Shown: positions 1 through 64,000 of the stretch, one piece after another
Layout of the letters: each line of letters opens with the position of its first letter
Numbering within the stretch: position 1 is the first letter of the stretch
Origin: Candidatus Latescibacterota bacterium
GTDB lineage: Bacteria; Latescibacterota; UBA2968; UBA8231
Reading direction: 5' to 3'
NCBI GenBank assembly: GCA_965242865.1
Contig: CBDETK010000013.1
Span: 4,096,001-4,160,000, forward strand
Length of the DNA: 64,000 bases
Made by a program: the position numbers and the translations under genes
Notes under the pieces: model-generated
Database searches by the model: none
Told to the model about the DNA's origin: nothing
What the model saw: only the letters and a program-made list of their open reading frames with translations

Positions 1-1575
1 AGTGCTAATTTCCACTTTGAGACCTTGGTGAAGTACTGCGTCGCCTTCGCTAATGAAGGCGGTGGAAGGATGATCTTGGGCATAACCGATAAGCTGCCGC
101 GCACGGTGGTTGGGAGTCAGGCGTTTCTCGATCTCGAACGGACGAAGGCCAGCCTGATTGAGCGACTGCGGTTGCGCGTTGAGGTCGAGGAAATTCAGCA
201 TCCGAACGGTCGGGTTCTGGTCTTTCAAATCCCCACTCGTCCGATTGGTGTGCCTATGCAGTATAAAGGCGCGTATTGGATGCGTAGTGGAGAGGACCTT
301 GTTCCCATGACGCCGGATCAACTCCAGCGCATTTTTGCCGAGGCCAGCCCGGATTTCTCGTCTGAGACTTGTACGTCTGCCCAATTAGACGATCTCGACC
401 CAATCGCCGTGGACGTTCTGCGTAGGCTCTGGCAGCGGAAATCACCCGATCAAGACATCTCGACCCGTCCCGTGGAGCAGCTCTTGGCAGATGCGGAATT
501 ACTTATTGATGGCGAGGTGACGTACGCAGCACTAATCCTGCTGGGTACGCGCAAAGCCTTGGGCAAATACCTCGCCCAAGCGGAGCTTATTTTTGAATAC
601 CGCTTCAACGAAGTGCCGGGACCGGCGGCGGAACGATGTGAATTCAGACAAGGCTTTCTTCCTGTGCTCGACGAGATCTGGCGACTTATCAACCAGCGCA
701 ATGATCTGCAACACTTTCAACAGGGATTCTTTATTTGGGACGTGCCGACGTTCAACGAGCGCGTGGTTCGCGAAGCTGTCTTGAACGCAGTCAGTCACCG
801 CGATTATCGGTATGGAGGCTCTGTCTTCGTGCGCCAGTATCCGCGACGCATCGAGATCGTCAGCCCCGGTGGATTCCCGGCCGGTATCACCCCTGAGAAC
901 ATCCTTCGGCAACAAAATCCGCGCAATCGCCGTATCGCCGAAGTCCTCGGCAAATGCGGCTTGGTCGAGCGAGCCGGGCAGGGGTTTGATCGCATCTTTC
1001 GCGAGTGCATTCAGCAGAGTAAGCCGTTGCCGGACTTTGTCCACACGGATGCCCACTCCGTATGGCTCACGCTGCACGGCGATATTCAAGACCCGGAATT
1101 CCTGCGTTTTCTGGAGGAGATTGGTCGGGAACAAGTGGCCGCATTCAGCCTCGACGATTTGCTAGTGGTCGGTTTCGTCCACCGCGAGCAGCCTGTTTCC
1201 GATGACCTTAAACCGAGGGTTGAGCATTTGCTGGAACAGGGCATCATTGAGCGCGTGGGACGCGGGCGGGGTGTGCGGCTGCTGCTGTCTCGGCAATTTT
1301 ACCGGCACCTCGGTAAGGCTGGGGTCTATACGCGCAAGCGCGGATTGGACCGGGAGACGAACAAGGAGTTGTTGCTGAAGCACATTCAAGACAACCGGAA
1401 AGAAGGGAGCCAGTTGCGGGAACTGAGGCAGGTACTACCCGCGCTTTCGCGGGATCAAGTGCAGAGTTTGCTTCGGGGTTTGAAGAACGAGGGACGCATA
1501 TATAAAGTTGGAACCACTAGGGCCGCTCGCTGGTATCCAGGGAGACCTCCATTTGGAATTGCGTCAAAAGAATAA
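1..1575 (+). CDS. AlbA_2 (Schlafen-like) + HATPase_c_4 (RecG C-terminal-like) + wHTH protein, 5'-truncated by window edge
   Basis: Frame is open from position 1; motifs AFANEGGG..LGITD, REAVLNAVSHRDY, IVSPGGFP, RNRRIAEVL..GLVERAGQGFDRI; C-terminal winged-helix-like segment. Confidence 0.8.
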   Translation, partial: SANFHFETLVKYCVAFANEGGGRMILGITDKLPRTVVGSQAFLDLERTKASLIERLRLRVEVEEIQHPNGRVLVFQIPTRPIGVPMQYKGAYWMRSGEDLVPMTPDQLQRIFAEASPDFSSETCTSAQLDDLDPIAVDVLRRLWQRKSPDQDISTRPVEQLLADAELLIDGEVTYAALILLGTRKALGKYLAQAELIFEYRFNEVPGPAAERCEFRQGFLPVLDEIWRLINQRNDLQHFQQGFFIWDVPTFNERVVREAVLNAVSHRDYRYGGSVFVRQYPRRIEIVSPGGFPAGITPENILRQQNPRNRRIAEVLGKCGLVERAGQGFDRIFRECIQQSKPLPDFVHTDAHSVWLTLHGDIQDPEFLRFLEEIGREQVAAFSLDDLLVVGFVHREQPVSDDLKPRVEHLLEQGIIERVGRGRGVRLLLSRQFYRHLGKAGVYTRKRGLDRETNKELLLKHIQDNRKEGSQLRELRQVLPALSRDQVQSLLRGLKNEGRIYKVGTTRAARWYPGRPPFGIASKE

Positions 1576-1833
1576 ATAAGCCAAAAAGCGCAATTAATTA
1601 CGCAATTAGGCGCAATCCATTTTATAAGTATCTGTTTATTATATCGTTATGTTTAGACATTTGTGCCAGCATTTATTGCTTATACCGCAATAAGTCGTAA
1701 TTCATCCGGCATAAATACGGGTAGCGGCGCAAGGAGCAGGGCGTGGGACGGCGTCATCGTTCTTGCACCGCCCCCCTGCGTCGTTAAGTTAGCCTGAAAG
1801 TGGAATCGTGGATTTCGGAAAGCGAGTTTGAGC

Positions 1834-2529
1834 ATGGTCACTCAACAAGAAATTGCTGAATTCAGCGGCGAAACGGTCCGCAACGTCGCCGGAACACTGA
1901 TCTGGTTGGCGCGGCCTCCTGAACGATCGGAAGCACTAAGCTGGAACGAGCTCGCAGACCTGCTCGCGAACGAGGATATAGATAAAGACAAAGTACAAGG
2001 CGCGATAGAGCTATTAACCGCCAGCTTTCATAACCGCCACGATGCCGTAGTTGACGTCTGCACCGCCTTTCAGGATCGGCTCCAGAAAGCGGTTGAAGGT
2101 TTTCCTTTAGGCAACGAAATGGACCCTGACGACATCGCGGTCCCGGAATTGGAGAAAAGCGAGGAATACTTCCGCAAGGAAAGGGAAGAACTGCGCGGTA
2201 TTCGGGACGCCTTGCAACGGACAGGGGGCACAGAAGCATACGGTGCTGAGGTATTCGCAGCATTGGGACGCTTGGACGAGCTGTTTGAATATCTCGTTGC
2301 GTCGTTCCAAGAGCTTCGCTGGACTATAATGATCCACGACGGGGCACTCGCTTCGAGCACAGGCGGAACATGCGCCAGCGGAGCAGAATTTATGGCGTCA
2401 ATGGAGACGTCCGGGGTTGATTCGCCTTCACTTCGTCCGCGACGAAGTTCTCGTACTGTGAAATTGCCGCGGACGCATCCCTGTGGGGCCGTTGGCATTT
2501 TTGTCGGGATGTGTAGATTGTATAGGTAA
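1834..2529 (+). CDS. hypothetical alpha-helical acidic protein
   Basis: Long ORF, ATG at 1834; no recognisable motif; the last ~40 codons look low-quality. Confidence 0.5.
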   Translation: MVTQQEIAEFSGETVRNVAGTLIWLARPPERSEALSWNELADLLANEDIDKDKVQGAIELLTASFHNRHDAVVDVCTAFQDRLQKAVEGFPLGNEMDPDDIAVPELEKSEEYFRKEREELRGIRDALQRTGGTEAYGAEVFAALGRLDELFEYLVASFQELRWTIMIHDGALASSTGGTCASGAEFMASMETSGVDSPSLRPRRSSRTVKLPRTHPCGAVGIFVGMCRLYR

Positions 2530-2540
2530 AGGATAAACGG

Positions 2541-3158
2541 ATGATACAGCGTGCATACATGCCCCTCGTCTGGATCGGCTTGCTGGTGGCGAGTGGGGCC
2601 GAGGCGGTGCGCATCCAAGACGCCGGGCCCGAAGAAGTGCCCAAGCGGCCGCACGATGGCTACTATGCTGCGGTAGGCTTGGGTTTCATCAACTTGGATC
2701 ATCGCGGCTCGGGCGTGCGCGTCCCCTTGGGGTTTAGGGCGGTGTTCAACCGCTGGCGTCTCATTGGCTCGGCCAATGTGCTCGATGTGAGCTTCCACGA
2801 AGGGGACGACTACGACCCGCGTTACGTCCGGCCCTTTCCCTCCTCTACGGCCTGCTTTGATTCGCGGACTGGATACCGCGTGCCGGCCTACCGCTGCTCG
2901 GGCGGCACGGATTGGCTCCGCTCGCTCAGTGCGGATCTGGCCTATGTCGTCCTCGACGAAGTGTGGATTGCCGGCCGACCGAGCAAGCTGTTCGCCGGGT
3001 TGGGCTACCGCCACCTAGACCCCGTGACGGCGTATGGAACCTTGGGGTTGTTTTTCGATGCTCCGGGCCGGACCGTCGGCAGCTTTAAGGTGCTAGTCGG
3101 CCGGGGCTACGTCACTTTGGGGCTGCTGTGGGGCTTTGATTTGCGCCGCGTCTTTTAG
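2541..3158 (+). CDS. exported protein, possible small outer-membrane beta-barrel
   Basis: Signal peptide (..GAEA), alternating hydrophobic strands, C-terminal Phe, RBS AAAGGA. Confidence 0.55.
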   Translation: MIQRAYMPLVWIGLLVASGAEAVRIQDAGPEEVPKRPHDGYYAAVGLGFINLDHRGSGVRVPLGFRAVFNRWRLIGSANVLDVSFHEGDDYDPRYVRPFPSSTACFDSRTGYRVPAYRCSGGTDWLRSLSADLAYVVLDEVWIAGRPSKLFAGLGYRHLDPVTAYGTLGLFFDAPGRTVGSFKVLVGRGYVTLGLLWGFDLRRVF

Positions 3159-3165
3159 AGGATTT

Positions 3166-5709
3166 ATGGTCGCTTGGCCTCTTTGCGCGGCCTTGGCTCT
3201 CCTATCTGTGGGCGCGGCCGCGCAAACGCTACCCACCGAAGTGCATCCGGGCCTGCTCTTTTCCGCCGCCGACATTCCCCTGCTCAAAGAGCGCATTGAG
3301 CGCGAACCTTATGCCACGTGGTGGCAGGCCGTGTTGCAGCGGGCGCGAACCGCCCCGGCGACCTTTGCCGACGAGCGCGCCGAGGTCCGCTACGCCAAGT
3401 CCCTCGCCTTTGCTTGGCTGATGACCGACCAGGCCGCGTTTGCCGAGCGGGCGTTGGAAGTGATGCAGGGGGTGGCGTTCCCCCCGCGCGGCGGCGATTT
3501 GGGCGAACCGCACAACGAGGGCGAGGTCGTGGCCCAGTACGCGGTGGCGTACGACATCCTGCACCCGTACGCTGCGGCCAACGACCCACAGGCCCTGCAA
3601 GCGATGCGGGCCATGCTCGGGGAGGAAGCCGACCGCCTGTGGAAGGGCATCGTGATTGGCAGGGTGGGGGTGGGGCTGTTCCCGGTCAAAATCCGCTTGC
3701 ACGAGACCCCGCATCTCGACAACTGGCACATCCGCGCGTACAGCGGCCTCGGGCTAGCGGCCTTGGCCTTGAGCGAGTACGCCCACGGCTCGCCGCAGGA
3801 ATGGGCTGACCGCGCCTTGGCGATGGTCACCAAAAGCCTCGACTTCCAAATTGAAGAAAGGGATGGGGGATACGCGGAGGGGCCGTTTTACAGTCGCTAC
3901 GCCGCGGATGTCTATCTGCCCTACTTGTTCGCGCTCAAAAACCGCACCGGCTTGGACCTGTTTGCCGACCCCAAGATCGAGAAGATGCACGATTGGTCCC
4001 TGAACCTGCGGTTGCCCAATGGCCGGCGGCCCAACATCGACGACAGCCACCTAGACGATTTCTACGGTCATTACCTAGCGGCCGTGCAAGCCAATGGTGG
4101 GGTTCATCGCTGGGATTGGGAGAACAATGAGCGCGGCCTGTACGTGCGCCAATTTGCCGAGATGGACGCCATCGCCCTGTACGACGACCGCGTGCCGGCG
4201 CAAGAGCCGACGCACGGCCCGTCGGTTTTTATGCCGGGGGCTGGAGACGCCGTCTTCCGCAGCGACTGGTCGGCCGCCGGGACGTACCTGCTCTTGCGCG
4301 GCGAAAACGGCCCGGCCCGCGAGCGCGGCCTCGCGCACGAACACCCCGACGGAACCAGCTTTGTGCTCTACGCCGCCGGCGAGATGCTGGCCTTGGACGC
4401 AGGTTACATCAATTTTGACAACCGCGACAAGGTCAACAAAGGCCGCGACCACAACCTAGTGTTGATCGATGGCCAAGGGCCGCCGCGCCGGACCGTGCCC
4501 GTGTTGGGGACCGTCGGCGATCGCCACGACGCCTTTATCGAGGACTTCTTCGCGAGCGCCGCGGGCGACTACGCGGAAGTCCGCACGGCCTACCGGGGAG
4601 TTGAGCTGAGGCGGCGGGTCTTTTTTGCCGACCACCAGTACTTCTTCGTAGCCGACGAAATCGACGATCCGGGCCGGCACCACGCCTACGAGTGGCGGCT
4701 GCACGGCAACGGCGGCGGCACCAGCAGGGGCGCGTATAGCCGCGCGGGCAACTTGGCGCGTTGGACGCGGGCAAAGGCCGAGTTGCTGGCGTTTTTGCCG
4801 GACCAAGCCGGCCGAGTCGCGCTCGAAAGCGAGGCGGTCCACTCCTTTGATTATCGCCGAGAGCAGACCCACGCGGTGTTGCGGGTGCAGCAAGAGGGCG
4901 TGGATGGGCGGTACTTAGCCGTGCTGTATCCGCGGCCGATTGGGGAGGCCGAGCCGGCGTTTGCGACCGCATCCGCGCAAGGGGGCGAGGCGGCTGTCGT
5001 GGCGTTGGCCGGAGCGCGGGATTTGGCTTGGCTCCGCCACGGCCATGCGTCCGAAGTGGCTGTATCCGGCCCGGACGTGCGCTTGGTCAGCGACGCCCGT
5101 TTCGGCTACGTCCGCTACGTCGCTGGGCAACTCGCTCGCTTTGCAGCCCAAGACGCGACCTATCTGTTGGCCGACGGCGCGACGGTCTTCCGCGCCAGCG
5201 AAGCGATTGACGTGAGCATGGAGCGAGACGACGGTACGGGTTTCGCACGCGGCCCCAGCGCGGGCTATCAGCTAAAAATGCCCCATGCTGGAAATGAGTG
5301 GACCGCGGCTCGCTTCCGCGGCCGCGCGTGGCAGGGCACGGCCGTAGAAGGCGAGCTGCTCGTGCTGGAGCTAGCGGGCGAGGGGACGCTAACGCTGCGA
5401 GCGGACCGGCGCGGCGAAGCACAAAAGGAGGCGCAGCCGCGCCCAGATCGCTACGCCTTGCATCCAAACGCACCCAACCCATTCAATCCGACGACCAAAA
5501 TCCGCTTTGATTTGCCCACCGTTAGCTTGGTCGAACTAACGGTGTACAACGCCTTGGGGCAGGAAGTCGAGCGGTTGGTGGAGTGGCCGCTGCCGGCGGG
5601 GCGGCACGAGGTGGAGTGGGACGCGACCGGCTATCGGAGCGGCCTCTACTTCTACGCGCTCAAAGCCGATTCCTACCGCGCCCAGCGCAAGATGCTGCTG
5701 CTGCGCTGA
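3166..5709 (+). CDS. heparinase II/III-family polysaccharide lyase with C-terminal FlgD/T9SS-like sorting domain
   Basis: Signal peptide; HPGLLF, NWH, GGYAEGPFY, FRSDW, HEHPD..SF, HNLVLIDG motifs; ends PNPFNPTTKIRFDLP...SGLYFY...KMLLLR. Confidence 0.8.
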   Translation: MVAWPLCAALALLSVGAAAQTLPTEVHPGLLFSAADIPLLKERIEREPYATWWQAVLQRARTAPATFADERAEVRYAKSLAFAWLMTDQAAFAERALEVMQGVAFPPRGGDLGEPHNEGEVVAQYAVAYDILHPYAAANDPQALQAMRAMLGEEADRLWKGIVIGRVGVGLFPVKIRLHETPHLDNWHIRAYSGLGLAALALSEYAHGSPQEWADRALAMVTKSLDFQIEERDGGYAEGPFYSRYAADVYLPYLFALKNRTGLDLFADPKIEKMHDWSLNLRLPNGRRPNIDDSHLDDFYGHYLAAVQANGGVHRWDWENNERGLYVRQFAEMDAIALYDDRVPAQEPTHGPSVFMPGAGDAVFRSDWSAAGTYLLLRGENGPARERGLAHEHPDGTSFVLYAAGEMLALDAGYINFDNRDKVNKGRDHNLVLIDGQGPPRRTVPVLGTVGDRHDAFIEDFFASAAGDYAEVRTAYRGVELRRRVFFADHQYFFVADEIDDPGRHHAYEWRLHGNGGGTSRGAYSRAGNLARWTRAKAELLAFLPDQAGRVALESEAVHSFDYRREQTHAVLRVQQEGVDGRYLAVLYPRPIGEAEPAFATASAQGGEAAVVALAGARDLAWLRHGHASEVAVSGPDVRLVSDARFGYVRYVAGQLARFAAQDATYLLADGATVFRASEAIDVSMERDDGTGFARGPSAGYQLKMPHAGNEWTAARFRGRAWQGTAVEGELLVLELAGEGTLTLRADRRGEAQKEAQPRPDRYALHPNAPNPFNPTTKIRFDLPTVSLVELTVYNALGQEVERLVEWPLPAGRHEVEWDATGYRSGLYFYALKADSYRAQRKMLLLR

Positions 5710-5849
5710 TGACATAAGGCTGGCCGCAACGTGCTCGGCGCAGTCGCCACCGCGAGCGCGGGCGGGATTTGTCCCGATTGCGGTCAGCCGCTATCTTTTT
5801 GGCGATGGTGAGGCCGTTGTCAGGCGATGTCAACACAGGAGATTTTGCG

Positions 5850-6143
5850 ATGAAATCGGCACTTGAACTGGCCATGGAAAAGGCCGACGAGGCGGTCGGG
5901 GGCGCAGCGGGGATTAAGCTGACAGACGAGCAGAAAGAGGCCATAGATCAGGTGCGCAAGCAGTACGAGGCCAAGTGGGCCGAGCAAGAAATCGCGCTCA
6001 AGGGGCAGCTAGAACGGCCCCCAGACGCAGACCCGCAGGCCCTCGTCGAAGTGCGCCGCCAAGTGCAGGAGCAAATGAGCAAAGTTCGCAACCAGCTCTT
6101 TGCCGAGCGCGACGCCAAAATCGAGGCGATTCGCAACCCGTAG
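5850..6143 (+). CDS. small coiled-coil hypothetical protein (MKSALELAMEK...)
   Basis: RBS AGGAG upstream of ATG 5850; host-like codon usage. Confidence 0.7.
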   Translation: MKSALELAMEKADEAVGGAAGIKLTDEQKEAIDQVRKQYEAKWAEQEIALKGQLERPPDADPQALVEVRRQVQEQMSKVRNQLFAERDAKIEAIRNP

Positions 6144-6149
6144 GTGCGT

Positions 6150-7829
6150 ATGCAGCCAAACTACGAAGTCGATATGAGATTGAACGTCCCGACGCGCATG
6201 CGGGACGGCGTCGATCTTTCTTCGGACCTCTATCTGCCGAGGGCAGCGGGTCGATGCCCGGCCGTGTTGATGCGAACGCCGTACGACAACAACGCGCCGC
6301 CCATGATCGAGAAGGCCATGCGGCTCGCCAACAGCGGCTATGCCTGCGTCGTCCAAGACGTGCGGGGCCGCTGGGACTCCGATGGGGTTCACTACGCGCT
6401 GTTCGACCACGGCCCGGACGGTTTTGATACGCAGCAATGGATTGGTCAGCAGGAGTGGAGCAACGGCAAAATCGGCATGGCCGGCGGCTCGTACCTCGGC
6501 TGGGTGCAGTGGCAGAGCGCGCCGCACCGCAGCCAGCACCTGACGTGCATGGCGCCTAGGGTCATGTGCGGCGATTTGTACTCGGGCCTCATTCACCCCG
6601 GCGGGGCGTTCCAACTCAACGTCGCCCTCACGTGGGGGATGCGGACCAATGGCCGGACCGCTCAGAGCATCGAGTACCACAACTGGACGGAGGCCTTTCG
6701 CGCCATCCCGCTCATCGACATGGACCAACAGGCCGGCCGTACGCTGCGGTTTTGGCGGGATTGGGTGACGCACACCGAATACGATGCCTACTGGGACTCG
6801 GTCAACGTCGAAAACAAGTGGGGCGAAATCGCGGCCCCCGCGCTGATAATGGGAGGCTGGTACGACCTCTACTCCCACAATACCTTTATCAACTTCAATG
6901 GTCTAAGGCGGCATGGGCGGACCCCCGAAGCTAGGCAAAGTCAACTCATCGTCGGGCCTTGGCCGCACGCGCTCAGCGTTTCTACCAAGACCGGCGACAT
7001 CGACTTTGGCGCGAACTCGCTGTACGACTTGGAGGCGTTGGAGCTGCGTTGGTTTGATTATTGGCTAAAGGGCCGCGACAACGGCATCGTCGGCGAGGCC
7101 CCGCTGCGGCTGTTCATAATGGGCGTCAATGAATGGCGAGACGAGTGCGAATGGCCGCTGGCTAGGACCGACTGGCAAAAGTGGTATCTACACTCGTCCG
7201 GCAACGCCAACACCCTGTTGGGCGACGGCCGTCTATCGCCGGCTGAGCCGGGTGCCGAGCCGGCGGATCACTTCGCGTACGATCCCGATTTTCCCGTGCA
7301 GACTGTGGGCGGAAACAACTGTTGCTCGCCCCACATTGTGCCTTGGGGCCCTTACGACCAGCGCGATGTGGAGATGAGGGCCGACGTGCTCTGCTACACC
7401 AGCGAGCCTTTGGCCGCCGACCTCGAGGTGACCGGGCCGATCAAGGTGGTCCTATACGCCGCTACAGACGGGCTAGATACCGACTGGACCGCCAAGCTAG
7501 TGGACGTGTCCACTAGCGGGTACGCCAAGAACCTCTGCGACGGCATCGTCCGGGCGCGCTACCGCGAGGGCTTTGCCGCGCCCCAGTTGCTCCAGCCCAA
7601 TCAAACGTACCAGTACGAGATTGAGCTGGCCGTCACCGGCAATGTCTTCAAGAAGGGGCACCGGATCAGAGTTGAAGTGTCCTCGTCTAATTTTCCGCGC
7701 TTTGACCGCAACCACAACACCGGCAACGAACTCGGCACAGACACCGCCATGCGAAGCGCGCAACAGACGGTGCAACACTCCAGAGCGCATCCGTCGCACG
7801 TGCTTTTGCCAGTGATTCCGTGCGGCTAA
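6150..7829 (+). CDS. CocE/NonD-family serine hydrolase
   Basis: MRDGVDL, RTPY, QDVRGRWDSDG, GGSYLG nucleophile, GGWYD, GPWPH, SSSNFPRFDRN. Confidence 0.92.
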   Translation: MQPNYEVDMRLNVPTRMRDGVDLSSDLYLPRAAGRCPAVLMRTPYDNNAPPMIEKAMRLANSGYACVVQDVRGRWDSDGVHYALFDHGPDGFDTQQWIGQQEWSNGKIGMAGGSYLGWVQWQSAPHRSQHLTCMAPRVMCGDLYSGLIHPGGAFQLNVALTWGMRTNGRTAQSIEYHNWTEAFRAIPLIDMDQQAGRTLRFWRDWVTHTEYDAYWDSVNVENKWGEIAAPALIMGGWYDLYSHNTFINFNGLRRHGRTPEARQSQLIVGPWPHALSVSTKTGDIDFGANSLYDLEALELRWFDYWLKGRDNGIVGEAPLRLFIMGVNEWRDECEWPLARTDWQKWYLHSSGNANTLLGDGRLSPAEPGAEPADHFAYDPDFPVQTVGGNNCCSPHIVPWGPYDQRDVEMRADVLCYTSEPLAADLEVTGPIKVVLYAATDGLDTDWTAKLVDVSTSGYAKNLCDGIVRARYREGFAAPQLLQPNQTYQYEIELAVTGNVFKKGHRIRVEVSSSNFPRFDRNHNTGNELGTDTAMRSAQQTVQHSRAHPSHVLLPVIPCG

Positions 7830-7869
7830 AAGCACGTGCCAGCGAGCATCGCGCCTAGCCCGAGTGCAA

Positions 7870-7898
7870 TTGACAGTGCAAATAGTAGGGCCTACTAT
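7870..7898 (+). promoter_or_regulatory. sigma70-type promoter of gltA with a palindrome over the -10
   Basis: TTGACA (7870-7875), 17 bp, TACTAT (7893-7898); inverted repeat ATAGTAGG-G-CCTACTAT at 7882-7898. Confidence 0.65.
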
Positions 7899-7979
7899 CT
7901 GATAAAAACAGCACGCCGGTCTCGTTTGCGGCGCGGCTTCGCGCCCGGGACGACCGGGTTACAGGAAGGAGAACAGGAC

Positions 7980-9263
7980 ATGGTGGAAACGGCCCGCTTG
8001 CAGGCTGGGGATCAGGTCGCCGAACTGCCTATCGTCGTCGGCAGCGAGGGCGAAAAGGCACTCGATATTGCCAAACTGCGCGCCGAGACCGGGTATATCG
8101 CCCTAGACCCCGGCTACGGCAATACGGGTTCTTGCCAGAGCGATATTACCTTTATCGATGGCGACGAGGGCATCTTGCGCTACCGGGGCTATGCAATTGA
8201 GGACTTGGCCGAGCACAGCCGCTTCATCGAGGTCGCTTATTTGCTGATCTGGGGCGAGTTGCCCAACGCCGCCCAGCTAGACGAGTTCAGTGCGCTGCTG
8301 ACCAAGCACCAGATGCTGCGCGAGGAGCTAAAGCAGCACTTCAGCCTCTTTCCACCCAACTCCCCGCCGATGGCCGTACTGTCCTCGGTGCTCAATGCCT
8401 TGAGCTGCTACTACCCCGAGCTGTTGGAGATTCAGGACGAGGAGACCTTTATCGAAGCGTCCGCACGCATCATGTCCAAGGTCCGCACCATTGCCGCCTA
8501 TTCCCACCGCCAGCAGCTCGGGCACCACATCGAGTACCCGCACCCCAAGAAGCGGTACGCCGAGAATTTCCTGCACATGATGTTCAGCCAGCCGTACAAC
8601 GAGTTTGAGGCAGACCCCGTGCTGATTGACGCGCTGGATTTGATTTTTCTCCTCCACGCCGACCACGAGCAGAATTGCAGCACCTCTACGGTGCGGATGG
8701 TCGGCAGCAGCGAGGCCAACCTCTTTGCCTCGGTCGCGGCTGGCGTCTCCGCCCTGTGGGGGCCGCTGCACGGCGGGGCGAATGTGGCGGTCGTCGATAT
8801 GCTAGAAAAAATCCGCGACGAAAACATCTCGGTCGGCGACTACGTCGAGCAGGTCAAGGACAAGAAGGCCGGGATCCGCTTGATGGGGTTTGGGCATCGG
8901 GTGTACAAGAATTTTGACCCGCGCGCCAAGATCATCAAAAAGAGCTGCGAGAAGGTATTGGCCAAGCTCCACGTCAACGACGCCTTGCTCGACATAGCGA
9001 AAGAGCTAGAAGCCGTCGCGCTGGGGGACGAGTACTTCATCGAGCGCAAGCTCTATCCCAACGTGGATTTCTACAGCGGCGTCATTCTCCGCGCCCTCGG
9101 CATTCCCAAGGAGATGTTCACGGTGATTTTTGCCATCGGCCGCATGCCGGGCTGGATCGCGCATTGGTACGAGGAGAGCAAGGCCACCAAAATCAGCCGC
9201 CCACGCCAAGTGTACACCGGCTCGGTGCAGCGGACCTATCGGCCCCTCGTAGCGCGGCCCTGA
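7980..9263 (+). CDS. gltA: citrate synthase (type II-like)
   Basis: DPGYGNTGSC, LHADHEQNCST, GPLHGGAN, GFGHRVYKNFDPR, YPNVDFYSG; RBS AAGGAG. Confidence 0.97.
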   Translation: MVETARLQAGDQVAELPIVVGSEGEKALDIAKLRAETGYIALDPGYGNTGSCQSDITFIDGDEGILRYRGYAIEDLAEHSRFIEVAYLLIWGELPNAAQLDEFSALLTKHQMLREELKQHFSLFPPNSPPMAVLSSVLNALSCYYPELLEIQDEETFIEASARIMSKVRTIAAYSHRQQLGHHIEYPHPKKRYAENFLHMMFSQPYNEFEADPVLIDALDLIFLLHADHEQNCSTSTVRMVGSSEANLFASVAAGVSALWGPLHGGANVAVVDMLEKIRDENISVGDYVEQVKDKKAGIRLMGFGHRVYKNFDPRAKIIKKSCEKVLAKLHVNDALLDIAKELEAVALGDEYFIERKLYPNVDFYSGVILRALGIPKEMFTVIFAIGRMPGWIAHWYEESKATKISRPRQVYTGSVQRTYRPLVARP

Positions 9264-9297
9264 AATTTTGTCTATATCGTTGAGAAAGGATTAGGGG

Positions 9298-9588
9298 ATG
9301 CAGCCCAGAATCAGTATGCGCCACGGCAAGATCTCGGAAGAGACGAAAGCGCACATTGCCAGTTCTTGTACCAAGCTCGAAAACTACTTCGACCGCATCG
9401 TGGATTGCGAAGTCATCCTCGACCGGGAAAAGCACGACGACAAGGTAGAAATTATCCTCAAGGTACCGCACCGCACCTTTGCGGCCACCGGAGCGGCGAA
9501 CAATCTTTACAAGGCCCTCGCCGAAGCCGAGTCCAAGATCCAAAGCCAGCTTAAAAAACACCACGACAAGCTGGTGTCCCACCACTGA
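9298..9588 (+). CDS. hpf: ribosome hibernation factor HPF/RaiA (short form)
   Basis: 96 aa, RH..ISE...KLENYFD..., NLYKAL..A..K...QLKKH. Confidence 0.85.
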   Translation: MQPRISMRHGKISEETKAHIASSCTKLENYFDRIVDCEVILDREKHDDKVEIILKVPHRTFAATGAANNLYKALAEAESKIQSQLKKHHDKLVSHH

Positions 9589-9590
9589 AA

Positions 9591-10739
9591 ATGATCGTTG
9601 GTATCGCACGAGAGACCTTCGCAGGTGAACATCGGGTCGCCTTGGTCCCGGAGGCTGTCGCCGGGTTGTCGGCCTGTAGCGCAGCCATCCTAGTAGAGCC
9701 GGGGGCGGGCGTCGCGGCGGGCTATGCCGATGGGGCGTATGCCGACCGCGGCGCAGAGATCGCGGCCGATCGCGCCGAGGTGTTCGCCCGCGCCGAGGTG
9801 GTGCTACAGGTGCGGACGCTCGGCGCGAACCCGGAGGCCGGTCGTGCGGACTTAGCCCGGATTCGCGCCGGTCAAGTCCTCATCGGGGCCTCAGATCCCC
9901 TGACGGCGGGTCCGCAATTGGCTGCGCTGGCCGATGCCGGAGCGACCCTATTCGCGGTGGAACTGATCCCGCGCATTACCCGCGCCCAGAGCATGGACGT
10001 GCTCTCGTCTATGGCCACGATCGCCGGCTACAAAGCGGTGCTTTTGGCTGCTGAGGCCCTGCCGCGCATGTTTCCGCTCTTGATGACGGCGGCTGGCACG
10101 TTGACGCCGGCCCGAGTGCTGGTCGTCGGGGCCGGGGTCGCCGGTCTTCAGGCCATTGCCACCGCCCGCCGCCTAGGCGCGGTCCTCCGGGCATACGACG
10201 TGCGCCCAGCGGTCCGCGAACAGGTCGAGAGCCTCGGGGCCGAATTCGTAGAGCTGGACATCGACGCGGGCGACTCCGAAGACGCCGGCGGGTACGCGCG
10301 GGCCCAAGACGAGGTGTTCTACCGCCGCCAGCGCGAGGAGTTAGCCAAAGTCGCTGGCCAAAGCGACGTGATCATTACCACGGCCGCCATACCGGGGCAA
10401 CCAGCCCCGCTGTTGATTACGGCCAAGGCCGTGCAGCGCATGAGTCCGGGATCGGTCATCGTCGATTTGGCCGCGGAGCGCGATGGCAACTGCGAGCTGA
10501 CGCGCCCTGGGGAGACGGTCGTAGAGGACGGAGTACAAATCATGGGGCCGCTCAATCTACCGGCGACCGTGCCGCACCACGCTAGTCAAATGTACTCTCA
10601 TAATATAGCGACCTTCTTCCGGCACTTGGCCGGCGAGGGGGCGTTGCAATTCGACATGGAAGACGAAATCACGCGCGAGACCTTGGTATTGCGCGACGGC
10701 CAGATCGTCCATCCGCGCATCCGCAAAGGAGCCTTATAG
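9591..10739 (+). CDS. pntA: NAD(P) transhydrogenase alpha subunit part 1 (dI)
   Basis: EHRVAL.P, PRITRAQSMDVLSS, GAGVAGLQA, GGYA, TTAAIPG. Confidence 0.96.
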   Translation: MIVGIARETFAGEHRVALVPEAVAGLSACSAAILVEPGAGVAAGYADGAYADRGAEIAADRAEVFARAEVVLQVRTLGANPEAGRADLARIRAGQVLIGASDPLTAGPQLAALADAGATLFAVELIPRITRAQSMDVLSSMATIAGYKAVLLAAEALPRMFPLLMTAAGTLTPARVLVVGAGVAGLQAIATARRLGAVLRAYDVRPAVREQVESLGAEFVELDIDAGDSEDAGGYARAQDEVFYRRQREELAKVAGQSDVIITTAAIPGQPAPLLITAKAVQRMSPGSVIVDLAAERDGNCELTRPGETVVEDGVQIMGPLNLPATVPHHASQMYSHNIATFFRHLAGEGALQFDMEDEITRETLVLRDGQIVHPRIRKGAL

Positions 10740-11020
10740 TGGAGGTCCTAGTGGCCGCGCTGACGGTGTTTGCCCTCGCCGTCTTCGTCGGCTTTGAAAT
10801 CATCACCAAAATTCCGCCGACCCTGCACACGCCGCTGATGTCCGGCTCCAACGCCATTTCCGGCATCACCCTGATCGGCGCCCTGCTGTCGGCCGGTTCC
10901 GAGCACTCGGCTTGGGCCACCTATTTGGGATTGGCCGCGGTCGTCTTTGCCACGATCAACGTGGTGGGTGGGTTCATGGTCACGCACCGCATGTTGGGCA
11001 TGTTTAGGAGGCGGGACTAG
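10739..11020 (+). CDS. NAD(P) transhydrogenase alpha subunit part 2 (membrane)
   Basis: PTLHTPLMSGSNAISG, NVVGGF.VT.RML.MF. Confidence 0.95.
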   Translation: MEVLVAALTVFALAVFVGFEIITKIPPTLHTPLMSGSNAISGITLIGALLSAGSEHSAWATYLGLAAVVFATINVVGGFMVTHRMLGMFRRRD

Positions 11021-11023
11021 CGC

Positions 11024-12397
11024 ATGAGCGCGACCCTGATCAACTTCGCTTACCTAATCGCCTCAGTCCTCTTCATCTTTGGCCTCAAGGGACTGACCCA
11101 CCCGCGCACGGCCGTCCGCGGCAACTTGCTAGGGGCCTTGGGGATGTTGTTGGCCATCGTCGCCACCCTGCTGGACCAGCGGATTCTCTCCGGCGAATAC
11201 ATTGTGCTCGGCGCAGTCGTCGGGGCGCTGGTTGGCATGGCCCTCGCAGTAAAAATTCCCCTAACCTCCATGCCCGAGTTGGTCGCGGTTTTTAACGGCT
11301 TGGGCGGCGGCGCCTCCGCGTTGGTGGCGGGTGCAGCGCTGATTGAGGCGCAGGCCCCTTCCTACCAATTCACGGCCGCTACGGCCGCCTCTGGGATCAT
11401 CGGCGCGGTGACCTTCTGGGGCAGTATCGTGGCCTTTCTCAAGCTGATGGAACTGCTCAAAGGCTTGGTGCGGTTTCCCGGCCAGCAGTTTTGCAATGGA
11501 GTGCTGGTCCTCGGCAGCGCGGGCTTGGGTGCTTGGCTGGTGCTGGGCGAGCCGGACGCCTTCTGGGCCATGATTTGCGTGGCCTCCCTGTTGGGCGTGT
11601 TGCTCGTGGTGCCGATTGGCGGGGCCGATATGCCGGTGGTGATTGCCTTGCTCAATTCGTGCTCGGGGCTGGCCGCGGCCGCAACCGGCTTTGTGCTCGA
11701 CAACAATGTGCTGATCATCGCGGGGTCGTTGGTGGGAGCCTCGGGCCTGATTTTGACGCAGATCATGTGCCGGGCCATGAACCGCTCGCTGGGCAATGTG
11801 TTCTTCGGCGGCGTCGGGGCCGAGGCCGCGAGCGGAACCAGCGACGACGAGGTCTATGCGGGCAAGATCAAATCCACCTCGGCCGAGGAAGTCGCGTTGC
11901 TGTTTGACACGGCCCGGCGCGTGGTGGTCGTCCCCGGCTACGGCATGGCCGTGGGTCAAGCGCAACACGCCGTGCGGGACTTGGCCAATTTGCTCGAAGA
12001 GCGCGGCATTGAGGTCGCGTACGCGATTCATCCGGTGGCGGGCCGGATGCCGGGCCACATGAACGTGCTGTTGGCCGAAGCCGAAGTGCCCTACGACAAG
12101 CTGGTGGAGATGGACCGGATCAACCCGACCTTCCAGCAGACCGATGTGGTGCTAGTCATCGGCGCCAACGATGTCGTCAATCCCCTCGCCCGCGACGAAG
12201 ATTCCGGGCCGATTGCCGGGATGCCCATTCTCGACGTGGATAGTGCGCGCACGGTGGTGGTGATTAAGCGGAGCCTGAGCCCGGGGTTTGCCGGGCTGCC
12301 CAATCCGCTTTTTGCCGCGGAAAACGCGCTGATGTTTTTCGGCAATGCCCGGGAGGCCGTGCTGGATTTGGTGGCCGCGGTAAAGGAAAGCGGATAG
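11024..12397 (+). CDS. pntB: NAD(P) transhydrogenase beta subunit
   Basis: IGGADMPVVIALLNS, PGYGMAV, HPVAGRMPGHMNVLLAEA, GANDVVNP. Confidence 0.97.
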   Translation: MSATLINFAYLIASVLFIFGLKGLTHPRTAVRGNLLGALGMLLAIVATLLDQRILSGEYIVLGAVVGALVGMALAVKIPLTSMPELVAVFNGLGGGASALVAGAALIEAQAPSYQFTAATAASGIIGAVTFWGSIVAFLKLMELLKGLVRFPGQQFCNGVLVLGSAGLGAWLVLGEPDAFWAMICVASLLGVLLVVPIGGADMPVVIALLNSCSGLAAAATGFVLDNNVLIIAGSLVGASGLILTQIMCRAMNRSLGNVFFGGVGAEAASGTSDDEVYAGKIKSTSAEEVALLFDTARRVVVVPGYGMAVGQAQHAVRDLANLLEERGIEVAYAIHPVAGRMPGHMNVLLAEAEVPYDKLVEMDRINPTFQQTDVVLVIGANDVVNPLARDEDSGPIAGMPILDVDSARTVVVIKRSLSPGFAGLPNPLFAAENALMFFGNAREAVLDLVAAVKESG

Positions 12398-12457
12398 GAG
12401 CCGGTACTCCACGAAATGGCGTCGTCGGTCGACAGGATCTCAAACTAGGAAAATTAA

Positions 12458-17044
<4,587 letters not shown>

Positions 17045-17063
17045 AGGATAAGGAAAGGAATCA

Positions 17064-18557
17064 ATGGGTAAACCCACCGGATTCATCGAATTTGTACGCG
17101 AGTTACCGCAAGACCGCGACCCTTTAGAGCGCGTCGCGGACTGGGACGAGTTCCACGAGCACTTTCCCGACCAGCGCCTGCGTGATCAAGGGGCGCGCTG
17201 CATGGACTGCGGCATTCCCTTTTGCCACTTGGGCGACGTCGTCAGTCAGGGCGACAAAGGCTCGGGCTGCCCGATCAACAACTTAATCCCCGAATGGAAC
17301 GACTTAGTTTATCGCGGGTTGTGGCGGGAGGCGCTGGAGCGGCTACACAAGACCAACAACTTCCCGGAGTTTACTGGCCGGGTCTGCCCGGCGCCCTGCG
17401 AGGGGGCCTGCGTGGTGGGGATCAACGCCCCGCCGGTGACGATCAAGAGCGTTGAGTGCGCCATTGTCGATAAAGGCTTTGAGATGGGCTGGGTCGTGCC
17501 CGAGCCGCCGGACAAGCGCACCGGCAAGAAAGTCGCCATCGTTGGCTCAGGCCCGGCCGGCTTGGCCTGCGCCGCCCAGCTCAATCGCGCCGGCCACTGG
17601 GTGACCGTGTACGAGCGGGCCGATCGCATCGGCGGCTTGCTGATGTACGGAATACCGAACATGAAGCTCGACAAGCAAAAGGTGGTGCAGCGCCGGGTTG
17701 ACTTAATGGAGGCCGAGGGCGTCAAATTCGTCACCTGCACCGAAATCGGCGTGGATCTGCCGGCGACCCAGCTCGTGGAAGAGAACGACGCGGTCGTGCT
17801 CTGCGGCGGGGCTACCAAGCCCAACGATCTGCCGATTGAGGGGCGCGATCTAAAGGGCATCTACTTTGCGATGGACTTTTTGCGCGCCAACACCAAGAGC
17901 CTGCTCGACTCCAAGCACGCGGACGGCAACTACATCTCGGCCGAGGACAAGCACGTGATCGTCATCGGCGGCGGCGACACCGGCACCGACTGCGTGGGCA
18001 CGTCCATGCGCCACGGCTGCAAGACGCTCTCGCAGTTTGAGATCATGCCTCGGCCACCGGACGAGCGCGCGCCCAACAACCCTTGGCCGCAGTGGCCCAA
18101 CGTCTATAAGCTCGACTACGGTCAGGAGGAGGCCAAAGCTCGCTTCGGCGACGACCCGCGCACGTATCTGATTATGACCCAGCGGTTCGTCGGCGACGAC
18201 GAGGGCCGCGTCGAGGCGTTGCACACGGTCAATATCGAGTGGGGTCAGGATGAAAACGGCCGCTTCACGCCCGTGCCGATAGAAGAGACTGAGAAGGTCT
18301 GGCCGGCCGATTTGGTGCTCTTGGCGATGGGGTTCCGCGGGCCAGAGGACGCGCCGCTCGATCAGCTAGGCGTTGAGCGCGACGAGCGGTCCAACGCCCG
18401 GGCCGAGCACGAGAAATACGCCACCAGCGTTGAGGGTGTTTTCGCTGCTGGCGACATGCGGCGCGGCCAGAGCTTGGTCGTGTGGGCGATCAACGAAGGC
18501 CGGGGGGCCGCCCGCGAGGTGGACCGCTATCTAATGGGCGGTACGCAGCTACCCTAA
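17064..18557 (+). CDS. gltD: glutamate synthase small subunit
   Basis: [55 protein letters not shown]. Confidence 0.98.
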
Positions 18558-18595
18558 GCGGCGACAAGTCGCGCAAAAGAAAACCCTCACTTCCT

Positions 18596-18802
18596 ATGAC
18601 GACAACGGAGCGAATCGTTCATCATCTACAGTCGCTTTCCGAGCCGAGACGGTTGGAAGTACTAGATTTTGTTGAATTTATCAAGTCGCGAAGCCGCGAG
18701 GAAAATGCCGTCTGGTCCGAATTGTCGCTGGCGTCTGCGATGCGCGGGATGGAACGAGAAGAAAGCCTTTATACGTCGGAAGACATCAAAGAGCCGCCGT
18801 AA
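18596..18802 (+). CDS. putative antitoxin (DUF2281-like)
   Basis: 68 aa, EVLDFVEF motif, acidic tail, TAATG coupling to the downstream toxin. Confidence 0.65.
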   Translation: MTTTERIVHHLQSLSEPRRLEVLDFVEFIKSRSREENAVWSELSLASAMRGMEREESLYTSEDIKEPP

Positions 18803-19158
18803 TGGTGCAGGAGGGGCAGATCGTTCTATTTGCGTTTCCGCAAACAGATCAAGTAGCTGGCAAATTGCGTCCTGCACTCGTTCTGCGTGCTCTACCAGGG
18901 ACGCATGGCGATTGGCTTATTTGTATGATCTCGTCCCAATTGCACCACGAAGTTGCATACATTGACGAAGTAATCCGCGATTCGGACCCTGACTTTACAC
19001 AAACAGGTCTTAAAACCACGAGTCTTATTCGCGTTACTCGAATTGCCGTAGTTTCAGCGGATCTATTCAAGGGAAGTATCGGCAAAGTGGATAACAGGCG
19101 TCTCGAGCGGATTCAAAATTGTTTAGCCGATTGGTTACGAGCCAGCGACGCGACCTAA
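18802..19158 (+). CDS. PemK/MazF-family endoribonuclease toxin
   Basis: GQIVLFAFPQTD..KLRPALV, MISSQ, TGLK.TS.IR. Confidence 0.85.
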   Translation: MVQEGQIVLFAFPQTDQVAGKLRPALVLRALPGTHGDWLICMISSQLHHEVAYIDEVIRDSDPDFTQTGLKTTSLIRVTRIAVVSADLFKGSIGKVDNRRLERIQNCLADWLRASDAT

Positions 19159-19233
19159 CTAGCCGTGGTGAAATTTCACATCTCCAAAGTCAGAGGTATT
19201 GACATTTTTTAGGGCGTCGCTGCTTTTTGGTGC

Positions 19234-20163
19234 TCATCCATTGGGGAAAATGATCCCTGAGTGCATCAGCGTCCTGAGCGTTATGGCGCAGCCGACGACG
19301 ATGATGACTACTGCGCTCGCGATGGGTAGCCGCTGAATCCAGCGGCCGTCGCCCGAGAAGCGATCGACGAGCGGTCGCGCCTTGACGATGAGGATGCCGA
19401 TGGCGATGAGGATGGCGGCTAGCCCGACGCTGAAAGCTACCAAAAGCAGCAAGCCAAAGGCGATGCGATGCAAGGCCACGGCCAGCAACAGGATCACCAA
19501 CGCTCCCGGACAGGGCACGATACCACCGGAAATTCCCAGCGTTAGCAGACTGCCGAGGGTCACTTTGTCGGGTATCGCATGGCTGTGGCCGTGTTCCCCG
19601 TGAGAGTGATCGTGGTGGTGTCCCTCGTGGGAATGACCGTGATCGTGGTGTGCTTCGTGGGAATGGGTGTGACCGTGGCCCCGTCCTCGGAGGTGACCGA
19701 CCAAAAGCCATGTACCTAGACCTATGATTAGGAGGCCGGAGGCCGTGCCGAGATAGGGGAAAATTTGTTCGGGAAGGATGTATTGAGAGGCAAAGAGTGC
19801 TACCAAGCCCAACAGAATGATGCTCATGGTATGCGTCAGCGTAACGACCCCCCCGAGGAAAAGGGCATTGCCTATCGTGCCGCGTGTGCCGACGAGGTAC
19901 GCCGCGACAATGGTCTTGCCGTGCCCCGGCTCTAACCCGTGGGCCGCGCCTAAAAAAAAGGACAGTGCCAACGCCCCCATGATCAGGCCGAGGGTCAGCT
20001 CTTCCGAGCGCAGCATGTCGCTGAGGGCATCCGTTTCTCCGTCAGCCGCATTGGCCGCTCCGACGGCGTGGATTGACTCGCCGAACTCGTCCCCCCCAGC
20101 CGGGATCGCTAGAACTATTAGTACTAGTAGGAATATTCGCGGTATCGCTCGTTTTGCGGACAT
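19234..20163 (-). CDS. RcnA/NicO-like nickel/cobalt transporter with His-rich loop
   Basis: HGLEPGHGKT, TLTHT, GIVPCPGA, FSVGLA motifs; loop GHGHTHSHEAHHDHGHSHEGHHHDHSHGEHGHSH. Confidence 0.85.
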   Translation of the reverse strand: MSAKRAIPRIFLLVLIVLAIPAGGDEFGESIHAVGAANAADGETDALSDMLRSEELTLGLIMGALALSFFLGAAHGLEPGHGKTIVAAYLVGTRGTIGNALFLGGVVTLTHTMSIILLGLVALFASQYILPEQIFPYLGTASGLLIIGLGTWLLVGHLRGRGHGHTHSHEAHHDHGHSHEGHHHDHSHGEHGHSHAIPDKVTLGSLLTLGISGGIVPCPGALVILLLAVALHRIAFGLLLLVAFSVGLAAILIAIGILIVKARPLVDRFSGDGRWIQRLPIASAVVIIVVGCAITLRTLMHSGIIFPNG

Positions 20164-20243
20164 GGTTTGCCTCCACCAGACAATGTGCTCGACGAGTTTA
20201 TGCCGCCGGCCTCACCCAACCGGACACGGGATTTGCTGCGTCC

Positions 20244-20292
20244 GGGATCGAGGGCGTCCCGCCCTTGACGAGGGCAAGATGCCCTCGATCCC
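20244..20292. repeat. palindromic REP-like element, family A, copy 1
   Basis: GGGATCGAGGGCGTCCCGCCCT-TGACG-AGGGCAAGATGCCCTCGATCCC; related copies at 33223, 41056, 54155. Confidence 0.9.
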
Positions 20293-20392
20293 AGGTGTAG
20301 TAAGGGCCGCGACAGTTAATGGGGCGAAATAAATGGCGTTTCTGATAAGGGGGCAAGCACCGCGCCCTCGTCCTCCCAGCGGCGATGACCGC

Positions 20393-21166
20393 TCACCCCT
20401 TCGGCACCACCAGTGCGCGGTCGCCGTAGGGGATTGAATCCATTTCGGTGTCGTAGATTCGCTCCAGAAAGTCGCGGTCCCACGGCCGCTCGGCCGCCGG
20501 TAGCCGCTCTACCGCGCCATCCTTGAGGAAAATGAAGTGATCTCCGTATAGGAAAGCGCTGTTGGGGTCGTGCAGGACGGCGAGGACCGTGAGGTCGGCA
20601 TCGACCAATTCGCGGATTAGGCGCAGCAGGTGCGCTTGGTTGAGGAAATCGAGGTGCGAGCTCGGTTCGTCGAGGAGGATGAGCCGGGGCTGCTGTGCCA
20701 GAACCCGCGCGATGCGGACGAGCTGTTGCTCCCCCCCCGATAGCTCGGTGTAAGCGCGTTCCTTGAGATGGATAATGCCGACCCGCTCCAGCGCGGCCGT
20801 GCAGATTTCGACGTCCTCCCGCTTGGGGACATAAGCGACGTAGCTGGCGCGGCCAGTCAGGACCACGTCTTGGACGGAAAAGGGGAAAACGGGGCGGTGG
20901 TGCTGGGGTAAGTAGCCGAGGACGCGGGCTCGCCGCCGGGACGAGAAAGCGCGGAGTTCCTCCTCGTAGATATGCACTTGGCCGCGCTCAAAGTCGAGGA
21001 GGCCGCCGAGAATGCGCATGAGCGTTGATTTGCCGCTGCCGTTTTTGCCGAGCAGGACAGTGAACTGCCCGGTCGGGATTTCCAGCGAAATCTCGTTGAG
21101 GATCGGCCTTCCTTCGTAGGCAAAGAAGAGCTTCTCCACTCGAATCGCGGGGGCTAGGTCTCCCAT
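20393..21166 (-). CDS. ABC ATPase, FepC/BtuD (iron-siderophore/cobalamin) class
   Basis: GKNGSGKST, LSGGEQQ, LLDEP, VLHD. Confidence 0.92.
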   Translation of the reverse strand: MGDLAPAIRVEKLFFAYEGRPILNEISLEIPTGQFTVLLGKNGSGKSTLMRILGGLLDFERGQVHIYEEELRAFSSRRRARVLGYLPQHHRPVFPFSVQDVVLTGRASYVAYVPKREDVEICTAALERVGIIHLKERAYTELSGGEQQLVRIARVLAQQPRLILLDEPSSHLDFLNQAHLLRLIRELVDADLTVLAVLHDPNSAFLYGDHFIFLKDGAVERLPAAERPWDRDFLERIYDTEMDSIPYGDRALVVPKG

Positions 21167-22161
21167 CCGATCCGCGCCTTTTTGAGAAGGAAGATGAAGA
21201 ACGGCCCGCCGAGCAAGGTGGTGAAGACCCCGACCGGGATTTCAAAGGCGGCCAACGTGCGCGAGCAGGTATCGACCAGCAGCAGGAACGCGCCGCCGAA
21301 GGCAAAGGAGGCCGGCAGGGTGTGGCGGTTGTCCGGCCCCAGCAACATGCGCACCATGTGCGGCACGGCGAGGCCGATCATGCTGATGACGCCGGCCACG
21401 GCAATCGCCGCGGAGGCGGCCAAGGTCGCCGGAATGAGCACTAACACCCGCTCCCGCTCTGGGTTCAGGCCGACTGCGCGGGCCTCTTCGTCGCCTTGGG
21501 CGAGCACGTTCATGCGCCAGCGAAAGAGGAACAGCCAGACCACGCCGATGCCCACCCCCGGGGCGGCCGATTGCAGCTTGGCCCAGCTCGAATTGTGCAG
21601 GTTGCCCATAGTCCAGTGGACGATGGTTTGGAGCTTGTACGGGTCGGTGAGGAACTGGACGATGGTCAGCAGGGCGGTGAAAATCCCGGTGACGATCACG
21701 CCCGAGAGGATGAGGGAGACGACCGACACGGTCTTGCGGGTGCGAGCTAAGAAGTAAGCCAAGCCCACGGCGATCAGGCCAAAGCCGAAGGCCGTCGGCT
21801 GGACGGGCAGAAACGGCAGCACCAGCGCTAGGGCCGCGCCAAAGGCCGCGCCCGAGGACAGCCCGAGGATGTAGGGGGCCACGAGGGGGTTGCGAAACAG
21901 CGCCTGCAAGGCGTTGCCGGCCGCGGCCAAGGCCCCCCCCACCAGAAAGGTGAGGAGGATGCGCGGCAGGCGCACCTCCCAGACGATGGTGCCAATCAGT
22001 GCTTCTTCGCTGCTGGGGGCCGTTGCGCGGAACAGCAGGCCGTAGAGATAGACGAGGATTTTCCCGGCCTCTGCGCTGGCCGAAGGGCCGAGCAGCAGGG
22101 AGCCTAAGAGGACCGGCAGCGGCAGGGCGTAAATGAGGCGGCGGCGGAACGCGCTGTTCAC
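21154..22161 (-). CDS. FecCD/BtuC-family ABC permease
   Basis: VRLPR, QALFRNPL..PYILG.SSGA, GLAVPHMVR, EIPVGV.T. Confidence 0.92.
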   Translation of the reverse strand: MNSAFRRRLIYALPLPVLLGSLLLGPSASAEAGKILVYLYGLLFRATAPSSEEALIGTIVWEVRLPRILLTFLVGGALAAAGNALQALFRNPLVAPYILGLSSGAAFGAALALVLPFLPVQPTAFGFGLIAVGLAYFLARTRKTVSVVSLILSGVIVTGIFTALLTIVQFLTDPYKLQTIVHWTMGNLHNSSWAKLQSAAPGVGIGVVWLFLFRWRMNVLAQGDEEARAVGLNPERERVLVLIPATLAASAAIAVAGVISMIGLAVPHMVRMLLGPDNRHTLPASFAFGGAFLLLVDTCSRTLAAFEIPVGVFTTLLGGPFFIFLLKKARIGWET

Positions 22162-23222
22162 GGGCTATTTTCCTGCCCCAATGAGAGGGGCGGTAGGTCT
22201 CCGAGCCGCCCCCCGTATAGCTTGTTTAGCAGGCTGGCCCGCAGCTTTTCCAAATCCGTTGCGGAGAAGCTGCTTGGGTAGCACCAGCGGGCGACGAGAT
22301 CGACGGTGAAGATGTATTTGAGGGTCCAGAAGTCGCACGAGAAGGGATCGGGTAGCTCGTGGACCTGCCCGTTGCGCACGGCCGAGAGCGAGCGCCAGCC
22401 GGATAGCTCGCCGATGTCCGCGGCATCGAGCCGGTCGTTGCACCACATAATGATCCGCTCTGGGTTCCAGACGAGGACGTTTTCGAGGTTGACGACGAGG
22501 TGCTCTAGCTCGCTGTCGGCCGCCACGTTGGTTCCCCCGGCCAGCTCGATGAGCTCTTGCACGGTGCTGTTGCGGCCGGCCGTCTCCAGCGGCCCTTGGT
22601 CCCACATGAAGTACACGCGCGGCTTGGTGCCGCCGAGGGCTGTCTTGCGCTGCACGGCCGCCAATTCCTCCTCGGCAATGGCGAGGAGCTCGGCCGCCCG
22701 TTCCTCTGTGTCGGTCAGCTTGCCGAGGGCGGTGATCTCGCGGTGAATGTCTGCAAAGCGCTCGATGAAGACGCCGAAAACCGGAATGCCTTTCTCTTCG
22801 AGGGCGGCGATGGATTCTTCTTGACCGGCCCAGAGGATGACTAAGTCGGGCTGCAGCGCGACCATGCTCTCGATGTTGACGAAATCCCAGTTTCCCGGGG
22901 TTGGCAGGGTGCGCTCGCGGATGCGCTGGTCCATGGCCGCGTAGTACGGGAAGACGCTTTCTTGGTAGATGTTGGTTGAAATGCCGACGAGACGCGCTTC
23001 GGCCCCGAGCATGTACAGGCCGCTGAGCGCGCTTTCGAGCAGGCAGACGATGCGCTCGGCCGGCTGGGCCAACTCGATGCGGCGGCCGCGGAAGTCGGTG
23101 ACCGCGACGCCCTCTCCGGCTGCCGGCTCGCTGGCGAGCAGGAGGCCGAAGAGAAGCAGCAAGAGCGGACGCTGGTATGCCGCGACCGCTCTCGTGCGAA
23201 GGATGGCTGCTTCAGCGGGCAT
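22158..23222 (-). CDS. class III (FepB/BtuF-like) periplasmic binding protein
   Basis: TDFRGR.I, PAERIV, NIES.VALQPDLV, IELAGG.NV, AVRNGQV; start codon uncertain. Confidence 0.88.
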   Translation of the reverse strand: MPAEAAILRTRAVAAYQRPLLLLLFGLLLASEPAAGEGVAVTDFRGRRIELAQPAERIVCLLESALSGLYMLGAEARLVGISTNIYQESVFPYYAAMDQRIRERTLPTPGNWDFVNIESMVALQPDLVILWAGQEESIAALEEKGIPVFGVFIERFADIHREITALGKLTDTEERAAELLAIAEEELAAVQRKTALGGTKPRVYFMWDQGPLETAGRNSTVQELIELAGGTNVAADSELEHLVVNLENVLVWNPERIIMWCNDRLDAADIGELSGWRSLSAVRNGQVHELPDPFSCDFWTLKYIFTVDLVARWCYPSSFSATDLEKLRASLLNKLYGGRLGDLPPLSLGQENSP

Positions 23223-23225
23223 TGA

Positions 23226-25220
23226 CTAGAAGGAGACCATTAGGCCGCCGTTAGCCGAGAAGCCGGGGTCTTGAAACTGCCACGGCATCTCAAAGGTTTG
23301 GTTGGTGATGTTGTACGGTTCGAGAAAGAGGTGCAAAGAGCCGATGCGCTGCTCTAGGCGGGCGTTCACCAGCGTGTACCCGTCGAAGATCTGGGCATCC
23401 TTGCTGACGTCCGAGTAAATGCCGCTGTAGGACTGCACTGAGACCGTCGCCCGCAAACCTTGCGTAAGGGTCAGGTGAACCCCGGCGCTGAGCGCGTTTT
23501 CCGGCACGAAGTTGATCTTGGCGCCGACCTTGCTCGGGTCTTCCGAGTTCTCCACCACTTCGGCGTTGGTGTAGGTGTAGTTGGCGAACCATTCTACCGT
23601 TTCGCTGAGGCGATGGGTAGCCTCTACTTCCACGCCGGCGGTCTCGGTGAGGCCGGCGTTGATGTCCTGCGACTGGGGTTTATCTGGAATCTCTCGCTGG
23701 ACGATCTGATCGTCGATCTGGATGGCGAATCCACGGACGCCGAGCCGCAATCCCTCTACCGGCTGGAAGTTTAGCCCCAAATCCAGACTGATCCCGGATT
23801 CCGGCTTGATGTCGGGATTCGGGAGATGACCGCTGTCCTCGCTGCCCAAGGGGACGGTGCCGCCTACCGACTTGAGGGAGGGTGCCTTGAAGCTGGTGCC
23901 CGAGTTGAAGTAGATAGCGAACATTTCGCTGTGGTTGTAGCGCACCCCGAAACTGGTTAGGAACTTGTTCCAAGAGTTGCTGTCGTCCCCTGGAGGAGCA
24001 CCCTGCAGCAGGTCGATGTCGTGGGAGATGCCGCTGTAACGCACCCCGCCGCGCAAGATGAAGCGGCTCAAATGCACCTCTTCTTGGGCGTAGAGGCCGA
24101 AAGCGGTGGCCGTGGCGTCGTTGCCGGGACTAACCGCGCCGGTCTCGCGAAAGGTCTCGTACGAGGCATGCTGATAGTCGGCCCCCACGGTGAGCACATC
24201 TGACTCGCGGGTTGTGAGGGAGAGGGAGAGGTCGGCCGGTATGACAGCTTGGTCAACTCCGTCCTCAGAGCGCAGTTCGCGGCTGGGGGGATCTTCCCAA
24301 ATGCCATCCTCCTCCCAGCGGCGCACGTAGTCGCGGTAGCCGATCTTGGCTTGGATGGTGGCTTTGTCGGAAATCGGGTTTGTGTACCCGGCGTTCAGGG
24401 TGGTGTAGATGTGGCCGAAGTCTCGATTGATGCGACCGGCGTCGCCGGTGTGCCAAGTGCGGTGGGCGTAGAGGGAGGCCCGTTGGCCGGTGTCGTTGAG
24501 GAAGTAGGTTCCTCGCATGTACATCTTGGTTTTCTCGTACTCCGGGTCGTCATCCATCTTCAGCCACGAGTCTTTGGTGCCGTAGTTGGTGTAGTCCGAA
24601 TCTTCGTGGTGGCCTCCGAAGAAGAGGTGGAGATTGCCGGCCGCGCGCTGGTGGAAGAAGCGGCCGCCGATGGTGTTGTAGGAGCCGTAGTAAGCCGAGG
24701 CGTTGGTGCGGGTGCTTCGGATGCGCTCCTTGAGGATGAAGTTGGCCGTCCCGGCCAGCGGCGATTGATTGCCGGCGAAGTCCATGGCCATATAGGTCGG
24801 GTAGAGCACTGAGGCCGACCCGCGCTGGTCTTCGACCCGCTGGAAGGCCCACGGGTCGAGGCTCTGGAGATCGACGAAGGCGTCAATCGGCAGGCCGTCG
24901 AGCATGTAGCCTTTGTACGTGTGCGCCAAGCCGCCGGAGGAGCCCCAGTTGGCGTCGTTGCGAGACAGCACATTGGCGAAATTGCCCGGGATGTACGAGA
25001 GCATCTCGGCGAGGTTGCCGTTGCCCAAGACCAGCGATCCCATGTCGTCGGCAGTGATAATGGAGATCTTTTGGGTCACATTCCCTGGGGTCTGCGGCAG
25101 CTTGGAGCCGGTGATGATCATTTCTCCCATTTCATAGACATCGTCATCGGCTTCGTCATCGGCCAGCACGGGTGCGCCGATGAGGAAAATGGGCAATGCA
25201 CTGAGAAGTAGGCGCTTCAT
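23226..25220 (-). CDS. TonB-dependent receptor
   Basis: Signal peptide, EMIITGS TonB-box region, RGSASVLY plug motif, NPDIKPE, C-terminal Phe. Confidence 0.9.
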   Translation of the reverse strand: MKRLLLSALPIFLIGAPVLADDEADDDVYEMGEMIITGSKLPQTPGNVTQKISIITADDMGSLVLGNGNLAEMLSYIPGNFANVLSRNDANWGSSGGLAHTYKGYMLDGLPIDAFVDLQSLDPWAFQRVEDQRGSASVLYPTYMAMDFAGNQSPLAGTANFILKERIRSTRTNASAYYGSYNTIGGRFFHQRAAGNLHLFFGGHHEDSDYTNYGTKDSWLKMDDDPEYEKTKMYMRGTYFLNDTGQRASLYAHRTWHTGDAGRINRDFGHIYTTLNAGYTNPISDKATIQAKIGYRDYVRRWEEDGIWEDPPSRELRSEDGVDQAVIPADLSLSLTTRESDVLTVGADYQHASYETFRETGAVSPGNDATATAFGLYAQEEVHLSRFILRGGVRYSGISHDIDLLQGAPPGDDSNSWNKFLTSFGVRYNHSEMFAIYFNSGTSFKAPSLKSVGGTVPLGSEDSGHLPNPDIKPESGISLDLGLNFQPVEGLRLGVRGFAIQIDDQIVQREIPDKPQSQDINAGLTETAGVEVEATHRLSETVEWFANYTYTNAEVVENSEDPSKVGAKINFVPENALSAGVHLTLTQGLRATVSVQSYSGIYSDVSKDAQIFDGYTLVNARLEQRIGSLHLFLEPYNITNQTFEMPWQFQDPGFSANGGLMVSF

Positions 25221-25297
25221 TGAGCGTCTCCTTTTGGAAGAGGTAAGTGGGTGAGATAAAGCAGCATTAAACGAGGAAAAGCGACCTAGCGCAAGCC

Positions 25298-26143
25298 TTA
25301 AAGCCCCAAGATGCCGAGGCTATCGCGGTGGATTAAGGCGTGAATCGCGCGCTCGTCCAAGCGCGGCAAGGCCGTGCCAGCGAGCATTTTGTTCAGTCCG
25401 TACAGGCTGTCGATGGAGGCGTCGATCGTGGTAAAGGGGTAGTCGCTGCCAAACAGCAGCTTGTGCCAGACGCCGTATTCCTGCACCAGCATCAGGCTGT
25501 GGTAAAGCTGGAAAGGCCGATAGTGGAGGGCGCTGATGTCGGCATACACGTTGGGATGCTTGCGGATGACGGCCACGCACTCGCCCTCGTAGGGATGCGC
25601 TAGGTGGGCCATGATGATTTTGACTGTTGGGAAGCGGATGGCCACCGGGTCGAGGTGGCGCGGCAAGGTGCAGTCGAGCGGGGCCTGAGCGACAAAGGTG
25701 GTGCCGGTGTGCAACAGCACGGGCAGGTCGTGTTCGGCGGCATAGTGCCACAGCGGGTCGAGGCGTTGGTCGTGCGGATAGAACCCGGCGTACATGGAGA
25801 GCAGCTTGATGCCGCGGAGGCCGAGTTCTTGGTGCCCGTAGGCCATTTCGCGTTCCCAACCGTCTTGGGTGGGGTCGAGCGAGAGGAAGCCGATTAGCGC
25901 GTCTGGGTGGGCGGCGACGTAATCGGCGACGTAGCGGTCATCGACCCAGAGGCCGGCGCGTCGGGCCTTGCCGCCGAAGACGATGGTTTTGTCGCAGTGT
26001 TGCGCGCCGGCGCGATAGGCATCGTAGCTGACGGTTAGGTCGAGGGCCTCGTCGGCTTTGGCTACTTGGGCCGCTTGCTGGCGAAATTGGTCGGTGAAAT
26101 GCTCGGGGAATTGCCAAGCGTGGCTATGGACGTCGATTATCAT
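25298..26143 (-). CDS. amidohydrolase_2-family metallohydrolase
   Basis: IIDVHSH, GLRGIKL, PVLLHTG, IMAH, NVYADIS, LFGSDYP. Confidence 0.92.
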   Translation of the reverse strand: MIIDVHSHAWQFPEHFTDQFRQQAAQVAKADEALDLTVSYDAYRAGAQHCDKTIVFGGKARRAGLWVDDRYVADYVAAHPDALIGFLSLDPTQDGWEREMAYGHQELGLRGIKLLSMYAGFYPHDQRLDPLWHYAAEHDLPVLLHTGTTFVAQAPLDCTLPRHLDPVAIRFPTVKIIMAHLAHPYEGECVAVIRKHPNVYADISALHYRPFQLYHSLMLVQEYGVWHKLLFGSDYPFTTIDASIDSLYGLNKMLAGTALPRLDERAIHALIHRDSLGILGL

Positions 26144-26214
26144 GGAATAGATGATATAGGATTGTTTAGGGAATTATATAGATGCCTAAGCAGGGTGCAT
26201 CGGCATAAAATCTC

Positions 26215-26302
26215 TACAAATTTTGCTAAACTTGGTTAAATTTGTAAAACATTCGAGTTCAAAAACTTTGACGAATTTGCCAAATTTGGTTAAATCGTCA
26301 AA
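26215..26302. promoter_or_regulatory. two related 32-36 bp palindromes in an AT-rich divergent promoter region (candidate operators)
   Basis: TACAAATTT-N14-AAATTTGTA (26215-26246) and TTTGACGA-N20-TCGTCAAA (26267-26302) share the core AATTT(T)GCYAAAYTTGGTTAAAT. Confidence 0.6.
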
Positions 26303-26443
26303 AAAACCCTATCCGCTTAGACAACTATATAAGCCCCTTTACTTGTTTGTTTGCGGTTACATAACTATCTTTCAAAATGCTTAACGATTTTGTATCTTGG
26401 ATAAAACAATTACAAACACATGGACAAAACAAGGAGAAACCTA

Positions 26444-28852
26444 ATGCAGCGTATGCTATCGCTATTCATCTTCCTCACCCTGTTGGGCGTAGGCGGCCTA
26501 GTGCTCGGTTCTACGGCTTGGGCTGATGGACACGAGGCCGCAGGCGTCAAGACCTATGAGGTCGGCGTCGAGATTGAGCCGCTGGAGTTGCCGGCGGTCA
26601 CGGGCGGTACGCCGCCGCTGACGTACAGCGTGTCGGGGCTGCCGGCAGGCTTGTCGTTTGACCCGGCCACGCGGACGATTTCGGGTACGCCCGAAGCCGT
26701 GGGCGAAGCGACCGTCACGTACACGGTTACGGACGCCGCAGGGGCTTCGAGTTCCGTGCCGTTTCTCGTGGAGGTCGTGGAGCCTGCTTTGGACGCGCCG
26801 GACAGGTTGATCGCCCAAGACTACATGGGGGCGGACGGTTCGGGCGACCAAGGCGGCTTTTTGCTGCTGACGTGGCCCCTGTCGGACGATCACGCCACGC
26901 TCGACGGCTATCGCATCTTCCGCGAGGTCCAAGTGACGCAGGGTTTGGCTCCGGTTGAGGCTGAAGAGGCTGAAGAGGGCGCAGACGAGGGGGAGGAGCC
27001 CGCGGAGCACATCCACGAGCATTTTCACGCGCATACCGAGGTCACCCATACGCACGCCCATACGCACGACGGAAGCGATGAAGCCCATGCCCACGACCAT
27101 CTCGAAGTTGCCGAAGTTACTGACGAAGCGGGCGAAGCCGACGATCCGGTCGTTCAAGGGGTCGTCGAGCTAGACGCGCCGGCGATGGAGATGATGCCGT
27201 GGGCGGTGGTGGATGCGGTGCCGGGTGTTGCCATTGGCCGCGCCATCGTCGCAACGCTCGACAATGTTGCGAGCAACTGGGGCATTGTGGCCGAGCGCGC
27301 CGGCGAGACCACGTTGATAACGGCGAAGGCCGCGTTTGTCCGCGCCGGCGATCTGAGCCAGCCCTACGAGCAGATGGCCGCAACGCTGCTGGCCAGCCGC
27401 GCGGCCGCCCAAGCTGGGGACGCGCCCGTGTTCGCCATGCTGCTGCCGGAAGCTCTCGCTTTTGCCGAGGGCGTGGCGCCCAAGCTGAATCTCGTGGCGT
27501 CGGGGCTGGAGCGTTCGCCCCTGACCGTTACCGAAGAGCCAGCGCGCGCGATTGACAACATCGCGCCGGCCGCCGTGCCGTTTCTGAGCGCGTTGGACGC
27601 GCCCAACGACGAGGGCAGCCGCATCGCGCTGATGTGGACGCGCTCGCCGTCCGACCGGCTCGTGCGAGGCGTTGCTGGGGCCGTTGGCCCGGCCGCGTCC
27701 GCGCCCGTCGCTGGCGTCGCCGGGTACGGCGTCTATCGCCGTGCGGCCGGTGCCGACGAATTCGTCTTGGTCGGTCGGGTCGCTGCGGGGGCTACGGCGT
27801 TTGTCGATGAAACCGCGCTCAACGGTGTGCATTACACCTATCAGGTGCGGGCCTACGACGCAGACAACGAAACCGCTTCGGTTGAGCAGACGGCACTGGC
27901 CGTGCGCAACCAAGTCGTCGATAGCGAAGGCCGCGTCCTGTTGGGCCTGTTTGGCGCGGACAACCGCGTCGGCTTTGACGATTTCTTCCTCTTGGCCGAT
28001 ATGTTCGGTCTGACGGCCGAAGACGCTGCGTTTGATCCGGCTTTTGACCTCGCGCCCAGCGCCCAGCCGCAGATTGATTTCGACGACTTCTTCGTGTTTG
28101 CCGATTACTTTGGGCGCAGCACGGGCGCGGCCGCCAAGCGCGTGCCCCGGCAGGCCGGTCTGAATGCGGATGCGCGGCTGTACCTAGAGGCGCAGACGGG
28201 GCTGCCGAGCGTGGGCGAGGACATCGTCCTCAACGTGCGGGTGGCCGATTTTGTCGCGCTGAGCGGCTACGGTCTGCAAGTGGAGTACGACGCTGATAAG
28301 CTGGCGTTTGTCGAGGTGCTCACCGAGCAGCCGCTGGGGGCCGGTGCGTTGGCCGCGCCGCAGGTGTTGGCTGACGAAGCAGGCGTCTTAGCGGTGGCCG
28401 CGCACGGGGATGTGGTCGCCGAAGGCGAGGTGGGGTTGAGCTTGGTCTTCCGCGCTACGGCCGCGATTGAGAACACGGTCCTCGAGATCACGGACAGCCA
28501 GCTATACGATAGCGAGTTCGGCGTCAACCGCCTCGGGCGGCCGATGCCGGTGGCGTTGCAGACGCGCCCGGAGGCCTTCGCGTTGGCGAACAACTATCCC
28601 AACCCGTTCAATCCGGCGACGACGATCCAATACGCGCTGCCGCAGGCGGCGGACGTGGAGTTGACCGTATATAATGTAGTCGGTCAGGTGGTGCGGACGT
28701 TGGTGGCCCAGCACCAGAACGCGGGACGCTACACGGTGGCGTGGGACGCGACCGACGATGGCGGGCATAGCCTGTCGTCCGGGATGTATTTCTATCACCT
28801 GCAAGCGGGCGACGAGTTCCGCGAAGTCAGGAAGATGCTGTTGCTCAAGTGA
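26444..28852 (+). CDS. secreted modular protein 1: putative-Ig domain, His/acid-rich insert, FnIII-like, EF-hand/dockerin-like pair, cohesin-like domain, FlgD/T9SS-like CTD
   Basis: RBS AAGGAG, signal peptide; [16 protein letters not shown]; VGFDDFF / IDFDDFF pair; [17 protein letters not shown]...KMLLLK. Confidence 0.8.
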
Positions 28853-28864
28853 GGCCGATGCTAT

Positions 28865-28963
28865 CGTCATTCCCGCGAACGCGGGAATCCAGTCCTGTTC
28901 GGCTTGGTCCTTTTCTGGATTCCCGCTTGCGCGGGAATGACGTTTCAGTTCGCGGGAATGACG
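28865..28963. repeat. family B palindromes (ATTCCC-N8-GGGAAT core): inverted pair plus a half copy
   Basis: CGTCATTCCCGCGAACGCGGGAATCCAG (28865-28892), inverted copy 28915-28942, half copy 28951-28963. Confidence 0.9.
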
Positions 28964-29024
28964 CCTGAGGGACGTAACGGACATAAGGAACTTACTTTTT
29001 AATTTCCACGGAGGGTTAAACAGA

Positions 29025-32000
29025 ATGAAATCAGCAAAGGAATTTCTACGCACTTGGTTGCTGGCCGTTAGCTTGGCGTTGGGATGGGCCGGTGCTGCGG
29101 TCGCGGAGATTACCTTATCGGTAGATAAGCCTAAGATCCGCGAGGAGGCCGGGAAGACCGAGATCACAGTGACCGCCAAGATGGACGCGGATGCGACGGC
29201 GAACACGGCTGTGGCCTTGGTTTTAGGCACCAGCGCCGCTCCCGTTATCGGTGCCGGCAACACGCTTGATAACCATGGTCGTTTTACGCCTGGTACTGGA
29301 ACCCATTGGTACTATGCGGGGACTAGGCCGGGGGGCGACTGGAAAAGCTGGTACAATACCCGCTCCCATATCAACAGCCGCTTCGCCATCACCCTGCCGA
29401 CCATCGTGATTCCCAAGGGCAAGAAAGAGGCGACCGGGACGGTCATCCTCACGCCCACGAACAATGACGATCGCGGTTTTTACAATACCTACGACGATTT
29501 CACCATTCCTCATGACCTTGACGACGACTATCCCAAACGCTATCCCGATCTCGTCATCGAAATCGACGGCCTCGCCGGCGGCCAGACCGTCACGCCGGTG
29601 GAGATTCAAGTCGTTGACGACGAAAAGCTGAGCAGTCAGTTAGACCTTTCGTTTTCGCCGGCCAGCCTGAGCAAGGACGCGGGGCCGACCCAAGTTACCG
29701 TGACCGCGACCTTAAACGGCGGCACCCTGCGGTCGGACCAGACCTTTAACTTGGTTTTCACCAATGCCTCGGGCCTTGATGCCGCTGATTACCCGCAGGG
29801 GATTACTTTCTCCAACATCCTGACGCGCGATACGGATTACTCGGCGACGGCCGCGTCCCTCACCCTGCGCCGGAACAAGACGTCCGCGAAGGCGACGATT
29901 ACCATCGATCCCAAAGGCAAGGCGGGGCGCATTGTGCTCAAGGGTTCGCGGAGGGCGGTCCTCAAAGGCGTTGACTTGAACCTCGATGGGGATAGAAGAG
30001 ACACTTTGAGTACTTTTACAGCAGGTATCTATGTTGCTGCGCCCAGGCGAGTTCAGTTCAACGAACTCAGCCTAGGCTGCCGCACTTCCACCACCGGCGG
30101 CCCCCTTTCCCAACACGATGTCAACTTTGATGGGCGTTGCTACGGCATTCTTAGGGAAGCGAGACTCGGCGTTGACCTAAACGGCGATGGGGAGATTAGA
30201 CAACCGGCTAACAATGGCGTGATTTCTACTGATCCTGCTGATTTTGATCTCTGGGCAAGCGAAGAAGACGCCGCGGCCGCAGCGGAAGAGATAGACTTCG
30301 TCCATGACAAGCATCCGGGTGCTACGATTGTTTCGGGAGTGCCAAATGTAGGTGAAGAGTCGGATCCGGCTAGGTTTGGGTTGATTGAAAGCCTCTTGCC
30401 TCAGTACGTTACGATTCCCCCCCATTTCTTTGAGATAAAGTTCGCCCCCATCGTCGATCTCAAAGACCCGGAAGGCGGGCTGAGCGCGACCCCGGCGACG
30501 ATCCGCGAGGGGGCCGGGCGGTCGAATATCTCCCTGACAGTCACCTTGAATACTGCCCTAGAGGACGATGCGCGGGTGACGTTCACCATTGAGCCGGAAG
30601 AGGGCCGGCGCGACATCGATTACACAATCTCCCTGAGCGATCTCACCATTCCGGCCGGCGCCACCTCGGCTACAGCGACGCTTACCGTGACCCCGGTCGA
30701 TAACTCGATAGTGAATGCCTCGCGGAGCTTCATCGTGGTCGCCACGGTGGGGGATGGCTTCACCGAGGCGCGCGAGACCATTACCATTGTGGACGACGAG
30801 ACCCAGAGCTCCGAGATCACGCTGGTGGTGGCACCGCGGGAACTGACGGCCGGCGCGGGGACGCAAGAGATTACGGTGGTCGCCACCTTAGACGGCGAAG
30901 TGTTCGACGAGGACGTGCCCATAGTCTTGGTCGTCACCACCGATACGGACGCCGACGGCGACATGGATGCCGACGACAAAGCAGCCGTCCGCGACACCGA
31001 ATACACGGCCACGCTGCGGCCGCTGACGATCCCGGCCGGCAAGGTCAGCGGCTCGACGGTCGTGTCGATCACCCCGTTGGAAGGCGGCGACAAAAGGATC
31101 GGCCTGACCGCGCTGAAAAGCCCAGTCAAGAACGACGACGACGAGGACGTCACAGTCAGCACGGCGGTGATAACGCTGAAAGATGGCGACCCGGCCGCGC
31201 CGACGGCCCCGGACGCCCTCCGTTTCGTAGATGACATTGACGTGGTATCGACGGTGTTCGAGTACACGGTCGGCACGGCCATTGAGCCGTTCATCCTGCC
31301 GGCCGCGACCGGCGGCGTGGGCAACAAGATGTACAGCGTGTCCGCGAGCCTGCCGGCCGGGCTGTCGTTTGACGCGATCACCCGCACCCTGTCAGGCACG
31401 CCCACGGTGGCCGACACCGCCACCGTCATCTACACGGTCATTGACAGCGCCCCGGCCCCAGTCAACACCGATGCTCTCAGCCTCACCTTTGAGATCGGGT
31501 CGGCCCCGCCGCCCACGGTGAAGGTCGCCAGTGTGATCTCAACGCATTCGTCCGTGCGCGAAAACGGGGAGACGACCGCCATCCTCCTAACGGCGTCGCT
31601 GGCCGCTCCGTCGGCCAAGGCCGAGACGGTCCTGTTCACGATTGTCGCGCCTAGCGAGGGCACGCCGGCCGCACGCGATGCGGATTACACGGCCTCGCTC
31701 GGCGGCTCGGTCGTCATTGCCGCCGGCGAAACCGAGGGCCGGACGCTGCTGACCCTCACCCCCCTCGACAACGAGGAGGTCGATGGCAATCGGTTCTTGG
31801 GCGTGCAGGCGAAAGCCTCGGGCGGCGCAGCGCAGACGGACATCAAGATCGCCGACGACGAAACGCCGGCTACGGCCTTTGCCCTGTCGGTGGAGCCGCA
31901 CACGGTCAGCGAGGACGCCGGGGTGACCGAGGTTACGGTCACCGCGACCTTGGACGGCAAGGGGTTGGACGAGGAGACTACCGTAACCGTTATGGTCGAT

Positions 32001-33140
32001 CCCGCGTCGGTAGCCACGCGCGATTTGGATTATTCGGTGCTGTTCGATCCCTCGCTGGTCATTCCGGCCGGTGCGCTATCCGGTTCCCTGCTCTTGCTGC
32101 TCGACCCGACGCCCGATAGCGCGGACGAGGGCAGCGAGACGATCACGCTCAACGGCTCGTCCGCGAGCTTGACCGGCGGCTCAGTCCACATCACGCTGCT
32201 CGACGCCGGCAACACCACGACGACCCCGGAAGAGCCGGAAGAGCCGGAAGAGACGACGCCTCTCGCCTTTGCTGCCGGGACATCGGTGGATGCCCAAGAG
32301 TACACGGCTGGCGCGGCGATTGACGCTATGGCACTGCCGGCCGCAGCGGGCGGTATGGGCGACGTAACCTATAGCGTCTCCGACCTGCCGGCCGGGCTGT
32401 CGTTTAACCCAGCTACGCGGACGCTGTCGGGCATCCCGAACACGGCGACCGACGGAGCGGTTGAAGTCACCTACACGGCGACCGACGGAGCGGGCAACAC
32501 CGCGTCGTTGACCCTTTCCATTGAGGTCAGCGCCATGCTGATGTTTGACAACTTTTTCGACTTTTTCGCCCAGTTCCTCGGGGCGGGCAAGGTCGTGCCC
32601 ACAGCGTCCGGCGACGGGGCTGCCCTCCGCGAGTTCGTCGTAGGCGAGCCGGTGGAGGCCATCGTGCTGCCCCCTGCCCAAGGCGGCACCGCGCCCCTGA
32701 CGTATAGCCTGTCGCCAGCGCTGCCGGCCGGGCTGGCGTTTGACGCGGCCACCCGCACAATTTCCGGGACGCCGCAAGCCGAGGGTTCGCCCGTCTATAC
32801 GTACACGGTGACGGACGCGACCGGCGCGCAGGTAGAGATGCTGCTGCAGACGCGGCCCGCCGCCTTTACCTTGACCAGCAACTATCCCAACCCGTTCAAC
32901 CCGGCCACGACGATCCAATACGCGCTGCCGCAAGCGGCCGACGTGCAGTTGACCGTGTACAACGTCGTCGGTCAGGTGGTGCGGACGCTGGTGGCCGAGC
33001 ATCAGAGCGCTGGCCGCTACTTGGTGACGTGGGACGCAACCGACGATAGCGGGCACAGCCTGTCGTCGGGGTTGTATTTCTACCGCCTGCAGGCCGGGGA
33101 TGAGTTTCACGCGGTCAAGAAGATGCTGCTGTTCAAGTAA
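29025..33140 (+). CDS. secreted repeat protein 2: Calx-beta-like/Ig-like repeats, putative-Ig repeats, FlgD/T9SS-like CTD
   Basis: Signal peptide; repeated (I/V)REDAG..VT.T, RDxDY, IPAG..(S/E)G.T..TP.D, I.DD(D/E) units; LPAGL(S/A)F x3; CTD. Confidence 0.8.
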   Translation: MKSAKEFLRTWLLAVSLALGWAGAAVAEITLSVDKPKIREEAGKTEITVTAKMDADATANTAVALVLGTSAAPVIGAGNTLDNHGRFTPGTGTHWYYAGTRPGGDWKSWYNTRSHINSRFAITLPTIVIPKGKKEATGTVILTPTNNDDRGFYNTYDDFTIPHDLDDDYPKRYPDLVIEIDGLAGGQTVTPVEIQVVDDEKLSSQLDLSFSPASLSKDAGPTQVTVTATLNGGTLRSDQTFNLVFTNASGLDAADYPQGITFSNILTRDTDYSATAASLTLRRNKTSAKATITIDPKGKAGRIVLKGSRRAVLKGVDLNLDGDRRDTLSTFTAGIYVAAPRRVQFNELSLGCRTSTTGGPLSQHDVNFDGRCYGILREARLGVDLNGDGEIRQPANNGVISTDPADFDLWASEEDAAAAAEEIDFVHDKHPGATIVSGVPNVGEESDPARFGLIESLLPQYVTIPPHFFEIKFAPIVDLKDPEGGLSATPATIREGAGRSNISLTVTLNTALEDDARVTFTIEPEEGRRDIDYTISLSDLTIPAGATSATATLTVTPVDNSIVNASRSFIVVATVGDGFTEARETITIVDDETQSSEITLVVAPRELTAGAGTQEITVVATLDGEVFDEDVPIVLVVTTDTDADGDMDADDKAAVRDTEYTATLRPLTIPAGKVSGSTVVSITPLEGGDKRIGLTALKSPVKNDDDEDVTVSTAVITLKDGDPAAPTAPDALRFVDDIDVVSTVFEYTVGTAIEPFILPAATGGVGNKMYSVSASLPAGLSFDAITRTLSGTPTVADTATVIYTVIDSAPAPVNTDALSLTFEIGSAPPPTVKVASVISTHSSVRENGETTAILLTASLAAPSAKAETVLFTIVAPSEGTPAARDADYTASLGGSVVIAAGETEGRTLLTLTPLDNEEVDGNRFLGVQAKASGGAAQTDIKIADDETPATAFALSVEPHTVSEDAGVTEVTVTATLDGKGLDEETTVTVMVDPASVATRDLDYSVLFDPSLVIPAGALSGSLLLLLDPTPDSADEGSETITLNGSSASLTGGSVHITLLDAGNTTTTPEEPEEPEETTPLAFAAGTSVDAQEYTAGAAIDAMALPAAAGGMGDVTYSVSDLPAGLSFNPATRTLSGIPNTATDGAVEVTYTATDGAGNTASLTLSIEVSAMLMFDNFFDFFAQFLGAGKVVPTASGDGAALREFVVGEPVEAIVLPPAQGGTAPLTYSLSPALPAGLAFDAATRTISGTPQAEGSPVYTYTVTDATGAQVEMLLQTRPAAFTLTSNYPNPFNPATTIQYALPQAADVQLTVYNVVGQVVRTLVAEHQSAGRYLVTWDATDDSGHSLSSGLYFYRLQAGDEFHAVKKMLLFK

Positions 33141-33170
33141 GCACCACTCACACCCACCGCACCGCGAGTT

Positions 33171-33211
33171 CGTGAAATGGGGCCTCTCTCAAACGGAGGC
33201 CCCATTTCGCG
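33171..33211 (+). terminator. stem-loop after repeat protein 2
   Basis: GAAATGGGGCCTC...GAGGCCCCATTTC about 30 nt after the stop codon. Confidence 0.65.
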
Positions 33212-33222
33212 TAAGAGGCTCC

Positions 33223-33270
33223 GGGATCGAGGGCGTCCCGCCCTCGACGGGGGCAAGATGCCCTCGATCC
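33223..33270. repeat. family A REP-like palindrome, copy 2
   Basis: GGGATCGAGGGCGTCCCGCCCTCGACGGGGGCAAGATGCCCTCGATCC. Confidence 0.9.
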
Positions 33271-33391
33271 TTGGCAGGCGGGCGGCGCGTTGCACAAGCC
33301 CCGTGCTCCGACATGGGGCGGGAATCCAGCCGGTTTCCGTCATTTGTATGTTGCCGATTCCTTTTAGGTCGGCACGGTCTTTTCTACCTAT

Positions 33392-33418
33392 GTCATTCCC
33401 GCGAAAGCGGGAATCCAG
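33392..33418. repeat. family B palindrome (plus a partial GCGGGAATCCAG near 33318)
   Basis: GTCATTCCCGCGAAAGCGGGAATCCAG. Confidence 0.88.
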
Positions 33419-33474
33419 TAAGACGTCATTCGTCATTCGCATATAGGGATGCTTTTCTTCAAAGGGGTTAAACG

Positions 33475-36400
33475 ATGATACACACAAAGTTGTCGATACG
33501 GCGCTGGGCGTACGGGCCTTGGCTGCTGGCCGCTGGTCTGGTGTTGGGGTGGAGCGAGGACGCTGTGGCTATTTCCAGCTCTACGTCCGGCCATAGCACG
33601 GCGGCAAATCATCCTCATGCCACCAATCCCAATTTGATTTTGACGTATGACCTGAACAGCTCCGGTACAGACCATTCGATTACTGTAAACTGGAGTACGT
33701 CTCGCTCTAGGAATTTCAGCACGGGGAATGGGGCCGCGGCCACCGTGTACGCGGTGAGTTTATACAGCGGCGAGATCGATTCGGATCTTAGCAGCCCTAG
33801 CGATACTCGAATAGGTACTGAACAGTCGTATTCCGGTGCCTCTGTCGGCACCCGCACCTATTCCTTTACGGACGCCGCGATTAAGTATGAGGGCGAAGAG
33901 GGAGGAGCTACGGGCAACTACTGGGTCAGGATGGCGGTGACGGTGACCAGCACGGACGTGGATCATGCTACGAGCGTCCAGTATTTTGCAAAGCAGATAA
34001 CGGCGCGTGCGGACTACATACTGTCGGTGAATCCCAATAGTATCCGCGAGGACGCCCGCAGGACCAGTGTTACGGTAAAAGTCAAGGTCGGCAATGACGT
34101 CGCGGTAACTAAAAATACGAATGTGAACTTGAGGTTCTCTATTCCCCCGGGTAAGCTCGGGCTCAATGACCGCTTCTATATCGTTATGCCCACGCTCGCG
34201 ATTGCCAAGGGCAAGAAAGAGGCGACCGGGACGCTCATCTTTACCCCCATTAGCGAAGACACTGAAAACGAGGACCTCGCGATCACAATCTCGGGCGATG
34301 CCACCGCGCAGGAGGCCGTCAAGCCGGCCGTGATTACGCTAATTGACACGGACAAGCAAAGCGACGCGATCAATCTTTCGTTCTCGGATTCCGATCTAAG
34401 CAAGCGGGATGGTACAATCGATATCGTCGTGACGGCCACCCTGAACGGGAAGACCCAAAGAAGAGACCTGAGATTTTCCTTGGTTATTGACGAGACGAGG
34501 GGCTTGGAACGCGATGTAGATTACACGGCGGTCATGGCTCGGATAACCATTCCCGACCGCAAGGTGTCGGGCAGGGCGACGATTTCCATCCGCCCCAAGA
34601 ACGCAGGAACCGGCTCTATCTGGATCGGGGCGTCTGCCGACGTTGACCTGACGAATGACGACGGCGCCACCATAACGGTTAATCCCAATTTTATCGACAT
34701 AACGGGCGATCCCGCTGGATCGATTACCGGGCTGACCGCGGCGCCGTTCTCGGTCCGCGAGGACGCTGGCGAGAAGACGATCACCCTGAAGGTTTCCTTG
34801 GAGAACGCCTTGGTGGCGGCCGAGAGGGTCCAGTTCACCATTACGGACGACAGCGACGATCTGGGCGAGGCTTTTGCCGGCGCGGTGGATGCGGAGCGGG
34901 ATGTGGATTACGCGGCCGAAGTGGGGTCGCTCACCATTCCCAAGGGCGCGACCGAAGGGACGACGACCATGACCGTCACCCCGGTCAACAACAAAGACGA
35001 CGATCCGCCCCGGGCCTTTAAGGTGAATGCGCGGGTTGGCAACAACGAATCCTTTGTCGCGGGAATCCTGATTACCGACGACGACACCACCAGCGATTCG
35101 ATCACGCTAGAGGCGGAGCCGGCCGAGATAAACGAGGACGCGGGGCCGACCGAGATTACGGTGACCGGCACCTTAAACGGAAAGGTGTTCGACGATAACG
35201 TGATCGTGTCCTTGGTCGTTGACAACGATGTTAACGACGATGGCGACATCGATGACGATGATATGGCGGCCACGCGCGATGCCGACTACACAGCCATCCT
35301 TCGCCCGTTGGTGATTCCGGCTGGAGCGGTGTCCGGGACGACCACGGTCACGGTCACCCCCATTGCCAACGATGGAGAGGAAGACGACGAGAAGTTCCGC
35401 TTGGCGACGCTGGAGTCTAGACCGCCCCGCGGCGAAGACGACGGAGACCTCCAAGAGCTAGAGGTCAACCCGGTGACGATCACGCTGAAAGACGTCGAGG
35501 ATTCAGCCACGCCGTCCAAGACGCCGGACCCCAAGGTCCCGGCCTTTGCCAGCGCCGATTCGGTGGCCGCCCAAGAGTACGAGGTCGGGAAGGCGATTGC
35601 CGATCTCGTGCTGCCGGAAGCTACCGGCGGCGATGGCACCCTGACGTACAGCGTCTCGACCCTGCCGGCCGGCCTGACGTTTAACAGCTCAACGCGGACG
35701 CTTTCGGGCACGCCGATAGTGGTCGGAACCTCCACCATCGTGTACACGGTGATCGACAGCGACAGCGACGCGGCCGCCCTGACCTTTCCCATTGCGGTCG
35801 CCGCGGCTTCAGCGCCGGAGCCAGCCCCAGCCCCGCCGCCGGCCAACGCTGCGCTGACCGCGAGTCCTTCGTCCGTCCGCGAGGACGCTGAAGCGACGCA
35901 AGTATTTCTGACCGCGACCTTGCCAGCGCCCAAAGCCACGCCCGAACGAGTGACGTTTACGCTCGTAGGTCCGAGCGCGGGTACACCAGCCGTGCGCGAT
36001 TTGGACTACACCGCGATACTGGGAAAGAAAATTACCATTCCCGCCGGAGCGACCGTTGGGACGACGGCCTTCCCCCTCACCCCTATTGACAACACCGCGG
36101 TGGATGGGGCGAAAGCGCTGGGTGTGCAGGCTGCGTTCTCATCCGGTGGGGTGCTGCTGACCAACATCGAGATCGCGGACGACGAAACCCCGAGTACGTC
36201 GATCTCGCTGTCGGTGAATCCGCGCACGATAAGCGAGGAAGGCGCTGAGGTCTCCGTTGCGGTGACCGCCACGTTGGATGGGAAGGCGTTGCTATCGGAC
36301 GCGACCGTGCGCCTGACCATTGATGGCACTTCGACCGCGACGCGTGATGAGGACTACGCCGCGCTGTTCAATCCGCTGCTGGTGATCCCGGCTGGCTGGA

Positions 36401-37464
36401 TAACCGGGTCAACCCTGTTTGCGGTCCGCCCAATCGACGACACGGTCGCAGAGGGCAACGAGATCATCAAGCTGACTGGTACGATTGCCGGTCTGGCCGG
36501 TGACGAGGTCGAGATCATCCTGAGCGACCGAGGGACGGAAGAGCCACCGGAGGAGCCGGAGCCCGAGGAGCCCGCGCCCGAGGATCCGTCCCTTGCGTTT
36601 GCGGACGACGTTTCAATCGCGGACCAACGGTACACGGCCGAGAGGCCGGTTCCCGCTCTCGTCCTGCCGGCCGCTTCGGGCGGGTCGGGCGGCTTGCAGT
36701 ACAGCGTCTCGGCTCTGCCAGCGGGCTTGTCGTTTGACGCGGCCACGCGGACGGTTTCCGGGACGCCAGCGGAGGCCACCGAGGACGCGGTCGTCATCAT
36801 CTACACGGTCATCGACAGCGACGGCGCCGCGGCCGCGTTGACCTTCACCATCAAGGTCAATCCCCCGCTGAGTTTTGCAGCGCTTTTCGATTTGTTCAAC
36901 AGTATGGCCGGTAAGATCGTTCCGACGGCCGCGCCCAACGCGGCTGAAATCCGCGAATTTGTCGTTGGCCGCCTCGTGGAGGGCCTCGCGCTCCCGGAGG
37001 GGACCGGCGGCACCGCGCCCCTGACGTATCGCCTTTCGCCGGCCCTGCCAGCGGGCTTGTCGTTTGACGCAGCCACGCGGACGATTGCCGGCACGCCGCG
37101 AGCCGCGGCCGAACCCGTCTATACGTACACGGTTACGGACGCCAATGGCGCGAGCGCGTCGCTGGCATTGCACACGCGCCCGGCCGAATTCGCGCTGGCA
37201 GCCAATTTTCCGAACCCGTTCAACCCGGCGACGACGATCCAATACGCGCTGCCGCAAGCCGCGGATGTGGAGCTAATGGTGTACAACGTCGTCGGCCAGC
37301 CCGTTCGCACGCTCGTCGCCGAGCACCAGAGCGCGGGGCGGTATGTCGTGGAGTGGGACGCGACCGACGATAGCGGTCGCAGCCTGTCATCGGGAATGTA
37401 CTTCTACCGCTTGCAGGCGGGCGGCGAGTTCCACGCGATTAAAAAAATGCTGCTGCTCAAGTAG
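33475..37464 (+). CDS. secreted repeat protein 3, paralog of protein 2 with an extra N-terminal domain
   Basis: Same repeat units and CTD; unique Ser/Thr/Tyr-rich segment of ~145 aa after the signal peptide. Confidence 0.8.
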   Translation: MIHTKLSIRRWAYGPWLLAAGLVLGWSEDAVAISSSTSGHSTAANHPHATNPNLILTYDLNSSGTDHSITVNWSTSRSRNFSTGNGAAATVYAVSLYSGEIDSDLSSPSDTRIGTEQSYSGASVGTRTYSFTDAAIKYEGEEGGATGNYWVRMAVTVTSTDVDHATSVQYFAKQITARADYILSVNPNSIREDARRTSVTVKVKVGNDVAVTKNTNVNLRFSIPPGKLGLNDRFYIVMPTLAIAKGKKEATGTLIFTPISEDTENEDLAITISGDATAQEAVKPAVITLIDTDKQSDAINLSFSDSDLSKRDGTIDIVVTATLNGKTQRRDLRFSLVIDETRGLERDVDYTAVMARITIPDRKVSGRATISIRPKNAGTGSIWIGASADVDLTNDDGATITVNPNFIDITGDPAGSITGLTAAPFSVREDAGEKTITLKVSLENALVAAERVQFTITDDSDDLGEAFAGAVDAERDVDYAAEVGSLTIPKGATEGTTTMTVTPVNNKDDDPPRAFKVNARVGNNESFVAGILITDDDTTSDSITLEAEPAEINEDAGPTEITVTGTLNGKVFDDNVIVSLVVDNDVNDDGDIDDDDMAATRDADYTAILRPLVIPAGAVSGTTTVTVTPIANDGEEDDEKFRLATLESRPPRGEDDGDLQELEVNPVTITLKDVEDSATPSKTPDPKVPAFASADSVAAQEYEVGKAIADLVLPEATGGDGTLTYSVSTLPAGLTFNSSTRTLSGTPIVVGTSTIVYTVIDSDSDAAALTFPIAVAAASAPEPAPAPPPANAALTASPSSVREDAEATQVFLTATLPAPKATPERVTFTLVGPSAGTPAVRDLDYTAILGKKITIPAGATVGTTAFPLTPIDNTAVDGAKALGVQAAFSSGGVLLTNIEIADDETPSTSISLSVNPRTISEEGAEVSVAVTATLDGKALLSDATVRLTIDGTSTATRDEDYAALFNPLLVIPAGWITGSTLFAVRPIDDTVAEGNEIIKLTGTIAGLAGDEVEIILSDRGTEEPPEEPEPEEPAPEDPSLAFADDVSIADQRYTAERPVPALVLPAASGGSGGLQYSVSALPAGLSFDAATRTVSGTPAEATEDAVVIIYTVIDSDGAAAALTFTIKVNPPLSFAALFDLFNSMAGKIVPTAAPNAAEIREFVVGRLVEGLALPEGTGGTAPLTYRLSPALPAGLSFDAATRTIAGTPRAAAEPVYTYTVTDANGASASLALHTRPAEFALAANFPNPFNPATTIQYALPQAADVELMVYNVVGQPVRTLVAEHQSAGRYVVEWDATDDSGRSLSSGMYFYRLQAGGEFHAIKKMLLLK

Positions 37465-37530
37465 CACGCGCAGCACTGCGTTTGCAAAATAGGGAGCAGC
37501 ATAAACCAGATAAGCTAGCTAAGGAATAAA

Positions 37531-37746
37531 ATGGACTGGAATAATCCGCTTATCTATATAGTTCCCGGACTAGCGATCCTTAGTGGAATTATCTATCTCT
37601 CTAGATGGATGGGTAAGACAGACGAGTCTGTTCGTCTTATCGAAGAGGCCATCAAGGAAATAAAATCCGACATCAAGGAAATACTGAGGCAGTTTTCTGG
37701 ATCGGCTGTTGAAAGAAGACCTGAATCCGGGGAGGTTGAACAATGA
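37531..37746 (+). CDS. small single-TM, coiled-coil protein
   Basis: RBS AAGGA, N-terminal hydrophobic helix, IKEIKSDIKEIL heptads; ATGA overlap with the next gene. Confidence 0.65.
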   Translation: MDWNNPLIYIVPGLAILSGIIYLSRWMGKTDESVRLIEEAIKEIKSDIKEILRQFSGSAVERRPESGEVEQ

Positions 37747-40700
37747 TACAGAGAAAGCGGTTGCGGCGGCGTCTTTGGCTCTGGGCCGCTGGTTTGGTGT
37801 TGGGGTGGGTCGGGGTGGCTGCGGCGCAGGAGGAGCAGGCCGACTACAAGCTGTCGGTCAATCCCAGCAGTGTGCGCGAGGACGCCGGGCCGACCAATAT
37901 CGAGGTGACGGTTGAAGTTACCGATGATACCGCGGTGGAGACAGATACTTATGTGCTCTTGGGCGTCTCAGACGAAGGGTTTAATAGCCGCTTCCGCCTG
38001 ACGCTGACCGCTCTCAGGATTCCGGCTGGCAAGAAAAAGGCAACCGGGCAGCTCACCTTCATCCCGGTTGATGATAGGGTCGTCAACGACGGGGGCGATC
38101 TGGACATTACGCTCAGCGGCAATGTTGGCAGCGGTAGGACGGTTGAAGCGACGACGCTCACGCTGATTGACGACGACAAGGATAGCCAAAACATCCATCT
38201 GTCGGCCAATATCGTCGAGTTAAACAGGTTCGATGGCGCGACCGAGATCGCGGTGACGGCCACGTTGGACGGCAAGGAACTAAGAAGGGCGACGACCTTT
38301 GTGTTGACGATTGGCGATCATCCCGACTTGAACGCCACCCCCAACAGCGAGGCCGCTGCGACCAAGGACAATCGCGAGGCGCAGCGCGACTTGGACTACA
38401 CAGTGACGCTGGCGCCGCTGACGATTCCGCGCAACTCGGTATCGGGCACCGCGACAATTACCATCACCCCGAAAAACCGGCTGCCCGGCACGATCCGAGT
38501 GGGATCCCCCACCGGGAGGGTAGAAGTTGGCGACGACGAGCTAACGATCCACCCGGTGGATCTAAAAATAAAAAAGGAGGTCGCGGCCGCGCCCGATGCC
38601 ATCGCGCTGAGTCGAGAACGCGTGCGCGAGGACGCCGGGGCGACGACGATCACGCTGAACGTCACCTTGAAGAATCCCGTGGTTGAGGACGAGACAGTGA
38701 GTCTCGTCGTTTTGCCGGTCGGCTCAGTTTTGCCGTCTGGCGGTACGGTGCCGAGCACGCCGACCCGCGATGTGCATTACACCCTGTCCTTTGGTCCACC
38801 GCTCGTCATTCCGGCCGGTGATTCTGCGGGGACGACGACGTTCACCCTGACCCCGATTGACGACGACTCGGTGGTTGCACGCGGGTCGATATACATAAGG
38901 GTTGCAGTCGGCGACGTATTGACTACGAAAGCCATTGAGATCGCCGACGACGACGCGACTAGCACCCAAATCGCGCTGACAGTGGAGCCGACCTCGATTA
39001 GCGAAGGAGCGGGTAGCACGGAGGTTGCAGTGACCGGAACGTTGAACGGAAAGGTCCTCGACGATGACGTGGTCGTGCGCTTGACCATTGACCCGGATCC
39101 CAAGGACACAGACGATGAGGGCCAGAGCGTCGATGTTGCAGAGGCCACGCGCGACATTGACTACACGGCCAGCCTGCGTCCCCTGACGATTCCGGCCGGC
39201 GCAGTGTCGGGCACGACGACGATCACCATCACCCCGATTGACGACGGCGTCGTGGATGCCAGCGAGACCATCCGGCTGACATCCGCGAGCAATCAAGTCA
39301 CGGCCGCGGACGGTCTCCAGCTAACCGTCAGCGCGGTGGATATAATGCTGAGAGATCCCGGGGAGGGCGGTGCGCCGTTCTTTGCGGCAGGTGTTACCAT
39401 TGCCGACCGGACCTACTCGGTGGGTGCGGCGATTGCCAACTTGGTGTTGCCGGAGGCTGCGGGCGGCACCGGCGACCTGACGTACGAGGTGTCGGTGCTG
39501 CCAGCGGGCTTGTCGTTTGACGAGGTCCGGCGGACGCTTTCGGGCACGCCGGTGGCAGCAACCGAGGCCCCAGTCACCATTACCTACACGGCGACTGACC
39601 GCGACGGCAACGCAGCGAGGCGGACCTTCACCATTGCGATACTGGCCGAAGCTGTGACGGTGCTGGCCTTTGCCGAAGACGCTGCCGTCGCCGACCAGAC
39701 GTACGCTGCGGGGACGGCGATTGCCGATTTGGTGCTACCGGAAGCGACGGGCGGTGCCGGCGACCTGAGATACCACCTGTTGACCTTACCGGCGGGCTTG
39801 TCGTTCAACGGGGCCACGCGGACGCTTTCGGGTACGCCGACCGCAGCCACCAACTGTGCGGTTGAAGTCACTTATATGGCGACCGATCTCAACCGGGACG
39901 CGACCGCGTTGACGTTCTCCATCACGGTCACTGCGCCTGAGCAGCCGGCGGCCGAGCTCGCTGGGCTGGCCGTGGCACCGGCGGTGATCCGCGAGGACGC
40001 CGCGACGACCGACCTCTCGCTGACGGTCACCTTGGCGGCCGCCGCGGACGAGGACGAGAGCGTGCGGTTCACGCTCGTCGAGCCGAGCGATGGCTCGCCC
40101 GCCGTGCGCGATGTGAACTACAGTGCGGTGCTACAAGCGCTGATAGTCATTCCGGCGGGCGCGACCGAGGGAACGACGACCCTGAGCCTCACGCCCATTG
40201 ACGACGCTGAGAGCGATGGCCCGAAGGCGTTGGGGGTACAGGCGATGCTCGTGTCAACCGGCGCGACCCTAGTGACGGACATCGAGATCCGAGACGACGA
40301 AGCCCCGAGTACGGCCATCTGGCTATCGGCCGCGCCGAGCGCATTGAGTGAGCAGGCCGATTTGACCACCGTTATCCTGACCGCCACGTTGGACGGGCAG
40401 GCGTTGGCCGCCGATGCGACCGTGCATTTGTCCATTGATGAAGCATCAACGGCGACGCGCGACTTGGACTACGCCGCGCTGTTTACGCCGCGGATCGAAA
40501 TTCCGGCCGGCTCGACAACGGGGACGCTGCGCTTTTACATCGACCCGGTGGCCGACGATTTGGCCGAGGGCGAGGAATTCATCCGGCTGCTCGGTGCGAT
40601 CGACGGGCTGACCGGGGACGCGGTACAAATCGTCCTGAGCGATTCCGAGGCGGCCAAGGCGGTGGCGCAAGTTCAGCCGGTCGCATTTACGTTGGCGAAC

Positions 40701-40961
40701 AACTACCCGAACCCGTTCAATCCGGCGACGACGATCCAGTACGCGCTGCCGCAAGCGGCGGACGTAGAATTGATCGTGTACAATGCGGTCGGTCAGCCGG
40801 TGCGGACGCTGGTGGCCCAGCATCAGCATGCGGGTCACTATGCAGTTGAGTGGGACGCGACCGACGACCGCGGTTACAGCTTGTCGTCGGGGATGTATCT
40901 CTACCGCTTGCAGGCGGGCGGCGAGTTCCGCGAGGTCAAGAAGATGCTGCTACTCAGATAG
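37743..40961 (+). CDS. secreted repeat protein 4, paralog of proteins 2 and 3
   Basis: Signal peptide, same repeat units, [17 protein letters not shown]...KMLLLR. Confidence 0.8.
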   Translation: MIQRKRLRRRLWLWAAGLVLGWVGVAAAQEEQADYKLSVNPSSVREDAGPTNIEVTVEVTDDTAVETDTYVLLGVSDEGFNSRFRLTLTALRIPAGKKKATGQLTFIPVDDRVVNDGGDLDITLSGNVGSGRTVEATTLTLIDDDKDSQNIHLSANIVELNRFDGATEIAVTATLDGKELRRATTFVLTIGDHPDLNATPNSEAAATKDNREAQRDLDYTVTLAPLTIPRNSVSGTATITITPKNRLPGTIRVGSPTGRVEVGDDELTIHPVDLKIKKEVAAAPDAIALSRERVREDAGATTITLNVTLKNPVVEDETVSLVVLPVGSVLPSGGTVPSTPTRDVHYTLSFGPPLVIPAGDSAGTTTFTLTPIDDDSVVARGSIYIRVAVGDVLTTKAIEIADDDATSTQIALTVEPTSISEGAGSTEVAVTGTLNGKVLDDDVVVRLTIDPDPKDTDDEGQSVDVAEATRDIDYTASLRPLTIPAGAVSGTTTITITPIDDGVVDASETIRLTSASNQVTAADGLQLTVSAVDIMLRDPGEGGAPFFAAGVTIADRTYSVGAAIANLVLPEAAGGTGDLTYEVSVLPAGLSFDEVRRTLSGTPVAATEAPVTITYTATDRDGNAARRTFTIAILAEAVTVLAFAEDAAVADQTYAAGTAIADLVLPEATGGAGDLRYHLLTLPAGLSFNGATRTLSGTPTAATNCAVEVTYMATDLNRDATALTFSITVTAPEQPAAELAGLAVAPAVIREDAATTDLSLTVTLAAAADEDESVRFTLVEPSDGSPAVRDVNYSAVLQALIVIPAGATEGTTTLSLTPIDDAESDGPKALGVQAMLVSTGATLVTDIEIRDDEAPSTAIWLSAAPSALSEQADLTTVILTATLDGQALAADATVHLSIDEASTATRDLDYAALFTPRIEIPAGSTTGTLRFYIDPVADDLAEGEEFIRLLGAIDGLTGDAVQIVLSDSEAAKAVAQVQPVAFTLANNYPNPFNPATTIQYALPQAADVELIVYNAVGQPVRTLVAQHQHAGHYAVEWDATDDRGYSLSSGMYLYRLQAGGEFREVKKMLLLR

Positions 40962-40987
40962 CGGCCGCGGCCTTGCCCAATAGCACG

Positions 40988-41021
40988 AGCCCCTCCCAAA
41001 AGGGAGGGGCTTTTTATTTTT
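40988..41021 (+). terminator. intrinsic terminator ending the secreted-protein array
   Basis: AGCCCCTCCC-AAAA-GGGAGGGGCT followed by TTTTATTTTT. Confidence 0.9.
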
Positions 41022-41055
41022 CTTTTACTACCCGCCATCCGCCTCTGCCTTCCAA

Positions 41056-41105
41056 GGATCGAGGGCATCTTGCCCTCGCCGAGGGCGGGACGCCCTCGAT
41101 CCCGG
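41056..41105. repeat. family A REP-like palindrome, copy 3 (opposite orientation)
   Basis: GGATCGAGGGCATCTTGCCCTCGCCGAGGGCGGGACGCCCTCGATCCCGG. Confidence 0.9.
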
Positions 41106-41169
41106 ACGCATTGGCAATACCAGAGTACGCAAAGGAGGGGAGCTTCCCTTAAACTGTTGCCCTCTGTCC

Positions 41170-42153
41170 CTAGTGCTCGGCTTGCTGGTAGGGCGAAGGT
41201 TGGGGGAGGGTGTCGAGGAGGGCGGCTCGGGTGGGGAAGAGGAGGGCGGCTTTTGCCGGCGTTATGGAGCAGATGTGGCCGGTGGTGTGGAGGCGGAGGT
41301 AGTCGCCGCCGAGGGCGAGGGTGTCTATGACGCCGTCTTCGTCTTCGAGATAGAGATAACGCGCTGGGGCAAAGGCTTGGCCCGGATCGTGCAAGGCCGA
41401 CCACGTCAGGCGCTTGAGGAAGTCGGCGTAGGCTTCTACGCTCGGGGAAAGGCAGACTTCGGCACCCGCGGCAGACGAGACAACCCACTCGTAGGTCGGC
41501 ATCATTGGGCCTGCTGCCGTCATGGCTTTTAGCTGTCGGCTGAGGGATTGCACCGGGTAAGCCGGGTCGCCGGCAAAGGCGATGCGCCGCAGGCCCTTGC
41601 GCTGCAAGGCTTGGGGCAAGACGCGGCGGTCGAGCATGGGAGCGGGCGGGGCGGTGTCGAGGGCGTGGGCGGGATGGGCGTGGAGGTGGAAGATGCTGTC
41701 GGCCCCAACGCGCTGGATGTACGATTCCCCGGCGCGCACCCCGGGTGCCCCGCGCCCTTGGCGCACTTCGAGCAAGGGACGCCCCTGTGGGTCGAGCAAG
41801 TGGATGCGGATGCTGCCCGGGCCGAGACCATAGCGGGCCAAGTCCCCAGGCTCGGCCGAGACAAAGGTCGCCGGCGTCGCGAGCAGGCTCTGGAGCAGGT
41901 ACTCGACGCGGCGGTTGAGCGCAAAGGCGCGGTGATACGCTGGGAAATGCCAGTTGCCTCCGCGCCGGACGTACTGCCAACGGCGTCCGCCCGTGCGAAT
42001 CTCGAGCTGGGCGACGGCTGAGGTCGGCTGGGGCGTCAAGAGGCGCAAGGCCCCAGCCGTGTGCCGCGCGGTGCGCTGGTGCTCGCGCAACGTGTGCTCG
42101 CCGAGGACGAGCAGGACTAGCAGGCCCCCCAGCGCACAGAGCATGCGGATCAC
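41170..42153 (-). CDS. DUF4340-like membrane-anchored protein
   Basis: GTG start overlaps the GldG stop; N-terminal TM, DLARYGL motif, typical position after gldG-like genes. Confidence 0.65.
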   Translation of the reverse strand: MIRMLCALGGLLVLLVLGEHTLREHQRTARHTAGALRLLTPQPTSAVAQLEIRTGGRRWQYVRRGGNWHFPAYHRAFALNRRVEYLLQSLLATPATFVSAEPGDLARYGLGPGSIRIHLLDPQGRPLLEVRQGRGAPGVRAGESYIQRVGADSIFHLHAHPAHALDTAPPAPMLDRRVLPQALQRKGLRRIAFAGDPAYPVQSLSRQLKAMTAAGPMMPTYEWVVSSAAGAEVCLSPSVEAYADFLKRLTWSALHDPGQAFAPARYLYLEDEDGVIDTLALGGDYLRLHTTGHICSITPAKAALLFPTRAALLDTLPQPSPYQQAEH

Positions 42154-45100
42154 GGCTGCCTCGTGCGGCGATACAGGGCGTAGCCCAAAAACAGCAGCGG
42201 CCCCGTGCCCACCACGAGGAGCCGCCACCAGCGCTTGGCCTCGGTGCTCTGGAAGGGAAAGCCGCGCGGCGTCGGCCGCCGGGCCTGTAAGGCCGCTAGC
42301 TCCTCGCCATAAGCGTTGGACGCCACGGCGTTGAGCAAGAATTGATCGTGCTGAAAGCTGGCGGCCAACAGGTGCTCGTTTTTGAACATCTCGGAAGAGC
42401 CGATCAGGAGTAGGGCCCCTGCTTGTTGCGGAGGCTCGCCCACGCGCTGGAGCACGGCGCGGCCATCCTCGTCTTCGGCAAAATCGACTTGGGGAAAAGG
42501 CCCGGTAAGCCGCGCAACTAGGGGTTGAGCACCGGGCAGGTACGTCTGCGGGGCAAAGACTTCGGGCGGCAGCCACCCGCCCTGCCAAGGGTACGCCCAG
42601 GCTTGGGGCGAAGTGGAGATCAGGGTCTGGGCCGTTATGCCCGCCCTGCTTAGCTGCGCTGGCTCGAAGGCAAAGCGGTTCCCCCAGATAAAGAGCAGGT
42701 CGCCGAGGTGCCGGGTGATGGGTGAGGTGCGGTCGTAGTGCTGGCCGACGGCGCGGATCAAGAAAGGCAAGGCGACCTTTTGGGGGTCGTACTCGCGCAC
42801 GGCCGTGCGGTTGACTTGGGTTTCTAGCTCGAGGTGCGACTGGGTGCGGTCAAAGAGCACCTCGCGGACCTGTTCTACGCCAAAGAGCTGGAGGTAGCGG
42901 TCGAAGTCTTGGAATTGGGGCTGGGGCCAGTACACCGTTTGAAAGCCCGCCCCGCGATACTGGCGCTGCTGGATGTTGAAGTGCTGCATGGCGACAATGG
43001 CCTTGCCCCCCCGCGCGAGATGCTCGCTCAGCAGCAGCAGGATCGGCCCGGAATCGCGGCGCGGCTGCATCCACAACAGGACATCTACATCGGCCGGCAT
43101 GCTCGGGGTGCGGGGGTTGATGTAGTGGATATCGTAGAGGTAGTCGGCGAGCAGGGCTTTCAAGTCGCTGTACACGTCCGTGCCGCCGGGGGCAATCAGG
43201 CCCTTCTTTTGGTAGTCTTCGAGGGCTTCAGCCGGCGAGAGGCGGGGCAAGTCGGAGATGACGGCCACGCGCATTTTGCGCCCCTGTTGCAGGCTGTGGG
43301 CGGCCGCGGCCAAGAGGAATTCGAGGTGGGGCAGGGTGCGCGAGTCGAGCTGCGGCACGGCCATGCTGCGCCCATTGCCCAGCAGGCGCAGGCCGCTCCA
43401 TACGTATTGGGTGGCGAGCGTGTCGTTGAGGACCCGTTCGGCCGGAAAGGGCACCAACCCCTCGGCCGCGAGGGCCTGTTGCTGGTCGGAGGTCAGGGCG
43501 TCGGGCCGGATCACGCGCACGGGAATGTTGCAGTCGGCGAGCAAGGCGCGGATGCGGTCTTCAGCGTCTTTGAGCGGCCGGGGCATGGAGGCCCGATGCG
43601 TGGCGATCAGCTCGGCGGCTAGGGACGTGCCCTGCAACAAGCGGCCCAAAAGCGGCGAGGGCGTGTTGAGCCGGTCGGCCGTTAGGTCGAGATAGGGCCA
43701 GTGCCCGCGCCAGACGAGCGCACCGACGAGGAGCACCAAGCAGGCCAAGCCGAGTGGCCGGCCCCAACGGCCCGTTGACCAACTCAAGCGGCTGCGGCGT
43801 ACATAGTGTCTAAGGCCGAGGCCCACAAACGCCAGCGGCAGCAAAAAGACCGCAAAGAACCGCCAGAAAAAGCGGGCGAGGGTGCCGGGCGGGATGAGCC
43901 GCTGGGGGCCGCCCTTTTCCACGCGCCCCCTCAGAACGCGCTCGGGTTGGCCGTAGGTGCGGATGAGGTTTTGCAGGAAGACGCGGTGGGCGTAATTGGG
44001 CTGATTGATGATGCCGTCTTGGAAGGGCGACGCACTGGCCAAGACGAACAGCTGCCCCTGCCAAGGGTCGTCCGGCTTGAGCAGGACCAGCAAGTTTTGT
44101 TTGGGCACGGGCAGGCCGCCGGTTAAATCGGCGTCCGTGAAGGGGCCGGTGGGCAGGGGCAAAACGCGGGGGCTTTCAGTGGTGGTGCCGACGATTTCCG
44201 CGTGAAAGCCTTGGGCTTGTACGGCCTGTGGATCGACTTCGAGCGCACTAGCGGCCACGAAGTTAAGCCCGCCGCGCCCGGGTGCGGCAAAGCTCTTCAT
44301 GTTGTAAAAAGCGGGCAGCACCCGCAGGTGAAAGGGCGCGACGACCTCCCCCGAATCGAGGGCGACCGGCCCGGTGTTTTTATCGACGAGCAGGTCCGGC
44401 ACCGGCCGGATGCCAAAGGGCTGGAGCAGGTGCCCCCAAGCCGGAGGCGCGTGATGTACCCAGTAGGCCATCGCGTCCTCGGCCGGAGAATAGCCGATCT
44501 GATAGGTGCTGCCGGCCAGTACGGCGCTGCGGCCCGATGCGAGGAAGGCGAGCAACTGCCGCCCGTGCTCGGGCGTGGCGACCTCGGGCTGAATCCAGAA
44601 CAGCACATCGATTTCCGGGGGGATGGTGGGATCGCGGTTGAGGTCTAGCTCGACGACCGGCCCGGCCTCGTTGAGAAAAGCCGCCAAAAGCTGGAAAGGC
44701 GGCGGGGCCGAGACGCCAAAGGTCGGCTGCGGCGGCTCCTGCCCGGCCTGTAGTTGGGCGATGACGTACTCTTCTAGATAAGGCAGGTGGTCCGGCTCGA
44801 TGCTTTGGACGAGCACTTCGGGTGCGTCGGTGCGGGCGATCACCAGCGAGGACCAGATTTTTTGCTCGGAATGCTCGTCGTGCAACACCCGCCGTACGCT
44901 GAAGGCGGAGGCCCTTTTGCTCGCAGCATAGCCGATGCCGGCGCGCCCGCTCTGGTCTGGGTTGATGACTCGGTAGTCGATGCGGTCGGGTGCTTGGTCG
45001 CGCAGTGCCGACAGGAGTTGGCGGACTCGGGGTTCGAGTTCTTTGAGGTGCGCCGGCATGTTTTCGCGGGCGGTGGCAAAGTAAGTGATGGAGAGCGGGG

Positions 45101-45272
45101 CGTCTAAGGAGCGGAGGTAGCGTTTGGTCGCCGGTGCGAGCGTGGTGATGGCGTCCCCGGCTAGGTCTAACGTCCAACTTCCCGTCAGGTTTAGAAGGCG
45201 GCTGGCGGACGCCACAATGCCCAGTAGGAGGGCGAAAGCCAGCGCCGTTTGGAGCAAGAAGTGCCGCTTCAA
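42150..45272 (-). CDS. GldG-like ABC auxiliary protein with two tandem Gldg domains
   Basis: DL....TTL...T..YL..LD.P..ITYF motif repeated as DLTADRLNT; internal and terminal TM helices; N..FL.N motif twice; TTG start inferred from overlap. Confidence 0.75.
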   Translation of the reverse strand: MKRHFLLQTALAFALLLGIVASASRLLNLTGSWTLDLAGDAITTLAPATKRYLRSLDAPLSITYFATARENMPAHLKELEPRVRQLLSALRDQAPDRIDYRVINPDQSGRAGIGYAASKRASAFSVRRVLHDEHSEQKIWSSLVIARTDAPEVLVQSIEPDHLPYLEEYVIAQLQAGQEPPQPTFGVSAPPPFQLLAAFLNEAGPVVELDLNRDPTIPPEIDVLFWIQPEVATPEHGRQLLAFLASGRSAVLAGSTYQIGYSPAEDAMAYWVHHAPPAWGHLLQPFGIRPVPDLLVDKNTGPVALDSGEVVAPFHLRVLPAFYNMKSFAAPGRGGLNFVAASALEVDPQAVQAQGFHAEIVGTTTESPRVLPLPTGPFTDADLTGGLPVPKQNLLVLLKPDDPWQGQLFVLASASPFQDGIINQPNYAHRVFLQNLIRTYGQPERVLRGRVEKGGPQRLIPPGTLARFFWRFFAVFLLPLAFVGLGLRHYVRRSRLSWSTGRWGRPLGLACLVLLVGALVWRGHWPYLDLTADRLNTPSPLLGRLLQGTSLAAELIATHRASMPRPLKDAEDRIRALLADCNIPVRVIRPDALTSDQQQALAAEGLVPFPAERVLNDTLATQYVWSGLRLLGNGRSMAVPQLDSRTLPHLEFLLAAAAHSLQQGRKMRVAVISDLPRLSPAEALEDYQKKGLIAPGGTDVYSDLKALLADYLYDIHYINPRTPSMPADVDVLLWMQPRRDSGPILLLLSEHLARGGKAIVAMQHFNIQQRQYRGAGFQTVYWPQPQFQDFDRYLQLFGVEQVREVLFDRTQSHLELETQVNRTAVREYDPQKVALPFLIRAVGQHYDRTSPITRHLGDLLFIWGNRFAFEPAQLSRAGITAQTLISTSPQAWAYPWQGGWLPPEVFAPQTYLPGAQPLVARLTGPFPQVDFAEDEDGRAVLQRVGEPPQQAGALLLIGSSEMFKNEHLLAASFQHDQFLLNAVASNAYGEELAALQARRPTPRGFPFQSTEAKRWWRLLVVGTGPLLFLGYALYRRTRQP

Positions 45273-46036
45273 TACTTGGATCTCTGGAGGCTGAGGTAGT
45301 TCATCGAGACGAAAAAGCCGCTCATCAAGGCGAAGTACAGCAGGTCGGCGAGGGCGATTACGCCGCGGCCAAAAGCCTCGTAGTGGGGCAGGACCGATAT
45401 GGTCTCGTACAGCCAAGTGCCCGGCTGGTAGGCCGGCGCGAGGCCGTCGAGGACCTCTACGACTTTTTCGTGCCCGCTGAGTACGAAGAAGAAGCCTAAG
45501 AGCGCGGCGAGCACAAAGGCCACGATTTGGTCGCGGGTCAGGCCGGAGGCAAACAGGCCGAAGGACAGGAAGAGAGCCCCCAACAGCAGGGCGCCGACAT
45601 AGCTCGCGCCGATGCGCCCGAGATCGGGATCGCCGAGGAAGAGCAGCATTAGCACGATGGGCAGGCTACCGGCGAGGACGATGGCGTAGAAGCAGAGGGC
45701 CGCGACGTACTTGCCCAGCACGACTTGCAAGGAGTGCAGCGGCAGGGTCATCAGCAGCTCAAAGGTGTGCTGGGCGCGTTCCTCGGCCCAAGTGCGCATG
45801 GTGATAGCCGGGACAAAGGGGATTAGCAAGAAGGGCAGCGCGGTGAAGTACGGCCCCATATCGACGACCCCGTCGAGAAAAAAGGAGTTCATAAAGGTAG
45901 TGCAAGACAGCACCAAGAAGACCGCCGCGTACGCATAAGCAATGGGCGAATCAAAATACGCTTCTAGCTCGCGGTCAAAGACTATGCGGGTGCCGCGCAG
46001 GCACTCGGTCGCAGACAGGCGTTGGGCGTCAGCCAT
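45269..46036 (-). CDS. GldF-like ABC-2 permease
   Basis: RELEAYFDSPIAY, PAITMR.WAEER...TFELL.TLP, VLGKY, TRDQIVAF. Confidence 0.88.
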   Translation of the reverse strand: MADAQRLSATECLRGTRIVFDRELEAYFDSPIAYAYAAVFLVLSCTTFMNSFFLDGVVDMGPYFTALPFLLIPFVPAITMRTWAEERAQHTFELLMTLPLHSLQVVLGKYVAALCFYAIVLAGSLPIVLMLLFLGDPDLGRIGASYVGALLLGALFLSFGLFASGLTRDQIVAFVLAALLGFFFVLSGHEKVVEVLDGLAPAYQPGTWLYETISVLPHYEAFGRGVIALADLLYFALMSGFFVSMNYLSLQRSKY

Positions 46037-46766
46037 GGGCCGGAGTGGTGGTGCGGACTAGGTGGGCGAAGACGGCTTCGAGGCCCGCCCCGGGCATGCC
46101 GGCGTCCGCGGCCAACTGTTCGACGTGGCCATCGCCGAGCAAGCGCCCTTGGTGGATGATCAACACGCGGTCGGCAATAGCCTCGACGTCGCCGATGATG
46201 TGGGTGCTAAAGAGGATTGCTCGGCTTGGACTGAGCGAACGCAAGGTGTCGCGGAAGGCCAGCACCTGTAGAGGGTCGAAGCCGTGCGTTGGCTCGTCGA
46301 GGAGCAAGATCGGGGGATCGTGGACCATGGCGATGGCTAGGCCGATGCGCTGGCGGAACCCGGTGGAGCACTCTTTGACGCGCTGGGTGAGCACGTCTTT
46401 TAGCCCGCAGAGCGCGACCACGTGCGCCAAGCCCTGCTGCAAGGCATCGCCTTCGAGGCCGCGAGCTCGGGCGATGAAGCGGAGGAATTTATCGACGCGC
46501 ATTTCTTGGTAGAGCGGGGTGTCGCCCGACAGGTAGCCGATGCAGCGGCGCACGGCGAGCGGATGCTCCACCACGTCGAGCCCGTTGATGGTGATTTTGC
46601 CGGCCGTAGGGTGGATAAAGGTGGAGAGCATCTTGAGCATGGTGCTTTTGCCAGCCCCATTGGGGCCGACGAAGCCGACGATCTCGCCTCGGTCCACGGC
46701 AAAGCTGACCTCGTCCACGGCGGTCAAAACGCCGTAGCGGCGGGTGACGGATTCTACGCGGATCAT
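46029..46766 (-). CDS. GldA-like ABC ATPase
   Basis: GPNGAGKST, CSTGFRQRIGLA, LLDEPT.GFDP, FSTH. Confidence 0.9.
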   Translation of the reverse strand: MIRVESVTRRYGVLTAVDEVSFAVDRGEIVGFVGPNGAGKSTMLKMLSTFIHPTAGKITINGLDVVEHPLAVRRCIGYLSGDTPLYQEMRVDKFLRFIARARGLEGDALQQGLAHVVALCGLKDVLTQRVKECSTGFRQRIGLAIAMVHDPPILLLDEPTHGFDPLQVLAFRDTLRSLSPSRAILFSTHIIGDVEAIADRVLIIHQGRLLGDGHVEQLAADAGMPGAGLEAVFAHLVRTTTPAHG

Positions 46767-46778
46767 GCGCGGGTGCTG

Positions 46779-47186
46779 CTACTCCTTGAATACCCCGCAG
46801 CGGAGCATGGACGCGCCGAAATAGGGATTGGCGATTTGGGCTTGGTCTTTTTGCACCCAGTGCGCTCCCTTCTCGCCGTCGGCCATCGGGCAGTACGCCA
46901 CGCCGTAGCCTGCGGGCATTTGGCCCTTCATCACTTCCGCGGACAGCGGCTTGAACGCAGCGCGCACCGCGGCGAGGTCCGCGGCGGACGCGGCTTTTTC
47001 CGCCAGCGGCTTGAGCGTTGGGCTGGCGTTTTGCACCAAGCCTTGCAGTGCTTGGCGCGCTCGGTCGAGATCGTCGGCAGCTAAGGCTTCTTGGGCCGCG
47101 ACGTAAGCGACTAGGGCCGGCGGGGCCGAATCGGGCGAGCTGCAAGCCGCGATGGCGATGAGCAACAGAATGGACAAGTAGCGCAT
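46779..47186 (-). CDS. DUF3347-like lipoprotein (heavy-metal-associated)
   Basis: Lipobox IAAC, ALAADD, R.AFK.LS, YCPMA...A.W.Q...I.NPYFG..ML.CG. Confidence 0.82.
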   Translation of the reverse strand: MRYLSILLLIAIAACSSPDSAPPALVAYVAAQEALAADDLDRARQALQGLVQNASPTLKPLAEKAASAADLAAVRAAFKPLSAEVMKGQMPAGYGVAYCPMADGEKGAHWVQKDQAQIANPYFGASMLRCGVFKE

Positions 47187-47255
47187 GGGAGATTTCTCGC
47201 GGAAAAGGGGGAAACGGAGGAGATGCCGGGCGATGCTGTGCCCACAGGCGACCGT

Positions 47256-47876
47256 TTACATGCCGATCACTATACCCGCTGCTGCAACGACAATTCCGAA
47301 TCCAATCAGCAGGGCGCGGATAATGAATCGCCGGCTGTCTCGCACTTGCTCGGCTACCTTGGCGTTGAGATCGTCGCGACTCGCTTCGAGCATTTCGCTG
47401 TCGTCGCGCAATTGTCGAAACGTTTCCATGTAACCGGACGCCCTCTCTGACGACGACATCTGATCGGACCGTCCACGAGCGAGCAAATTTTGCGCCTTTC
47501 GGGCCTTCACGAGGATGCTGGCATAGTCATCGACTATATCTTTGACGACGATATTCTTGTACTCCTTGCGGAATTGATCTATCGAATCTAGCACCGAGAT
47601 TATTCCTGCCTCTGCGGCTTCGTACATCGCTCGTTCACAATGAGAAACCGCTCTGCGTAATTGCTCGTTGCTGGAAATAGTGCCGCTGTCGTCTAGTGCT
47701 TGGAGAAGATGGTGACCTGCGTATCGCAGCTCGTTGTAGGCGGGAATCGGTATCGCGGCTCGAAACTCAGCGACCTCGCGTGCGAATCTCTCTGAGGTAT
47801 CGTACAGGGCGCGAAGGTCGCTGAGGCGATGAGGGATATCATTCTCCGTCGAAGTCGAAGGACTTGACTCGCTCAT
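47256..47876 (-). CDS. hypothetical helical protein with NELRYAGHH motif and C-terminal TM helix
   Basis: AT-richer ORF; Rx4H-like motif; hydrophobic tail. Confidence 0.65.
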   Translation of the reverse strand: MSESSPSTSTENDIPHRLSDLRALYDTSERFAREVAEFRAAIPIPAYNELRYAGHHLLQALDDSGTISSNEQLRRAVSHCERAMYEAAEAGIISVLDSIDQFRKEYKNIVVKDIVDDYASILVKARKAQNLLARGRSDQMSSSERASGYMETFRQLRDDSEMLEASRDDLNAKVAEQVRDSRRFIIRALLIGFGIVVAAAGIVIGM

Positions 47877-48045
47877 ATTGCTCCTCGATTTCTTCTCGCG
47901 TGACGTACTCGCCGCGCTGCAAGCGAATATTGCCATGCGATAAGCGACTAACGATGCGTCTGTCGGCTAGGCGTCTGTCCTCCTCGGTACGAGTTGTAAC
48001 CTTGGGGCTGTGCAATGCCAAACGGATAAATCGCATAAGACTCAT
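47839..48045 (-). CDS. small hypothetical protein overlapping the downstream gene
   Basis: 68 aa ORF, GNIRLQRGEYVT segment. Confidence 0.5.
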   Translation of the reverse strand: MSLMRFIRLALHSPKVTTRTEEDRRLADRRIVSRLSHGNIRLQRGEYVTREEIEEQYERVKSFDFDGE

Positions 48046-48109
48046 GGGGGCTCTCTTTCTGTGGAAAAAGATGTGCTTATAGGCCGCATGCTGATCGCCA
48101 AGAGCCATT

Positions 48110-48349
48110 TGTTTGGGTCGTTCTATGCCATTGACCTCGAACTCTTCATCGACTCCACATTCTTTGAGAAGCTCTTTTAAGGTCCGGCATCGAAAGCATC
48201 CTCGACAAATAGCTGCATGGCCTCAGAAATCATGCGATGGGCTTCGCCCTTTGTCGTTCCCTGACTGCATACGTCAAAGGGGGGACAACGAGAGACATAG
48301 CCGAGCTCACCTCGCTCTATCTCTATAGGAAACCCCTGGGTGCATTCAT
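48110..48349 (-). pseudogene. frameshifted HicB-like antitoxin
   Basis: RBS AAGGAGG + ATG out of frame with YVSRCPPFDVCSQGTTKGEA..MISEAMQLFVE; a second shift near 48180 separates LKELLKECG; 3' end uncertain. Confidence 0.7.
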
Positions 48350-48414
48350 TGCCTCCTTTGGAATGATTGGGGTTGTGAAGAATTAGGGGCCGGCGCACGG
48401 CCGGCCTCCGTTGG

Positions 48415-48678
48415 CTACTTAAAGTCAAAGGTTGCCTCTTCAATTTGCATGGTGGCTTCATGGATGAAATCCCGGGTCGTCTCAATTCTAGCCTGAAACT
48501 GCTCCAGAGAGCCGACGATGCGTTTTCTGGCAAACCTGTCGCTTGCCATTTGATCTGTGAGGGTCTCAACCTTTTGAATAGTCTGATTCCACGCAGCGTT
48601 GAGATCGATCACCTCATTTTTGGCTTCGGCTAATGCCTCCAGTATCTTCTCGTTGGGATTACTTTGGATTGATGGCAT
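48415..48678 (-). CDS. small helical hypothetical protein
   Basis: 87 aa, RBS GAGGG, followed by a GC hairpin at ~48387-48410. Confidence 0.55.
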   Translation of the reverse strand: MPSIQSNPNEKILEALAEAKNEVIDLNAAWNQTIQKVETLTDQMASDRFARKRIVGSLEQFQARIETTRDFIHEATMQIEEATFDFK

Positions 48679-48908
48679 AACATTTCCCCTCTCGTCGGAT
48701 TAGGAATTAAGATAAAAAAATTTGCGCGTCCTAGGATTTACATATGTTAAAATATAAAATCGTACCTGTCATCGGAAGTTTCTCCAGAAGGGGAATAGCT
48801 CTTTAGCGAATGTAATCAGGTATATTTCTCATGTCAAAAAAGAAGCGTTGCTAGCGGTCAGCCCCCAAGAGAATCTCAACTAGCTAATGTATAAAGGGAG
48901 CAAAAATC

Positions 48909-50363
48909 GTGTCTGAACTCGACCCCTATCTCGGCCCCAACGAAGAAGTGCTGGCCGCGCAAGCGCGCGTCTGTACCGGGCCGCACCAAAGCCGCCCGCT
49001 GGGCCAAAAAGAAGGCGACCCAGACCCGCGGCGCATTCTAGCGCTGATTTTCGCCTCGCTCAAGGGAGCCTTGCCCCGCGCCGAGCAGGCGTCCTCGGCC
49101 CAGCTGGGCGCGTTTTTTGCGGCCATGTCCATTCGCCGCACCTTTGGCGAGCGGACCGGGTGGAGCGCGGCCGAGGTCGAGGCTTTCGACCGCCATGGGG
49201 ACGCGCTGGCGCAGATGCCCGAGGACTTGCGCTTCCTGTTGGGGATGGCCCCTAATTTCGCCGGGTGCGGCGCGGCCGAAGCGCGGGTGGTTGCGGCGTT
49301 GCGCCTCGTTTTGCAGGGCGAGCACCTGCGCTACGAGGAAGTGCGCGGTGCGCTCGAAGCCGTGTTAGCAGACGAGGTGCGCCCCTCGCTGATGGCCGCG
49401 TTCTTGATCGGTCAGCGGATGAACATTGAAAACGAGGAAGAGATTCGCGCTCATCTTGACGCGGTGCTCCCCTCAGAGCAGGTGTCCGCGCTGCAAGTGG
49501 AGGCGTTGACGCATTTTGGCCAGCCCTTTGACGGCGCCGCGCGCTTCTTTCGCCCGACGCTCTTTGTCGCGGCCGTGCGTGCGGCCTTGGGCCGGCCGAC
49601 CGTGCTCCACGGCGTAGCCGAAATGCCGCCGAAGCGCGGAGTCACGGAGGAAGGGGTGCTCGCGGACTTGGGGGCGCGGACCGATCTGCCGCTGGCGACC
49701 GCGGCCCACTGCATTGAAGACCCGGCCATTGGGTTCGCGTACGTGAGTCAGCGCGAGTACGCCCCCGCCGCGTACGCGGTGCGCCATTTGCGCGCTCACA
49801 TTGCCAAACGCCCGCCTTGGGCCACTACCGAGAAGGCCCAGCAGGTGTTCGCCGGCGCGGCTTGGAACGGCATGGTCGCGGGCTTTTACCACGCTGGCTA
49901 CGAAGACAAGCTGTTGGGGTTGATGCAGGAGCGCGGGCTGGACGCCGGGCTGGCGATCAAGGGCGAAGAGGGGAGCAGCCACTATGGGTTGCGCTTGGGT
50001 AAGCCCTCGGACGCTCGGCGCAAGGCCATCAACTACACGCAGGGATTCCGCCGCGTCCGCGGTGCGCTGACGACGGTCGCTGGCGACGTGGACCCGAGGG
50101 ACTACGGCTTTTGCTACGAGCAGAGCCCGCGGCCCGCAGTGGTGAGTGCCCCGGCTTTTGCCGCGCTGGGAGTGGCGGCCCTCAAGGGCGAGCCAGGCCA
50201 CGCGTACGACCGCATCGCGCTCAACGCAGGCTTAATCGACTATTATCTGGGCCTAAGCGCGAGTGCTCAAGAGGGGCTGGCCGAGGCGCGGGAGGCGATG
50301 GATAGCGGCCGGGCGCTGGCCCATCTGGAACGCTACATCAGCCGGTCGCAGGCGTCCAAATAG
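48909..50363 (+). CDS. anthranilate phosphoribosyltransferase-like protein (YbiB-type)
   Basis: AQLGAFF, AAFLIGQR, FDG..R, LHG...MPPK.G, R..I.KRPP.AT.E, KGEEG, IALNAG. Confidence 0.8.
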   Translation: MSELDPYLGPNEEVLAAQARVCTGPHQSRPLGQKEGDPDPRRILALIFASLKGALPRAEQASSAQLGAFFAAMSIRRTFGERTGWSAAEVEAFDRHGDALAQMPEDLRFLLGMAPNFAGCGAAEARVVAALRLVLQGEHLRYEEVRGALEAVLADEVRPSLMAAFLIGQRMNIENEEEIRAHLDAVLPSEQVSALQVEALTHFGQPFDGAARFFRPTLFVAAVRAALGRPTVLHGVAEMPPKRGVTEEGVLADLGARTDLPLATAAHCIEDPAIGFAYVSQREYAPAAYAVRHLRAHIAKRPPWATTEKAQQVFAGAAWNGMVAGFYHAGYEDKLLGLMQERGLDAGLAIKGEEGSSHYGLRLGKPSDARRKAINYTQGFRRVRGALTTVAGDVDPRDYGFCYEQSPRPAVVSAPAFAALGVAALKGEPGHAYDRIALNAGLIDYYLGLSASAQEGLAEAREAMDSGRALAHLERYISRSQASK

Positions 50364-50997
50364 TCGCGCCGAGCTGCCCGGTCGCCAGATAGGTGCGGAT
50401 GGCACTGACCGAGCGGCCGATGCCGTCCATGATCGGCTCGGAATAGGCGGCCAAGGCCGCGGGAGCAATTTCCTGCGGCCTAATTTCGTCTGGGGCCTCT
50501 TGGTAGCGGGCGCGGCCTGAGATGGACGCGGTTCGCCCGCAAACCAAGGCCGCAAAATCGTCGAGCCCGACTTCGACGAAGGCTCCTACTTCTTCGTTGA
50601 ATGCGGTTTCCCCCAAGGAGATGGGCCGCGTACAGAGATAGAAAAACTGCATGGCAGAGCACTCGGGGGCTTGGAGAGGTTGTCGCCCGAGAAAGAGCAA
50701 TTCGGTGGGGGCCAGCGCGATGCCGACTTCCTCGGCAAATTCGCGCCGCGCCGCGGCTAGGGGCGTTTCCCCGGCTTGGATGTGGCCGCCGGCCGGCGCG
50801 TCGAGGCAGCCCAAGTACGGGTCGTCGGGGCGCGAGCGGGTCTGCAATAGGGTGCGGGCCACGCCAGCGTCTGGACGCCAAGCCGCCCAGACAAAGACCA
50901 AGCCAACGCGATCTCTGTCGCGATAGGCAGCTGCGCGGTCCTTGACGCCGATGGCTCGTCCTTGGCCATTGAAGAGCGCGATGAGTTCGTCCGGCAT
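50338..50997 (-). CDS. NUDIX hydrolase (IDI-like subgroup)
   Basis: LLQ.RS, GGHIQAGETPLAAARREFAEEVGI. Confidence 0.85.
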   Translation of the reverse strand: MPDELIALFNGQGRAIGVKDRAAAYRDRDRVGLVFVWAAWRPDAGVARTLLQTRSRPDDPYLGCLDAPAGGHIQAGETPLAAARREFAEEVGIALAPTELLFLGRQPLQAPECSAMQFFYLCTRPISLGETAFNEEVGAFVEVGLDDFAALVCGRTASISGRARYQEAPDEIRPQEIAPAALAAYSEPIMDGIGRSVSAIRTYLATGQLGATIWTPATG

Positions 50998-51004
50998 GAA
51001 GCGG

Positions 51005-51805
51005 CTACAAAAATACGGCCACAAACTGCAAGGCGAATGCGCCGACCGTGGCCAGCAGGCACAAGCCGCCAGCGAGATAAGCCCCCAAGTCCTCGCGCTG
51101 CGAGCTGCGGCTGAAGAGATAGGCCGCCGCGTACCCGCCGACGAACCCCCCGCCGTGCGCCCAGTTATCGACGCCGGGCATCACAAAGCCCATGACGAAA
51201 AGCAAGGCCGCCCACTGGAGAAATTGCCGGGTGAAAAGCTGGGCCCCAGCGCGCCGGCCGTAGGCGATGGGTGCGGCCAAGAGCCCGAAGATCGAGCCGG
51301 AGGCCCCCAGCGTGAGCTCGTGCCCCGCTAGGGTTGAGGCTAGGAAGCCGGCGATGCCGGCGACCGTGAAGATCGCAAAGAGGCGGAAGGGGCCGAAGAT
51401 CTCTTCTACCACCGGGCCGAGCTGGCGCACCCACATCATGTTGAAGAAGATGTGCAGCAGGCCGCCGTGTAGATAGATGGCGGTGATCGGCGTCCACCAG
51501 AATTTATAGGAGAAGATGGGCACGGTGCCGGTGACGCCGAGCTTAAAGCTGGCTTGGATGCTGGGCGAGAGAATCTGCATTAGGCCCTGCGTCTGAAAGA
51601 TCTCCGCTGGATCGAGGGCCAAAGCGAGCAGGTAGAGTACGCCGCAGAACACGGTGATTAAGTGTGGGAAATTTAGCTGGAGGCCGAGCCGGCGCATGGC
51701 GGCTGTCGCACCCCATAGCCCGGGTTTGCGCTGACCGCAATGGGGGCAGATTGCGGCGTCGGAACTGACGATTTTGTGGCAGCGGGGGCAGAGGATGGCG
51801 GCCAT
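51005..51805 (-). CDS. rhomboid intramembrane serine protease with N-terminal zinc ribbon
   Basis: CPRC..CPHC, HGGLLHIFFNM, GASG, DNWAHGGG. Confidence 0.92.
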   Translation of the reverse strand: MAAILCPRCHKIVSSDAAICPHCGQRKPGLWGATAAMRRLGLQLNFPHLITVFCGVLYLLALALDPAEIFQTQGLMQILSPSIQASFKLGVTGTVPIFSYKFWWTPITAIYLHGGLLHIFFNMMWVRQLGPVVEEIFGPFRLFAIFTVAGIAGFLASTLAGHELTLGASGSIFGLLAAPIAYGRRAGAQLFTRQFLQWAALLFVMGFVMPGVDNWAHGGGFVGGYAAAYLFSRSSQREDLGAYLAGGLCLLATVGAFALQFVAVFL

Positions 51806-51809
51806 CGTC

Positions 51810-53078
51810 TTAGATTCCCAGATGGTCGTTGATCTCGGCTTGGTAGGCGTTGATCTGGTCGTCGCAGACCGCGTCGACCGAGAGCGCCCGGCCGGCGACT
51901 TGCGACTCCAGCAAGCTATAGGACAGGCCCACGGCGCGAGCACCGTGCTGGGCATCCACTTCGGGCTGTCTTCCCTGCTGAATACAGACGCCGAGCTCGT
52001 GGTATTCGACGGCGATTAGCTTGCGGTCGGTCTCGGGAAAGGGAAAGCAATACTCGTGTAGCCGGTCGCCGCCGAAGAGCGCGGCCGTGGCCTCGTCGAG
52101 GCGGAAATCGGGCACGAGGTCGAACAGGGCTTGGTCGTCTAGGGGGGCTGCGCTGTCGAGGTGGAGCGCGAGGCGATTGCCCGAGCGGTCGCCGGGCAGG
52201 TCCAGCGAACCGCGGCTGCCGTGGATGGACCGTCGCGACAGGCTTTGGCCGTGGGCCGCGTGGTCTTCGATGTACTGGGCGACCGCGCCGCTTTTGAAGA
52301 GGATGGTGGCGTAGGCCGCGTCGTCCGCGGTCGCGGCAAACTCCGCGGGCATGTCTTTTTGCCAACGTTCATAGACGCCCCCTGGGGAACCGCCGCTCAG
52401 GTCGCGGCCGGCTACGGGGTTTTTGCGGATCGGCTCGTGCAGGCGCGTTTGCGCGTAGGCCGTGTCGGCTTCTCCGAGGAAGTACTCCATGATGTCGGCA
52501 AAGTGAACGCCCACGTCGAGGAGGACGCCGCTGGCGTTTTTCTGGTGCCGCCACACGGAAATGAGCATGCCGTCGCCGCCGCCCATGGCAATTTGCTGCA
52601 TCAGGCGCGGACGCCCGATGACGTCGGCGTCGAGCAGAGCTTTGGCGAGGCGGTTTACGGGGTCGCGGCGGTAGTTTTCGGCCACGGAGAGGACGCACCC
52701 GGTCTCTTGGGCTTTGGCGATCATCTGCTTGCAGGCGCGGGTGGTAAGCCCCATGGGTTTTTCGCACAGCGCGTGCCAGCCGCGCTCCATGGCCTCGATG
52801 GCCACCGTGTGGTGATGGGCCGGTAGGGTGGTGATGTCAACGGCTTGGACCGGGGCGGCCGAAGCCAGTTCCGCGAGGTCTTTGACGGGTTGGGGCCGCG
52901 TGCCTAGCCGCTCTTCGGCTTGGTCGGCGAGCGAGCGGGCGTTGTCGAGGTTGGGGTCGCAGGCCCCGACCAACTCAAAGGGCGACAGGCCCGTGCGTTG
53001 CAGTTCGGCGAGGCCGTAGAGATGGCGGTGGCCCATGCCGCCGCAGCCGACGATGGCGAGGGGCAGTTTTTCAGACAT
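51810..53078 (-). CDS. Gfo/Idh/MocA oxidoreductase
   Basis: IVGCGGMG, CEKP, AENYR, DVGVHFAD. Confidence 0.92.
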   Translation of the reverse strand: MSEKLPLAIVGCGGMGHRHLYGLAELQRTGLSPFELVGACDPNLDNARSLADQAEERLGTRPQPVKDLAELASAAPVQAVDITTLPAHHHTVAIEAMERGWHALCEKPMGLTTRACKQMIAKAQETGCVLSVAENYRRDPVNRLAKALLDADVIGRPRLMQQIAMGGGDGMLISVWRHQKNASGVLLDVGVHFADIMEYFLGEADTAYAQTRLHEPIRKNPVAGRDLSGGSPGGVYERWQKDMPAEFAATADDAAYATILFKSGAVAQYIEDHAAHGQSLSRRSIHGSRGSLDLPGDRSGNRLALHLDSAAPLDDQALFDLVPDFRLDEATAALFGGDRLHEYCFPFPETDRKLIAVEYHELGVCIQQGRQPEVDAQHGARAVGLSYSLLESQVAGRALSVDAVCDDQINAYQAEINDHLGI

Positions 53079-53198
53079 ATCCATCCTTTCTATAATGTAA
53101 TAGATCAATATAAGGTGCTAGGGCGATGCTCTCCACTTGAGGTTGTGGCGGTAAAGGTCCGTATATTGTTCCGTATCCATGTATAACCGGAGGATTCC

Positions 53199-53444
53199 AT
53201 GTCCCAATTGACCCGACGAGTCGAAGTGTTGTTTTCGGAGGGAATGGCGGCTCATCTGAAAGAAGTTGCCGAGCGCGAGAACGCTTCAGTGGGTACTTTG
53301 ATTCGCCAAGCTGTGCAGGAAAAGTACGGCATCGCCTCCAGCGACGAGAAGCTCGCCGCAGTAGAACGTTTGTACGCTCTCGAAGCCCCGATTGGCGACT
53401 GGGGCCTTATGGAGCACGAAATCATTGCGGGAGCACAGGCGTGA
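53199..53444 (+). CDS. RHH/CopG-type antitoxin
   Basis: RRVEVLF...L...A.....SVG.LIR.AV; RBS GGAGG; GTGA coupling to the PIN-like stub. Confidence 0.75.
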   Translation: MSQLTRRVEVLFSEGMAAHLKEVAERENASVGTLIRQAVQEKYGIASSDEKLAAVERLYALEAPIGDWGLMEHEIIAGAQA

Positions 53445-53527
53445 GGGTGCTTATAGACGCGAAATCCCCGATGGATTGGCTCGCTGCTGAGACTGAGGCC
53501 ACAGAGAGCGAGGACGATAATCCATGA
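53441..53527 (+). pseudogene. 5' stub of a VapC/PIN toxin
   Basis: Reads (M)RVLIDAKSPM, resembling the PIN N-terminal hhhD.N.PM motif, then ends after 28 codons. Confidence 0.5.
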
Positions 53528-54075
53528 CAACTGTCGAACATATTGCCACGGCGGCGGACTTAGAGCGACTATCGGACGACGGGTTCCGCTACGAATTAGT
53601 AGATGGGGAGGTGCGTAAGATGACGCTGGCAAGCAGTGAACACGGCAAAATCGCGATGCGCGTCGCGTGGCGCTTGGCCCAGCACGTTGAGACCCATGGC
53701 TTGGGGGCGGTGTATGCGGCGGAAACCGGGTTTCGCTTGGCGTCTGACCCGGACACGGTGCGGGCACCGGATGCGGCTTTTGTGAGTCAGGCACGGCTGG
53801 ATGCGGTTGGCGCGGTGGCTGGCTATTGGCCGGGTGCGCCCGATTTGGTGGTGGAGGTGGTTTCTCCGGGGGATCGCTCTGGGGAAGTGGCGGAAAAGGT
53901 GGCGGCTTGGCTGGCGGCAGGGACGCAGATGGTGGTGGTCATTGAGCCTCGGCAGCGCACGGTGGCGGTGCATCGTGCGGTCGGCGTCATTCGCACTTTG
54001 CGGGAAGGCGATGTGTTGGAGGGGGGAGAGGTGGTGCCGGGGTGGGAGGTGCCGGTCGCGGCGTTGTTCTCCTAG
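53524..54075 (+). CDS. Uma2-family PD-(D/E)XK endonuclease, copy 1
   Basis: RYELVDG, H, RAPDAAF, PDLVVEVVSP, K...W. Confidence 0.92.
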   Translation: MTTVEHIATAADLERLSDDGFRYELVDGEVRKMTLASSEHGKIAMRVAWRLAQHVETHGLGAVYAAETGFRLASDPDTVRAPDAAFVSQARLDAVGAVAGYWPGAPDLVVEVVSPGDRSGEVAEKVAAWLAAGTQMVVVIEPRQRTVAVHRAVGVIRTLREGDVLEGGEVVPGWEVPVAALFS

Positions 54076-54154
54076 TAGGGCGAGTATGCGCCGCGAGGAT
54101 CACTCAGATGAAACGTCGTGCTTACTACGTGCTTACTATATGACACCCGCCTTC

Positions 54155-54207
54155 CCGGGATCGAGGGCATCTTGCCCTCGCCGAAGGCGGGACCCCCTCG
54201 ATCCCGG
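54155..54207. repeat. family A REP-like palindrome, copy 4
   Basis: CCGGGATCGAGGGCATCTTGCCCTCGCCGAAGGCGGGACCCCCTCGATCCCGG; preceded by an 11-bp tandem CGTGCTTACTA x2 (54117-54138). Confidence 0.9.
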
Positions 54208-54281
54208 ATGGAGCGGGAACAGCAGAAAAGACGTACGTAAAGTACTTAGCGCGTCGTATATAAAAGGACGGATAGAACCTT

Positions 54282-54833
54282 ATGACAATCGTCGAACGTA
54301 TTGCCACAGCGGCGGACTTAGCGCGACTATCGGACGACGGGTTCCGCTACGAATTAGTAGATGGGGAGGTGCGTAAGATGACGCCAGCAAGCAATGTACA
54401 CGGCAAGATCGCCGCGTTGGTGACGGCATCGCTAGTGCAGCACGTGCTGGTCAATCGCTTGGGGGCGGTGTATGCGGCGGAAACGGGGTTCCGCTTGGCG
54501 TCTGACCCGGACACGGTACGGGCACCGGATGCGGCTTTCGTGAGTCAGGCGCGGCTGGATGCGGTTGGCGCGGTGGCTGGCTATTGGCCGGGTGCGCCCG
54601 ATTTGGTGGTAGAGGTGGTTTCGCCGGGGGATCGCTCCGGGGAAGTGGCGGAAAAGGTGGCGGCTTGGCTGGCGGCAGGGACGCAGATGGTGGTGGTCAT
54701 TGAGCCGCGACCGCGCACGGTGGCGGTGCATCGTGCGGACGGTGTCATTTGCACTTTGCTGGAAGGCGATGTGCTAGAGGGCGGCGCGGTGGTGCCGGGG
54801 TGGGAGGTGCCGGTTGCGGCCTTGTTCGCCTAG
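54282..54833 (+). CDS. Uma2-family endonuclease, copy 2
   Basis: Same length as copy 1 (183 aa); identical over residues 60-143. Confidence 0.92.
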   Translation: MTIVERIATAADLARLSDDGFRYELVDGEVRKMTPASNVHGKIAALVTASLVQHVLVNRLGAVYAAETGFRLASDPDTVRAPDAAFVSQARLDAVGAVAGYWPGAPDLVVEVVSPGDRSGEVAEKVAAWLAAGTQMVVVIEPRPRTVAVHRADGVICTLLEGDVLEGGAVVPGWEVPVAALFA

Positions 54834-54852
54834 GGCAGCAAGCAAGAATACG

Positions 54853-54883
54853 TAGCGGCCTGCTGGAAATCAGCAGGCCGCTA
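54853..54883. terminator. hairpin between convergent genes
   Basis: TAGCGGCCTGCTG-GAAAT-CAGCAGGCCGCTA, perfect 13-bp stem. Confidence 0.75.
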
Positions 54884-54894
54884 TATACAGCAAC

Positions 54895-55146
54895 CTACAA
54901 AGCATCATCATCCAATTCAGATTCAATTTTCTCTTTAGCGTCTATAAAGGTTGCCCAGAACGGGCCTTCATAAGTCAATTTTATAAATCCCCGACCTCGC
55001 CTAAGCCCTTCAAGTTGCAAGCCTACAGCTATACCTGATTCCTTATCTTCAAAAGCAGACATCCAGAACCCACAACCGGAATAGTCCAAACACTGATAAA
55101 ATTCATCCGGCTCGTCCCATAACTTCAAACCGGAAATTTCTAACAC
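54895..55146 (-). CDS. small acidic AT-rich orphan protein
   Basis: RBS GGAGG + GTG, 83 aa, aromatic/acidic composition. Confidence 0.5.
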   Translation of the reverse strand: MLEISGLKLWDEPDEFYQCLDYSGCGFWMSAFEDKESGIAVGLQLEGLRRGRGFIKLTYEGPFWATFIDAKEKIESELDDDAL

Positions 55147-55234
55147 GTGGCCCTCCGGTTTTAGAATAATAAGGATATGGACGATTAGCAACCTTATGAC
55201 GTCTAAATATCCAAAGGTCTTTGAACAGCGAAGC

Positions 55235-57073
55235 TCAGCCGCGCAGCGGCCCGCGCTGGGGGTCGGCGAGCGGCACCGGGGCCGAGAGCGCGATCAGCTC
55301 GGGAATGTCGAATTCGGCCAGTAGGCCAAAGCAATAAAGGGACGGGGCCGCGTCGTAAGGCAGGGGCCAGTCGATGAGGTGGCCCAAGGAATCGAGCAGG
55401 GTGTTGGTCGTCAGGGAGGCGAGGGCTTGGGGTTTTAGCGCCGCGGCGATCAGCGCGACGACCGGACAGACGCGGCCATGGGCCGTTAGGTGCAACACGC
55501 GGCTCTTTTGGCTCGCTATCGCCAGCAGCGCGAGCACTTGGCCGACTTGGATGCCGAGCGGGCGCTGGCCGGCGGTGGCAATTAGCATCTGGTGGCGCGG
55601 GTCGGCGCGGAGTTCGCCGGTAGAGAAAATATCGGCGACGAGCACCCGTCGGCCTTGCGCGAGGGCGGTGGCCAGCGGGGCCGCGACTGCACCGCGCCCG
55701 CCATCGGCGATGATCAGCTCAAGACCCCGAGGACGCGGCGGCGTATATTCGGTCAGCGGCAGGGTCCAAGTATCGTCGAGGTGCAATAGATAGTGTTGGA
55801 TGGTGCCGGCTTTGCGCTTTTGTGCGGGACTGGCTTCTTGCAGGAGCCTGTTTTTCCACTGCGGCAGCTTGAGTAATGACGCGAGCACTTGCCGTGCAGC
55901 GGCTGGCGGACGCGCTTTGCTGGCGCGCTTCCTGATCGTGCAAAGGGCGGCCTGCGCGATGGAGAGCAAGGTGGCGTTGTCGAGAGGTAAGCCGACGGCG
56001 AGGGCTTCTTCGGTTTGCAATTCGTCGCGATAGGGCAGGTCGTCGTCGGGTGTTTTTAATCCCCAGTGTTGGTTGGGAAATTTGTAGAGTTGGCGGCGAT
56101 TGTCGCGCTCGTAGTTGTGGGTGCCGGGGTCGGTGTTGTCGTAGAGGGCGATGTTGTCGCGGGCGCCGAGGAGCGCGAAGACCGGGCGAATGGGTTCGTA
56201 GATGGATTTGCGCGCCCGCCGCGTCTGGAAGCAGCAGTCGTCGTGGCGGTTGTACATGAGCAAGGTCGGGCGCGGCGCAAAGAGCGCGGAGAGCGCGTCG
56301 TAATCGGCCACCGTGCAGAGGTCGGCCGGGCATTGTTCTTGGTCGCCGATGTCCTCGATGCAGCCGCGGCGCTGCCAGACGGCCGAATGACCCGCGACCG
56401 GCACGATGACTTTGACGCGCTCGTCGAGTGCTGCGAGCAGAGCCGTTTGCCAACCGCCGCCCGACAGACCGGTCATTGCTACGCGCTCGGGATCGGCCTG
56501 GGGGTGAGCGAGCAGCACGTCAAGGCCGCGCTTCATCAACAGGTAGAACACGCCGATGCCGGCGATGCCGCACAAGTCGAGATGGCCGATGCGATTGTGT
56601 TCGACATCGGCGCGCAGCTCTCCCATCCCAAGAAATTCGGTGTTGAGTGCCAGCATGCCGCGCTTGGCGAGGTTGATGCAACGGGCCTGCTTGTAATCCA
56701 TGGCCTTGCCGCCAGCGTGGTGCCCATTGGGGTTGAGAATCGCCGGTGCCTTTTCCCCGAGCGGGTCCGGCTCGTAGAGCAGGGCCGGCACCCAGAGGCC
56801 GGGGTAGCCCTCGTAGCGCAACTTGCGGATGGTGTAGCCGGCCCCGGTCTCGATGCGGTCGCCCCAGTGGACTTGCGGCTGTTCCGCGAGGAGGCCGACG
56901 GGATGACCGCGGAAGAACAGGTCGAGAACTTGGGCGCGCAGGGCCGGGGCTTGCTCGCGCCAAGCTGCGGCCGAAGTGGGAGGTGTGAAGTGCGGCAGGT
57001 GCTCGCCGAGGAAGGCGAGGATTTGCCGGTGGGCCTTGGGGCCGATGAGCTTTCTGTGTAGGGTGCGCTGCAT
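55235..57073 (-). CDS. alpha/beta hydrolase, acetylxylan-esterase-like
   Basis: PNGH, GMGE, VxxTGLSGGG nucleophile elbow, APRP.L, DDCCF, HNY; start MQRT chosen because the upstream region is the rloB remnant. Confidence 0.8.
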   Translation of the reverse strand: MQRTLHRKLIGPKAHRQILAFLGEHLPHFTPPTSAAAWREQAPALRAQVLDLFFRGHPVGLLAEQPQVHWGDRIETGAGYTIRKLRYEGYPGLWVPALLYEPDPLGEKAPAILNPNGHHAGGKAMDYKQARCINLAKRGMLALNTEFLGMGELRADVEHNRIGHLDLCGIAGIGVFYLLMKRGLDVLLAHPQADPERVAMTGLSGGGWQTALLAALDERVKVIVPVAGHSAVWQRRGCIEDIGDQEQCPADLCTVADYDALSALFAPRPTLLMYNRHDDCCFQTRRARKSIYEPIRPVFALLGARDNIALYDNTDPGTHNYERDNRRQLYKFPNQHWGLKTPDDDLPYRDELQTEEALAVGLPLDNATLLSIAQAALCTIRKRASKARPPAAARQVLASLLKLPQWKNRLLQEASPAQKRKAGTIQHYLLHLDDTWTLPLTEYTPPRPRGLELIIADGGRGAVAAPLATALAQGRRVLVADIFSTGELRADPRHQMLIATAGQRPLGIQVGQVLALLAIASQKSRVLHLTAHGRVCPVVALIAAALKPQALASLTTNTLLDSLGHLIDWPLPYDAAPSLYCFGLLAEFDIPELIALSAPVPLADPQRGPLRG

Positions 57074-57077
57074 GGAA

Positions 57078-57397
57078 TTATGGCCTTTCTCTAAGGATAT
57101 TCTCGACCAGTTTGTACACTGTTGTACTACCGAATGTACGTGGCCAATCCGCGCATGGAGGGTTATCGCGGACTTTGGCTCGACGGATAGCATCTTCGAT
57201 CATGGCGGTCGTGATCTTTCGGTGATCAAGGCCCTTGTCGTAGTTGGGAAGACGCTTCTTTAGCCGAACGAAACATTCGCTTGGCGAACCGATGTTAGTG
57301 CCATCTTCAAAATGGAGTAACAGCCAATACTCGAACTTGGGATTGCTCAGGGCGAATCCGTAAGTGGTCTGCGAAGTTTACGTCTTTTCGGCGACAT
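57078..57397 (-). pseudogene. RloB-family (AbiLii-like) gene with an out-of-frame internal deletion
   Basis: [12 protein letters not shown] joined out of frame to [20 protein letters not shown]...LPNYDK...TTVYKLVE. Confidence 0.85.
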
Positions 57398-58742
57398 CCG
57401 TCGTCTCCTCATTTTCTTCCGTGCGCTGAGGATTGGTGAGAACACCCTCCAACAAAATGCGAGGGATGCCCCCCAGCCGTCCCTGTAGGTAGCTTTTCCT
57501 AAGGTCCTTGTCGTAACGAACATCTTTGTATTCGCTGAAGGAAAACAGGCTGGACGCGCCGGACTTATCCCTTTCCGCCACCCACATTTCGTCTCGGCGC
57601 AGCAACTGCTGATCCATCAACATAACGTCGTGGGTCGTCAGTAACAGTTGGGTCCGAGTTTTCGTAGAGCAACGGGCTAGATATGCCTCGATCAGTTGGC
57701 GGATCAGCAGGGGATGGAGACTGCGGTCAATCTCGTCAATGACAAAGACTTTCGGCGACGTTTGCGCCGAAAGTTCGAGAAAGGTGGGTAGGAGATCAAT
57801 AACCCGTCGTGATCCATCCGATTCTTGAAAGATCTCAAACTTGGCTTCTGTGCCGTCCGATTTCGGATGAAAGGAGACCATTTTCTTTGCGATCAATTCA
57901 CCGTTCTTGCGCGTGACCACGAACCGGGCATTGACTAGTTCATCCCTCAACTGAACAGCCATGCCTTCTTCCACTTCTTCCTGAAGCATGGTCTTTAATG
58001 GATCGGGAAATGGGATGTTTTCGACTGGAACTTCTTCGCTGTCGAGATGGGCGATCCCGGTATCGAGCTGTTGCAACATCTCGTTCATAGCCGAGTGCAG
58101 TGGACCTTTCTCATCAAGGAACTGGTCAAAGGGTTCAAATCGCGAATCGGGTGCGACCAACTCGAGCGTATCCTCGAACCAGTCATAGACTGGTCTGAAG
58201 TTGTCCACCTTTTGAGATACGGAATTGGTCAGGAAAAGCTGATTGTCGCGGGTCCCCCTGAAAGCGAACTGTAGAAACGAGTCTTTGGCGAGCGATGCGT
58301 CAAAATTGATTTTTCCGTCGCGGCGTTCATAGAGCACTTTTTCACTGGTACTGGTGATTACCACGAGCCTTTCCTCTAGAACCGCCTTGCGGGTCACTGC
58401 AAAGCTGAAGTCGTAGATGGTCTCATCAATCAGCAGCTCAAAGACGAAGCGCGAGGGGTGGTTCGTCCTCTCGTCATCCAAGAGGAACGTCTCGACCGGG
58501 ATCAGGCTGTCGGGTCTAGTGCCCCTGACGACTAGCCTCTTGGCAAAATGCAGTGCTTTAAAAAAATTAGTCTTGCCCGAGGCGTTGCCTCCGTAGAGTG
58601 CTGCAATCGGAAGAACTCTCGCTTGGTACTTGCCGAGCTTGGGAACGCGTTCTCCATGCTGGCGCTCTCGGCTGGCAACCATCGAAAAGGTCGCTTGGTC
58701 GCGGAAGGACATCCAGTTTTCAACGGAGAAATTGATTATCAT
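57378..58742 (-). CDS. AAA_21 ATPase (RloA/AbiLi-like)
   Basis: [58 protein letters not shown]. Confidence 0.9.
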
Positions 58743-58862
58743 TTTATCCTCTGCTGGTTAGATTTTTTCGTTTTATTATCTCTTAAAGTTGGGAATTCTA
58801 CTCAAAGATCAATATAAAAGAGAAAATATCTCTTTATCTAGTCTTAAATATATGAATCCTGC

Positions 58863-58891
58863 TTGACACGCCAAGTGGGGTTTGCTATCAC
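58863..58891 (+). promoter_or_regulatory. sigma70-type promoter of the NUDIX gene
   Basis: TTGACA, 17 bp, TATCAC with extended -10 TG; RBS GGAGG downstream. Confidence 0.55.
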
Positions 58892-58916
58892 TAGCGACCA
58901 TTGAGGGAGGCGGGAT

Positions 58917-59693
58917 ATGAAACCTATTGCGGCAACGACCAATCCATTCGGCGGCATCCTTCCCAAGCCAGAGGCTCTCGACCCCGATCCGGCGGCGTTT
59001 GCCGAGCGGCTGCGCGTTTCGCTGGCGGCTTGGAAGGACGAAGGCTATCGGGTCGTCTGGCTGGAGGTCTCCATTGCCAAGGCGGCGTTGATCCCGGTAG
59101 CGGTGGAAGCTGGATTTGCATTCCACCACAGCAGCGACAGCTATCTAATGCTGACCTTGCAGATCGAAGAAGGTGCTTATGTGCCAGCCCACGCTTCGCA
59201 CTATATCGGCGCGGGCGGCGTGGTGCTCAACGAGGCGCGGGAACTGTTGGTGGTCAGCGAAAAGTACCATCGACGTGCGCCCGGGCCGCCGCGCTACAAG
59301 CTGCCCGGCGGTGCGCTGCACGCTGGCGAGCACTTGGCCGAGGCCGTGGTGCGCGAAGTCGCTGAGGAGACCGGAGTCGAGACCGAATTCGACGCGCTGG
59401 TGTGCTTCCGCCACTGGCACGGCTACCGCTTCGGCAAGTCGGATATTTACTTCGTCTGCCGCCTGCGTCCACGGAGCGCGGAGATTCGCATCCAAGAGGA
59501 CGAGATCGCCGAGTGCCGGTGGATGCCGGTGGCCGATTATCTGGCCGAGGAAAACGTCAGTGCCTTTAACAAGCGAATCGTCGAAGCGGCACTCAACAGC
59601 ACGGGGGTGCGGCTGACCGAGATGGAGGGGTACGGTACACCGGAGCAGTACGAGTTTTTCATGCCGCCGGAGTCGGGGCGGAAGGGGAGCTAA
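58917..59693 (+). CDS. NUDIX hydrolase, Nudt6/plant NUDT2-like
   Basis: SL..WK..G...VW, GF.FHH, intact Nudix box GG.....E.....A.REV.EETG, FGKSDIYF. Confidence 0.88.
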   Translation: MKPIAATTNPFGGILPKPEALDPDPAAFAERLRVSLAAWKDEGYRVVWLEVSIAKAALIPVAVEAGFAFHHSSDSYLMLTLQIEEGAYVPAHASHYIGAGGVVLNEARELLVVSEKYHRRAPGPPRYKLPGGALHAGEHLAEAVVREVAEETGVETEFDALVCFRHWHGYRFGKSDIYFVCRLRPRSAEIRIQEDEIAECRWMPVADYLAEENVSAFNKRIVEAALNSTGVRLTEMEGYGTPEQYEFFMPPESGRKGS

Positions 59694-59694
59694 A

Positions 59695-59754
59695 GTGATT
59701 TATCTGGATAATAATGCCACGACTTCCAAGGTCTGCCTATCCGCGACGCGATAG
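59695..59754 (+). pseudogene. 5' stub of an IscS/NifS cysteine desulfurase
   Basis: RBS GGGGAG + GTG ATT TAT CTG GAT AAT AAT GCC ACG ACT = MIYLDNNATT, stop 10 codons later. Confidence 0.7.
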
Positions 59755-59784
59755 CGCATTCTATGCCACCCGCGCCGTTGCCCG

Positions 59785-60783
59785 CTAGCCCGCCAAATCC
59801 AATTTATCCAGCACTTTTTTGTTGACCACGTGATCGGGGACTCTGCCCCGCAATAGCGCGACGATGCTCTGGGCGGCGACGAGGGCCATGCGCTTGCGGG
59901 CGCTTAGGGTCTTGGAGCCGGTGTGGGGCAGGGCCAGCACCTCGTCGCGGCGGACTAGGTCGAGGGATTGGCCTTGCGGCGGCTCAGTGGCTTGGCAGTC
60001 GAGCCCGGCACCGGCTAAGTGGCCGCTGTCGAGCGCGGCGATCAGGGCGGCCTCGTCAACCAAACCGCCGCGAGCGGTGTTGATCAAGTAGGAACCCTTT
60101 TTCATAAGGCCGAGGAACTCGGCATTGACGAGATGGCGGTTTTGCTCGGCCAGCGGCAGGTGCAAGGTAACGGCGTCGGCTTGGGACAGGAGCGCGGCGC
60201 GGTCGGCCGGCTCGGCGCCGAGGGCGCGGATTTGTGCGTCGTCGAGATAGGGATCGTGGACCAAGACCTGCATCTTGAAGCCGCGAGCGCGGCGCACGAC
60301 TTCGGCGCCGATGCGCCCACAGCCGACCAACCCCAAGGTCATGACGCAGAGATCTTCGCCAACGGGAACGTCGTAGGTGCCTTCCGCCTTGACCCGCTGG
60401 TCGCCCAACCGGAGCGAGCGCACCATGCCGAGGAGCAAGGCAAAGGTCAGGTCGGCCACGGCGTCGGCCATGGCGCCGGGGGTATTGGTGACGACGATGC
60501 CGCGCTGGGTGCAGTAATCGAGATCGACCTTGTCGAAGCCGACGCCGTTGCGGGCGATGATCTTGAGCTGGGTTGCTCGGTCCATGGTAGCGGCGTTGAG
60601 GTTTTCGCCGCCGGCCAGCAGGGCGTCGAAGCCGTTTAGCTTAGTGCGCGTCTCCGCGTCGGGCCAGCCGGGTTGGGGCTGCTGGACCTCGATGGCGAAG
60701 CCGGCGCGCCCCATAAGCGCACGGGCTTGGCTTTGGCCTTGAAACTCGATTTCGACGCTGGACAGGATGCGGGGTTGAGCCAT
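59785..60783 (-). CDS. D-isomer-specific 2-hydroxyacid dehydrogenase (SerA-like)
   Basis: RNGVGFD, NTPG, GLVGCGRIG, LHLPL, INTARG, E, PH.G. Confidence 0.92.
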   Translation of the reverse strand: MAQPRILSSVEIEFQGQSQARALMGRAGFAIEVQQPQPGWPDAETRTKLNGFDALLAGGENLNAATMDRATQLKIIARNGVGFDKVDLDYCTQRGIVVTNTPGAMADAVADLTFALLLGMVRSLRLGDQRVKAEGTYDVPVGEDLCVMTLGLVGCGRIGAEVVRRARGFKMQVLVHDPYLDDAQIRALGAEPADRAALLSQADAVTLHLPLAEQNRHLVNAEFLGLMKKGSYLINTARGGLVDEAALIAALDSGHLAGAGLDCQATEPPQGQSLDLVRRDEVLALPHTGSKTLSARKRMALVAAQSIVALLRGRVPDHVVNKKVLDKLDLAG

Positions 60784-60795
60784 CTGTTCCTCATT

Positions 60796-61797
60796 CTATT
60801 GGGGAGTAAAGCGGGTGTGTTCATAGGCCGCGAAAGGAGTGGCCACCCCCAGCTCGTCGGCTAGGTCTTGAAGGTTCTGCTGGTGCTGGGGGCTGAGGGG
60901 TACGCCGTCGCGGGCGTATGCGCGCTCCCGTTGCCACTCCAGATTGCCGGGCAGTTCGGCGCGGTTGAGGCCCGGGAAGGGCCGCATGTTGTGTACAGCG
61001 GCGACGAATGCGTCCATCTGCGCGTGGAATTCGTCTAACGGCATAAAGGCGCGCACGTCAAAGGCGGCGAGGAAGGCTCCTTGATTGGACTCCCAAGGCG
61101 AGGTCGGCGGGATAAATTGCGGCAGGTAAATCCCGGCCAACACGCCGCCCAGGGCCCGGTTTACCGCGCCGATGCCCAGTTCCTTAAAAAAGGCAAAGGG
61201 GATCTGGGCGAAGAGGTTTTCATCCCAAGGCAGCATGAAGGCCCCCATGTCGAGCACGAGGGGCGGTTGCTCCCGGTTGGGGAAGGCAATGCTGATCGGC
61301 GAAGCGGCGTTGACGCCTTTGACTAGCGAGTCCGGCGGCAGCTCGTAGCGGTGCGAGGAGATGGCGATCCCAATGCAGCCGGCCGCGGCCGCTATCCGCG
61401 AGTACTTGCCGGCGCTGCCGAAGTGGAAGTGGTTGCGAGTGGTGGCCGCGGCCGTGCCGTACTCGGCGGCCGTCTCGGCTGCCCAAGCCATGGCTTGGTG
61501 ACAGGACAGGTGGCCGAGGCCGCCATCGCCGTCATAGACGCGGGTAGTGGTCGTTGCGCTGACCGCCTTTATATTAGGGCGGGGATTGACGCGGCCTTCG
61601 AGCATCAGGCGCACGTAGCCGGGGAGCTGCCAAGTTCCGTGGCTGTGAACGCCGCGCAGGTCCGTCGCGGTCAAAAGGTCGGCGAGGAGCTGGGCGTCTG
61701 CTAAGTTAGTGCCGGCCTTGCGAAAGAAACTGGCGGTGAGTTGGCGCAAGGCGGCGGCTGGGATGCGAAGGCCCTCGGCCGGTGGCGTGTTTCCCAT
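60796..61797 (-). CDS. Ldh_2-family (malate/L-lactate/ureidoglycolate) dehydrogenase
   Basis: DLRGVHSHG, DGDGGLG, RN..HFG, VLDM, LPG. Confidence 0.88.
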   Translation of the reverse strand: MGNTPPAEGLRIPAAALRQLTASFFRKAGTNLADAQLLADLLTATDLRGVHSHGTWQLPGYVRLMLEGRVNPRPNIKAVSATTTTRVYDGDGGLGHLSCHQAMAWAAETAAEYGTAAATTRNHFHFGSAGKYSRIAAAAGCIGIAISSHRYELPPDSLVKGVNAASPISIAFPNREQPPLVLDMGAFMLPWDENLFAQIPFAFFKELGIGAVNRALGGVLAGIYLPQFIPPTSPWESNQGAFLAAFDVRAFMPLDEFHAQMDAFVAAVHNMRPFPGLNRAELPGNLEWQRERAYARDGVPLSPQHQQNLQDLADELGVATPFAAYEHTRFTPQ

Positions 61798-61828
61798 GAT
61801 GGCTCGCTGAGTAGGGGTAAAAAAGCGA

Positions 61829-61860
61829 ATTATATACGGGGTTGGGCGCGGGCGTGTCAA
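61829..61860 (-). promoter_or_regulatory. candidate sigma70 promoter of the Ldh_2 operon
   Basis: Minus strand TTGACA-N18-TATATAAT; spacing is slightly long. Confidence 0.45.
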
Positions 61861-61929
61861 GCAGCCGCCGCGGCTTTCCAATCCGCATTTAGGCGATAAA
61901 ATTTACAACCTGTCAAGGAGCGAAAAGAC

Positions 61930-62988
61930 TTGTTTGAATCAACCGATGATCTGCGCATTGCCCAGCTCAAACCGCTGATACCACCGGCGATTCTGATGGA
62001 AGAGTTGCCCATTTCGGAAAGGGCCGCCCACACCGTGGCCTCGGCCCGGTGCGCCTTGGACGCCATACTCGCCGGAGCGGACGACCGGCTAGTGGTGGTG
62101 GTCGGCCCGTGTTCGATTCACGATCCCCAAGCCGCGCTTGACTACGCGGCCCGGCTACAGGAAAGGGCCTCGGCCCTAAGCGACGAGTTGTGCGTGGTGA
62201 TGCGCGTGTACTTTGAGAAGCCGCGCACGACCGTCGGCTGGAAGGGGTTGATCAACGACCCGCACTTGGACGACAGCTTTGACATCAACAGCGGCTTGCG
62301 CGCCGCGCGTGGCTTGCTGGTGCAGTTGGGGGATATGGGCTTGCCGGTCGGTTCCGAATTCCTCGATACCATCACGCCGCAGTTTATCGCCGACTTGATC
62401 GCTTGGGGCGCCATTGGTGCTCGCACGACCGAGAGTCAGGTTCACCGCGAATTGGCTTCGGGGCTGTCGATGCCGGTTGGCTTCAAGAACGGGACCGCGG
62501 GCAGTGTGCAAATCGCCCTCGACGCCATCGGGGCCGCCCGGCATCCGCATCACTTTCTGTCGGTGACCAAGCAGGGTATTGCGGCGATTGTCGGGACTGC
62601 GGGCAATGCGAGTTGTCATCTGATTTTGCGCGGCGGCCGCGACGGTCCCAACTACGACCCCGCCAGCGTCGGCGCGGCCGCGGCGCAGCTCAAAGAGGCG
62701 GTCTTGCCGCATCGCGTGATGATCGATTGCAGCCACGGCAACAGCGCCAAAGACCACGAGCGTCAGCCGGCTGTGGTGCGCGCGGTGGCCGCGCAGGTGG
62801 CGGGAGGGACGCGGGATATTTTCGGGGTGATGCTGGAGAGCCACCTAATCGAGGGCAGTCAGAAACAGCAGGCAGGCAAGGCGTTGGTGTATGGACAGAG
62901 CATTACCGATGCCTGCATTGGGTGGGAGACGACGGTGGCGGTGTTGGAGGAATTGGCCGCGGCCGTGGCAACGCGGCGAAACATCTAA
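61930..62988 (+). CDS. aroG: DAHP synthase, class I-alpha
   Basis: DDLRI, GPCSIHD, RVYFEKPRTTVGWKG, GARTTESQVHR, IDCSHGNS, GQSITDAC; the isozyme label is nominal. Confidence 0.93.
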   Translation: MFESTDDLRIAQLKPLIPPAILMEELPISERAAHTVASARCALDAILAGADDRLVVVVGPCSIHDPQAALDYAARLQERASALSDELCVVMRVYFEKPRTTVGWKGLINDPHLDDSFDINSGLRAARGLLVQLGDMGLPVGSEFLDTITPQFIADLIAWGAIGARTTESQVHRELASGLSMPVGFKNGTAGSVQIALDAIGAARHPHHFLSVTKQGIAAIVGTAGNASCHLILRGGRDGPNYDPASVGAAAAQLKEAVLPHRVMIDCSHGNSAKDHERQPAVVRAVAAQVAGGTRDIFGVMLESHLIEGSQKQQAGKALVYGQSITDACIGWETTVAVLEELAAAVATRRNI

Positions 62989-62989
62989 G

Positions 62990-63105
62990 GAGGGTTCTTA
63001 AAGCTAGGGTTTCGGTCTCTGATTCGGCTTGGTCCTTTGCTGGATTCCCGCTTTCGCGGGAATGACCGTACTAGGCCAAAAGCAACATGAGTTTTAAGAA
63101 CGCTT
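62990..63105. mobile_element. candidate 116-bp MITE containing a family B palindrome
   Basis: Ends GAGGGTTCTTAAAGCT / AGTTTTAAGAACGCTT (13/16 inverted match), flanked by CTAAG on both sides; family B copy at 63040-63066. Confidence 0.65.
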
Positions 63106-63123
63106 CTAAGGAGGGTTCCGACG

Positions 63124-64000
63124 ATGGCTACATACCGCGTGGGGTTGATCGGGGCCGGGCGCAAAGGCACGCAGCACGCCCGCGCCTATATGCTTGACGA
63201 GCGCACGGAGTTGGTGGCCGTGGCCGATGGCGACCCGGAGAATTTAGCGCTGTTGCAAAAGCGCACCGGGGTGCCCGGTTATGCGGACTATCGCCAGATG
63301 CTGCAAAAAGAGGGGCTCGACATTGCCGCGCCGATTTTGCCGGTCCATGCCAACCCAGAGGTCGTCATCGCCTGCGCTCAGGCCGGGGTTAAGGCCATTC
63401 TCTGCGAAAAGCCGATCGCGGCCTCACTCGAAGAGGCCGACCAAATGGTCGCCGAGTGCAAACGCCGGCGCGTCTGGTTTGGTGCCGGCGACTTGGACGT
63501 GAACCTGCCGGCCTACCAAAAGGCCCTGGCGTTCATCGACGCCGGCGAGTTGGGGCCGGTCAAGCGCATCGCGCTGCTCGGCGGGTCGGGCACGGAGATG
63601 TCGGGTGGGGGCTGCCAGCGCTTTACCCTGATGCGCCACTTTGCAGGATGCGCCGAGGTGGCGTGGGTATCGGGCTGGGTCCGCGACGATCCCCTGAGCG
63701 ACCACGACCAAGGCGGGGCCGGGTACGTGCGCTTTACCAATGGGATTGAGGCGTTTATCGCCCGGGACGAGGATGTGCGCGGCCGCGGCTACGAGGTGGC
63801 CTGTGAGGGCGGGGTCTTCCGCTCGGACGACCATCTCGCCGGCTTGTACCGATACGTCGAAGGCGCCGGAGCGAGCTGGGAGAAGTTGGAAAAAATCGAG
63901 GGCGTCTTGCCGGAAGGGCCAATCTACGGCGCGCAACGCGGGTACGACGCCGAGGGCTGGCGGTGGCCCGGAGACCGCAATGTGGCAAGCTGCAAGGCCA
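63124..64000 (+). CDS. Gfo/Idh/MocA oxidoreductase, 3'-truncated by window edge (absent from the ORF track)
   Basis: RBS GGAGG; MATYRVGLIGAGRKGTQHARAY, AVAD, ILCEKP. Confidence 0.88.
   Translation, partial: MATYRVGLIGAGRKGTQHARAYMLDERTELVAVADGDPENLALLQKRTGVPGYADYRQMLQKEGLDIAAPILPVHANPEVVIACAQAGVKAILCEKPIAASLEEADQMVAECKRRRVWFGAGDLDVNLPAYQKALAFIDAGELGPVKRIALLGGSGTEMSGGGCQRFTLMRHFAGCAEVAWVSGWVRDDPLSDHDQGGAGYVRFTNGIEAFIARDEDVRGRGYEVACEGGVFRSDDHLAGLYRYVEGAGASWEKLEKIEGVLPEGPIYGAQRGYDAEGWRWPGDRNVASCKA

Follow-up and report, generated by a model that had tools for sequence, protein, structure and literature searches.

The window analyzed here, a stretch of 64,000 nucleotides from a genome of Candidatus Latescibacterota that occurs in sponge metagenomes, encodes a protein of 1371 residues (protein 2) in which the domain following the signal peptide (D1) carries two long loops, together with two further proteins (proteins 3 and 4) that have short-loop counterparts of that domain. 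[quoted passage not shown] D3 to D6 are Calx-beta-like repeats with the He_PIG domains in between (boundaries from repeat alignment), and the Pfam matches of the protein are He_PIG, FlgD_ig, and Por_Secre_tail. A search of the window against Rfam returned no match, and residues 300 to 480 recovered nothing significant by sequence in the PDB. The features are as follows.

29025-33140, + strand: gene of protein 2, 1371 aa (open reading frame and translation)
29025-29105, + strand: predicted signal peptide, residues 1-27, ending in AVA before E (read from the sequence)
29106-29627, + strand: D1, candidate head domain, residues 28-201 (AlphaFold2, Foldseek, and VIA-align)
29226-29324, + strand: loop 1a, hypervariable first part of the C-D loop of D1, residues 68-100
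29325-29372, + strand: loop 1b, conserved aromatic second part of the C-D loop, residues 101-116, RPGGDWKSWYNTRSHI
29413-29441, + strand: 29-bp stretch identical to 34205-34233 in the protein 3 gene, encoding PKGKKEATGT
29454-29510, + strand: loop 2a, conserved aromatic/acidic first part of the E-F loop, residues 144-162, PTNNDDRGFYNTYDDFTIP
29511-29546, + strand: loop 2b, residues 163-174, HDLDDDYPKRYP, with the variable tip at 163 to ~171
29628-29948, + strand: D2, second Calx-beta-like domain, residues 202-308 (repeat alignment and AlphaFold2 model)
32865-33137, + strand: T9SS type A CTD, residues 1281-1371 (Por_Secre_tail, TIGR04183)
34009-34359, + strand: short-loop counterpart of D1 in protein 3, residues 179-295 (alignments)
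37839-38183, + strand: short-loop counterpart of D1 in protein 4, residues 33-147 (alignments)
D1 strands in the AlphaFold2 model, model numbering (protein residue = model residue + 26): A 2-7, A' 11-13, B 19-27, C 35-41, D 94-103, E 109-118, F 150-158, G 161-171

Predicted export and range of the family

The signal peptide, whose hydrophobic core LLAVSLALGWAG is kept in homologs, is predicted to be cleaved between AVA and E; as it ends at residue 27, D1 would form the mature N terminus. At the opposite end, protein 2 scores as T9SS type A cargo, with 36.6 bits against TIGR04183 (cut-off 23) and 29.0 bits against Por_Secre_tail (cut-off 27). The machinery is encoded in the same genome, in which the PorU model NF033707 gives 624 bits (cut-off 420), the SprA model TIGR04189 gives 482 bits (cut-off 200), and the CTD model has 96 matches. 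Cleavage of the CTD and attachment to the cell surface are known in P. gingivalis (PMC8545088, PMC9143113), and we assume by analogy that protein 2 is processed and anchored in the same way. Since the T9SS CTD would hold the C terminus at the cell surface, D1 would be the distal end. With its six Calx-beta-like repeats, three He_PIG domains, T9SS CTD as anchor, and a modified D1 at the mature N terminus, protein 2 fits the layout of a fibrillar adhesin.

The family was detected in a single genus, where it occurs in 14 of 30 genomes, versus none of the 137 other genomes of the phylum, and it is present in sponge metagenome runs. There are three paralogs in the genome studied here and at least five in a relative, each set retaining differing loop versions. 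Our literature search found no paper joining Latescibacter with type IX secretion and none on hypervariability of Calx-beta adhesins; among the matches listed for Calx-beta in sponge symbionts, the family is not described.

Fold of D1 and position of its loops

D1 was modeled twice with AlphaFold2 (models of 294 and 454 residues). The framework has a pLDDT of 84-96, and on these models the domain is a divergent seven-strand beta-sandwich of the Calx-beta/DUF1735-like type. Its best Foldseek matches are the tandem CBD12 of NCX1/CALX (E = 5.5e-8 to 3e-6), and with VIA-align it superposes on CALX-CBD1 (Z = 8.1-8.3, rmsd 2.9-3.2, 106-108 aligned residues); DUF1735 domains fit at least as well (Z = 9.1-9.4; BT_3987 N-domain, Z = 9.4). 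In sequence searches, no Pfam family matched D1 at E<=10, the gathering score of Calx-beta (PF03160) was not reached, D2 gave E = 0.07 against Pfam Calx-beta, and a canonical repeat of the homolog P0079 gave 26.5 bits against the cut-off of 27. Neither D1 nor a profile of five canonical repeats recovered anything significant by sequence in the PDB, and in the ESM Atlas the leads, to clusters of LapA and Calx-beta, all stayed below 0.9. The best PDB sequence match to D1, an antibody heavy chain with E = 0.99, was set aside as chance. A V-set fold is not supported: the best folds are Calx-beta and DUF1735, and antibody chains turn up only as generic two-sandwich matches (TM 0.2).

The two loop insertions that had been read by eye against proteins 3 and 4 recur in three independent alignments (a MAFFT alignment of the three domains; BLASTP, with E = 1e-13 and 31% identity between D1 and its protein 3 counterpart; and D1 aligned to the remaining repeats of proteins 2 to 4). 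Strand C is followed by ~40 additional residues (VALVL...INSRF) and strand E by ~20 (LTP...DL). The first insertion is thus the C-D loop, at the site of the RDxDY motif of ordinary repeats, and the second the E-F loop; they measure 49 and 31 residues in D1 and range over 5-88 and 7-74 residues in the head domains overall, versus a steady 8-10 and 8 residues in ordinary repeats. The span first given for the loops, 29229 to 29546, corresponds to residues 69-174 and takes in both of them, along with the conserved D and E strands between. The homologous domain had also been called the first repeat of every paralog, which does not hold for protein 3, because ~150 residues precede it there.

In both models the insertions are predicted to leave the same pole of the sandwich, the one adjoining D2. 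They have a pLDDT of <50 in both and could be flexible, so that their proposed common face stands on strand topology. The free N-terminal tip of D1 carries PKGKKEATG, the most conserved motif of the domain, with the loops at the other pole. The 29 identical base pairs reported at 29413 and 34205 encode this D-E turn and the start of strand E, at the pole opposite the loops; the identity is exact, these are its only two occurrences, none being expected (100 shuffles), and no exact match between the genes of proteins 2 and 3 is longer, though one other equals it, or more than one; the two genes share only 4 matches of >=20 bp.

Conserved and variable parts of the loops

The description of a constant framework with aromatic-rich loops is borne out: in D1, 17 of the 80 residues in the loops are W/Y/F/H, compared with 1 of 92 framework residues, and pooled over 37 homologs the share is 14-23% in the loops and 1.2% in the framework. 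The D/E content of loop 2 is 21-33%. In the alignment of homologs (37 full-length rows, 32 nonredundant), hotspots of length and sequence fall at exactly the two loop sites, as had been anticipated. Among the 32 nonredundant homologs, loop 1a varies from 14 to 73 aa with a mean pairwise identity of 0.24, and the whole of loop 2 from 31 to 75 aa, the additional length entering at loop 2b; loop 1b has a fixed length of 16 and an identity of 0.70, loop 2a a fixed length of 19 and an identity of 0.80, and the framework an identity of 0.63-0.80 (0.80 for the D-E part). Hypervariability on a framework, claimed for the loops as a whole, therefore describes residues 68-100 and ~163-171, whereas residues 101-116 and 144-162, of fixed length and 70-80% identical, are as conserved as the framework itself. 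Invariant in all 37 rows are D105 and W109 in loop 1b (W106 and K107 in 36) and R150, G151, T155, Y156, D157, T160, and P162 in loop 2a. The RYP that closes loop 2b (residues 172-174) is invariant, Y173 and P174, as well as D175 just outside the loop, being the same in 37/37 rows. Even within loop 1a, W95 is kept in 34 of 37. Acidic positions are conserved in the A-B loop (E40 in 36/37, and E41), at the start of the E-F loop (D/N146, N147, and D148), and at the end of strand G (D198 and D199 in 37/37, and E200).

At closer range, only three regions of low identity stand out among 10 near-identical orthologs whose mean identity is 0.887; loop 1a (0.46-0.49) is one of them, and the variable segments are sharply bordered by near-identical or fully identical blocks. 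The closest ortholog differs at 62 of 1371 residues, 7 of which lie in the 33 residues of loop 1a (Fisher p = 2e-4) and 23 in residues 316-470, with loop 2 unchanged; in residues 471-1280, ~2.5% of positions differ. Across the three in-genome paralogs, 76-80% of residues 126-175 are invariant, so that loop 2 is conserved in this subfamily.

The dN/dS estimates are based on the three paralogs of this genome and five of one relative. Against the two other in-genome paralogs, loop 1a has dN/dS values of 1.04 and 1.22 (gene-wide, 0.41-0.43); in four paralog pairs of the related genome the values are 1.09-1.86 for loop 1a, 1.02-1.50 for loop 2b, and 0.13-0.26 elsewhere in the gene. In N:S, the loops show a significant excess (p = 1e-10 to 1e-15 for the pairs of the related genome and p = 0.009-0.014 for the genome of the window), but the loop dN/dS taken alone is not significantly above 1 (one-sided p = 0.065-0.58), and relaxed constraint accounts for the loop rates equally well.

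Alleles were compared in Logan contigs, in which rare variants are dropped. A contig from another sponge sample has 12 differences over 430 bp, and 8 of them are gathered in a 99-bp part, all belonging to loop 1a. The same allele was recovered in contigs from two independent sponge studies (7 differences in 423 bp; none in 458 bp). Between alleles, the variable segments are reassorted as mosaics. Several divergent contig pieces that could pass for loop variants (e.g., 92 bp in place of 80 bp at 29243-29324) turned out to be in-genome paralogs, and a scan of metagenome contigs with alignment A1 gave 333 pattern matches, of which 0 were confirmed.

Interpretation and comparison with known systems

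On the established ground of anatomy, conservation pattern, rates, secretion context, and fold, we give roughly even chances to the reading that a fibrillar adhesin has D1 as its ligand-binding head, which owes its diversity to paralogs and to alleles that recombine. Protein 2 would then be a fibrillar cell-surface protein, exported by Sec and type IX secretion and anchored by its C terminus, with D1 outermost, a stalk-type Calx-beta-like sandwich turned into a head by growth of the C-D and E-F loops. The near-invariant, aromatic, and acidic inner halves of these loops (DWKxW...NxRF and RGFYNTYDDFTIP...RYPD) most likely pack together as a fixed platform, which probably surrounds the acidic pole of Ca2+ type where D1 meets D2 and where Ca2+ may bind. 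The aromatic-rich outer halves, which vary between paralogs and strains, would most likely set the specificity for a ligand, perhaps a protein or glycan belonging to the sponge matrix or to some other cell. Against this reading stand the low pLDDT of the loops, their place at the D2-side pole and not at the free tip, the conservation of loop 2 in this subfamily, and loop rates that relaxed constraint would also produce. Since parts of the loops change fast between gene copies and strains, the loops are probably a tunable binding site, though not an antibody-like system; the diversity would arise by ordinary means (gene duplication, indels, and recombination of alleles), with point substitution in the variable parts proceeding at about the neutral rate or faster.

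The loops might instead be tolerated decorations, flexible and partnerless, whose variable parts drift unconstrained; we consider this unlikely. Their low pLDDT in two models, a dN/dS of ~1 that is not significantly higher, common indels, and the tolerance of the C-D loop for insertions in D2 (where it is likewise expanded, to 23-33 aa in homologs) and D4 all agree with such drift, but half of each insertion is near-invariant across 37 homologs, the variable parts keep 14-18% W/Y/F/H (pooled) and the near-constant W95, and they end sharply at near- or fully identical blocks. High aromatic content is unusual for disordered linkers. In a structural role, which we also rate as unlikely, the insertions would form a Ca2+-stabilized collar at the D1-D2 junction, either capping or stiffening the stalk at its end or letting the fibers associate with one another, the variable tips being by-products. 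By model topology and fold, the pole from which both loops emerge corresponds to the Ca2+-binding one of Calx-beta CBD1, where the ligand sites are the A-B, C-D, and E-F loops with the end of strand G, and both the conserved acidic positions (E40, D/N146, N147, D148, D198, and D199) and the D/E-rich loop 2 suit this role; a purely structural collar leaves unexplained the sharp hypervariable segments, the indels, and the differing versions in 3-5 paralogs per genome.

Localized hypervariability, mosaic alleles, and several paralogs per genome in a host-associated habitat would be expected if the tips varied to evade phages that use the fiber as a receptor, or sponge uptake or immune receptors, and such a pattern is typical of exposed antigens. 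Change driven by escape is not separable in these results from change driven by a ligand, and both may hold together; as the explanation of the tips, escape seems to us decidedly unlikely. A dedicated machinery for loop diversification (a diversity-generating retroelement [DGR], cassette conversion, or slippage), for which only the hypervariability itself speaks, is largely refuted and hardly credible: the single reverse-transcriptase match of the genome (RVT_1) lies ~1.36 Mb away, blastn recovered no template-like copy of D1 but only two full paralogs and two short framework matches, the gene has neither tandem nor cassette-like repeats, and the same allele occurs in contigs from two independent sponge studies.

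The adhesin-head reading has a more far-reaching extension, which we regard as a long shot, in which D1 and the variable module after D2 would form a germline-encoded, recombining recognition repertoire used toward the sponge Aggregation Factor system. With 3-6 paralogs per genome, multiplied by mosaic alleles on a Calx-beta scaffold, the symbiont might dock onto, or pass as part of, the Calx-beta-based, Ca2+-dependent, highly polymorphic adhesion/allorecognition system of its host, whose polymorphism the hypervariable tips would track. How sponge symbionts hold onto their host and avoid being eaten is poorly understood, and surveys of symbiont genomes, in the available text of PMC8163846, give only domain counts (e.g., cadherin, fibronectin, and eukaryote-like repeats). 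The locus offers a concrete candidate, a genus-restricted family of T9SS surface fibers with sharply localized fast-changing parts, in which the outermost domain is an ordinary stalk repeat apparently made into a head by two loop insertions. Should the loops prove flexible and partnerless, the finding shrinks to an insertion-tolerant site in a repeat protein.

Fibrillar adhesins, as portrayed in PMC9210967 and 10.1101/2020.12.07.414375, consist of a stalk of repeated Ig-like domains and a terminal adhesive domain; the same work notes their fast evolution and asks whether stalk domains can gain binding functions. Protein 2, a putative adhesin, shares with those described there the signal peptide, the long tandem beta-sandwich stalk, and two differing ends, one with the surface anchor and one with a domain of its own kind; unlike them, it has as its head a stalk-type repeat with two loop insertions in place of a separate adhesive fold, its anchor is a T9SS type A CTD, and the organism that encodes it is an uncultured sponge-associated member of the Latescibacterota. 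Calx-beta domains are found in NCX1/CALX CBD1-CBD2, integrin beta4, the sponge Aggregation Factor, and bacterial Ca2+-dependent adhesins such as BapP and LapA (PMC12153261, PMC5400394, PMC11670116). D1 resembles them in its seven-strand sandwich and its best Foldseek matches to the tandem CBD12, in the RDxDY...IPAG...DDE motifs of its sibling repeats, and in the acidic residues conserved at the A-B, E-F, and G-end pole, where Ca2+ binding is putative; it differs in lacking a Pfam match, in having NSRF in place of RDxDY, and in C-D and E-F loops 5-6 times and 4 times the length of those in sibling repeats.

In MSCRAMM-type adhesins (ClfA and FnBPA), the ligand is bound in a trench that two Ig-like domains form between them. 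Protein 2 likewise has two tandem Ig-like domains at its distal end, with the D1-D2 junction loops as a candidate ligand trench, and ClfA and FnBPA are among the weak Foldseek matches of D1; as there is neither a sequence relationship nor a latch motif found in protein 2, this is a lead only. DGR variable proteins such as Mtd and TvpA are comparable in the localized hypervariability of a surface protein of an uncultured host-associated bacterium, but D1 is without a nearby reverse transcriptase, a template repeat, or the C-type-lectin fold. Antibody CDRs and engineered FN3 or Ig scaffolds, finally, share with D1 a constant beta-sandwich whose Tyr- and Trp-rich loops, variable in length and sequence, sit at one pole. 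The CDR likeness drawn in the preliminary description does not extend to loop position, as CDRs are the B-C, C'-C'', and F-G loops and those of D1 are C-D and E-F at the opposite, D2-side Ca2+-type pole, with large invariant portions within; nor does it extend to the source of variation, which in D1 is confined to germline paralogs and alleles, without somatic or programmed diversification. D1 appears as a natural non-antibody sandwich, of the Calx-beta type, with long variable loops at the C-D/E-F pole.

The gene cluster and the two insertions of protein 2

Four co-oriented genes (open reading frames with their translations) make up the cluster:

26420-28852, gene of protein 1, co-oriented with those of proteins 2 to 4
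29025-33140 (+), gene of protein 2, co-oriented with those of proteins 1, 3, and 4
33475-37464, gene of protein 3, co-oriented with those of proteins 1, 2, and 4
37743-40961, gene of protein 4, co-oriented with those of proteins 1 to 3

All four products have an N-terminal signal peptide and a C-terminal T9SS type A sorting domain (CTD; TIGR04183, 29.8-36.6 bits; cut-off 23), match FlgD_ig and Por_Secre_tail in Pfam, and contain He_PIG domains; proteins 2 to 4 carry numerous repeats with the motifs xxE(D/E)AG...RDxDY...IPAG...DDE. The T9SS machinery is encoded in the same genome (PorU, 624 bits; SprA, 482 bits), where the CTD model finds 96 matches. Beyond the window, ORFs of ~700-950 aa that each end with a T9SS CTD form two long series (C13:3157996-3203553, with at least 20, and C13:367171-408543), which resemble large arrays of paralogous secreted proteins. 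The neighbors of the cluster are housekeeping genes (glutamate synthase, a TonB/ABC/NicO uptake cluster, and an ABC-2 exporter). Protein 1, whose gene adjoins the metal-uptake cluster at 19234-25220 (TonB receptor, FecCD/ABC, NicO), contains alternating H-x-H in a His-rich stretch (residues 197-227; 27008-27100), followed further on by two dockerin-like DFDDFF...F(G) motifs, and may be a surface metal-binding protein. REP-like palindromes, TTCCCGC(N4)GCGGGAA, occur in the intergenic DNA around protein 2 (28865-28963 and 33396-33413) and at 63045 (78 copies in the genome, 4 in the window).

The preliminary description had reported two loop expansions in the first Ig-like domain of protein 2 (here D1, the head domain and the first of the mature protein, residues 28-201), and MAFFT, BLASTP (E=1e-13), and an alignment to the remaining repeats of proteins 2 to 4 placed both identically. 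The first insertion spans residues 68-116, with counterparts of 9 residues in protein 3 and 5 in protein 4, and the second spans residues 144-174, with counterparts of 8-10 residues in both. The aromatic richness ascribed to them was borne out (W/Y/F/H at 17 of 80 loop residues versus 1 of 92 framework residues), as was the 29-bp identity at 29413 and 34205, which is exact, is joint-longest between the genes of proteins 2 and 3, and has zero expected occurrences by chance. The matching domain of protein 3 did not prove to be its first: ~150 residues of other sequence precede it. This extra His/Ser/Thr-rich region (residues 30-175; 33562-33999; HSTAANHPHATNPNL...) is common to the homologs P0024, P0031, P0044, P0082, and P0083 and has no matching Pfam family.

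A word-indexed search recovered 40 proteins, 38 of them full-length (1319-1576 aa), alike in architecture, and carrying both insertions. From these we built an alignment (A1) that leaves out the near-duplicates P0054 and P0070 and the short-loop P0082 and P0083; counts were made on 37 full-length rows, excluding the fragments P0006, P0007, and P0009 contributed by the HMMER search, and identities on the 32 rows remaining after a 95% identity filter.

Table. Parts of D1 in alignment A1 (protein 2 residues; length in homologs; mean pairwise identity over 32 rows)
Loop 1a: 68-100; 14-73; 0.24
Loop 1b: 101-116; always 16; 0.70
D-E strands: 117-143; 27; 0.80
Loop 2a: 144-162; always 19; 0.80
Whole loop 2: 144-174; 31-75; 0.42
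Other framework and D2: identity 0.63-0.66

The predicted hotspots of length and sequence are thus present in loop 1a and loop 2, the extra length of the latter lying between FTIP and RYPDL. Fourteen positions are invariant in 37/37 rows (D105, W109, N117, F120, R150, G151, T155, Y156, D157, T160, P162, Y173, P174, and D175), and W95 is kept in 34/37. A plain likeness to antibody CDRs is therefore not upheld: each insertion combines a conserved aromatic/acidic element with a variable tip borne on it (residues 68-100 and 163 to ~171).

Predicted fold and the pole of the loops

Sequence searches with D1 alone recovered no Pfam family and no solved relative in the PDB. AlphaFold2, given an alignment of 40 rows, modelled residues 27-320 with a mean pLDDT of 72 (framework 84-96; insertions <50). 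Among PDB entries, Foldseek matched this model best to the NCX1 and CALX tandem Calx-beta domains (E 5.5e-8 to 3e-6). VIA-align scored D1 alone at Z 9.4 (BT_3987 N-domain), 9.1 (a second DUF1735 domain), 8.7 (4dqa), and 8.1-8.3 (CALX-CBD1; rmsd 2.9-3.2 over 106-108 residues). Because these Z values are middling and lie within about one unit of one another, the safe statement is that D1 is a predicted Calx-beta/DUF1735-like sandwich. Sibling repeats support this fold: one in the homolog P0079 scores 26.5 bits on Pfam Calx-beta (cut-off 27), and the family search's remote matches are strong Calx-beta proteins (P0008, 204 bits).

The strand order in both models, of 294 and 454 residues, is A, A', B, C, insertion 1, D, E, insertion 2, F, G. 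In the repeat alignment, insertion 1 occupies the C-D loop (RDxDY in ordinary repeats, NSRF in D1) and insertion 2 the E-F loop, which in ordinary repeats is an 8-residue xDDxxxEG turn. As the A-B, C-D, and E-F loops and strand G end on one pole of this up-and-down sandwich, both insertions should leave the same end of D1; the expectation that the loops share a face is upheld by strand order and topology, the loops themselves being modelled without confidence. This pole faces D2, the second Calx-beta-like domain (residues 202-308), and differs from the CDR pole of an antibody V domain; we take it to be the Ca2+-binding pole of CBD1 in the NCX and CALX literature. The free N-terminal tip of D1 consists of the B-C, D-E, and F-G turns and includes the highly conserved PKGKKEATG, encoded by the 29-mer. 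In D2 (29628-29948) and its homologs the C-D loop is likewise expanded (to 23-33 aa; subfamilies differ in this loop, and some versions have two Cys), so this site is generally insertion tolerant in the family.

Range of the family and change in the tips

An exhaustive HMMER search of 1.84 billion representatives recovered only 40 proteins at E<=1e-3, 9 of them at E<=1e-10. Within the genome collection, 14 of 30 other genomes of the genus had the head, many of those without it being fragmented assemblies, as against 0 of 137 genomes from other genera of the phylum. The genome itself encodes three dispersed, full-length long-loop paralogs (~70% identical) and three short-loop heads (protein 3, protein 4, and a 1831-aa protein); in a related genome the gene cluster is conserved and the long-loop paralogs number at least five. 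The paralog at C13:2380492-2384616 adjoins a 716-aa ORF outside the window (C13:2384537-2386684) with leucine-rich-repeat-like sequence, a eukaryote-like class reported as enriched in sponge symbionts.

The closest ortholog differs from protein 2 at 62 of 1371 residues, with 7 differences in the 33 residues of loop 1a (Fisher p=2e-4), 0 in loop 2, 23 in residues 316-470, and ~2.5% over residues 471-1280. Across 10 orthologs (mean identity 0.887) only three regions are of low identity, namely, loop 1a at 0.46-0.49 and, beyond D2, two segments at 0.30-0.49 and 0.33-0.39, and the reassortment of segment types between alleles indicates recombination. Both of the latter segments lie in residues 316-470 (29970-30434), a module that is the second hotspot of the protein, with three DxNxDG Ca2+-loop-like motifs (DLNLDGD, DVNFDGRC, and DLNGDGEI), two conserved Cys, a model pLDDT of 48-90, and no Pfam or PDB relative. 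Eleven public runs contain the stretch (5 sponge metagenome, 1 plain metagenome, and 5 with coded organism names), and contigs of 4, from 3 studies, were compared with the window. Those from other sponge samples have the same allele across both loops, with 7 differences/423 bp in one study and 0/458 bp in another; in one contig, 8 of 12 differences fall inside 99 bp of loop 1a (p=0.0016). The ~1000-fold spike of contig depth at 28900-28981 in these runs is due to the REP-like palindromes there.

In Nei-Gojobori comparisons of protein 2 with each of the two in-genome paralogs, loop 1a has a dN/dS of 1.04 and 1.22; the two paralogs compared with each other give 0.45 for it. Framework segments lie at 0.12-0.52 and the whole gene at 0.41-0.43. 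Four paralog pairs of the related genome give 1.09-1.86 for loop 1a, 1.02-1.50 for loop 2b (residues 163-174), and 0.13-0.26 for the rest of the gene. The tips have a strong N:S excess relative to the remainder (p=1e-10 to 1e-15 in the related-genome pairs; p=0.009-0.014 in the window genome), whereas a ratio above 1 in the tips is by itself not significant (p=0.065-0.58). These figures therefore show that the tips are released from purifying selection and are compatible with, but do not prove, diversifying selection. Synonymous divergence in D1 is very uneven among the related-genome paralogs L008, L009, L023, and L024 (strands A-C, dS 0.45-1.48 with dN/dS 0.02-0.07; strands D-E and F-G, dS 0.05-0.21), which, with the 29-bp identity of proteins 2 and 3 (29413-29441), suggests mosaic gene conversion.

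The genome has a single reverse-transcriptase match, 1.36 Mb distant, and searches recovered no template-like copy of the loop DNA in the genome, no tandem repeats, and no cassette-like repeats in the gene. Programmed diversification is hence unlikely, and a dedicated system is nearly excluded; the diversity needs no more than duplication, substitution, indels, and allelic recombination.

Candidate roles of the head and comparison with known systems

PMC8545088 and PMC9143113 describe C-terminal anchoring of type A CTD cargo in studied Bacteroidota. As D1 directly follows the signal peptide, by this analogy it is the predicted distal domain of a fibrillar surface protein, the position at which accounts of fibrillar adhesins also place the adhesive domains. 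The best fit is that D1 is a putative binding head made from a stalk repeat, a reading in which we place about as much belief as doubt: the invariant aromatic/acidic elements of both insertions would form a platform bearing aromatic-rich, fast-changing tips, the paralogs within a genome are several and divergent, and the habitat is host-associated.

That the insertions are inert flexible decorations, to be weighed with their low pLDDT on one hand and their invariant residues on the other, seems to us unlikely. A Ca2+-stabilised structural collar at the D1-D2 junction, for which the insertion pole is suitably placed and which would have to accommodate the rapidly changing tips, is distinctly unlikely. 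Escape from phages or host recognition as the force behind tip variation is improbable in our estimate and would be compatible with a binding head.

The sponge Aggregation Factor, a host adhesion and allorecognition complex, is described in PMC5400394 and PMC11670116 as Calx-beta-built, Ca2+-dependent, and highly polymorphic. It is by analogy conceivable, if highly improbable, that a symbiont fiber of Calx-beta-like repeats with a variable head interacts with or imitates it. Our literature searches gave no account of the protein 2 family or of Calx-beta adhesin heads that bear variable loops. Variable tips are well known in adhesins; what is new here is the scaffold, where the loops sit on it, their two-part anatomy, and the organism.
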